Source of the DNA: an uncultured Ureaplasma sp. | Lineage (GTDB): Bacteria; Bacillota_I; Bacilli_A; Mycoplasmatales; Mycoplasmoidaceae | DNA: 24,000 nucleotides | Assembly: GCA_944322645.1 (NCBI GenBank) | Contig: CALUPI010000033.1 | Span: 1-24,000 of the forward strand | Direction: 5' to 3' | Shown: one piece after another, positions 1-24,000 of the stretch | Layout of the letters: each line of letters begins with the position of its first letter | Position numbering within the stretch: the stretch's first letter is position 1 | Notes under the pieces: generated by a model | Seen by the model: only the letters and a program-made list of their open reading frames with translations | Told to the model about the DNA's origin: nothing | Databases searched by the model: none | Program-made: the position numbers and the translations under genes

Positions 1-51
1 AAACATTTTGTCAATTAAATATCTTTCTTCTTTATTTAGTTGATAATACAT
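1..51 (-). CDS. 5' end of a minus-strand CDS running off the window (17 codons visible: MYYQLNKEERYLIDKMF). Function unknown; the N-terminus is faintly reminiscent of IS30-type transposase HTH starts.
   Basis: The reverse complement of 1-64 reads gtcAGGAGaaatt ATG TAT TAT CAA CTA AAT AAA GAA GAA AGA TAT TTA ATT GAC AAA ATG TTT. A good SD (AGGAG) lies 5 nt upstream of the ATG at 51-49. Only 17 aa are visible, so the product is not assignable. Confidence 0.3.
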   Translation of the reverse strand, partial: MYYQLNKEERYLIDKMF

Positions 52-125
52 AATTTCTCCTGACAAAATAAAAATAACAACCACAACTATATTATATAGT
101 GTTGCAGTTGTTATTTGAATGTGGG

Positions 126-152
126 AAGCATTGATAATCAATGCTTTTTTTA
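126..152 (+). terminator. Orphan rho-independent-terminator-like hairpin with no plus-strand gene upstream in the window
   Basis: A perfect 8-9 bp stem (A)AGCATTGA (126/127-134) pairs with TCAATGCT(T) (138-145/146) around loop TAA, followed by a T-run (146-150, then more T). On the minus strand it is not followed by a T-run. Confidence 0.45.
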
Positions 153-216
153 TTATTTTTTTTAAAATTTTTATATAATTAAATTGTAATTATTCTAGAA
201 GAGGTGGTGAATAAAC

Positions 217-387
217 ATGTCAAGAACTGTTATTGTTGAAGATAATGATGTTGAAAAAGCATTAAAAAAATTTAAAAGAATTGCTAATGAAACTAAAAAA
301 GATACAAAACGTCATGAATATTATTTAAGACCAGGTCTTCGTAGAAAAGAAAAATCAAAAGAAGCTAGAAAACATAAAATATATTAA
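217..387 (+). CDS. rpsU: 30S ribosomal protein bS21
   Basis: 56-codon ORF MSRTVIVEDNDVEKALKKFKRIANETKKDTKRHEYYLRPGLRRKEKSKEARKHKIY. It has the typical S21 size and basic C-terminus (EYY.RPG.RRKEK). An SD-like GAGGTGGTGA sits at 201-210. The ORF is missing from the supplied track, presumably because of its short length. Confidence 0.93.
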   Translation: MSRTVIVEDNDVEKALKKFKRIANETKKDTKRHEYYLRPGLRRKEKSKEARKHKIY

Positions 388-411
388 TACGGTTAATTCC
401 GTATTTTTTTA
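387..411 (+). terminator. Intrinsic terminator after rpsU
   Basis: Stem ATACGG (387-392) pairs with CCGTAT (399-404) around loop TTAATT, running into a T7 tract (404-410). Confidence 0.7.
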
Positions 412-471
412 TTTTATAAATATATTAGTAAAAAAAATTTTTTAAACATTTATTATTATTGGGTGAAAAAA

Positions 472-2340
472 ATGAAAATAATTAATCAAACTAGTAATAA
501 TGAATGTGGCATTTGTGCTATTAATATGATAATTAATTATTATTATCATTCTGATAGAGACCGAAAATTAGAAATCTATTCATATACTAAAAACATGGAT
601 AAAAATGGAATTAGTATGATAGAAATAGAAAATATATTTCAAAAATTTAATATTAATGCTATTTCATATGAATGTAAGTTTTCTGAAATCTTTAGTATAA
701 ATTCACCATTTATAATGGTAATGAAATATAATGATAATCTTCATTATGTAGTAGGTAAAGTTAAGAATAATAAATTATATATTTATGATCCTATTGGCAA
801 AGTTAAAATTTATACTAAAAATGACAAATTAAATGAATTCTTAGGTTATGTAATATGCACTAGCTATAAAAAACAAAAAATTAAACCTATAAATTTAAAT
901 TTAAAAATTATTAAAAATGTATCAATAACAATGAATATTATTTTTACATTTATTAATACATTTGAATTCATTTTTTCATTATTAATATCATTTATTTTAT
1001 CTAAAATTGTTAATATTAATTTTGAACAAACATTTGAGGAAAGTATATGAAAAATATGTTTTATATATATTGTCATATTACTATTAAGCGAATTATTTAA
1101 TTATCTAAATAAAATTATTAAAAATTTTTATTTTTCAAAAGTATTTCCAGCAAGTATTGATATTTTCTGACAAAAAATTAATAATAAAACATCTTCTTTT
1201 TTTCAAATGTACTCAATACATGAATTATCACAAATTTATATGTATACATATAAAATAATAAATTTTATTTGTATATATACATCTGATATATTTTCAGATA
1301 TGATAGTGCTAATTTTAAGTTTTATTCTTGGAATCATTATTAATCCCCTCAATTTATATTTTTATTTATTATTAATATTAATTAATTTCTTTATTATGTA
1401 TTTAAATATAAAATTAGACAAAAAACTGGTTAATTTTGCACATAAACAAAATCCAATACATGATAAAAAAATACTCAATTTTTTTGAAAACAAAATTAAT
1501 AATATAAATTATCAAACAGACACAAAAATATCAAAAGAAATTCAACTTGAACTTAATAATACTTTATGAAAAACAATTGAAATTCAAAATAAAATAAGTT
1601 TATTAGATTGTATAGATAAAATAATCAATTCTTTAATTCAATTCATATTAATAATTTTAATAATTAAAAATGAAAATGATTTTAGCTTAATTTTTTTAAA
1701 CTTAAATATTGTAAATTTATATAATAAATCATTAAAATCAATTTTAAATTATCTAAATGAGTATTCAAATATTAACTTAATTTTGGATATAGTTAAAAAA
1801 ATATATTCTATTAATGAAAATAATAATTCAAAAATAATACCATTTAAAAAAATAGATAATATTATTATTGGTAATAATAATTATTCAAAAAATATATGTA
1901 TTAATACAAAAGATATTTTAGAAAATCCATTTATTAATAATCTAATAAATTTAAATGAATTTGACTATTCAATTAAAATAAATGGTATTGACATAAATAA
2001 AATCAATAAAAGTTTATTTATAAAAAAAATGTTAATATTAATTACCCCAAAAAAATATAAAAATAATAATATAAGTACATTTTTATCAAACTCTGTTTAT
2101 GAATATTGTTCTCAAATTGATAAGGATTTTAATAGAGAAATAAATTTATTAATAATATTATCAAATTTAATAAATGAAGAAAATAAATTAATCATTTTAA
2201 ATGATAATCTATTAGATATAGATGATGATTTTTTTCAAAAAGAAATTAAAAAAATGTTATTAGAAATTAATAAAAAAAATTTTTTAATAAGTAATTGTAA
2301 TAATAAAAAAATTATTGATATTTATGATAACTTTATCTAA
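472..2340 (+). CDS. Peptidase-C39-domain ABC exporter (PCAT, bacteriocin-processing/export type) with a degenerate nucleotide-binding domain
   Basis: Track ORFs 463-1050, 1207-1569 and 1783-2340 are all in the same frame. They are separated only by TGA codons, and I saw no TAA/TAG on reading through, giving one ORF of about 622-625 codons. The N-terminus INQTSNNECGICAINMIINYY ... NLHYVVG ... YIYDPIG matches the C39 Gln/Cys/His/Asp pattern (Q-x5-C-G, HxVV, DP). The middle holds several hydrophobic TM segments. The C-terminus aligns to an ABC NBD (IKINGIDINKI..., KLIILNDNLLDIDDD), but the Walker A, signature, Walker B Glu and H-loop are all substituted. The start is either ATG 472 (SD-like GGGTGA at 461-466) or GTG 463. 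Confidence 0.8.
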
Positions 2341-2689
2341 TCAATGAAAAAAAATTATTATTATCGTATCAATTATTATTTTTTTAATAATATTTTGCAT
2401 TTTATTTATTGTACTTTTCAAATTTGATAAATATTATGAATCGTATTTTCAAAATTATAATGGAACTGAATATTTAATTGTTAATAAACAAACATATCAT
2501 TTTTTAAATCTTCAAGGACAAATTAGTATAAAATATAATGATCTAAATTATTCTATAAATTATCAATTTATAAATAAATATGATGATATGTATGTATTTA
2601 TTACAGATTTTAATAAACAAATACAAAATAATAATATATGTTATATACTTGTTAAAAATATAACAATATTCGATTTATTGAAAGGATAA
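2324..2689 (+). CDS. Small single-pass membrane protein (121 aa); candidate accessory or immunity protein of the peptide-export locus
   Basis: ATG 2324 overlaps the PCAT stop by 17 nt. Translation: MITLSNQ-W-KKIIIIVSIIIFLIIFCILFIVLFKFDKYYESYFQNYNGTEYLIVNKQ...ITIFDLLKG*. An in-frame TGA at 2345-2347 hides it from the standard-code track. It has one strong N-terminal TM helix and then a polar domain of about 90 aa. The stop at 2687-2689 lies 1 nt before the next ATG. Confidence 0.55.
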
Positions 2690-2690
2690 T

Positions 2691-2951
2691 ATGAAAATAT
2701 TAAACAATGAAAAAAAAGTTAAAATTTATGGATCTGGTGGATACCCTTGAAACACTTCACTATTTACAGCTATGAGTTGTCAAGCGGTTAATAGTATATT
2801 AGGCTTAGTAAACCAAATTATATACAATAATAATAGTAATCCAGCTTTTAAAACTTCCAAAAGTTATGATGATACATCATCAAGAATGTATATAAGGGCA
2901 AGTAAAAATGCTTTATCATCAACATTATCATATGGGAGTCCGTATTTTTAA
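2691..2951 (+). CDS. Double-glycine-leader peptide A (86 aa precursor); candidate bacteriocin or secreted peptide
   Basis: MKILNNEKKVKIYGSGG YPWNTSLFTAMSCQAVNSILGLVNQIIYNNNSNPAFKTSKSYDDTSSRMYIRASKNALSSTLSYGSPYF*. The leader aligns without gaps to that of peptide B. There is an in-frame TGA (Trp20) at 2748-2750, and the stop at 2949-2951 overlaps the next ATG (TAATG). Confidence 0.6.
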
Positions 2952-3169
2952 TGAAACAATTAAATAATAATATTAAACAAATAAAAGCTGGTGGAATTTT
3001 TGGATATGGAGGTTGAGGTTTTGCTACAATGGCTAACGTATTAATAAATGGTGCGGTTGGGATAGTTAGTAATTCATTGAATATTGCAAATTCTGCTAAA
3101 CATTCTTCCAATCAACCAAATTATGTATATAAACCTACATTATCAACAAAATTTAATTTATTTAATTAA
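2951..3169 (+). CDS. Double-glycine-leader peptide B (72 aa precursor); candidate bacteriocin or secreted peptide
   Basis: MKQLNNNIKQIKAGG IFGYGGWGFATMANVLINGAVGIVSNSLNIANSAKHSSNQPNYVYKPTLSTKFNLFN*. It has a 15-aa leader ending in GG with Leu at -12 and Met at -15, then a Gly-rich hydrophobic core. There is an in-frame TGA (Trp22) at 3014-3016. It is translationally coupled to peptide A. Confidence 0.65.
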
Positions 3170-3973
3170 ATTATAAAAATATTTCATTTTCAAATGCATT
3201 TTTAAACGATAACGTAATATTTTCAAACTAAATGAATTAGAAAATGTTCATTGATAAGAAAAACAAATAGCTACAAAGCTCATTTCTAATAATAAGAAAT
3301 AATCTAATTTTGCAATTTCACTATATATTAATATTTCATTCTTTTTTCATATAGTTTCTTTAATTAAATTAGCAAAATCTCAATATGGATGATTAATTCT
3401 TGATCATTCAAAATCAATAAACTTAATTTTATTATTATTCGAGATTAAGATATTTTCTAAATTTAAGTCATTATGACTAAAACCCCAAAAAGTAGTAGAA
3501 ATTTTTTCTACTATTTTTTTGTATTTTGTTAAATATATTTTTTTTAATTTACATTTTGGTAAAAAAATATAATAGTCATGTCTTAAAATATTAGAACCAG
3601 AAACATCAAGTGAATGATATTGGTTAATTTCATTAAAAATATTATTTAAAATATCTCTATTTTTGAGATCCTTTTTGTTTAATACTCTGCCTTTAATTCA
3701 AATTTTTATAGCATTTCCATTTTTTATATCATAATACAAATAATCATTATTATGAATTAGATTTAAACATCTATATTCATTATTTCTATTGACAATATCA
3801 TTATTATTCCCAATTCTGACTTGATATTTATTATTATCATTCATAATAAAGCAAAAAGAAGTGTTAGTAAAACCATGATGTATTTTTTTAATAAATTTAA
3901 TATCATCTAATTTATATTTATTTTTAAAAAAAGTTAAAAACATTTTGATTGCAATTTTTTTTGATTTAATCAT
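3158..3973 (-). CDS. Choline/aminoglycoside phosphotransferase-family kinase (LicA/APH-like)
   Basis: Track ORF 3698-3973 continues through four TGA codons to TAA at 3160-3158 (271 aa). It contains GFTNTSF (nucleotide-binding region), the Brenner catalytic motif HNDLNLENIL (HxDxxxxN) and IDFEW (the DxE/DFG-equivalent), typical of choline-kinase/APH-fold enzymes. Confidence 0.7.
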
Positions 3974-3989
3974 ATATTATAATAATAAT

Positions 3990-4703
3990 ATGAAATCTAA
4001 TAAACATATATTAATAATTCCAAATTATGATCAAAAATTAGAAATTATTCAAAAAAAATATACTAATATTATTGAAAAACAATCTAATATTGAGTTTTTT
4101 TCATGGGAACAATTTTATGATTTAGGTAATCAAATAACATTTGATATATATTTTGAAAAAATACAAAAATTCTTAAAAACTCAATCTAATAAAAATACAA
4201 TTATTATTGCCGAAGGAATAAGTGCAGCTCTTGTAAATTCTATTGATTTTGAATTTAATAAAAAAATTTTGATTTCGCCTGTATTTGCAAAATCATATGT
4301 AAATCCATATACTACTAATCTTCCTTCATATAAACCAAATGTTAAAAATTATATTTTAAAAATTCAAAAAGAGTATTTTAATAGTCATATAAATTATTGA
4401 AATTGAGATCAATATCTAAAATTAAATTATGAATTTTATATTCAACATTATGATTTTTTTGATACAGTTATTGCACAATTTAGCATATATGAAAACTTAA
4501 AAAAAATCTATAAAAATGAAAAAAAATTCCTGAAAAATACTTTTATATTAGCAGGTATATATAATAAACAATCAATATTCAAAAAAGTTTTGAAATATTG
4601 CAAAAAATATAATTTAACATTAATTCCATTTAATTATTCATCTGAACATTTAATAGACGAAGAAAAAATTTATTTTAAGAATGTAATTAATAAAATTATT
4701 TAA
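3990..4703 (+). CDS. Hypothetical protein, possibly alpha/beta-hydrolase-like
   Basis: MKSNKHILIIPNYDQ... The likely start is ATG 3990, inside track ORF 3945-4400. It continues through TGA codons at 4398 and 4404 to TAA at 4701-4703 (237 aa). IIIAEGISAALV weakly resembles a GxSxG nucleophile elbow. I recognise no other motif. Confidence 0.5.
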
Positions 4704-5676
4704 TTTTATTTCAAACTAAATCTAAAAATTTTTTAGCATCAACATTCATATAACATATATCATACAATGTAGTAAACAATGGTAAATTAAGATTAAATTT
4801 CAAAATATATTTATAAATATAATCAATTGTTTTATAACCTTCCACAGTTTGATCTTTTAAATCAATTAATGTTTGATTAAGTCCTTTTTGTCCTATTTCA
4901 TAACCAAAACGATAATTACGTGACATGTCGCTGCTACATGTTAAAAATATATCACCAACACCAAAAAAATTTAATAATTTGCTATCATTGTGACCAGTTA
5001 ATGTAGAAATTATTTTTTGAATTTCACTTAATCCAATTGTTAAAAATGCAGATTGAGTATTCATAGAATTATCCAAAAATGATACTAAACCTAATGCAAT
5101 TGCTAAAGAATTTTTAATTGATGATACTAATGATGCAACATATTCATCGCCAAAATATACTAATTTGAAGTATGAATTATTAAAAATTGAACTAACATAA
5201 TTTGCAACATCAACAGAATCTGAAACTACATTAATAATAGTTTTGTGTTTATTCAAAAGATCTTCTGCAAATGATGGGCCAACAATTAATGCATACTTTT
5301 TAATTTTATTCCCTTCAAATAAATCTGATCAAACACCAGATTTTGATGTTGGATTTAATCCTTTTGCAGAATTAATTATTGTTATATTTTCATTTAAAAA
5401 TGGACTTATTTCATTATATATAGATTCTAGCGATTTAGATGGTGCACACAATAAAATAATATCAATATTTTCATTGAATGCTGCTAAATAATTATCAAAG
5501 CATTTTTTAGGAGATAAAATTTTAATCTTCGGAAAAAGAGGATGTTGACCAGACATTATTTTTTTGGATACATCTATATTTTTAGAATAAAAATAAACAT
5601 TATGTTTATTTTCAATTAATGGCTGACTTAATGCAGTTCCAAAAGCGCCAGATCCTATTATTAATATATTTGCCAT
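4696..5676 (-). CDS. gpsA: NAD(P)H-dependent glycerol-3-phosphate dehydrogenase
   Basis: Track ORFs 5329-5676 and 4711-5256 are in one frame, joined through TGA (326 aa). It has an N-terminal Rossmann motif MANILIIGSGAFGTAL, an internal GPSFAED, and ...KNSLAIALG...GVGDIFLTCSSDMSRNYRFG..., characteristic of GpsA. The SD AAAGGAG (reverse complement of 5684-5690) lies upstream. Confidence 0.92.
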
Positions 5677-5688
5677 TTTTATTCTCCT

Positions 5689-7002
5689 TTAATTATTTTT
5701 TTCTTTTCAAAATAAAGTAATAGGGATATTTAATAATCCAAATGCCTCACGAATTTTATTTTCTATATATCTTGCATAACTAAAATGCAAAAACTTTGGA
5801 TTATTACAAAAAATTACAAATGTTTGGATTTGACTTTGAACTTGTGTTACATAGGAAATTCTAATTCTACCACCTTTAAAAATTGGTGCTTCTTGCATCA
5901 TTTGTGCATTTAATACAATTTCATTTAATAATGATGTGGAAATTTTCTTATTTACTTCATTTCTAATTAATGTTAATGTTTCAAAAATTGTATCTAATCT
6001 TCTTTTTTCTTTTGCACTAATAAATACAATTGGGGCTCAAGATAAATACTTAAATTGATTTCTTATTAATTTAATATATGCAGACATAGTGTAATTATCT
6101 TTATTGACAGCATCTCATTTATTGACCACTATTATTGTAGGGATATTAGCCTTATGAGCTAATCCACCAATCACTTCATCTAATTCACTAAACTCTTTTG
6201 AACCATCAATCATAAATAAAATACAATCAGATTTCTTGATAGCATGTTCAGCTCTCAATACAGAATACTTTTCTACATTATCAACAATTTTACCTTTTCT
6301 TCTAATTCCAGCAGTGTCAGTGATGGTAAATTTTTCCTTATGATAGGTAAAATCAACATCTATACTATCTCTTGTAGAACCAGCAATGTCACTTACAATT
6401 ACTCTTTCTTCATTAATAATTGAATTTACTAAACTTGATTTTCCAACATTAGGTTTACCTATAATACAGAATTTGTAAGTATCATTATTAATTTCTTTAC
6501 AATTTAATTTTGTTTCAAACTTTATTATCTCATCTAATAAATCTCCAATACCAATACCATGTGCAGATGAAATAAAATATGGTTCGCCAAAACCTAATGA
6601 ATAAAATTGATTTAAATTATCTCTTGCAGATCCTTTTTCTGCCTTATTAACTACTAAAATAACTTTTTTATTTTTTGCTTTTTTTCTTAATAATTTTGAT
6701 ATATAAAAATCATTAGAATCGATTCCGTTTTTGGCAGAGACAACAAAAAGAATGATATTTGCCTCATCAATTGCAAAATCAACCTGTAAATTAATATTAT
6801 CTTGAAAATTTGCCTTAGAATTTTGAATTCCTCCAGTATCGATTAATTCAATATTTCTAGTCAATCACTCAGCAGTATCATAAATTCTATCTCTGGTAAC
6901 ACCTGGTTGATCATCTACAATAGATTTATTTTTGCCAATAATTCTATTAAATAAAGTTGATTTTCCAACATTAGGTTTACCAACAATTGCAACAGTTAAC
7001 AT
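5689..7002 (-). CDS. der: Ribosome-associated GTPase Der (EngA), double GTPase domain
   Basis: It starts [23 protein letters not shown] (first G1 motif), has DTGG, then a second G1 motif [20 protein letters not shown] and NK.D, followed by a KH-like C-terminus (...[16 protein letters not shown]...). The three track fragments share one frame through TGA codons (437 aa). The der-gpsA order is as in Firmicutes. Confidence 0.93.
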
Positions 7003-7023
7003 ATATTATATTTTATTATATTT

Positions 7024-7419
7024 TTAACTACTTATTGAAAAATCTAATACATCAAAATTGATTAATAAATCATATAAATGTCTTAATGCATTTTTACGTT
7101 TTACAAAATATGAACTTTGACTATATGGTGTTTGTGAATAATGAATATTGTCTATATATGTTGTTTTTAAGATATTTCTTTCATCTTCATTTAGTTCATT
7201 CAAAATTAAATCTATTAAATTAATAAATTTAGACATTTTTTGTAATTTAATATTAATTTCATGTTCTTCTGCATTTATGATTTTATTAATTATTTCTTCC
7301 TTTTTAATCAATTCGATATGTTCAACTTTAAATTTATAATTTTTATATGTTCTAAATAGATATTTTGCATCCTTAATAAATTTTTTTTCATCCATAAAAG
7401 AATCACCTACTTTTGACAT
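7024..7419 (-). CDS. Hypothetical small protein with a sigma-70 region-4 / ArpU-RinA-like C-terminus (possible transcription factor)
   Basis: 131-aa ORF ending with TAA. The C-terminus LNEDERNILKTTYIDN....YSQSSYFVKRKNALRHL resembles the L..ER.I....Y...(HTH)...S.sTyyR.k.kAL pattern of small sigma/ArpU-type activators. An alternative start is ATG 7395 (MDEKKF), preceded by AGGTGA. Confidence 0.55.
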   Translation of the reverse strand: MSKVGDSFMDEKKFIKDAKYLFRTYKNYKFKVEHIELIKKEEIINKIINAEEHEINIKLQKMSKFINLIDLILNELNEDERNILKTTYIDNIHYSQTPYSQSSYFVKRKNALRHLYDLLINFDVLDFSISS

Positions 7420-7517
7420 ATATTTAGTATATATTTATTCAAAAAATATATACTCCATTTTTTTTACAATTTTATTCTAAATCAAAAAAAAATGATTATT
7501 TACATATATAAAATAGT

Positions 7518-8610
7518 ATGAGAGAAAAAAATAAATTAAATTGATCAATCATTCTATTATTTTTATTTATTACAACTATAATTATGTTTTATAGTTTTAT
7601 ATCAGCATGATATTTAATAATAATGATTCCTATCATTATATATTTTATAATCACAAAAATAAATAAAAAAATTTGAATTTACTTAATCTTAACAATAATA
7701 ATTGTATGTATATTTTATATAATCCAAAATTATTGGAAATCCAATATTAATATATTTAACAATTATTTATCTAATACAAATTTTTATTCAGGAAGAGATT
7801 GACTATTAAATAAAATAAACCAGCTTTATAAAAATGAATATTCTAATGAATTTATTAAATTATTAATGTTTAATGAAAAAAATTATTATGGAAATTTTTA
7901 TCAAAATGTTAGCAATTTAGGAATTACTTATCTATTTGTAATTTCAGGAATGCATATAAATATAATACTATTACCATTACGTTATATATTTAGAAAAAAA
8001 AATCCATATATTTTATTATTTTTCAATAATTTTTTGTTTTTTATATGGCTATGTTTTACAATATTCAATTAGTCTTCTTAGGATTTTATTGACAAATATT
8101 ATTAGACTATTGAGTAAAAATAAAATCAACAATATTAGTGCAACTATTATTAGTGGTTGAATATTAATAATTTTATTTAATACAATTTGTTATTCATCTA
8201 GTTTTATAATGTCCTATCTAACCACACTATTAATAATTTGAATGAACAAAATTATAAAAAATAGAATTATAATGTTTTTTGCAATTAATGTTTTTTGTTT
8301 TTTATTAACAATACCTATAATATTAAAAATAAATCCAAAAATTAATATTTTTATTTTTTTCTATAATTTATTATTTTGCAACTTAATTTCATTTATATAT
8401 ATCTTTTTATTTATATTTATGTTTATTCCACAATTTGCAATTATTAATGAAAAAATAATCATTTTTCTTCAAGATTTAATAACTTTTTCTAATATTAATT
8501 CTATTTTTATTCATATTTCTAAATTTTTTTCATGATCAAATAGTATATATTTTTCAGCATTTTTAGGGATTTTTTTAATTATTTTGCATAAAAATGAAAA
8601 AAAATTTTAA
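7518..8610 (+). pseudogene. comEC: ComEC/Rec2-family competence membrane channel, interrupted by a +1 frame change in a T-rich tract (pseudogene, sequencing error or slippage-dependent)
   Basis: The frame-0 part runs 7518-8072 (MREKNKLN-W-SIILLF...NLGITYLFVISGMHINIIL..., the ComEC SGxH motif) and ends at TAG 8070-8072. The homologous continuation is in frame +1 from about 8041 to TAA 8608-8610 (...LYGYVLQYSISLLRILLTNII..., equivalent to G.s.S.lRa..m of ComEC). The frames overlap around the T5-G-T6 tract at 8031-8042. Confidence 0.65.
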
Positions 8611-8617
8611 AAAAAAC

Positions 8618-8646
8618 TTGCAAAAAAATGTTTTTTTGTGTATTAT
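8618..8646 (+). promoter_or_regulatory. Sigma-70-type promoter of the mraZ-rsmH operon
   Basis: TTGCAA (8618-8623), an exact 17-nt spacer, then TATTAT (8641-8646). It sits just after the comEC stop and before the MraZ repeats. Confidence 0.55.
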
Positions 8647-8655
8647 TAAATCATA

Positions 8656-8682
8656 CTAGTGGAAGAAAGTGGGGAAATGTGG
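8656..8682 (+). promoter_or_regulatory. Putative MraZ operator: three direct heptamer repeats at 10-bp periodicity
   Basis: CTAGTGG-aag-AAAGTGG-gga-AATGTGG occupies 8656-8662, 8666-8672 and 8676-8682, immediately before the mraZ ATG (8683). It is the same architecture as the direct-repeat MraZ boxes described for E. coli (TGGGN x3) and, as I recall, for Mollicutes (AAAGTG[T/G]-type repeats with 3-nt spacers). Confidence 0.6.
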
Positions 8683-9117
8683 ATGTTATTAGGAACATAT
8701 GAACATTCATTGGATTCTAAAAATCGTCTTACACTTCCATCTGGTGTTCGAAAGAATTTTGACACATTTGTAGTTTTATCTATTGGGATAGACAAATGTG
8801 TTGAAATTAGAACACCTGAAGAATTTAAATCTTATACTAGTATGTTGCAAAAAGTTGGTATTTCAAAAGAAAAGTATCGTACTCTATTAAGAACGGTTTT
8901 AGGTAATTCATTTGAAATTCAAATTGATAGTTCTAATAGAATATTATTACCAAGTATAATGATTGACTTTTGCAACTTAAATAAAAATGTTGTTCTTATT
9001 GGTGTAGGGGACAAGATGGAAGTTTGAAGTGCAGATATATACAATAGCATTAAACGAAAAGAAGATATTAATGCACTTAGTAGTGTTGTAGAAAGCTTAA
9101 ATGATCTAGATGACTAA
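8683..9117 (+). CDS. mraZ: Transcriptional regulator MraZ
   Basis: MLLGTYEHSLDSKNRLTLPSGVRKNF ... a second SpoVT/AbrB-like half IQIDSSNRILLP ... continues through TGA (9025-9027) to TAA 9115-9117 (144 aa). The track ORF begins at GTG 8659, but MLLGT is the typical mollicute MraZ N-terminus. Confidence 0.9.
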
Positions 9118-10045
9118 TACTATTAGTAATAAACACAAAAGTGTTTTATTAGAGTCATCAATAAAAGCTCTAAATATCAAACCCAATGGCGTATATATTG
9201 ATATGACCCTTGGAAGAGGTGGTCACTCAGAACTAATCCTTTCTCATTTGAATTCAGAAGGACGTTTAATTTCAATCGATCAAGATATAGAGGCAATTGA
9301 ATATTGTCAAGAAAAATTCAAAAATGACCCGAGAATTATAATAGTTAAAGACAACTTCGCTAATTTAAAGGCAATGATGACAAATCTAAAAATTGATTTT
9401 GTCGATGGAATTTTGCTAGATCTTGGTGTTTCAAGTCCGCAATTAGACAATTCATATCGAGGATTTAGTTATAAACAAGACGGCCCATTAGATATGCGTA
9501 TGGATCTAAGTAATCAAATGACTGCAAGTGAATTAATAAACAATATGTCAGCATCTGAATTAACTTATATCTTTAAAACTTATGGTGATATAAAGCAACC
9601 ATTCCAGGTTGTAAATAACATAATTAAGTATCGTTCTCAAAAACCAATAAAAACAACCATGGAGTTAGTTGAAATAATTAAAAATTCATTACCAGTTAAG
9701 GAATTATATTTATCAAAACATCCAGCAAAAGTTTATTTTCAAGCATTGAGAATAGCTGTTAATGATGAAATAAATATACTTAAAAAAACAATTGGAGTCG
9801 CGGCCAATTGTTTGAAAAAAGATGGAATTCTTGCAATTATTTCATTTCATTCTTTGGAAGATAAAATTATAGTTGATGAATTTAAAAAATTAAGTAGAAA
9901 TAAAATACCAAATGAAATCCCAATATTATCCCGTGATCAAGACTTCAGAATCTTGAATCCTAGAGCAATCTTACCCTCTGAAACTGAATTGCTCAATAAT
10001 AAAAGATCTCATTCTGCAAAACTAAGATGTTTAAAAAAATTGTAA
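9110..10045 (+). CDS. rsmH: 16S rRNA (cytosine1402-N4)-methyltransferase RsmH (MraW)
   Basis: 311 aa. It has HKSVLL...YIDMTLGRGGHS (SAM-binding motif), DLGVSSPQLD and ISFHSLEDKIV, all RsmH hallmarks. It overlaps the mraZ stop by 8 nt. Confidence 0.94.
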   Translation: MTNTISNKHKSVLLESSIKALNIKPNGVYIDMTLGRGGHSELILSHLNSEGRLISIDQDIEAIEYCQEKFKNDPRIIIVKDNFANLKAMMTNLKIDFVDGILLDLGVSSPQLDNSYRGFSYKQDGPLDMRMDLSNQMTASELINNMSASELTYIFKTYGDIKQPFQVVNNIIKYRSQKPIKTTMELVEIIKNSLPVKELYLSKHPAKVYFQALRIAVNDEINILKKTIGVAANCLKKDGILAIISFHSLEDKIIVDEFKKLSRNKIPNEIPILSRDQDFRILNPRAILPSETELLNNKRSHSAKLRCLKKL

Positions 10046-10369
10046 ATCTATAGTTCCTTCAGAAAGAAATATAAATTAACAATTTAAAATAAAAAAACTT
10101 TCTATTTATATATTATACCCCATATATAGATAAAAATCTTATATAACATACCAAAAACTGTAAATAAACATTATTTAAAAACAATTTTTATAGATACTTA
10201 TATTTAAAAAATTCATAATAATAATCTATATCATTCAGTTTGAAAAATAGTTATAGAATAAACTTTTTATAAATATATTTATAAAAAATTAACCTAGAGT
10301 TTTCTAAAATAATTTTTTAATAAATAATAATTAATAGTTAAATTAAATTAATTACATGTATATTCACAG

Positions 10370-10408
10370 AAACTTATTATAATGAAAAATTATAGTAAGT
10401 TTTTTATT
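10370..10408 (+). terminator. Terminator-like hairpin in the leuS leader region (possible attenuator or terminator of an unannotated transcript)
   Basis: AAACTTATTATAAT (10370-10383) pairs with ATTATAGTAAGTTT (10389-10402) around loop GAAAA. The 14-bp stem has one G-U position and is followed by TTTTATTT. It lies 43 nt upstream of the leuS ATG. Confidence 0.4.
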
Positions 10409-10450
10409 TGTTATAAAATATAATTATTATATTTTTAAGGAATTTAGCAT

Positions 10451-12883
10451 ATGTACAATCATAATAAAATAGAAAAAAAATGACAAGAATATTGACAAAA
10501 AAATCATACATTTAAATTCGTAGATGAAATAAATAAACCAAAATTTTATATTTTAGACATGTTTCCATATCCTTCAGGAGCTGGTTTACATGTTGGACAC
10601 CCAAAAGGATATACTGCCTCTGATGTTATTAGTAGATTTAAAAGATTAAATGGTTATAGTGTTCTTCACCCTATTGGATGAGATGCATTTGGATTACCAG
10701 CAGAACAATATGCTGTTAAAACTAATAATCATCCAAAGGATTTTACTCAACTTAATATTAACAATTTTAGAAAACAATTAATTTCCTTGGGATTTGATTA
10801 TGATTATGATAAGGAAGTAAATACAACTGATCCAAAATACTTTAGATGAACTCAATGAATTTTTATTCAATTATATAAACAAGGTTTGGCTGAAATAAAA
10901 GATATTGATGTAAATTGATGTGAAGGATTGAAGGCAGTATTAGCTAATGAAGAAGTTATCTTAAATAAAGATGGAGAAAGAGTAAGTGAAATTGGTGGCT
11001 TTCCAGTGGTAAGAAAACCAATGAGACAATGAGTTTTAAAAATAACAAAATATGCTGATAAATTAATTGATGGATTAAATGAATTAGATTGACCAGAAAG
11101 TTTAAAAAATATTCAAAGAAAATGAATAGGTAGAACTGAAGGAACAAATATTAATTTTAAAGTGGAAAATAGTGATAATATTATTCAAGTGTTTACAACT
11201 AGAATTGATACAATTTATGGAGTTAGTTACTTAGTTTTATCTCCAAAGCATCCCCTTGTAAAATCATTAACTACGAATGATAATTTGGAAATAGTCAACA
11301 AATATATTGATGAGTATAACAAGTTATCAGACCGTGATATTAAAAAAGATATTAAACATAAATCTGGAGCATTTTTAGGCAGCTATGCAATTAACCCAAT
11401 TAATAATGAAAAAATTCCAATATATATATCAAACTATGTAGTGGCAGGAGTAGGAACTGAAGCTGTAATGGGTGTTCCTGCACATGATGAAAATGATTTT
11501 GAATTTGCTAAATTATTTAATTTACCAATAATTCCAGTAATTAATACAAATAATGAATTACCATACCTTGAAAATGGCAAACACATTAATAGTGGAATAA
11601 TTGATGGATTAGAAAATCCTGAGGCATATAATAAAATGCAAGAATATGTAATTAATAATAATTTGGGAAGTAAACAAGTAAATTATAAATTAAAAGATTG
11701 GATTTTTAGTCGTCAAAGATATTGAGGAGAACCTATTCCAGTACTATTTGATGAAAATAATAATATTGTTTTAGATGAAAACTTACCTTTATTATTACCT
11801 GAATTAACAGATTTTAAGCCTAGTGATAATGGTGAAAGTCCGTTATTAAAGGCAAAAGAATGATTATATGTTAATATTGATGGAAAAATGTATAAAAGAG
11901 ATACTAATACAATGCCACAATGAGCTGGATCATGTTGGTATTATTTGGGTTATTTATTAAAACAACCTAATAATATTTATATTGATTTAAATTCAAACCA
12001 AGCCAAAGAAATATTTAGTAGATGATTACCTGTTGATGTTTATATTGGTGGAGTGGAACATGCAGTATTACATTTATTATATGCAAGATTTTGACATCAT
12101 GTACTATATGATATTGGTGTTGTTGATAAACCTGAACCATTCTTTAAAATGCTTAATCAAGGTTTAATATTAGGTGAAGATGGGGAAAAAATGTCTAAAT
12201 CAAAAGGTAATACTGTAAATTGTAGTGAAATTGTTGAATCTCATGGGGCTGATACACTTAGAGTCTATGAATTATTTATGGGACCATTAACTGTATCAAT
12301 GCCATGAAAAACATCTTCCTTAGATGGTACTAGAAAATGATTAGATAGAGTTTATCGTTTGTATGATATTAATAATAATTCTGATATTATAGTTGAAAAT
12401 GACATAAATAAACTTGATAATGAATTAGTAGTTGCTTATAATAGTTTAGTTAAAAAAATTACTAATGATATGGAAAACTATAGATTTAATATTGCAATAT
12501 CTAATATGATGGTTTTTATTAATCAAGTTTATAAATCAAAACAGTTTAATAATGATATTATGAGCAATTTTGCAATAATATTGTCTTGTTTTGCTCCACA
12601 TTTAGGTGAAGAATTATATCATTTAATTAATCCAAATGCAAATTCAGTTGCATGAGTAACATGACCTAAATTTGATGAATCCAAATTACAAAATGACTAT
12701 GTCAAAATTCCAGTGAATATTAATAATAAAGTTAGAGATGTAATTGAAGTTCCAATTGATTTGAGCGATGATGAATTATTAGCATTAGCATTAAAATCAG
12801 AGAATGTTCAAAAATATATTTCAAATAATCCAATCAAAAAAACAATTATTGTCAAAAATAAAATTATTAATATTATTATTTAG
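10451..12883 (+). CDS. leuS: Leucine--tRNA ligase
   Basis: [21 protein letters not shown]...[18 protein letters not shown] (HIGH motif)...[16 protein letters not shown]...EKMSKSKGN (KMSKS). All track fragments (11162, 12359) share the frame with ATG 10451. It contains many in-frame TGA=Trp codons and ends at TAG 12881-12883 (810 aa). Confidence 0.96.
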
Positions 12884-13091
12884 TAATTAAAATAGTTATT
12901 TTAAATATTCAATAAATATTATAAGAAAATATAGTTTTTTACAATTTTATAAATTTAATTTTAGTCTTGTTTATTTGTAAATAATTAAGTTATTAGATAT
13001 ATTTTTATTTCATTATGATAATTTTTAACATATGATTATAAAATAATAAATATTTTTCTAATATTACAATATATATAATATAATAAATATA

Positions 13092-13172
13092 CTATGTATA
13101 TTGCTACATAGGCGCATTCAAATGGTTTAAGTATAAATTCAATTTATCACCATAGAAGCGATTTTATTTTAG
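13092..13172 (+). promoter_or_regulatory. Possible structured 5' leader of the rplU operon (L21-leader-like)
   Basis: These are the only G/C-containing stretches in a 300-nt AT-rich intergenic region, and they can fold. Hairpin CTATGTA/TACATAG (13092-13111) is followed by a longer stem CGC...ATGGT / ACCAT...GCG just upstream of the SD AGGAGG. A ribosomal-protein L21 leader is known upstream of rplU in Firmicutes. Homology cannot be established by eye. Confidence 0.3.
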
Positions 13173-13183
13173 GAGGATTTTAT

Positions 13184-13483
13184 ATGTTTGCCATTTTTGA
13201 AACTGGCGGAAAGCAATATAAAGTTCAACAAGGTGACACAATTTATGTTGAAAAACTTGAAGTTGCTGATGGACAAGAAATTAAATTTGAAAACATTTTA
13301 ATGGTTGATAATAAGTTTGGACAACCATATGTAAAAGGTGCATCAGTAGTCGCTGTTGTTGAAAAACACGGTAAAAACAAAAAAATTAGAGTAATTAAAT
13401 TTAAATCTAAAAAGCATTACTATAAAAGACAAGGTCATAGACAACCATATACAAAATTAATTATTAAATCTATTAATGCATAA
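13184..13483 (+). CDS. rplU: 50S ribosomal protein bL21
   Basis: MFAIFETGGKQYKVQQGDTIYVEKL... is the canonical L21 N-terminus. 99 aa. The SD AGGAGG lies upstream. Confidence 0.96.
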   Translation: MFAIFETGGKQYKVQQGDTIYVEKLEVADGQEIKFENILMVDNKFGQPYVKGASVVAVVEKHGKNKKIRVIKFKSKKHYYKRQGHRQPYTKLIIKSINA

Positions 13484-13489
13484 TTAAAT

Positions 13490-13798
13490 ATGATCAATAT
13501 TAATTTTTATAAAAATGGTCTTGAAGTTACTGGTCATAGTGAATATGATATAGAAGGAAAAGATATAATTTGTGCTGGTGTTAGTGCAATTGTGATGGGC
13601 TCACTAAATTGATTTAAAGATAATGATAAAATATATGTCAAAAAAGGACACATAAAAATTATTATTAATAATGAAAATCATGATGAATTCAAATATCTTG
13701 AATTACTATATGAACAGTTACTAGCCATGTACCACGGAAATTACAAAAAATATATGAAAATTAATACATTTAATCATGATATTAATAAGAAAGGATAA
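13490..13798 (+). CDS. prp: Ribosomal-processing cysteine protease Prp (YsxB family)
   Basis: [44 protein letters not shown]... has the GH...D.(I/V)CA.VS catalytic His/Cys pattern. It sits between rplU and rpmA as in Firmicutes. 102 aa. It is hidden from the track by TGA at codon 41. Confidence 0.85.
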
Positions 13799-13800
13799 TT

Positions 13801-14091
13801 ATGAATAATAAATTTTTAACTAATCTTCAACTTTTTGCTAGTAAAAAAGGGGTAGGTTCTACTAAAAATGGTCGTGACTCTAATCCTAAGTATTTAGGGG
13901 CTAAAATTGGTGATGGTCAATTTGCAAAAGCTGGACAAATTATTTATCGTCAAAGAGGTAATCGTATTTACCCAGGTAAAAATGTTGGCCAAGGAAAAGA
14001 TCATACTTTATTTGCTTTAACTGATGGAATTGTTAAATACACTAAGTTTTTTGGATGCAAAACTAAAGTTAGTATAATTGATAAAAAATAG
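13801..14091 (+). CDS. rpmA: 50S ribosomal protein bL27 with a cleavable N-terminal extension
   Basis: [35 protein letters not shown]... is the conserved L27 core preceded by the Prp-cleaved propeptide ending ...LQLF|A. Confidence 0.96.
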
Positions 14092-14278
14092 GAATAATTT
14101 TCTATTTTTTATTTTGAATAATAAAAATAATGAATAAAAAAATAAATAAAATAATTTTTATATTATCTTTATATCCATAATATGTTTTGGTGTATGTCTA
14201 TTAATATTTATCCATGTTCATTGATATAAAATTATAGGTTTAGTTTTTGAAATATTAACAATAATATCTGTAGGATTT

Positions 14279-14605
14279 ATGATAATAATTGGTATTATTT
14301 CAGGATTAATATTTATTCTAATAAATTGAAATAATATATACTTGAATAAACCTCAAAATAAATTACTATGAGGTATATTAGCAATTTTTCCACTATTTAC
14401 AATAGCAAGTTTAATTTTTAGTTCTATTGTAAGTAATGTATATTCAACTAACAATATTGAATATTTATATAAGAATTTAATCAAAAACAAGCAATGTAGA
14501 ACTACATATGAAATATTAATAGAACTAAATAAATTATATAAAAGTGGAATTATCAATGAAAAAGAATATAATAAACAAAAAGAAAAAATATTAGGGAAAT
14601 CCTAA
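14279..14605 (+). CDS. SHOCT-domain membrane protein (minimal ORF; probably the 3' part of a frameshifted gene starting at ATG 14130)
   Basis: The frame is open from 14150 to TAA 14603-14605. It has TM segments (LVFEILTIISVGFMIIIGIISGLIFILIN-W-..., LL-W-GILAIFPLFTIASLIFSSIV) and a C-terminal YEILIELNKLYKSGIINEKEYNKQKEKIL, typical of a SHOCT domain. The first in-frame ATG is at 14279. An upstream ATG 14130 ORF (MNKKINKIIFILSLYP*) is in a different frame. Track ORF 14353-14556(-) is the antisense shadow. Confidence 0.5.
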
Positions 14606-14621
14606 TATTATTTTTTTAAAA

Positions 14622-14701
14622 TGGGGCGACTAACGGGGCTCGAACCCGTGAAAATACCTGAGTCACAGTCAGGCGTGTTAACCAACTTCACCATAATCGC
14701 C
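14622..14701 (-). tRNA. tRNA-His (anticodon GTG) with encoded G-1 and CCA
   Basis: The reverse complement is GGCGATTATGGTGAAGTTGGTTAACACGCCTGACTGTGACTCAGGTATTTTCACGGGTTCGAGCCCCGTTAGTCGCCCCA. The acceptor stem is GCGATTA/TAGTCGC with an extra 5' G pairing C73 (a His identity element). The anticodon arm is CCTGA-CTGTGAC-TCAGG, the T-arm is ACGGG-TTCGAGC-CCCGT, and it ends in a 3' CCA. The variable region looks slightly long (7 nt) by my hand fold. Confidence 0.85.
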
Positions 14702-14773
14702 ATATATACAAAATAATTATACTTTAATTTATATTTAAAATTTATTTTTTTTAAATAGTGCTAAAATTATTAT

Positions 14774-16516
14774 ATGTTTTCAAATAAAAATATTCAATAC
14801 TTTAAATCTAATAAATATCAAAAAGTTTCCTTAAATTTATTAAAGGATTTTTTGCGTGAAAGTATAATTTTTGTTGTATTTTGATTTTTAAATGGATTAA
14901 TACCAATTCTAATATGTTTAATATCAGCAAGCATTAATCAATATGGAGCATATTTTGTTTTAGGTATTGGTTATATTACTGCCTTTCAATTAGCATATGT
15001 ACAAATTGGTTGAGTTGTATCAATTGCAATATTATATGTAATTAAAAAGATGGCCACCGATCCAATTAATAGTGCAAATTATAAAAAATTATATTTTAAT
15101 GCATTTATAACTATGTCAATAATTGCATTTGGATTAATACCATTATTTTTTGGTCCATCATTTATTTATAATTATTTTGCTAATAATCATGTAAATACAA
15201 TTATTTCTCAAGAAATTGCTAAAAACTATATTTACGGACTATTGATATATATTGGTGTAAACGTCATAATAAGTTTTATTACTATGAATATCCATACTAA
15301 GCATGGTTTAAAATTATCACTACCTATTCTAATCGGTTCCAATGTTATAATAATTGGATTGTGTGCAATACTAACATTACTTGTTCAATATGATGATATT
15401 CAAACACATGCATTAATGATAGGTATGTCAATTAGTATTGGTTCATTGATATCATTAATATTATTAATTATAATTTCATGATTTTTTGGTGATATAAGAG
15501 ACTTATTTCAAAAATTTGACTCACCAACATTTAAATTTTTATTTAAATCAATTTTTAAACAAGCTGCATCTGTATTAAGTATTCAAGTAATTAAAGGAAT
15601 AGTATTAATAGGTTTAGGAATTGCTATTAGTGCAACTATGAATATGACATCACCTATGGGGTATCAATTATCTAGAGTAGTTTGATATAATTATCTATAC
15701 TTAATCCCATTTTTAGGTTATGGTCTAGGTGATGCAATGATGTTTTATGGAATGAGAAAAAATATTACTACATCATACAAAAATTTACATTGAAATGTAT
15801 CTATATTGATAACAATGACAATAATCCTTCAAATTGGGATTGCAATAGGTTTATACTTTACTATAGAGCCGTTATGTTCTTATTATGTAAGATATAAAGA
15901 AATTGATTGTTCATATATTAATTTAAATAATGTGGATTTAATCTATACTATGAACTTTATTGCTAATAAACTTAATTTAACCCAAGCACAATTAGATCGT
16001 ATTATTAATTTAATTAATTGATGTAATAAACATCCAACTATTGGTGAACCAATATTAAATGTAATGAAAATAGCAATTGTACAAATTTTATCAAATAATA
16101 ATATGACTGGTTCAGGGTTAAGTAGTTATTTAGTTTTAAACAATAAAGCTTATATTTATATATCAATATATTCAGTCTGCTATTCTTCGGCAATTTTAAT
16201 TAATAATATTACATTATCATCAAAGCATCGTTATTCAAATACCTTTGAAACCATTTTTCTAATTGTTATGCAGGCAATTGTTATTAGTTCTGTTGTAGCT
16301 ATGGGAGTAGAATTACAATCAACAAGTAAAACTTTTCCATACTTAGATGCGTGATCATTTCCATTAGCAGTTGCTGGTGCTGGAGCATTTATTATGTATA
16401 TTGTAATGTATCTAATAAATGTAAATAAAATTAAAAAGCAAGACAAAAACAAAACTGGAATTTATAAAATAAATACTTGAAATCAAAATCCAAAAGATAT
16501 AGTGATTGATATCTAA
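14774..16516 (+). CDS. Polytopic membrane transporter, MATE/MOP-superfamily-like
   Basis: ATG 14774 and track ORFs 15050, 15806 and 16064 share one frame, joined through seven TGA codons, to TAA 16514-16516 (580 aa). It has at least 12 predicted hydrophobic helices in two halves. Family assignment rests on topology and size resemblance to mollicute MATE annotations only. Confidence 0.6.
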
Positions 16517-16523
16517 ACATATT

Positions 16524-16558
16524 AAAACCTTAACAACGAAAATTTGTTAAGGTTTTTT
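16524..16558. terminator. Strong bidirectional intrinsic terminator between convergent genes
   Basis: AAAACCTTAACAA (16524-16536) pairs with TTGTTAAGGTTTT (16544-16556), a perfect 13-bp stem flanked by an A-run and a T-run. It can therefore terminate both the MATE-like gene (+) and the 16557-17477 gene (-). Confidence 0.8.
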
Positions 16559-17477
16559 AATCATATTTATATGTATTGATAGCATTAGCTTTAACTTTTT
16601 GAAATATTGGAGTAATACTAAATATAATTGCTGATAATAAACCAATATAAATAGGAGTTTTTATACTTTCTTTTATTATTCTAGGTAATAAATAATAAAT
16701 CACACCATATTTTAGTAAATTAGGAGGAGTTTTATTATTAATAAATTCATAATATTTTATTGCTGAAATAGGACCTAATATAAATGAAAAAATAAATGTA
16801 ATTGAAATTGAAATAAATGATATAAATAAAAAGATTAATAATTTATTTTGATTAATATGTTTTTCATTTTTATGCCGAAAATAATTAATAAAAATAATAA
16901 TTTCAACAATTATTACAAATAATATTAATACTGAACTAATTACATATCGAAAAATAGAATTCATTTTTTCAGGTATTTGACCATTTTGAATTAATTGATT
17001 ATAGATTGGATTGTTATTACTTGTGTAAAAATAAATAAAAAATAATGTTAAGGTAGTGAATAAAAAAATAAAAATTTGATTAATAATTATAGCGATTTTA
17101 ACTCTTTTTTTATTATAAAAATATAGATTATAAATAGAAGAAATAATTCCAGTAAACAATCCGACACATGGTTCTTGAATTGCATATAATCAAAATCAAA
17201 ATCCACCAAAGATTAATCAACTTAATGTATCAATTAATGCCCCCATAAACATTCCAATAATTGGTCCAAAAAATCATCCAATAATAATAGTAGAAATTCA
17301 ACTAAAACTTATAGACATGCCCATTCCCGGGATTTTTATTGATAATGTATTCAATACAAATGATAAGGCAATTAAAGAAGCTAAAATAGAAACAATTAAA
17401 ATTGACCTAAATGTTTTTATAGGTCTTATAGGAAATAAAAAAATAAAAAAATGATTTACTTTTTCTTTAGTCATCAT
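16557..17477 (-). CDS. Polytopic membrane protein with an ECF-transporter S-component-like N-terminal half
   Basis: The start is MMTKEKVNHFF... (ATG 17477). Track ORF 16557-17159 is in the same frame and joined through several TGA codons (306 aa). The segment LSIKIPGMGMSISFS-W-ISTIIIG-W-FFGPIIGMFMGALIDTLS-W-LIFGG resembles the FGP..G...G...D signature of ECF S components. The C-terminal half of about 130 aa is extra TM sequence. Confidence 0.6.
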
Positions 17478-17512
17478 TTCTTTATTTTAATATAAACAAT
17501 ATTAATATATGA

Positions 17513-17992
17513 TTATTTAACATTTTTTTCAATCATATGATCAATCAATAACATATCATTTGACATTGAAAATAAGTCTTTAATGTATAAAATTTCTCCA
17601 AAATCCTTAAGAACATCTTTAATAAATCATTGTCAAAAATTATATGTTTCATGTTCTTTTTGTTCTAATATTTTATCTGCAATAAGATTTACATCTTTTT
17701 TAATTTCCTCTTCAATAAAACAAATATTTTCAACAATTTGTTTTGGATTTTCAAATTTTTTAAAATTAATTTGACTTAAATTTCCAACTAAATTTTCTCC
17801 AGATTCTAAAAAGTAATTATAAATTAAATTTTTATGTGTTACCATTTTATCATTTGATAAGTTTATAATATATTTAGATAAATTTACCATGCCAAAATCA
17901 TTAGCTTGTTTTGCAAGATCTAAATAATAAACACCTAATTCAATATTTTTAAAATAATGATTAGATAAAACTTGAATTATTTCTTTTTTCAT
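17513..17992 (-). CDS. Ferritin-like protein (Ftn/Dps superfamily)
   Basis: MKKEIIQVLSNHYFKNIELGVYYLDLAKQAND.GMVNLSKYI...NDKMVTHKNLIYNYFLESGE...EEEIKKDVNLI...EQKEHETYNF-W-Q-W-FIKD... shows a ferritin-like di-iron four-helix pattern (E...Y, E..H, E). 159 aa after read-through of two TGA codons. The SD AAGGAG is immediately upstream. Confidence 0.75.
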
Positions 17993-18281
17993 AAGAAATC
18001 TCCTTATATTAATTTATTAATTTAATTATATAATATTTAGTTATATTTAACTAAATTTAGCAATCTTTTGTATAAATCACATTCTTTTTAGACAATGTAT
18101 AAATCTCATTTATTTTAGACAACTAAAATTTATTAAAATTTTTATATGAAGTAAACAAAACCCTATCAATTTATAATAGTTCTTGTCCACTTCAAAAACG
18201 AGACTTTTGAAAGAACCTATATGTATTTTAAAAATAAATATTGAGCACAAAATAACTAAAAGATTAATTCCATTTGGTTAA

Positions 18282-18527
18282 CATCAATGTAACATTTGCA
18301 TTGAATGATTTCATAAAATAATAAATCATTGTTGTATGAAAGAATTTGTAATGGCAAATACATTTGTAGAAATTCAAAAAATTGTTAATAAATTTATGCT
18401 CTATTATAATTATCAATGATATCATTATTATTCAGAATTAAATCATTTGCCATATGTCCAAAGATATTTAATTCCCAAAGATGCAATAAATTCTCTTATA
18501 ACTTTATATAGAAGAGGACTTCTCTAA
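18282..18527 (+). pseudogene. Remnant of the C-terminus of an IS3-family (rve integrase-core) transposase
   Basis: The frame open from 18282 to TAA 18525-18527 reads HQCNICIE-W-FHKIINHCCMKEFVMANTFVEIQKIVNKFMLYYNYQ-W-YHYYSELNHLPYVQRYL... This resembles the (DNA..E.FF..LK.E)...F.t.eE....I..YI.YYN..R....L...sP..Y tail of IS3/IS150 OrfB proteins. No intact upstream catalytic domain or start codon is present. Confidence 0.45.
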
Positions 18528-18558
18528 AAAGAGTATGTATTATACATTTATAATTATA

Positions 18559-20073
18559 TTACTTTTTAAAAAAATTATGAACATTTAATTTTTCAAAAAG
18601 TTTTAATAATTCGGAATTAATATTATTTTTATTAAGATATATTAATCAACGAAAGACAAGATTATCAGGTTCATTTTTATTATATATAGGAGTTACCATA
18701 CCATCAATTCATTCATCAGATTGAATAACACCTCAATATATCCCTAATAATTGACATGATTCATTAATTACCATTGAACCAGATGATCCATGTCCTAAAT
18801 TAATACCAGAAAATAAATAATTGTTTTCTCAATCATATGGATAATAGTAATTTCGATTATCAAATCAAAGATTAATTTCATTTCTAACATTGTATATATT
18901 TTTTTTAATGATATTAGAAGATATGGTTCTACAATTATATGTAACATATGAAGAATTATTTGAATATGAAATTCCAGGATAACCTGCTACTGTATAAAAT
19001 TTACTTAAATTAGATTCAAAACTTTGAAATAAAAAGTTTTTCTCAATTTCATCTTTATTTTCATCATATCCTTCATCAATTAATTCATTTAAGAATTTTA
19101 CTTTTTGTATATATGTTCTATTAATTATATTTTCATTAATTGTGGTTGGGACACAAAAAATATTAAATATAGAATTAACAATATATTTATTTACAAAATT
19201 ATATTTTGAAGTATTAATATCATTTGGATTTAATTGAAATTCTATTATACCCATATCATTTGCTGCTGATATATCATTTTGATTATATTTATAAGAGTTA
19301 TGAACAATATATTGATTATCAATATATAATGATATATTTTTATTATTTTTACTATTTGTGTATATTAAGTTAGCAATATATGGATTATTATTAGGTATAT
19401 TTTTACCTTCAAAAATTGCCCCTAATGGAATTATTCTTTTATAATATTCATTAAAATTTAATCAATATTTATTTAATCCATCCTTATAATTGATAGGTAT
19501 TTTATTTAATTCATTATATTCTGTACTATTTTTGTTACCATTTGGTTGACTTAAATATGTATTTAAAATACCTGAGATTGGATTACTATTATATGGTATA
19601 AAAAAGTTTATTTGCTCATAGTTATTTAAATTATAAATAACACTATAACCAATATTTAATACATGAATATTTGTTGCAAAATAATATGTATTATAATTAT
19701 CTTCTATATTGTAATCAAATAGTCATGTAGTTCCTGAAGATATGTTATAAAGTGCAGCATCATTTTGATTATTTAATAAATAGTAAAAAATATTTCAATA
19801 GTTAGTATTTTGAGGATTATCAATTATATTTTTTAATAATTCTGAATAATAATTAGGATTATTATCTATATAAAATAATAAGGATAATGAATTGTTATTA
19901 ATGTATAATTCTTGTTCATTATTAACATCTTGATATAAAACATCATCATTTATAATGTGGTTTTTATTATTTTGACTCACAATAATAGAAGTTGCAATTA
20001 TTGATCCTGTTATTGCACCTATTCCTAATATTAATCCACAAATATAAATATATTTTTTTGTTGTCTTATGCAT
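18559..20073 (-). CDS. Membrane-anchored DUF31-family putative serine peptidase (mycoplasma S1-like peptidase)
   Basis: It has an N-terminal signal anchor MHKTTKKYIYICGLILGIGAITGSIIATSIIV, then YYFATNIHVL (the conserved ATN.HV His motif of DUF31) and INLGHGSSGSMV (GxSGS catalytic-Ser-like motif). Track ORFs 19795-20073 and 18865-19254 are in one frame, joined by TGA codons, to TAA 18561-18559 (504 aa). Confidence 0.72.
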
Positions 20074-20115
20074 ATATTAATTTTATAGTAGCATTTATAA
20101 TTAAACTTAATAAAA

Positions 20116-21771
20116 TTAGATTTTTAACTCTTCTTCTGAATATTCAATAATTTTATTGTTATTTTTATTTTTAAATGATAATAAGGTTGTTGGAACACCT
20201 AATTGACCTATAATCATTATTAAACTTAAGAATATTGCAGTAAATCATGAATTAGCAGTTTGTAATGATAATACACTTGTTACCCCTGTTGATAAACCTA
20301 CAGTTCCATATGCAGAAGAATATTCAAAAATAATGTCTGTAAAATTATAATTATAACCATTTGATAATAATGTTGGGTAGGTTATAATACTAAATACAAT
20401 CATAATAGCTGCACTCATTAATACAATAACAAATGCAGTAATTACTGTATTTTGAGGTATAGTTCTTTTAAAAATTACTACTTTTTTATGCCCTCTCATA
20501 ATACTAACAACCGTCATTACTAAAATTGCTAAAACTGTAGTACGAATACCTCCACCTGTTGAACTTGGTGCACATCCTATAAACATTAATATAATTATTA
20601 TTCATTTTGAAGCATCTGACATTTCACTCATAGGAACTGTGCTCACACCTGCACTTCTAGATGAAAATGTAGTAAATATTACATAAGTTATTTCATTTCA
20701 TGTTTTTTCACTACCTGTACCAAAATAACCTTGTAATTCTGGAGTATTGTTAACTGTATTAATCAAACTATTATTTAATCCAAATTCAAACCCTATCATA
20801 AATACTAGTCCAATAAAAAAAACTATAAAATATGTTATTACACTAACTTTTGTAAATAATGAAAAATAAAATTTTTGTTTATGATGTTTAAATTTAAATC
20901 ATTGAATAACATCATAAAAAACTGGATATCCAATTCCACCAATAACTAATTGTATTATCATCATATATTGTATAAATGTACCTGAACCATTTCTAAATGG
21001 TGAAACTGATGCATTTCCAATAATATCAAATCCAGCATTATTCATAATTGATAAAGAATGAAAAATTCCAGTTCATATTGCATTTCCAGCATTGTGAAAT
21101 TGTGGTAAATATTCATTACCATCCACAAATCATGTTGAAATAGGAATATTATTATTATTTGTCACCATTGTAGTAATATCAACTTGTTGATATGCTGGAA
21201 CTAAACCAAATCATAATGAATATATAATTGCAAAAATAAATTCAGTTGCAAATATAAAAATAATAGCACTTTTAATTGTTGTAGAAGTTAATCCTAATTT
21301 GGAATTACCTCTTTCAGAAAAAATTAATAATGAATTAGAATATCCCATTTTATTTTTTTCATGAATTGGTATACCTTTAATTTTCTTATAAAAAATATTA
21401 TTAAAAATAATATTTCAAAATAGTCAATATAAAACAAATAAACCTACACCACCTATTTGTAAAAGTACCATAATTACAAATTGGCCAAAAACATTATATG
21501 TATCTGCTACAACAAACGAACACAACCCTGTATCTGTAAATGCACTTATAGTTACAAAAAATGAATCGATAAATGAAAATTCTCTTACACTACCATCAGA
21601 TAACACAATTTCATATGGATTTTTAAATGAAAAAGGTAAAGATAACAAAATGATACCTATAATAATAGTATATAAATAGAATAAAAACAACTTTCTTGCA
21701 GGTGTTCTACCAACAAAAATGTTATATAAAAGTGTTTTTCAATTAATTCTTTTTAACTTATTTAAAATCAT
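20116..21771 (-). CDS. ktrB: Potassium uptake protein, membrane subunit KtrB/TrkH family
   Basis: MILNKLKRIN-W-KTL...ISAFTDTGL...LLQIGGVGL...NAGFDIIG...QLVIGGIGYPV...SSRSAGVST...IGCAPSSTGGGIRT...SAYGTVGLSTG shows four selectivity-filter-like MPM glycine motifs typical of Trk/Ktr/HKT. The fragments are in one frame via TGA codons (551 aa). Confidence 0.9.
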
Positions 21772-21864
21772 TATGATTATTATATACTATATTTAAAAAA
21801 TTCATTAAAACTAATAATTAATTATATAATTTTATTATTATTAAAAAACATTAATGAGGTAGTT

Positions 21865-22536
21865 ATGCATAAAAAAGAGTTTTGTATTATTGGAGTTGAA
21901 GGTTTTACATTGCAAGTTGCTAATGCACTTAGAACATCTGGTTTTAAAGTTGTATTAATTGATAGTGACGAAGACAAAATTCAAGCATTATCCAATCAAT
22001 TTGAATATGTTTTTAAAGCTGATGCAACTAATATTAATGCTCTTGAAGAAGTTAATATTAGTGAGTTTAGTCAAGTAATTGTTGGTGTTAGTTCAATGGA
22101 AGATTCAATATTAATCATTTCTAATTTGCGTCAATTAAAAGTTAAAAATATTGTTGCAAAGGTAAGAAATGAAGTTCAAAAAAGAATTTTAAATATTTTA
22201 ACAGATCGTAATATTAAGATAATTTGACCTGAAGAATTAGTTGCAGAAATGACATCATTTAGATTAATTCATGATATTGATTTAAACATTTCTATGTTTG
22301 ATGAAGATGTTGCAATTATAAAAATACCAGTTCAAAATCCCAAATTATTTCAAGTAGAAATTAAGGATTTTGAATTAAAATCTCAATATTTAACTAATAT
22401 TATTATGATTGAAAGAGGAAGTGAAATAATTTTCCCAGTAAGATCATCGACAAAATTATTGTCTGATGATATTATAACAATAGCATGTAAATCTGGTACA
22501 ATTGATAAAATTGTTAATTTATTTACAAAAAAATAA
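21865..22536 (+). CDS. ktrA: Potassium uptake protein, cytoplasmic gating subunit KtrA/TrkA (RCK_N + RCK_C)
   Basis: MHKKEFCIIGVEGFTLQVANALRTSGFKVVLIDSDEDKI...ADATN...L aligns to the KtrA RCK_N domain. After TGA (22225-22227) it continues into an RCK_C-like domain (...VAIIKIPVQNPKLFQVEIKDFELKSQYLTNIIMIERGSEIIFPVRSSTKLLSDDIITIA). 223 aa. It is divergent from ktrB. Confidence 0.88.
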
Positions 22537-22570
22537 TTTTTTTATATAAAATTAATACATTTAATAGAAT

Positions 22571-22975
22571 ATGTTAAATTTTATTTTATTACAATTATTT
22601 AGTTATTCTACATATGATATCATTGTTCAAAATGGTTTTTTTCATATGACAAAACGTGCATTTATTGCTATGTCTTTTTATTATGACTATCTATGTAGTT
22701 TATTAATGAAAAACATTAAAAATAAAGATAAACAATTAAATAATTTTTGTATTTTTATTTTTGTGGTTTTTGGTATATTTTTAACTTTATATTTATATTC
22801 TATTTTTGCAGTAATATTTAAAACTTTATATACACTAATTACTAATAAATATACTATTATATTTTTAGAACCATCATTATCTATTAATTCTAAATTATTT
22901 ATTAAAAAGAATGTTTATAAATATTCAATTTTAAATGAATTGTTTAAGTCTAAAAATTATCTTTTTTCTATTTAA
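22571..22975 (+). CDS. Hypothetical small membrane protein
   Basis: 134-codon ORF ending with TAA. It has one or two hydrophobic segments (FCIFIFVVFGIFLTLYLYSIFAVIF). There are no recognisable motifs and no clear SD, but an ORF this long is unusual by chance in such AT-rich DNA. Confidence 0.4.
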   Translation: MLNFILLQLFSYSTYDIIVQNGFFHMTKRAFIAMSFYYDYLCSLLMKNIKNKDKQLNNFCIFIFVVFGIFLTLYLYSIFAVIFKTLYTLITNKYTIIFLEPSLSINSKLFIKKNVYKYSILNELFKSKNYLFSI

Positions 22976-23016
22976 TTAATATTTTTATATTAATTTTATA
23001 GAAAGGTCATTTAATT

Positions 23017-24000
23017 GTGAAAAATCTTAATAAAAATATATTAAGATATCTAGGAAAAAATAAATTTATTACATTATCATTATCAATTTTTATATTTCTT
23101 GTAAGCATGATATTTAGTATGTTGCAAGGAATGTCAACATCTATGGAAAATAGTTACAATAATTTAGTTGAAAATTATAATTTACATAATGTTGTAATAT
23201 ATGATAATTGAAATCAAAATATTGAAACCTCTGATATCAAAAAAACTGAATTTTATGAAGAATTAACTAAATTAGGGATTTATTATCGCCAATTTGAATC
23301 AATAAATGTATATTCTTCAGATTCAAATACAACTTCAAAAATTATAAAGTATGAAAATAATTATTTAGTTGATCAACTTGATGTTTTTGAGCAATATAAT
23401 CTACCAAAAAATCCTAATAATGAGCATTTTTTATTGCCTAGTGGTTGAAATCTTAATACTGTTGTTCAAAATGCTTCTATTAATTTAACAAAGGAAAGTG
23501 CAAAAAGAGAAAATATTTTTGCTAGACAATTGTTAGTCTATTTTGCTGCCAATTCCACTTTAAAATTAGAATCTTCATTTGGACCTAAATTTCAATACGT
23601 TTTAGATTATATATATGAAAATCCTGATTTTGATCCATTAAATCCATCTTCAAATGAATTAAATAATTCTAATGTAAAAGGTGTCAAGGAATATATAAAA
23701 ATGTTTGTTGATCCAAGTGATCCTGATTATACTCCACCAGCAATTAGGGGATCAAAAATTACATTCATGATGCAAAAGAAAACTGCTCTAAATAATCCAT
23801 TAAATGGGTATTATGAAGATCCAACATCATGTTTAGCAATTGTAAACCCAAATTGATTAAAAGCAAATAATAAGGAAGTTCTTGATTTTAATGAATTTGT
23901 TTCAGCATTCTCTAATAATGAATTCAATAATGCAACTAATTATGTTAATAATCCAACCAATATTAATCAATTACCTAAATCTACTCCAAATAGCATGGAT
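23017..24000 (+). CDS. Large ABC-transporter permease of the FtsX/MacB-like mycoplasma family (5' part; continues beyond the window)
   Basis: GTG 23017 is preceded by GAAAGG. The N-terminus KNLNKNILRYLGKNKFITLSLSIFIFLVSMIFSMLQGM is typical of FtsX-type permeases (basic N-terminus, TM1, then a long extracytoplasmic domain). The frame stays open to 24000 through TGA codons at 23209, 23446 and 23854. Confidence 0.6.

What the first reader, a model, noticed from the sequence alone, without database searches (positions are those of the whole stretch)
463..3169. Compact PCAT + small membrane protein + two GG-leader peptides: a candidate bacteriocin/secreted-peptide system in a mollicute
Four co-directional genes are packed with overlapping or abutting stops and starts: a 17-nt overlap at 2324-2340, a 1-nt gap at 2690, and a TAATG overlap at 2949-2953.
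- Gene 1 carries a peptidase-C39 domain with all four catalytic-signature positions, Q9...C15 (TGT 505-507), HYVV and YDP. This domain's only known role is removing double-glycine leaders during export.
- Genes 3 and 4 are small peptides whose first 15 residues align without gaps and end in GS/GG.

This protease-plus-substrate pairing is the defining architecture of class II bacteriocin and peptide-pheromone loci in Firmicutes. I know of no experimentally characterised bacteriocin system in Mollicutes. These organisms lack a cell wall and typical two-component quorum circuits, so the target (competing mycoplasmas or host cells) and the regulation would both be new.

The locus is invisible in a standard-code ORF scan. 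There the peptides stop at TGA after 19 and 21 codons, and a spurious antisense ORF (2848-3111) appears instead.
Basis: partly seen in the sequence, partly recalled or inferred. Interest (0 to 1): 0.9.

Follow-up and report, generated by a model that had tools for sequence, protein, structure and literature searches.

The report
ATPase-dead C39 exporter with two leader peptides
A wall-less gut bacterium related to Ureaplasma carries a conserved four-gene operon in which a leader-cutting protease/transporter that has lost all its ATP-using motifs sits next to two small peptides sharing one cleavable leader; these are the first plausible substrates for a family of mycoplasma proteins long regarded as having none.

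Summary
Under genetic code 4 there are four tightly packed co-directional genes at 472-3169. They are a C39-peptidase/ABC-exporter-like protein, a small membrane-anchored protein, and two peptides of 86 and 72 aa.

1. Gene 1 has an intact C39 domain and a PCAT-like membrane domain. Its nucleotide-binding domain has lost Walker A, the signature motif, Walker B and the H-loop, so it is not a working ABC ATPase.
2. The cassette is not a strain-variable island. It sits at the same chromosomal position in at least 8 divergent lineages, including cultured Ureaplasma ceti. The peptide genes are under purifying selection, and gene 3 is the best-conserved gene of the four.
3. The two peptide families share only a homologous ~17-residue double-glycine-type leader (hhalign E=1e-5). 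No known bacteriocin, pheromone or leader model matches either family, and no immunity gene is present.
4. The genes 1+2 pair is a distant branch of the NCBIfam Mbov_0121/MAG1140 pair. That pair is widespread in mollicutes, normally occurs without peptides, and is discussed in the literature as lacking substrates.

Most likely the operon performs leader-dependent maturation and ATP-independent release of two conserved cationic peptides. A classical bacteriocin role is a minority reading. Verdict: new variant of a known kind; interest 0.6.

The parts
386..405 (+). Terminator-like hairpin after rpsU (217-387). It marks the upstream boundary of the cassette's transcription unit.
   Evidence: 7-bp stem with 3 G-C pairs followed by a T-run. 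Three such sites were found in 3.4 kb against 0.2 expected. None lies inside 463-3169.
461..466 (+). GGGTGA, the probable ribosome-binding site for gene 1.
   Evidence: Read directly from the sequence. All orthologues start at the equivalent of ATG 472 (MKI...).
472..2340 (+). Gene 1, 622 aa. It is a C39 peptidase plus six-helix ABC-exporter membrane domain plus vestigial nucleotide-binding domain, i.e. an ATPase-dead PCAT derivative.
   Evidence: Pfam C39 E=4e-21. NCBIfam Mbov_0121 family 121 bits against a cutoff of 500. The family profile aligns to ComA and PCAT1 over positions 9-458. The AF2 model has pLDDT 71, and the best Foldseek hits are PCAT1 chains with probability 1.0 over about 700 aligned columns.
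472..867 (+). C39 peptidase domain (residues 1-132). Catalytic residues are Q6, C12 (TGT 505-507), H91 (HYVV) and D106 (YDP).
   Evidence: Q6, C12, H91 invariant; D106 in at least 90% of sequences. Model pLDDT is about 80-86.
904..1812 (+). Transmembrane domain with six long helices (residues ~145-447).
   Evidence: DSSP helices 145-180, 189-237, 249-290, 294-343, 347-400 and 404-447. Aligned to the ComA membrane domain.
1834..2340 (+). Vestigial NBD (residues ~455-622). The alpha/beta fold is retained but all ATP motifs are replaced, and the domain is about 70 aa shorter than a canonical NBD.
   Evidence: Motif scan. Column-by-column alignment: Walker A GSGKST becomes DILENP, LSGGQ becomes FNREI, Walker B LLDE becomes ILND, and the H-loop His becomes Asn. 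Model pLDDT is about 80. No ABC-ATPase family hits.
2324..2689 (+). Gene 2, 121 aa. It is a single-pass, N-terminally anchored membrane protein and a distant MAG1140-family relative. It is translationally coupled to gene 1 by a 17-nt overlap that is conserved in every orthologous locus.
   Evidence: NF045999 at 23.7 bits (cutoff 35), matched end to end. The same sole hit was obtained for six positional homologues. The hydrophobic maximum (KD19 3.76) is at residues 11-29. Overlaps are visible.
2691..2951 (+). Gene 3, an 86-aa pre-peptide. It has a ~15-17 aa leader (MKILNNEKKVKIYGS/GG) and a conserved ~70-aa cationic cargo (YPWN...GLxNQIxYN...DDTSS...NALSST). An AGGA ribosome-binding site lies 5 nt upstream.
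   Evidence: 19 homologous clusters, all unnamed. Alignments. Identity to orthologues is 69/50/51/49%, higher than for gene 1. dN/dS is 0.04-0.10. The AF2 model is low-confidence: helix 6-12, helix 20-47, hairpin 66-81.
2691..2741 (+). Gene 3 leader region (residues 1-17). The predicted cleavage site is after residue 15 (GS) or 16-17 (GG).
   Evidence: The exact site is inferred, not shown.
2951..3169 (+). Gene 4, a 72-aa pre-peptide. It has a 15-aa leader (MKQLNNNIKQIKAGG) and a Gly-rich amphipathic cationic cargo (GGWGxAT...N.LNI.NS.K...LF).
   Evidence: 9 homologous clusters, all hypothetical, plus more divergent copies in L016 and L019. dN/dS is 0.17-0.27. Predicted mature peptide is 6.1 kDa with charge +2.8.
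2951..2995 (+). Gene 4 leader (residues 1-15), homologous to the gene 3 leader.
   Evidence: hhalign of family profile A4 against A5 aligns only residues 1-18, E=1.1e-5.

Best explanation
This is a vertically inherited four-gene operon for leader-dependent maturation and release of two conserved small cationic peptides.

Gene 1 is derived from a peptidase-containing ABC transporter. Its cytoplasmic C39 cysteine protease recognises the shared amphipathic leader of the gene 3 and gene 4 precursors (M-x-K-L-x4-K-x2-[ILV]-x-[G/A][G/S]). It cuts after the small-residue pair at about residue 15-17. The cargo is then passed into or through the six-helix membrane domain.

Every ATP-binding and hydrolysis motif of the nucleotide-binding domain has been replaced while the fold is kept. 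Gene 1 therefore cannot power transport by its own ATP hydrolysis. Release is inferred to be ATP-independent, either by facilitated diffusion or lateral partitioning of the amphipathic peptides or driven by membrane potential. The dead NBD would serve only as a dimerisation or scaffold module.

Gene 2 is a translationally coupled single-pass membrane protein that accompanies this transporter family throughout the mollicutes. It is inferred to be a structural accessory subunit, not an immunity protein.

The peptides are conserved in sequence and position across a whole clade and lack an immunity gene. I therefore judge that they serve a conserved function of the organism itself, such as a secreted or membrane-associated factor or signal, rather than acting as arms-race bacteriocins.

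Shown: gene structure, domain identities, loss of the ATPase motifs, the shared leader, conservation, and purifying selection. Inferred: cleavage, the cleavage site, export, the energy source, and the biological role.
For: C39 domain: E=4e-21 with the catalytic Q/C/H/D conserved.

Membrane domain: homologous to ComA and PCAT1 by profile and by predicted fold.

NBD: motifs absent in the whole 600-640 aa class, about 35 of 122 full-length representatives, while 640-730 aa relatives keep them. No ABC-ATPase model hits gene 1, P0024 or P0031, whereas the ATPase-competent relatives tested hit several to dozens.

Not a pseudogene: gene 1 dN/dS is 0.26-0.28 between strains, and it is full-length in lineages down to 26-30% identity. 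The neighbour-joining tree shows long-lived NBD-less clades.

Leader: homologous between two otherwise unrelated peptide families. It is consistent across 28+ sequences, including textbook ...I-x-G-G ends. The leader motif had 0 false positives in 1,324 ORFs.

Peptides are real and constrained: gene 3 is the most conserved gene of the operon.

Synteny: the cassette is conserved in the window, L001-L005, L007, L011-L013 and L016-L019.

Gene 2: its family accompanies C39 proteins even where no peptides exist (L014, L015). This argues that it is a transporter accessory.

Operon: tight coupling, an upstream terminator and no internal terminator.
Against: - No cleavage or export has been demonstrated.
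- No curated leader, bacteriocin or ComC model hits the peptides.
- The leader departs from the canonical form. It is cationic, has Lys at -7, and the -2/-1 pair is not always GG/GA/GS (GM, GL, AQ and CA occur), so the site cannot be fixed from sequence.
- An ATP-independent ABC-type exporter has no precedent that I know of. The protein may be a protease only.
- The gene 1 model has only moderate confidence (pLDDT 71, pTM 0.42) and comes from a 10-sequence alignment.
- A second, ATPase-competent paralogue elsewhere in the genome cannot be excluded from a 24-kb window.
- The cationic, amphipathic 6-8 kDa two-peptide arrangement is also what a class IIb bacteriocin would look like.
Confidence: 0.5

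Rival explanations
1. Classical two-peptide (class IIb-like) bacteriocin system. Genes 3 and 4 are exported, act together on the membranes of competing bacteria, and gene 2 or another gene provides immunity.
For: Two adjacent genes carry GG-type leaders next to a C39 transporter. The predicted mature peptides are 6-8 kDa, cationic (+2.7 and +2.8) and amphipathic, with Gly-rich and small-xxx-small motifs. The hosts are dense gut or mucosal communities (chicken, wild bird, marine mammal). A putative class IIb bacteriocin has been annotated in Ca. M. girerdii (PMC10557491).
Against: - The cassette is syntenic and vertically inherited across lineages whose transporter is only 26-50% identical.
- The cargo regions evolve more slowly than the transporter, the opposite of typical bacteriocin loci.
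- There is no immunity-like multi-pass gene; a convergent kinase-like gene abuts gene 4.
- Gene 2's family occurs without peptides elsewhere.
- No bacteriocin family model hits any of the 28 members.
- The exporter lacks an ATPase.
Confidence: 0.2
2. Peptide-signal module analogous to streptococcal ComAB/ComC. The processed peptide or peptides act as a self-signal feeding into an alternative-sigma recombination/HGT programme of the kind controlled by sigma-20 in Mycoplasma genitalium.
For: - Ureaplasma belongs to the same family (Mycoplasmoidaceae) as M. genitalium.
- In M. genitalium the C39-ABC homologue MG_390 and its downstream small gene MG_389 are co-transcribed members of the sigma-20 regulon, and delta-MG_390 lowers recombination 10-fold (PMC4446450 and PMC6105099).
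- 4 of 9 gene 4 family members and 4 of 19 gene 3 family members weakly hit the NCBIfam MPN313 family. This is the RrlA/MG_220 sigma-20 accessory protein (orthology). The best E-values are 0.0046 and 0.0013, and one match spans 1-78 against profile positions 1-74 of 87. No other family recurs in both peptide families.
- A small sigma-like regulator (MG284/MPN403 family, above its cutoff) and ComEC lie in conserved synteny about 4 kb downstream.
Against: - All MPN313 hits are far below the cutoff (at most 19 bits against 100) and could reflect composition.
- I could not obtain an RrlA sequence to align.
- Delta-MG_390 barely changes sigma-20 activation (RecA reporter 0.51% against 0.66% of cells), so RrlA function does not need MG_390.
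- The mature peptides (57-71 aa) are much longer than known pheromones.
- No receptor kinase is apparent in the window.
Confidence: 0.13
3. Protease-only maturation. Gene 1 has lost transport altogether and merely trims the N-termini of two small proteins that stay in the cytoplasm or inner-leaflet membrane. The ABC-derived parts serve as a membrane scaffold.
For: All ATPase motifs are lost. C39 enzymes act as stand-alone maturation proteases in other systems; the FapD and FilB models hit the domain. Hydrophobicity of the cargo regions is below a typical transmembrane threshold (KD19 maxima 1.26-1.33). The weak RrlA resemblance points to an intracellular regulator.
Against: The six-helix membrane domain is conserved over long evolutionary distances, which is hard to explain for a mere anchor. 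Gene 2 has an extracytoplasmic domain and is strictly coupled to gene 1. The peptides have no other evident reason to carry a removable leader.
Confidence: 0.12
4. Decaying relic. The locus is a formerly functional bacteriocin or PCAT locus undergoing reductive decay in an extremely AT-rich genome, with no current function.
For: The cassette has the lowest GC content in the window, 17-18% against 20-25% elsewhere. The NBD motifs are lost. One sample has the C39 gene split into two ORFs (L018).
Against: All four reading frames are intact in at least 8 divergent lineages. dN/dS is well below 1 for all four genes. The catalytic C39 residues are invariant, and the overlap architecture is conserved.
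Confidence: 0.03

Closest known systems
Peptidase-containing ABC transporters (PCAT1 of Clostridium thermocellum, PDB 4RY2/6V9Z; ComA of Streptococcus, PDB 8HF4)
   Same: Same three-domain order: an N-terminal C39 protease with the Q/C/H/D residues, a six-helix exporter membrane domain, and a C-terminal NBD fold. These are the best sequence-profile and fold matches. Substrate genes with GG-type leaders are encoded alongside.
   Different: Walker A, signature, Walker B and H-loop are all substituted, and the NBD is about 70 aa shorter. The protein scores 41 bits against the 524-bit cutoff of TIGR01193. It therefore cannot use the ATP-driven alternating-access cycle established for PCAT1.
NCBIfam NF045998 'Mbov_0121 family peptidase domain-containing ABC transporter' plus NF045999 'MAG1140 family protein' (mycoplasma-specific gene pair)
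   Same: These are the best family hits for gene 1 (covering residues 6-576) and gene 2 (end to end). The same adjacent, coupled gene order is seen in a true member (P0098 in L014) and an intermediate (L015).
   Different: Both window proteins score far below the cutoffs (121 against 500; 23.7 against 35). True members keep a working NBD. The two family loci examined have no peptide genes within 5 kb.
M. genitalium MG_390 (sunT-like C39 ABC protein)/MG_389, and JCVI-syn3A gene 0401: mycoplasma C39 transporters with no known substrate
   Same: Mollicute C39-ABC homologues, in M. genitalium with a co-transcribed small downstream gene. They are explicitly noted to lack identifiable double-glycine peptides (PMC6609329). 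MG_390 is non-essential, sigma-20-regulated, and has a 10-fold recombination phenotype.
   Different: In the window locus two candidate substrates are encoded immediately downstream. I did not test whether MG_390 or 0401 retain ATPase motifs, because I did not have their sequences.
Class IIb two-peptide bacteriocin loci of Firmicutes (e.g. lactococcin G, plantaricin E/F types)
   Same: Two adjacent small genes with GG-type leaders. The predicted mature peptides are cationic and amphipathic. A C39 transporter and a small membrane accessory gene share the operon.
   Different: There is no immunity gene and no regulatory kinase or response regulator. The locus is core-like, syntenic and slowly evolving. 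The peptides are unrelated in sequence to any curated bacteriocin family. The exporter has no ATPase.
NBD-less C39 protein of Candidatus Malacoplasma girerdii (AIV03889.1/ASJ89403.1, annotated 'ABC-type bacteriocin/lantibiotic exporter')
   Same: 617 aa, with an intact C39 domain and membrane domain and all ATPase motifs missing.
   Different: It belongs to a separate clade in the C39+membrane-domain tree. It is an orphan in its locus, followed by pstS-pstCA-pstB, with no gene 2 and no peptides.

Membership tests
PCAT / AMS transporters (TIGR01193 bacteriocin_ABC) | N-terminal C39 cysteine protease with the Gln/Cys/His/Asp catalytic set | tested here: met
   Pfam PF03412 at 75.5 bits against a cutoff of 22. 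Q6, C12 and H91 are invariant and D106 is present in at least 90% of 10 homologues.
PCAT / AMS transporters (TIGR01193 bacteriocin_ABC) | Six-helix ABC-exporter transmembrane domain | tested here: met
   The profile aligns to ComA residues 14-474 and PCAT1 residues 17-384. The AF2 model has six long helices, and the top Foldseek hits are PCAT1. Pfam ABC_membrane itself is not detected.
PCAT / AMS transporters (TIGR01193 bacteriocin_ABC) | Functional ABC nucleotide-binding domain (Walker A GxxGxGK[ST], LSGGQ signature, Walker B hhhhDE, H-loop His) | tested here: not met
   The regular-expression scan is negative for the whole 600-640 aa class. The aligned columns show GSGKST replaced by DILENP, LSGGQ by FNREI, LLDE by ILND, and His by Asn. 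There is no ABC_tran hit or any ATPase NCBIfam hit.
PCAT / AMS transporters (TIGR01193 bacteriocin_ABC) | Score above the curated family cutoff | tested here: not met
   TIGR01193 scores 40.8 bits against a cutoff of 523.85.
NCBIfam NF045998 Mbov_0121 family | Whole-protein score of at least 500 bits | tested here: not met
   121.3 bits, covering residues 6-576 and profile positions 2-598 of 673. The true member P0098 scores 624.7.
NCBIfam NF045999 MAG1140 family (gene 2) | Whole-protein score of at least 35 bits; a ~120-aa N-terminally anchored protein encoded directly after the C39 transporter | tested here: inconclusive
   23.7 bits for gene 2. Six positional homologues score 14-31 bits, always as the only or top hit and end to end. 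Architecture and position match, but the score cutoff is not reached.
Double-glycine (GG) leader peptides | 15-30 residue N-terminal leader ending in GG/GA/GS immediately before the cargo | tested here: inconclusive
   Most of the 28+ sequences end the leader with GG, GS, AG, SG or AS at positions 14-16. Outliers have GM, GL, AQ or CA. The window's gene 4 has GG at 14-15, and gene 3 has GS at 14-15 followed by GG at 16-17.
Double-glycine (GG) leader peptides | Conserved hydrophobic residues at -4, -7, -12 and -15 on an amphipathic helix | tested here: inconclusive
   For gene 3, M(-15), L/I(-12) and I/L/V(-4) are present, but -7 is a conserved Lys. In gene 4 the register is shifted by one. The AF2 model gives a short helix at residues 6-12 (low confidence).
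Double-glycine (GG) leader peptides | Match to a curated leader, bacteriocin or pheromone model (e.g. TIGR01847, ComC, Bacteriocin_IIc) | tested here: not met
   No such hit at E<=1 for any of the 19 gene 3 or 9 gene 4 members in Pfam or NCBIfam.
Double-glycine (GG) leader peptides | Leader removed by the cognate C39 domain | not testable with these tools
   This needs an in-vitro cleavage assay or peptidomics.
Class IIb two-peptide bacteriocins | Two adjacent structural genes with GG leaders, co-transcribed | tested here: met
   Genes 3 and 4 overlap by 1 nt (TAATG) and share a homologous leader.
Class IIb two-peptide bacteriocins | Dedicated immunity gene in the operon | tested here: not met
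   Nothing follows gene 4 on the + strand; a convergent choline-kinase-like gene overlaps its end. Gene 2's family occurs without peptides elsewhere.
Class IIb two-peptide bacteriocins | Antimicrobial activity requiring both peptides | not testable with these tools
   This needs synthetic peptides and indicator strains.
NCBIfam NF045747 MPN313 (RrlA/MG_220) family | Whole-protein score of at least 100 bits | tested here: not met
   The best score is 19.1 bits (P0210, E=0.0013). The window's gene 4 scores 14.9 bits, and the window's gene 3 has no hit. This is a lead only.

The most novel reading that the evidence does not exclude
The cassette is an ABC-exporter-derived machine that works without any ATPase. 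It matures and releases RrlA-like peptides as a self-signal for a sigma-20-type recombination/horizontal-transfer programme. In other words, it is the physically linked, ancestral form of a ComAB/ComC-like circuit in Mycoplasmoidaceae. In M. genitalium the corresponding parts (MG_390/MG_389 and rrlA) are scattered but co-regulated.
Probability: 0.08. Interest if true: 0.88.

Novelty: new variant of a known kind. Interest (0 to 1): 0.6.

Why it matters
Mycoplasma C39-ABC proteins are retained even in the minimal cell JCVI-syn3A, yet have been repeatedly noted to have no identifiable double-glycine substrates (PMC6609329, citing Dirix 2004). For want of a substrate they have been given speculative roles such as lipoyl-peptide import.

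This locus supplies the first concrete candidate substrates for a branch of that family. It occurs in a cultivable organism, U. ceti, so the question becomes directly testable.

It also shows that a long-lived lineage of PCAT-derived proteins keeps an intact leader protease and membrane domain while replacing every ATP motif. That poses a clear mechanistic question: is this ATP-independent peptide release, or protease-only function? The answer is of interest to ABC-transporter biology.

Finally, it defines two new, unannotated small-protein families that are invisible unless code 4 is used.

Tried and rejected
The 100%-identical database entry P0001 was not on record in the contig index, so the window's own assembly was not identified.
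- The genome-collection scan used very specific peptide patterns and returned only 4 loci. It therefore cannot be used to claim absence in other species, such as the human ureaplasmas.
- The promoter scan was uninformative in this AT-rich DNA: 56 sites found against 49.5 expected.
- Rfam found only a tRNA elsewhere in the window, so there is no RNA-based explanation.
- The gene 3 structure model was too weak (pLDDT 59.5) to justify a fold search. PDB sequence searches with both peptide profiles gave only chance-level hits.
- Pfam hits for genes 2-4 (CCSMST1, OSTbeta, T26-6p, Lactococcin_972 in 1 of 19 members at E=0.05) were rejected as noise.
- I looked for leader-like small ORFs within about 5 kb of the orphan C39 genes in L008, L009, L010, L014 and L015. 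None was credible.
- I could not obtain an MG_220/MPN313 sequence.
- I considered a heterodimer with an ATPase-competent paralogue and rejected it as a rescue. Both composite ATP sites would each need a motif from the dead NBD. This is inference from the established ABC sandwich-dimer mechanism.
- PADLOC and PHROGs were not run. An anti-phage reading was not pursued because nothing pointed to it.

Full report
**Observation**

The window is extremely AT-rich, with GC of 17-25% and the lowest values over the first 4 kb. It uses genetic code 4: the four ORFs of the finding each contain in-frame TGA and no TGG.

Under table 4 the ORFs are as follows.
- Gene 1: 463 or 472 to 2340.
- Gene 2: 2324-2689, overlapping gene 1 by 17 nt.
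- Gene 3: 2691-2951, after a 1-nt gap.
- Gene 4: 2951-3169, with a TAATG overlap on gene 3.

Under the standard code gene 1 fragments into three pieces and the peptides stop after 19 and 21 codons.

There is one correction. All orthologues start MKI..., and GGGTGA at 461-466 is a plausible ribosome-binding site. The start is therefore ATG 472, and the catalytic residues are Q6, C12, H91 and D106. A terminator-like hairpin at 386-405 follows rpsU, and there is none inside the cassette. The four genes therefore form their own operon.

**Gene 1**

Pfam detects only Peptidase_C39 (E=4.4e-21). It finds neither ABC_membrane nor ABC_tran, even at E<=1. The best NCBIfam match is the mycoplasma-specific 'Mbov_0121 family peptidase domain-containing ABC transporter', at 121 bits against a 500-bit cutoff. 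The general PCAT model TIGR01193 scores 41 bits against 524.

A profile of ten homologues aligns to ComA and PCAT1 through the C39 domain and the whole membrane domain (positions 9-458). In the NBD it matches only faintly, over the segment that follows Walker A.

An AlphaFold2 model (pLDDT 71) shows the C39 fold, six long helices and a confident alpha/beta C-terminal domain. Its best PDB matches are PCAT1 chains over about 700 aligned columns.

An exhaustive profile search found 1,490 relatives. A motif scan splits the full-length relatives cleanly. Proteins of 600-640 aa, including the whole window family, lack Walker A, signature and Walker B. AT-rich proteins of 640-690 aa and canonical PCATs of 700+ aa have them.

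Column by column, the substitutions are as follows.

| Motif | Canonical | Window class |
|---|---|---|
| Walker A | GSGKST | DILENP and similar |
| Signature | LSGGQ | FNREI and similar |
| Walker B | LLDE | ILND / LNN |
| H-loop | His | Asn |

ATPase-competent relatives hit several to dozens of ABC-ATPase NCBIfam models. Gene 1 and two other NBD-less proteins hit none.

Gene 1 is therefore a PCAT derivative with a vestigial, catalytically dead NBD. It is not a pseudogene: its dN/dS is 0.26-0.28 between strains, and it is full-length in lineages down to 26-30% identity. On a tree of the C39 and membrane regions, the NBD-less proteins form two clades, the window clade and a Ca. Malacoplasma girerdii-type clade. 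The tree is neighbour-joining with no support values.

**Gene 2**

Gene 2 is an N-terminally anchored protein of 121 aa. Its only family resemblance is to NCBIfam 'MAG1140 family protein'. The match is below the cutoff but runs end to end. The same sole hit is given by all six positional homologues tested, including those downstream of a true Mbov_0121 member (L014) and an intermediate (L015). The 17-nt overlap between genes 1 and 2 is conserved in every orthologous locus.

The C39 protein plus small anchor protein is therefore an old two-gene module of mollicutes. Gene 2 is more likely an accessory subunit than an immunity protein.

**Genes 3 and 4**

Both are real genes. Profile searches of 5.8 billion proteins found 19 clusters for gene 3 and 9 for gene 4. 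All are unnamed or 'hypothetical', and all come from the same small clade, including cultured Ureaplasma ceti. More divergent gene 4 copies turned up in further loci.

Gene 3 is the most conserved gene of the operon. Its identity to four divergent orthologues is 69, 50, 51 and 49%, against 51, 37, 34 and 30% for gene 1. Between near-identical strains it changes almost only synonymously, with dN/dS of 0.04-0.10. Gene 4 has dN/dS of 0.17-0.27. The counts behind these ratios are small.

In both families a variable ~15-residue N-terminus precedes a strongly conserved body. The N-terminus follows M-x-K-[LI]-x4-K-x2-[ILV]-x-[GAC][GSA...]. Profile-profile comparison shows that the two families are homologous only over residues 1-18 (E=1.1e-5). 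This shared leader on unrelated cargo is the signature of substrates of a common processing machine.

A strict leader pattern found no false positives among 1,324 ORFs. Some lineages have textbook leaders, such as MFKLNQNLKFNIYGG and MVKLNIDKKITIQGG.

The leader has non-canonical features. It is cationic, it has a conserved Lys at -7, and some sequences have GM, GL, AQ or CA at the -2/-1 pair. The exact cleavage site is therefore inferred only.

The predicted mature peptides are 7.8 and 6.1 kDa, with charges of +2.7 and +2.8, and are amphipathic. No bacteriocin, ComC or leader model in Pfam or NCBIfam hits any of the 28 members. No sequence in the PDB matches either family.

**Distribution**

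The cassette recurs with conserved downstream synteny (choline-kinase-like gene, a ~240-aa ORF, gpsA, der; farther on, where the loci extend that far, a sigma-like ORF, ComEC and mraZ) in the following.
- Near-identical strains (L011-L013).
- Ca. Ureaplasma intestinipullorum-like MAGs (L001-L003).
- A wild-bird gut assembly (L004).
- L005.
- U. ceti (L007).
- L016 and L017.
- L018 and L019.

Upstream it usually follows rpsU, but in L018 and L019 it follows ruvX.

More distant C39 proteins have no nearby leader-like ORFs. This holds for the NBD-less ones (L008, L009, M. girerdii L010) and the ATPase-competent ones (L014, L015).

The window's neighbours are housekeeping genes. There is no ABC ATPase, histidine kinase or immunity-like gene among them.

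**Literature**

Breuer et al. (PMC6609329) state that syn3A gene 0401 is a C39 transporter homologue with no candidate double-glycine peptide. They say this is consistent with other mycoplasmas (Dirix 2004), and they tentatively assigned it a lipoyl-peptide role. It appears dispensable.

[quoted passage not shown] Delta-MG_390 is viable and shows 10-fold lower recombination, but sigma-20 activation is essentially unchanged.

A putative class IIb bacteriocin has been noted in Ca. M. girerdii from its annotation (PMC10557491). I found no experimentally characterised mollicute bacteriocin in the searchable library.

**An unexpected lead**

Four of nine gene 4 members and four of 19 gene 3 members weakly hit the NCBIfam 'MPN313 family'. 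The best E-values are 0.0046 and 0.0013, and one match spans 1-78 against profile positions 1-74 of 87. No other family recurs in both peptide families.

MPN313 is the orthologue of MG_220, also called rrlA. This is the sigma-20 accessory protein.

All scores are far below the cutoff, and I could not obtain an RrlA sequence to test the relationship. The delta-MG_390 phenotype argues against RrlA depending on the C39 protein. I keep this as a low-probability but high-interest reading.

**Conclusion**

The best-supported explanation is a conserved operon for C39-dependent leader removal and ATP-independent release of two conserved cationic peptides. An ATPase-dead PCAT derivative and its MAG1140-like partner carry this out.

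The classical bacteriocin reading remains possible, because the peptides form a cationic two-peptide arrangement. It is disfavoured by four things: core-like synteny, slow cargo evolution, the absence of an immunity gene, and the absence of any family match.

The finding is a new variant of a known kind. It matters mainly for two reasons. It offers the first candidate substrates for the orphan mollicute C39 transporters, and it shows an exporter scaffold that has dispensed with ATP hydrolysis.

Noticed in passing
window 7024-7419 (- strand): A 131-aa ORF passes the NCBIfam cutoff for the MG284/MPN403-family C-terminal domain (47.7 bits against 37.3). It weakly resembles sigma-70 ECF, RinA and ArpU regulators, so it is a small sigma-like transcription factor. 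It lies in conserved synteny between der and ComEC, about 4 kb from the cassette. In M. genitalium the genes next to MG_284 (MG_285 and MG_286) are sigma-20-regulated.
   Followed up: partly
window 7518-8072 and 8089-8610 (+ strand): The ComEC-like competence gene is split across two reading frames in the window (184 aa and 173 aa). It is a single intact gene of 371 aa in L018 and L019. This is a possible frameshift, pseudogene or assembly error.
   Followed up: partly
L018 3660-5581: In one metagenome sample the orthologous C39 gene is split into ORFs of 358 and 286 aa. The near-identical L019 has it intact at 640 aa. This is either occasional inactivation or an assembly error.
   Followed up: no
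window 1-4000: The cassette region has the lowest GC content of the window, 16.8-18.3% against 20-25% elsewhere. Gene 1 is 57% N, I, K, F and Y. The cause, whether mutational bias or weaker constraint, was not examined.
   Followed up: no
L010 (Ca. Malacoplasma girerdii CP007711.1) 5001-11345: The orphan NBD-less C39 gene is immediately followed by the pstS-pstCA-pstB phosphate transporter genes. In M. genitalium pstS (MG_412) is sigma-20-regulated, like MG_390. This may be coincidence.
   Followed up: no
L001 1-1772: Cas1 and Cas2 genes (a CRISPR-Cas adaptation module) lie about 4 kb upstream of the cassette in a Ca. Ureaplasma intestinipullorum-like contig.
   Followed up: no
P0194 (U. ceti gene 3 homologue; L007 8312-8587): UniRef names this 91-aa peptide 'Transketolase'. 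This is evidently an annotation error, since it has no such domain.
   Followed up: no
window 14774-16516 (+ strand): A 580-aa multi-pass membrane protein has no Pfam or NCBIfam hit at all.
   Followed up: no
window 18559-20073 (- strand): A 504-aa protein carries the Mycoplasma peptidase DUF31 domain and an N-terminal hydrophobic segment. It is probably a surface or lipoprotein protease of the S1-like DUF31 family.
   Followed up: no
window 14625-14700 (- strand): A single tRNA gene, the only Rfam hit in the window.
   Followed up: no

What the first reader, a model, noticed from the sequence alone, without database searches (positions are those of the whole stretch)
1783..2340. The PCAT keeps its protease and membrane domains, but every ATPase motif in the NBD is substituted
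The C-terminal portion of about 185 aa still aligns to an ABC NBD in outline: ...IKINGIDINKINKSLFIKKMLILITPKKYKNNNISTFL... and NREINLLIILSNLINEENKLIILNDNLLDIDDD. The functional motifs are changed:
- Walker A is GNNNYSKN rather than GxxGxGK[ST]. Only the first Gly and the Lys are kept.
- No LSGGQ signature is present; QIDKDFN occupies its place.
- Walker B and the catalytic Glu read ILND rather than ILDE.
- The H-loop His is absent (FLISNCNN).

Despite this, the gene remains an unbroken ORF of about 625 codons in DNA where TAA/TAG arise very easily, which argues for selection.

Three readings are possible. The protein may work as a protease plus channel energised by something else. It may pair with another ABC ATPase. 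Or it may be a recently inactivated exporter.
Basis: partly seen in the sequence, partly recalled or inferred. Interest (0 to 1): 0.65.

Follow-up and report, generated by a model that had tools for sequence, protein, structure and literature searches.

The report
Peptide exporter that lost its ATPase
A gut mycoplasma-like bacterium carries a peptide-cutting ABC exporter whose ATP-burning engine has lost every catalytic motif yet has been kept by selection across a whole family of relatives, so this machine probably cuts, and perhaps exports, two neighbouring small peptides without using ATP itself.

Summary
Read with genetic code 4 (three in-frame TGA = Trp), window 472..2340 (+) is one 622-codon gene. 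It has an intact C39 protease (Q6/C12/H91/D106), a six-helix exporter membrane domain and a ~170-aa C-terminal domain. That domain is homologous to an ABC nucleotide-binding domain (hhalign 97.6%, E 4e-12; Foldseek hits only ABC NBDs) but has no Walker A, signature, Walker B Asp-Glu or H-loop His.

The true P-loop equivalent is NTKDILEN, with no Gly and Lys replaced by Glu.

This is not recent decay:
- Orthologues down to ~22-28% identity keep the same dead domain.
- dN/dS of the domain is 0.18-0.28, against 0.17-0.21 for the membrane domain.
- The core beta-strands are its most conserved parts and the former motifs its least conserved.

A second ATPase-dead clade exists among related Mollicutes transporters whose other members are intact. 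The gene heads a conserved four-gene cassette: the transporter, a MAG1140-like single-pass protein, and two small peptides with short leaders ending in a Gly-type doublet. No ABC ATPase lies nearby.

Best reading: a pseudo-ATPase PCAT that processes and releases these peptides without ATP. The mechanism is inferred, not shown.

The parts
472..2340 (+). PCAT-type gene (622 codons plus TAA) read with genetic code 4. In-frame TGA (Trp) codons lie at 1048-1050, 1168-1170 and 1567-1569.
   Evidence: Homologues start at MKIINQ, which is ATG 472. The ORF is open with P = 5e-28.
472..876 (+). C39 cysteine peptidase domain (residues 1-135). Catalytic residues: Q6 (487-489), C12 (505-507), H91 (742-744), D106 (787-789).
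   Evidence: Pfam PF03412, E 2.8e-21. The four residues align to ComA Q11/C17/H96/D112. They are conserved in clade A, clade B and the intact relatives.
919..1815 (+). Exporter-type transmembrane domain (residues ~150-448, six long helices), including a conserved coupling-helix-like motif, YSxHELSQIY (~246-256).
   Evidence: Profile alignment to ComA 8hf4 residues 13-473. AF2 helices. Full-length Foldseek matches to PCAT1 and HlyB.
1834..2337 (+). Pseudo-NBD: a C-terminal domain (residues ~455-622) with a reduced ABC NBD fold and no ATPase motifs.
   Evidence: hhalign 97.6%, E 3.8e-12, with shuffle controls. AF2 pLDDT 81.8. The Foldseek top 50 are all ABC NBDs. dN/dS is 0.18-0.28.
1870..1893 (+). 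It is actually the beta-1 region upstream of the P-loop position.
   Evidence: MAFFT and hhalign register. The Gly is not conserved in orthologues.
1903..1926 (+). True Walker A equivalent, NTKDILEN (residues 478-485). It has no Gly, and Lys is replaced by Glu. It is modelled as a strand-loop-helix, as a P-loop would be.
   Evidence: It is among the least conserved segments of the domain in clade A (0.43, against 0.64 in intact relatives).
2128..2142 (+). Signature-motif equivalent, FNREI (residues 553-557), in place of LSSGQ.
   Evidence: Conservation is 0.35 in clade A against 0.76 in intact relatives.
2185..2205 (+). Walker B strand, KLIILND (residues 572-578). The Walker B Asp is replaced by N577 and the catalytic Glu by D578.
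   Evidence: The beta-strand itself is highly conserved (0.71).
2299..2301 (+). H-loop position: His replaced by Asn (N610, in FLISNCNN). The position is variable among orthologues.
2324..2689 (+). Overlapping downstream gene for a 121-aa single-pass membrane protein (MAG1140-like accessory). It contains one TGA = Trp.
   Evidence: NCBIfam NF045999, E 5e-5, 23 bits, below the cut-off of 35. Orthologues give the same weak hit. It is conserved immediately after the transporter in every clade A locus and after intact and clade B relatives.
2691..2951 (+). pepA: an 86-aa conserved small protein. It has a variable ~15-17-aa N-terminus (MKILNNEKKVKIYGSGG) followed by a conserved YPWNT... core.
   Evidence: No Pfam or NCBIfam family. 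The cleavage register is ambiguous.
2951..3169 (+). pepB: a 72-aa small protein. Its 15-aa leader MKQLNNNIKQIKAGG has L at -12 and GG at -2/-1, followed by a Gly-rich hydrophobic core, IFGYGGWGFATMANVLINGAVG.
   Evidence: Orthologues end the leader in GG, AG, SG, GS or KG. The consensus L(-12)..G(-2)G(-1) is taken from PMC6959990.
386..405 (+). Terminator-like hairpin after rpsU, marking the upstream boundary of the cassette.
   Evidence: 2 found, against 0.1 expected.

Best explanation
The gene encodes a naturally ATPase-dead ('pseudo-NBD') member of the peptidase-containing ABC exporter (PCAT) lineage of Mollicutes.

Shown:
- The protease catalytic residues and the exporter membrane domain are intact.
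- The C-terminal domain is a shrunken NBD fold that has lost Walker A, the signature, the Walker B Asp-Glu and the H-loop His.
- This state is old, conserved and under purifying selection.
- The gene travels as a four-gene cassette with a MAG1140-like single-pass protein and two small peptides.

Inferred:
- The protein forms the usual homodimer, and the dead domain serves as a structural cap that holds the coupling helices.
- Without ATP-driven closure, the transporter sits mainly in the inward-facing state. In PCAT1, that is the state in which the protease is docked and active.
- The C39 domain cuts the short Gly-type leaders of the co-encoded peptides, pepB most convincingly.
- The hydrophobic mature peptides leave through the membrane domain, either outward or sideways into the bilayer, without ATP.
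- The process is made irreversible by leader cleavage and by partition of the peptides into the membrane or the outside, possibly helped by the accessory protein or the membrane potential.
For: Dead motifs on a genuine NBD fold.

Contrast with intact relatives: P0036 and P0025 hit more than 100 ABC-ATPase families through their NBD, whereas the query and the dead relatives hit none.

The dead state is old and selected:
- 33 of the 98 full-length nearest relatives lack the motifs.
- Clade A is monophyletic in 60 of 60 bootstraps.
- Domain identity tracks that of the membrane domain.
- dN/dS is 0.18-0.28 for the dead domain, 0.17-0.21 for the membrane domain and 0.11-0.16 for the protease, in pairs with dS 0.3-0.6.
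- The conservation pattern is that of a pseudoenzyme. Structural strands score 0.69-0.71 and the former motifs 0.35-0.43, the reverse of the intact relatives.

Protease residues are conserved.

The cassette is conserved in 12 loci, including one in a different genomic neighbourhood. The peptides have short variable leaders that end in a Gly-type doublet and are followed by conserved cores.

No ABC ATPase lies in the window or beside any dead locus.

Precedents from the literature:
- PCAT1 cleaves in the ATP-free inward-facing state (PMC6959990).
- The PCAT1 outward-facing state offers an exit into the bilayer and/or the outside (PMC11491471).
- ABC membrane domains can transport without an NBD: MsbA-MD (PMC8660845) and SbmA (PMC8442886 and PMC13316013).
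Against: - Nothing here shows cleavage, export or lack of nucleotide binding. All three are inferred.
- The leaders match the canonical L(-12)xxxE(-8)L(-7)xxxxGG only partly, and the pepA register is inconsistent between orthologues.
- No bacteriocin or leader family profile hits pepA or pepB.
- No conserved acidic residue specific to the dead clade was found in the membrane domain, so proton coupling has no sequence support.
- The membrane domain of the AF2 model is of low confidence.
- A trans-acting partner elsewhere in the genome could not be searched for.
Confidence: 0.5

Rival explanations
1. The dead protein is one half of a heterodimer with an intact PCAT paralogue, or it borrows a separate ABC ATPase encoded elsewhere. 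Export would then still be ATP-driven.
For: Intact relatives of the same Mollicutes family are common. Heterodimeric ABC exporters with one degenerate site are well known; TM287/288, TmrAB and BmrCD were among the structural matches. The conserved coupling-helix motif and the conserved NBD core strands would fit a domain that still dimerises.
Against: No ABC ATPase or second PCAT lies in the 24-kb window or next to any dead locus examined. Known degenerate subunits keep Walker A and still bind ATP. A subunit lacking Walker A, Walker B and the signature would disable both composite sites; this follows from the established head-to-tail NBD sandwich. The cassette moves as a self-contained unit.
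Confidence: 0.15
2. It is no longer a transporter. The protein is a membrane-anchored C39 protease, or another membrane scaffold, in which the membrane domain and dead NBD only position the protease. The neighbouring small proteins would be membrane partners or unrelated, or the protease would have a non-secretory substrate. A transamidation or import role was speculated for the JCVI-syn3A homologue 0401.
For: Mycoplasma C39-ABC homologues have long lacked recognisable double-glycine substrates, and a non-export role has been proposed for them (PMC6609329). The pepA leader register is poor, and no leader family matches. Without ATP, the outward-facing state should be rare.
Against: The whole membrane domain is under purifying selection as strong as that on the dead domain (dN/dS 0.17-0.21). 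The cassette always keeps two small peptides with variable N-termini and conserved cores directly downstream, which is the classic arrangement of transporter plus substrates.
Confidence: 0.3
3. A recently inactivated exporter, or a pseudogene in decay.
For: All ATPase motifs are lost. No Pfam ABC_tran hit.
Against: The ORF is open with P = 5e-28. Orthologues at 96-99%, ~50% and 22-40% identity are all full length and have the same dead domain. dN/dS is about 0.2. The structural strands are conserved. Synteny is conserved.
Confidence: 0.02
4. The motifs are intact but were mis-registered by eye.
Against: In the correct register the P-loop equivalent is NTKDILEN. No G..G.GK[ST], [LFYIV]S[GS]G[QEK] or hhhhD[EDQ] pattern exists in the C-terminal 260 residues of the query or of the other clade A orthologues; a few clade B proteins keep only a lone Walker-B-like hhhhD[DE] string. 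The intact relatives show all three.
Confidence: 0.01

Closest known systems
Canonical PCATs (Clostridium thermocellum PCAT1; Streptococcus ComA; NCBIfam TIGR01193 bacteriocin_ABC)
   Same: Same three-domain order: C39 protease, six-helix exporter membrane domain, NBD fold. The catalytic Q/C/H/D are conserved. Small peptide genes with N-terminal leaders ending in a Gly doublet lie next to the transporter. These proteins are the best structural and sequence matches.
   Different: No Walker A, signature, Walker B Asp-Glu or H-loop His. The NBD is about 60 residues shorter. It scores 40.8 bits against the TIGR01193 cut-off of 523.85. The leaders are shorter (~15 aa) and match the consensus only partly.
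Mollicutes 'Mbov_0121 family peptidase domain-containing ABC transporter' (NCBIfam NF045998) with the 'MAG1140 family protein' (NF045999). The JCVI-syn3A gene 0401 is a mycoplasma C39 peptidase-domain transporter homologue; whether it belongs to this NCBIfam family was not tested here.
   Same: NF045998 is the best-scoring family for the query and for all dead and intact relatives. The same downstream, overlapping ~120-aa single-pass protein is present. The NBD is already compact and has an LSSGQ signature. The lineage and genetic code are the same.
   Different: Family members have intact ATPase motifs. The query scores 121 bits against a cut-off of 500. For mycoplasma C39-domain proteins, no candidate double-glycine-motif peptides have been identified (PMC6609329), whereas clade A carries two candidate substrates.
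HlyB-type type 1 secretion ABC transporters with a C39-like domain (CLD)
   Same: A PCAT-derived transporter in which one catalytic module has become a conserved pseudo-domain. It appears among the structural matches.
   Different: It is the mirror image. HlyB has a dead protease and a live ATPase; here the protease is live and the ATPase is dead.
Heterodimeric ABC exporters with one degenerate ATP site (TM287/288, TmrAB, BmrCD)
   Same: The NBD carries non-consensus catalytic residues and is kept by selection. These give the top Foldseek hits for the dead domain.
   Different: In those proteins only one composite site is degenerate, and both NBDs keep Walker A and bind ATP. Here every motif of the subunit is gone.
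ABC-type membrane domains working without an ATPase: SbmA/SLiPT proton-driven peptide transporters; engineered MsbA-MD
   Same: They provide a precedent that an ABC-exporter-like membrane domain can move peptides or drugs without an NBD (PMC8442886, PMC13316013, PMC8660845).
   Different: Those proteins lack the NBD altogether and use identified protonatable residues. Here the NBD fold is retained as a pseudo-domain, and no conserved membrane carboxylate was found. No sequence relationship to SbmA was tested.

Membership tests
PCAT (peptidase-containing ABC transporter; TIGR01193 / PCAT1-ComA type) | N-terminal C39 peptidase with the catalytic Gln/Cys/His/Asp | tested here: met
   PF03412, E 2.8e-21. 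Q6/C12/H91/D106 align to ComA Q11/C17/H96/D112 and are conserved.
PCAT (peptidase-containing ABC transporter; TIGR01193 / PCAT1-ComA type) | Six-helix type IV exporter membrane domain | tested here: met
   The profile aligns to ComA residues 13-473, E 1.7e-8. Foldseek gives full-length matches to PCAT1 and HlyB. The Pfam ABC_membrane model itself does not hit, and the AF2 confidence is low for this domain.
PCAT (peptidase-containing ABC transporter; TIGR01193 / PCAT1-ComA type) | C-terminal domain with the ABC NBD fold | tested here: met
   hhalign 97.6%, E 3.8e-12, with controls. The Foldseek top 50 are all ABC NBDs, TM 0.5-0.63.
PCAT (peptidase-containing ABC transporter; TIGR01193 / PCAT1-ComA type) | Functional ATP-binding cassette: Walker A GxxGxGK[ST], signature LSGGQ, Walker B hhhhD followed by Glu, and H-loop His | tested here: not met
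   The equivalents are NTKDILEN, FNREI, IILND and N610. No ABC_tran hit at E<=10. No ABC-ATPase NCBIfam hit.
PCAT (peptidase-containing ABC transporter; TIGR01193 / PCAT1-ComA type) | Curated family score | tested here: not met
   TIGR01193 scores 40.8 bits against a cut-off of 523.85.
PCAT (peptidase-containing ABC transporter; TIGR01193 / PCAT1-ComA type) | Cognate substrate with a double-glycine leader, L(-12)xxxE(-8)L(-7)xxxxG(-2)G(-1) | tested here: inconclusive
   pepB has L(-12) and GG, or AG/SG/GS/KG in orthologues, but lacks E(-8)L(-7). The pepA register is inconsistent. No leader family hit. Cleavage is untested.
NCBIfam NF045998 (Mbov_0121 family) with NF045999 (MAG1140 family) | Score above the curated equivalog cut-off (500 bits) | tested here: not met
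   121.4 bits over residues 9-579. Intact metagenomic relatives also fall short, at 270-316 bits.
NCBIfam NF045998 (Mbov_0121 family) with NF045999 (MAG1140 family) | Adjacent MAG1140-family single-pass protein | tested here: inconclusive
   The window protein gives E 5e-5 and 23.4 bits, against a cut-off of 35. Three homologous neighbours (two downstream of clade A genes, one downstream of an intact relative) give E 8e-5 to 7e-4. Position and size are conserved.
Heterodimeric ABC exporter with a degenerate site | The degenerate subunit keeps Walker A and binds ATP, and a consensus partner subunit is encoded alongside | tested here: not met
   Walker A is absent. No partner gene lies in the window or in related loci. 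Partners elsewhere in the genome are not testable with these tools.
SbmA-like / proton-driven ABC-type membrane domain | No NBD, and conserved protonatable residues in the membrane domain | tested here: not met
   The NBD fold is retained. No Asp, Glu or His is conserved in the clade A membrane domain. Transport energetics are not testable here.

The most novel reading that the evidence does not exclude
This may be the first natural family of ABC-exporter-fold peptide processing and secretion machines that work with no ATPase of their own. The NBD would persist only as a pseudo-domain. Release of the two co-encoded peptides would be driven by leader cleavage, membrane partition or the membrane potential. 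The loss of the ATPase may have arisen twice independently in gut Mollicutes.
Probability: 0.4. Interest if true: 0.85.

Novelty: new variant of a known kind. Interest (0 to 1): 0.7.

Why it matters
ABC exporters are defined by ATP-driven alternating access. Degenerate sites are known, but I found no report of a conserved, selected PCAT lineage in which every nucleotide-binding and hydrolysis motif is gone while the protease and membrane domain stay intact. Four literature searches found none.

If the protein still delivers its peptides, it is a natural experiment on three questions:
- what the NBD does besides burning ATP;
- whether cleavage and partition can replace the power stroke for small hydrophobic cargo;
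- how primary transporters turn into passive or secondary ones, as discussed for SbmA.

It also gives the long-orphan mycoplasma C39-ABC proteins their first candidate substrates.

The system is small: four genes and about 2.7 kb. It can be tested after recoding TGA to TGG.

Tried and rejected
- Pfam and NCBIfam scans of the 185-aa piece and of the whole protein for ABC_tran or ABC ATPase families found nothing. Homology needed profile-profile and structural comparison.
- The sigma-70 promoter scan was uninformative in this AT-rich DNA: 51 sites against 45.6 expected.
- Pfam and NCBIfam scans of pepA, pepB and the accessory protein found no bacteriocin or leader family. There were only sub-threshold MAG1140 hits and a non-significant MPN313 hit for pepB.
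- The homologue search with pepA found only four clusters, all inside the same clade.
- I looked for a conserved Asp, Glu or His in the membrane domain specific to the dead clade, as a possible proton relay. There was none; the conserved polar residues are K178, K194, K217 and S177.
- My third homologue search was wasted. I submitted only the first 50 residues of Der, which gave no taxonomic resolution. The organism is therefore placed only by its nearest named relative, the Candidatus Ureaplasma intestinipullorum MAG, which is 50% identical and syntenic.
- The window's own protein is not on record for contig look-up. The 98% relative sits at a contig end. The unseen DNA upstream of the window was therefore judged only from relatives (Tex, Cas1/Cas2, LRR proteins; no ABC gene).
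- Cluster look-ups gave no organism names for the other dead proteins.
- The class IIb two-peptide bacteriocin analogy was kept only as an analogy. By eye, I found no GxxxG motif in either core.
Full report
**1. What is in the sequence**

The window is about 20% G+C. The standard bacterial code breaks the frame at 463..2340 into three pieces. All three internal stops are TGA, at 1048, 1168 and 1567. Read with code 4 the frame is continuous: 622 codons from ATG 472, which is the start used by all homologues, to TAA 2338-2340. Two of the TGA codons fall on Trp columns that are invariant in orthologues, W193 and W233.

With 46% A and 39% T, the chance of 622 codons without TAA or TAG is 5e-28. 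The other five frames carry 19-84 such stops.

The nearest named relative is a chicken-gut MAG, Candidatus Ureaplasma intestinipullorum (Mycoplasmoidaceae). It is 50% identical and fully syntenic.

**2. Domains that are kept**

Pfam finds only Peptidase_C39 (residues 4-135, E 2.8e-21). A profile of eight orthologues aligns to Streptococcus ComA (8hf4) from residue 8 to 456 against 13 to 473, covering the protease and the whole membrane domain (E 1.7e-8). In that alignment Q6, C12, H91 and D106 fall on ComA Q11, C17, H96 and D112. I take these four ComA residues as the catalytic set from my own knowledge of the ComA peptidase structure. All four are conserved in the dead clades and in the intact relatives.

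The full-length AF2 model is poor in the membrane domain (pLDDT 60 overall). Even so, its best PDB matches are full-length PCAT1 and HlyB.

**3. The C-terminal domain is an NBD without its motifs**

No ABC_tran hit appears even at E<=10, and no ABC-ATPase NCBIfam hit appears. Intact relatives hit more than 100 ATPase families through the same region.

An exhaustive HMMER search with the orthologue profile returned 397 relatives. Among the 98 full-length top hits, lengths and motifs are bimodal:
- 65 proteins of about 610-730 aa have a Walker A (GxxGxGK[ST]-like) and Walker B hhhhDE; about half also match the LS[SG]GQ signature pattern, and the aligned examples show an SHD-type H-loop.
- 33 proteins of about 600-640 aa have no Walker A or signature, and the aligned examples lack the H-loop His; a few clade B members keep only a lone Walker-B-like hhhhD[DE] string.

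I compared a profile of the dead C-termini (the query's clade) with a profile of the intact NBDs. The result was 97.6% probability, E 3.8e-12, over 180 aligned columns. Twenty column-shuffled controls and a reversed control scored at most 15, against 78.7 for the real comparison. The match is therefore not an effect of composition.

A domain-only AF2 model built from dead-clade sequences alone reached pLDDT 81.8 and pTM 0.79. Its top 50 PDB matches are all ABC NBDs, including TM287/288, HlyB, MsbA, Atm1 and PCAT1, with TM 0.5-0.63.

**4. Motif register**

MAFFT and hhalign agree.
Its Gly is not conserved in orthologues, and its 'Lys' belongs to the conserved KN[IL]CI strand.
- The P-loop equivalent is NTKDILEN (478-485). 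It has no glycine, and the Walker Lys is replaced by Glu. It is still modelled as strand-loop-helix, followed by the helix FINNLINL and the 'ydP..G.I.idG'-like SIKINGIDI.
- LSSGQ corresponds to FNREI (553-557).
- ILLDE corresponds to IILND (N577, D578).
- SHD corresponds to CNN (N610).

The Walker A register needed correcting by 11 residues and the signature register by about 5.

**5. This is selection, not decay**

- Orthologues at 96-99%, ~50% and 22-40% identity are all full length and have the same dead domain.
- Identity of the dead domain tracks that of the membrane domain. Against the ~50% orthologues it is 40-48%, compared with 43-52%.
- I computed Nei-Gojobori dN/dS with code 4 on unsaturated pairs (dS 0.3-0.6). 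It is 0.18-0.28 for the dead domain, 0.17-0.21 for the membrane domain and 0.11-0.16 for the protease.
- Within the clade, the most conserved segments of the domain are the core beta-strands and the C-terminal strand, with a top-residue frequency of 0.69-0.71.
- The former Walker A and signature positions are the least conserved, at 0.43 and 0.35. In intact relatives the order is reversed, at 0.64 and 0.76.
- This is the pattern expected of a pseudoenzyme domain kept for its fold.

**6. A family, possibly two**

I built a neighbour-joining tree on the protease and membrane columns only.
- The query's clade A holds 19 sequences and is monophyletic in 60 of 60 bootstraps.
- A second dead clade B holds 14 sequences and is monophyletic in 55 of 60.
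- The two were never sisters (0 of 60). Clade B grouped with an intact subgroup.

This suggests two independent losses of the ATPase. NJ on such divergent sequences is only indicative.

All proteins, dead or intact, have NCBIfam NF045998 (Mbov_0121 family peptidase-domain ABC transporter) as best hit, but all score below its 500-bit cut-off.

**7. Surroundings**

In twelve related loci (L004-L011, L013, L016, L017 and the window), the gene is followed by three conserved genes:
- an overlapping gene for a 112-124-aa single-pass protein;
- an 86-95-aa protein, pepA;
- a 71-84-aa protein, pepB.

L013 lies in a different genomic neighbourhood, so the four genes behave as a cassette.

The single-pass protein gives repeated sub-threshold hits to NF045999 (MAG1140 family). 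A gene of the same size and position follows an intact relative (L014) and a clade B member (L015).

pepB starts MKQLNNNIKQIKAGG, followed by IFGYGGWGFATMANVLINGAVG... Orthologues keep L at position 4 and end the leader in GG, AG, SG, GS or KG. This fits L(-12) and G(-2)G(-1) of the PCAT leader consensus quoted in PMC6959990, but not E(-8)L(-7). pepA has a variable N-terminus, then a conserved YPWNT core, and no consistent cleavage register. No family profile recognises either peptide. pepA homologues occur only in this clade.

No ABC ATPase lies in the window or beside any dead locus.

**8. Mechanism**

Shown: an intact protease, a membrane domain under selection, a conserved pseudo-NBD, and a conserved cassette with two leader-like peptides.

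Inferred:
- The protein forms a homodimer.
- The dead domain acts as a structural cap for the coupling helices. The motif YSxHELSQIY, which corresponds to the conserved TGE(I/L) coupling-helix region of ComA, is nearly invariant.
- The transporter rests in an inward-facing state. In PCAT1, that is the state in which the protease is docked and active (PMC6959990).
- The protease cleaves the leaders.
- The hydrophobic cores are released without ATP, either outward or laterally. An exit into the bilayer is described for PCAT1 in PMC11491471.
- Transport by ABC-type membrane domains without an NBD has precedents in MsbA-MD (PMC8660845) and in SbmA (PMC8442886 and PMC13316013).

Against proton coupling: no Asp, Glu or His is conserved in the clade's membrane domain.

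The heterodimer alternative cannot be excluded in trans, but it is disfavoured. A subunit lacking Walker A, Walker B and the signature would disable both composite ATP sites. A non-transport role, as a membrane-anchored protease, remains a serious rival. Breuer et al. speculated about non-export functions for the JCVI-syn3A homologue because no double-glycine peptides were known in mycoplasmas (PMC6609329).

**9. Novelty and verdict**

Four literature searches found no description of an ATPase-less PCAT lineage. Searches for the family names found only passing mentions.

I file this as a new variant of a known kind: PCAT-derived, but failing the defining ATP-binding-cassette test. It is the mirror image of HlyB, which has a dead protease and a live ATPase. 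'Recent inactivation' is refuted. The energy source remains open.

Interest: 0.7.

Noticed in passing
window 7518..8072 and 8089..8610 (+), indel near 7986-7994: The ComEC-like competence gene (PF03772) is split by a frameshift. A 99.5%-identical relative (L016 7363..8454) has a single 363-aa ORF. The only indel is one extra A in a poly-A run, A9 against A8. This is either an assembly error or homopolymer phase variation.
   Followed up: partly
whole window; e.g. TGA at 1048, 1168, 1567, 2345: The genome uses genetic code 4 (TGA = Trp). Table-11 ORF lists fragment most genes here, including LeuRS and the transporter.
   Followed up: yes
P0049, P0063, P0045 and others; loci L012 and L015: A second clade of ATPase-dead PCAT relatives (clade B, 14 representatives; one cluster has 28 members). 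These proteins are truncated at the H-loop and sit in other genomic contexts. L012 has rplJ-rplL-rpsO upstream and no peptide genes downstream. In the NJ tree, clade B is never sister to the query's clade.
   Followed up: partly
window 18559..20073 (-): A 504-aa lipoprotein-like DUF31 / MIP-family (Ig-specific) serine endopeptidase homologue (Pfam PF01732, E 1.7e-14; NCBIfam NF045841, E 1e-8, below cut-off). No obvious MIB partner lies next to it; the neighbours are TrkH and an unannotated gap.
   Followed up: no
window 14774..16516 (+): A 580-aa polytopic membrane protein with no Pfam or NCBIfam family.
   Followed up: no
window 2848..3111 (-): An 87-aa antisense ORF rich in Pro. It is the reverse-strand mirror of the Gly-rich pepA-end and pepB coding region, so it is very likely not a gene.
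   Followed up: partly
L004 1..1772: In the Candidatus Ureaplasma intestinipullorum-type contig, cas1 and cas2 lie a few kb upstream of the cassette, beyond tex. A CRISPR-Cas system is unusual for such small Mollicutes genomes.
   Followed up: no
L002 3447-4805; L003 6001-6318: Two other Mycoplasmataceae MAG loci encode more distant C39-bearing relatives. One is 24% identical over residues 1-448. The other is 34% identical over the protease domain only, which may be a stand-alone or differently fused C39.
   Followed up: no

What the first reader, a model, noticed from the sequence alone, without database searches (positions are those of the whole stretch)
2691..3169. Two paralogous leaders on divergent Gly-rich cores, each with a TGA-encoded Trp just after the predicted cleavage site
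Leader A MKILNNEKKVKIYGS and leader B MKQLNNNIKQIKAGG share 7 of 15 identical positions with no gaps (M1, K2, L4, N5, N6, K9, G14). Hydrophobic residues sit at -12 and -15, as in the LSxxELxxIxGG consensus, although the -4/-7 positions are imperfect.

Peptide A also has a second GG at residues 16-17, so cleavage could follow residue 15 (GS) or residue 17 (GG).

The predicted mature parts are unrelated in sequence:
- A: (GG)YPWNTSLFTAMSCQAVNSILGLVNQII...
- B: IFGYGGWGFATMANVLINGAVGIVSNSL...

Each is a hydrophobic, small-residue-rich putative helix followed by a polar Ser/Asn/Lys tail. A conserved leader with divergent cores, adjacent and translationally coupled, is what two-peptide (class IIb) bacteriocins look like. 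Precursor sizes of 86 and 72 aa are on the long side for class II.
Basis: seen in the sequence. Interest (0 to 1): 0.8.

Follow-up and report, generated by a model that had tools for sequence, protein, structure and literature searches.

The report
Ureaplasma double-glycine peptide pair with ATPase-dead exporter
Two small adjacent genes in a Ureaplasma-like bacterium encode a conserved pair of peptides with cleavable 'double-glycine' leaders. They sit beside a processing/export protein that has lost its ATP motor, which gives mycoplasma-type C39 proteins their first candidate substrates; whether the peptides kill competitors is unproven.

Summary
Read with genetic code 4, window 2691-2951 and 2951-3169 encode 86-aa and 72-aa peptides. 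Their ~15-residue leaders share 7 of 15 residues and end in GS and GG. Each has a TGA-encoded Trp a few residues later.

Both are real genes. Orthologous pairs occur in 14 Ureaplasma-clade lineages, including U. urealyticum, U. diversum, U. ceti and Ca. U. intestinipullorum. Their cores are under purifying selection (dN/dS about 0.1-0.3).

The two leader families are related at profile level and the cores are not. More distant members carry canonical YGG, IGG or YAG leader ends.

In 11 of 14 lineages the pair travels as a four-gene module, in at least four genomic contexts. The module is a PCAT-like protein, a ~120-aa membrane protein, peptide A and peptide B. The PCAT-like protein keeps its C39 catalytic residues and a ComA/PCAT1-like membrane domain, but its nucleotide-binding domain has no Walker A or signature motif and no conserved Walker B.

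So 'double-glycine-leader substrates of the adjacent C39 protein' is well supported. 'Class IIb bacteriocin' is not established: there is no immunity gene, no conserved GxxxG motif and no working ATPase, and peptide A is as constrained as a housekeeping enzyme. This is a new variant of a known kind.

The parts
386..405 (+). Terminator-like hairpin after rpsU (217-387). It separates rpsU from the four-gene module, so the module's promoter should lie in 406-471.
   Evidence: 7-bp stem, T-run; gene positions
472..2340 (+). 622-aa PCAT-like protein: an N-terminal C39 cysteine peptidase (residues 2-132, nt 475-867) with Q6/C12/H91/D106, a ComA/PCAT1-like transmembrane domain (about residues 140-455), and a vestigial nucleotide-binding-like domain (about 458-622) with no Walker A, signature or Walker B motif.
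   Evidence: Pfam Peptidase_C39, E 4e-21. NCBIfam NF045998 at 121 bits against a cutoff of 500. Catalytic columns invariant. PDB profile hit to ComA 8hf4 over residues 10-456 only, E 8e-15. Foldseek top hits are PCAT1. Motif scan with positive controls.
2324..2689 (+). 121-aa accessory protein with one N-terminal transmembrane helix and an ~85-aa extracytoplasmic part. It overlaps the transporter gene by 17 nt and ends 1 nt before peptide A. It is a weak relative of the NCBIfam MAG1140 family.
   Evidence: NF045999 E 4.3e-5 (window) and 2.2e-4 (U. ceti orthologue), both below the cutoff. Present in all 11 full modules.
2691..2951 (+). Peptide A precursor, 86 aa.
   Evidence: Shine-Dalgarno-like GAAAGGA upstream.
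2691..2738 (+). Peptide A leader, MKILNNEKKVKIYGS(G). Predicted cleavage is after S15 or G16.
   Evidence: Homologues align to YGG, YAG, IGG and TGG at residues 13-15. S15 and G16 are invariant in the closest lineages. AlphaFold2 predicts a helix at 2-14 and then a break.
2748..2750 (+). TGA codon read as Trp20 of peptide A, in the conserved YPWN motif.
   Evidence: TGA at the homologous position in 8 of 8 lineages examined.
2951..3169 (+). Peptide B precursor, 72 aa. Its start overlaps the peptide A stop (TAATG).
2951..2995 (+). Peptide B leader, MKQLNNNIKQIKAGG. Predicted cleavage is after G15.
   Evidence: Residues 14-15 (15-16 where the leader is one residue longer) read GG, AG, GS, SG or QG across lineages.
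3014..3016 (+). TGA codon read as Trp22 of peptide B, in the conserved GGWG motif.
   Evidence: TGA in most lineages, TGG in U. ceti (L020), TTA (Leu) in strain L002.

Best explanation
The two ORFs are a cognate pair of ribosomally made precursor peptides. Each carries a short (~15-residue), hydrophilic, helical double-glycine-type leader with the consensus M-x-K-[LI]-x4-K-x2-[ILY]-x-[GAS]-G.

The leaders are recognised and cut off by the C39 cysteine-peptidase domain of the PCAT-like membrane protein encoded two genes upstream, in the same tightly packed operon.

The mature products are about 70 aa (7.8 kDa, pI 9.3) and about 57 aa (6.1 kDa, pI 9.7). Each is cationic with one moderately hydrophobic helix. 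They are delivered into or across the single membrane through, or alongside, the protein's ComA/PCAT1-like transmembrane domain, helped by the ~120-aa accessory protein.

Because the nucleotide-binding domain is vestigial, this step cannot be driven by ATP hydrolysis in that protein.

The most conventional role for such a pair is a two-peptide, membrane-active (bacteriocin-like) effector acting at the cell surface.

Shown here: the genes are real and constrained; the leaders are paralogous and of GG type; the genes are linked to a catalytically intact C39 domain; the ATPase motifs are lost.

Inferred: the cleavage itself and its exact site, export, and the biological target.
For: - Reality and constraint: orthologues in 14 lineages. 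Core dN/dS is 0.11-0.19 against strains of the same species and against lineage L007, and about 0.26-0.32 against lineage L015. Peptide A dN (0.16) is close to gpsA (0.18).
- TGA read as Trp: a TGA/TGG switch in U. ceti and TGA to TTA in L002.
- Leaders: the profile-profile score is about 13 sd above shuffles. Canonical GG or AG ends the leader in distant members of both families, including U. urealyticum (MQKMSNNFKQEYYGG, MQVIVNKSAIYGG) and U. diversum (MQKLNHHLKLESIGG, MRLLKHEQKEIAGG). Position 4 (-12) is hydrophobic almost everywhere and position 12 (-4) usually is. The leaders have no Sec-type hydrophobic core. AlphaFold2 gives a leader helix at 2-14 followed by a break at GSGG, which matches the geometry seen for LahT-bound leaders (PMC6363468).
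- Linkage: the four-gene module is intact in 11 of 14 lineages despite at least four different flanks (rpsU, ruvX, an MFS gene, a dUTPase gene).
- C39 competence: Q6, C12, H91 and D/N106 are conserved in 13 of 13 homologues.
- PCAT ancestry: ComA and PCAT1 are the best sequence and fold matches.
- Physical chemistry of the cores.
Against: - No cleavage, export or activity data exist.
- The P2/P1 residues of peptide A are non-canonical in several lineages (GS, AS, GM, QG, KG). Position -7 is a conserved Lys rather than Leu, and Glu(-8) is absent.
- No curated GG-leader or bacteriocin model matches either peptide.
- The partner protein has no Walker A or signature motif and no conserved Walker B, so classical PCAT transport cannot operate.
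- In U. urealyticum, U. diversum and L033 the pair is not next to a C39 gene. I could not check whether those genomes encode one elsewhere.
- Against the bacteriocin role specifically: no immunity gene, no conserved GxxxG, vertical conservation across the genus, and peptides that evolve more slowly than their transporter.
Confidence: 0.55

Rival explanations
1. The processing is the same (a GG-type leader removed by the C39 protein), but the mature peptides are not weapons. They are conserved small membrane or surface proteins that the Ureaplasma cell itself needs, for example envelope, division or host-interface components. The PCAT-derived, ATPase-dead protein acts as a dedicated leader peptidase and membrane insertase, not as an exporter.
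For: - Peptide A is as constrained as gpsA and more so than its transporter and accessory genes.
- The pair is single-copy and syntenic in every Ureaplasma-clade lineage examined, including four named species.
- There is no immunity gene.
- The nucleotide-binding domain is dead in all homologues.
- The C-terminal part of peptide A is polar and highly conserved (YDDTSS...RAGKNA.SST.S.GSPYF; G82 invariant, P84 nearly so). That suggests a specific protein partner rather than lipid disruption.
- In U. urealyticum and U. diversum the pair sits beside a DivIVA-domain gene.
Against: - No known family of housekeeping micro-proteins uses GG leaders.
- Conserved bacteriocins exist: from my own knowledge, class IIa pediocin-like peptides keep 40-60% identity across genera.
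- The lineages were partly found by searching with peptide A itself, so 'always present' is biased.
- The DivIVA neighbourhood is seen in only two species.
Confidence: 0.3
2. The peptides are secreted signalling molecules, like the ComC/BlpC pheromones that ComA/BlpA-type PCATs process.
For: ComA is the best PDB sequence match of the partner protein. GG-leader pheromones are a known substrate class (PMC6363468).
Against: - Mature sizes of 57-70 aa with a hydrophobic helix are far larger than typical GG-leader pheromones (about 17-30 aa, from my own knowledge).
- No histidine kinase or response regulator is seen in the module or its flanks in any lineage.
- There are two different peptides in a fixed pair.
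Confidence: 0.05
3. The ORFs are chance open frames or decaying remnants in an AT-rich genome, and the leader similarity is compositional.
For: K/N/I-rich composition lifts background N-terminal identity to as much as 6/15. No family model matches.
Against: - Intact orthologues exist in 14 lineages, down to about 30% identity.
- dN/dS is well below 1.
- There are conserved motifs and conserved start/stop coupling.
- The leader profile similarity is far above shuffles.
Confidence: 0.02

Closest known systems
PCAT/AMS systems with GG-leader substrates (PCAT1-CtA of Clostridium thermocellum; ComAB-ComC and BlpAB of Streptococcus pneumoniae; the LahT protease)
   Same: An N-terminal C39 peptidase with the Q/C/H/D catalytic set, fused to a type-IV-exporter-like six-helix membrane domain. 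Substrates are encoded next door with short helical leaders ending in small residues plus Gly. These are the best sequence and fold matches.
   Different: The C-terminal domain has lost Walker A and the signature motif and has no conserved Walker B, and is about 70 residues shorter. Leader position -7 is a conserved Lys and there is no Glu(-8). The accessory protein is a ~120-aa single-pass protein, not a ComB/HlyD-like one.
Class IIb two-peptide bacteriocins (lactococcin G, plantaricin EF/JK, brochocin C, thermophilin 13)
   Same: Two different, adjacent, translationally coupled peptide genes with GG-type leaders. The cores are cationic, each with a hydrophobic or amphiphilic helix. A dedicated C39 protein sits in the locus.
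   Different: No immunity gene. GxxxG is not conserved and is absent from the window peptides. Mature peptide A (~70 aa) has a long, conserved polar tail. The pair is conserved vertically across the genus under strong purifying selection. The transporter lacks an ATPase. No activity data exist.
Orphan C39 'ABC transporters' of Mollicutes (NCBIfam NF045998 Mbov_0121 family with the NF045999 MAG1140 family; JCVI-syn3A gene 0401)
   Same: The window's 622-aa and 121-aa proteins are the nearest, though sub-threshold, relatives of these two Mycoplasma-specific models. The literature states that no GG-motif peptide substrate has been identified for mycoplasmal C39 proteins (PMC6609329).
   Different: Here a conserved pair of candidate substrates lies immediately downstream. 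Scores are far below the family cutoffs (121 against 500 bits; 23.7 against 35). I could not test homology to syn3A 0401 itself. More distant Mycoplasmataceae MAGs have the C39 gene with no peptides beside it.

Membership tests
Double-glycine-leader (PCAT-substrate) peptides | Short N-terminal leader (about 15-30 aa) ending in GG, GA or GS (P2/P1 small) | tested here: met
   Peptide B: GG, AG, GS, SG or QG at 14-15 or 15-16 in the 13 sequences aligned. Peptide A: YGG, YAG, IGG or TGG in distant members, and GS(G), AS(G) or GM(G) in the window's sub-clade.
Double-glycine-leader (PCAT-substrate) peptides | Helical leader with hydrophobic knobs at -4, -7 and -12, and Glu at -8 (ComA/LahT consensus, PMC6363468) | tested here: inconclusive
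   Position -12 (residue 4, L/I/M) is nearly universal, and -4 is hydrophobic in most (I12 in window peptide A, but K12 in window peptide B). Position -7 is a conserved Lys (K9) and -8 is variable. AlphaFold2 predicts a leader helix at 2-14.
Double-glycine-leader (PCAT-substrate) peptides | A co-encoded C39 peptidase with an intact catalytic Cys/His | tested here: met
   Pfam PF03412, E 4e-21. Q6/C12/H91/D(N)106 conserved in 13 of 13. Adjacent in 11 of 14 lineages.
Double-glycine-leader (PCAT-substrate) peptides | Match to curated GG-leader or bacteriocin sequence models (Pfam, NCBIfam) | tested here: not met
   No model hit at E <= 1 apart from scattered noise, for 18 peptide A and 13 peptide B family members.
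Double-glycine-leader (PCAT-substrate) peptides | Leader actually removed at the GG site | not testable with these tools
   Needs in vitro cleavage or peptidomics.
Class IIb two-peptide bacteriocins | Two different peptide genes adjacent in one operon | tested here: met
   TAATG overlap at 2949-2953. Shared end/start coordinates also in L007, L033, L034 and L037.
Class IIb two-peptide bacteriocins | A dedicated immunity gene in the same operon | tested here: not met
   The only other small gene is the 121-aa accessory protein, which travels with the transporter. The downstream gene is a convergent choline-kinase-like gene.
Class IIb two-peptide bacteriocins | GxxxG (or GxxxG-like) helix-helix motifs in both peptides | tested here: not met
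   There is no GxxxG in the window cores. It appears in only 4 of 18 A-family and 3 of 13 B-family members, at non-homologous places. Small-xxx-small counts range from 0 to 7.
Class IIb two-peptide bacteriocins | Cationic mature peptides with an amphiphilic or hydrophobic helix, about 25-60 aa | tested here: inconclusive
   pI is 9.3 and 9.7. There is one segment with a Kyte-Doolittle 19-residue maximum of 0.85-2.0. B is about 57 aa and fits; A, at about 70 aa with a polar conserved tail, is outside the usual range.
Class IIb two-peptide bacteriocins | Antimicrobial activity that needs both peptides | not testable with these tools
   Needs synthetic peptides and indicator strains.
PCAT/AMS ABC transporters (the neighbouring 622-aa protein) | A functional nucleotide-binding domain (Walker A, ABC signature, Walker B) | tested here: not met
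   None of the three motifs is present in the window protein. Walker A and the signature are absent from all 13 homologues, and a Walker-B-like hexamer occurs in only 2. Two canonical ABC exporters in L035 serve as positive controls. The PDB profile alignment stops at residue 456.
PCAT/AMS ABC transporters (the neighbouring 622-aa protein) | C39 domain plus a type-IV exporter membrane domain | tested here: met
   ComA 8hf4, E 8e-15, over residues 10-456. Foldseek top 15 hits are PCAT1 and HlyB. The model pLDDT is only 62.
NCBIfam NF045998 (Mbov_0121 family) and NF045999 (MAG1140 family) | Score at or above the curated cutoff | tested here: not met
   121.3 bits against 500, and 23.7 bits against 35. 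Both are best hits over nearly full length, so these are distant relatives, not members.

The most novel reading that the evidence does not exclude
The Ureaplasma clade has converted a PCAT exporter into an ATP-independent leader peptidase and insertase. Its two deeply conserved peptide clients are core components of the cell's own envelope or host interface, not bacteriocins. These would be the first substrates identified for the long-orphan C39 'ABC' proteins of Mollicutes, the family that includes Mbov_0121 and possibly gene 0401 of the minimal cell JCVI-syn3A.
Probability: 0.27. Interest if true: 0.8.

Novelty: new variant of a known kind. Interest (0 to 1): 0.62.

Why it matters
Published genome analyses of mycoplasmas, including the metabolic reconstruction of the minimal cell JCVI-syn3A, note that Mollicute C39-domain 'bacteriocin transporters' have no identifiable double-glycine substrates. 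The syn3A reconstruction therefore assigned its copy a speculative lipoate-import role (PMC6609329).

This locus supplies two concrete, conserved candidate substrates next to such a protein. The same peptide pair exists, annotated only as hypothetical proteins, in the human and bovine pathogens U. urealyticum and U. diversum.

It also shows that the whole Mollicute branch of these proteins examined here has lost its ATPase motifs. That raises a mechanistic question: how is a GG-leader peptide moved without ATP?

Either outcome would be new and is directly testable with a recombinant C39 domain and synthetic peptides. The peptides could be the first Mollicute bacteriocin, or a GG-leader-processed housekeeping pair.

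Tried and rejected
I reached the same loci through rpsU and through P-ids instead.
- phmmer of the 622-aa protein against PDB found nothing. A five-sequence profile was needed.
- PDB sequence searches with both peptide-family profiles and a Foldseek search with the peptide A model gave only noise. There is no structural relative.
- Pfam and NCBIfam scans of all family members gave no bacteriocin or GG-leader hit. Single weak hits, such as MPN313 at E 0.026 and Lactococcin_972 at E 0.05 in one member, were treated as chance.
- The idea that the A and B cores are homologous: full-length hhalign gave 87-90% probability, but the signal came entirely from the leaders. Cores alone equal shuffles, so I rejected it.
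- The idea that the second GG of peptide A (residues 16-17) is the cleavage site: rejected, because it is not conserved.
- The 594-aa gene near the U. urealyticum pair was checked as a possible hidden C39 protein. It has no C39 motif.
- Literature searches for Mbov_0121, MAG1140, MMSYN1_0401, Ureaplasma bacteriocins and the protein accessions found no functional study. Dirix et al. 2004 is not held.
- The promoter scan is uninformative in this AT-rich DNA: 69 sites against 61 expected.
- I could not determine whether U. urealyticum, U. parvum or U. diversum encode a C39 homologue elsewhere.
Full report
**1. Organism and reading frame**

The window has about 20% G+C. Long open frames appear only when TGA is read as Trp.

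The ribosomal protein S21 gene (217-387) is identical in several metagenome assemblies and one MAG. The nearest named relative of the 622-aa protein is from 'Candidatus Ureaplasma intestinipullorum' (50% identity). The window therefore comes from an uncultured Ureaplasma-clade Mollicute that uses genetic code 4.

**2. The observation**

With table 4, 2691-2951 encodes MKILNNEKKVKIYGSGGYPWNTSLFTAMSCQAVNSILGLVNQIIYNNNSNPAFKTSKSYDDTSSRMYIRASKNALSSTLSYGSPYF. The stretch 2951-3169 encodes MKQLNNNIKQIKAGGIFGYGGWGFATMANVLINGAVGIVSNSLNIANSAKHSSNQPNYVYKPTLSTKFNLFN.

- TGA codons fall at residue 20 (2748-2750) and residue 22 (3014-3016).
- The genes overlap in TAATG.

In this K/N/I-rich genome, the best chance match among 226 other ATG-started frames is 6/15, and only 4 of 228 have a GG-type pair at residues 14-15. 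The single-genome observation is therefore suggestive rather than compelling. The comparative evidence below makes it solid.

**3. The genes are real and constrained**

Orthologous A+B pairs were recovered from these sources:
- four further strains of the same species (L001-L004; in L005 the contig ends inside peptide A);
- a sister lineage (L007-L014);
- Ca. U. intestinipullorum (L015, L016, L019), a bird-gut lineage (L017) and L018;
- U. ceti and an uncultured Ureaplasma sp. (L020, L022).

An exhaustive HMM search of 1.8 billion representative proteins with a peptide A profile added:
- U. urealyticum and U. diversum, where the proteins are annotated as hypothetical;
- four further uncultured lineages (L033-L037).

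Core dN/dS is 0.11-0.19 in comparisons where dS is not saturated.

Peptide A has dN = 0.16 against lineage L007. That equals the housekeeping gene gpsA (0.18) and is far below its own transporter (0.40) and accessory gene (0.39). Peptide B is intermediate at 0.28.

The Trp codon of peptide A is TGA in all eight lineages checked. That of peptide B is TGA in most, TGG in U. ceti and TTA (Leu) in one strain. This is the behaviour of a sense codon.

**4. Leaders and cores**

Profile-profile comparison of the A and B families shows the leaders are related. The hhalign score is 29.1, against 6.5 +/- 1.7 (max 11.2) for 60 column shuffles. The cores are not related: 11.0 against 10.4 +/- 2.3.

The family-wide leader is M-x-K-[LI]-x4-K-x2-[ILY]-x-[GAS]-G, 13-16 residues long, hydrophilic, and without a Sec-type hydrophobic core.

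Distant members end in textbook motifs:
- ...NLYGG, ...EYYGG, ...DITGG, ...ESIGG, ...ILYAG for peptide A;
- ...NIVGG, ...AIYGG, ...EIAGG, ...KLNAG, ...EISAG for peptide B.

In the window's sub-clade, peptide A reads IYGSG, with IYASG and LSGMG in relatives. Cleavage after S15, by homology to YGG and YAG, or after the invariant G16 cannot be told apart.

Compared with the ComA/LahT recognition rule (hydrophobic at -4, -7 and -12; Glu at -8; PMC6363468):
- position -12 is conserved as L/I/M;
- position -4 is usually hydrophobic;
- position -7 is an almost invariant Lys.

AlphaFold2 (17 sequences, pLDDT 67) predicts a leader helix at 2-14, a break at GSGG, a 29-residue helix at 19-47 and a small C-terminal hairpin.

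Within the species, the peptide B leader carries 4-5 non-synonymous and no synonymous changes while its core is conserved. 'Conserved leader, divergent core' therefore holds between the paralogues, not between orthologues.

**5. The partner proteins**

The 622-aa protein (472-2340) has a Pfam C39 domain (E 4e-21). Q6, C12 and H91 are invariant, and position 106 is Asp or Asn, in 13 Mollicute homologues.

A five-sequence profile aligns to S. pneumoniae ComA (8hf4) and PCAT1 through the peptidase and membrane domains only (query 10-456, E 8e-15). An AlphaFold2 model (pLDDT 62) retrieves PCAT1 as its best folds.

The C-terminal ~165 residues keep a faint echo of the region after the P-loop (...IKINGIDL...). 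No Walker A or ABC signature motif is present in any of the 13 proteins, and a Walker-B-like hexamer occurs in only 2. Two ordinary ABC exporters in locus L035 show the expected motifs. The protein is therefore a PCAT derivative with a competent protease and a dead ATPase.

Its best curated match is NCBIfam NF045998, 'Mbov_0121 family peptidase domain-containing ABC transporter', at 121 bits against a cutoff of 500.

The overlapping 121-aa single-pass membrane protein (2324-2689) weakly matches NF045999, the 'MAG1140 family'. The E-values are 4e-5 here and 2e-4 for the U. ceti orthologue. Both are distant relatives of a Mycoplasma-specific gene pair, not members.

**6. Linkage**

The order C39 protein, ~120-aa protein, A, B is intact in 11 of 14 lineages, with overlapping or abutting reading frames.
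- Upstream flanks include rpsU, ruvX and an MFS gene.
- Downstream flanks include a choline-kinase-like gene, a pair of ABC exporters and a dUTPase gene.

Co-migration of this kind argues for a functional unit.

Three lineages carry the pair without an adjacent C39 gene. In U. urealyticum and U. diversum it lies between rnhB and a DivIVA-domain gene, and in L033 next to the choline-kinase-like gene. I could not check whether they encode a C39 protein elsewhere.

Conversely, six more distant Mycoplasmataceae MAGs have the C39 gene followed by valS or other unrelated genes, with no accessory gene and no peptides beside it.

**7. Mechanism**

The best-supported reading is that A and B are double-glycine-leader precursors cut by the neighbouring C39 domain. 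The mature peptides are cationic (about 7.8 and 6.1 kDa, pI 9.3 and 9.7), each with one moderately hydrophobic helix. They are then placed in or across the membrane.

The conventional role would be a two-peptide bacteriocin-like effector. Several defining features of class IIb are missing:
- there is no immunity gene;
- there is no conserved GxxxG;
- there is no ATP-driven exporter.

The evolutionary pattern is also not what bacteriocin loci usually show. The pair is present across the genus, vertically inherited and syntenic, and the peptides evolve more slowly than the machinery.

A self-directed or host-directed structural role, with the PCAT relic acting as leader peptidase and insertase, is a serious rival at about 0.3. 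A pheromone role is unlikely, because the peptides are too large and no sensor genes are present. A 'not a gene' reading is excluded.

**8. What is known, and novelty**

Neither peptide family matches any Pfam or NCBIfam model, PDB sequence or PDB fold.

The literature held here contains no description of a Ureaplasma or Mycoplasma GG-leader peptide or bacteriocin.
- The JCVI-syn3A reconstruction states that no candidate GG-motif peptide is known for mycoplasmal C39 proteins and assigns its copy a speculative lipoate role (PMC6609329).
- Mbov_0121 appears only as a CylB-like hit in virulence-factor tables.

The mechanism class, GG leader plus C39 peptidase, is well known. New here are the peptide families, their genus-wide conservation in Mollicutes and the ATPase-dead partner. 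I rate this a new variant of a known kind, with moderately high interest, because it turns an old puzzle about orphan mycoplasmal C39 proteins into a set of simple experiments.

Noticed in passing
window 7518-8072 and 8209-8610: The ComEC-like ('Competence', PF03772) gene is split into two ORFs (184 and 133 aa) in the window and in strain L002. Strain L001 has one intact 363-aa gene, and L007 has one of 359 aa. This may be a strain-specific pseudogene or a frameshift.
   Followed up: no
L002 11196-11414 (orthologue of window 2951-3169): One strain has Leu (TTA) in place of the TGA-encoded Trp22 in the otherwise conserved GGWG motif of peptide B.
   Followed up: partly
window 2951-2995 compared with L001-L004: Within the species, the peptide B leader has 4-5 non-synonymous and 0 synonymous differences (NNNIKQ against SKDIKK; GG against AG), while the core is conserved. 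The numbers are small, but this is an unusual place for fast change.
   Followed up: partly
L030 6001-6891 (U. urealyticum) and L031 6001-6930 (U. diversum): In these cultivated pathogens the homologous peptide pair, with both leaders ending in GG, lies between rnhB and a DivIVA-domain gene plus acpS. No C39 gene is nearby. Both peptides are annotated only as hypothetical proteins (for example ACI59936.1 and AJQ45517.1).
   Followed up: partly
window 3158-3973 (minus strand): A choline/ethanolamine-kinase-like (LicA-type) gene converges on peptide B and overlaps its last 12 nt. It keeps this position next to the pair in most lineages, even in L033, where the C39 gene is absent.
   Followed up: no
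L015 1-1772: Ca. U. intestinipullorum has Cas1 and Cas2 genes, and probably a CRISPR locus in the gene-free stretch that follows, a few kb upstream of the module. These are absent from the window's equivalent region.
   Followed up: no
L021, L023, L025-L028: Termite-gut and other Mycoplasmataceae MAGs carry the same ATPase-dead C39 protein (595-625 aa), directly followed by valS in L021, L025 and L026 and by other unrelated genes in the rest. There is no accessory protein and no GG peptides beside it. Their substrates, if any, are elsewhere or unknown.
   Followed up: partly
window 2951-3169: Peptide B gives a weak NCBIfam hit to the MPN313 family (E 0.026), a small Mycoplasma pneumoniae protein family. 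Two other peptide B orthologues scanned at E <= 0.001 (U. ceti, L017) gave no NCBIfam hit, so I treated it as chance.
   Followed up: partly
window 14622-14700 (minus strand): A single tRNA-His (GTG) is the only RNA gene detected in the window. No T-box or ribosomal-protein leader reached Rfam thresholds.
   Followed up: yes
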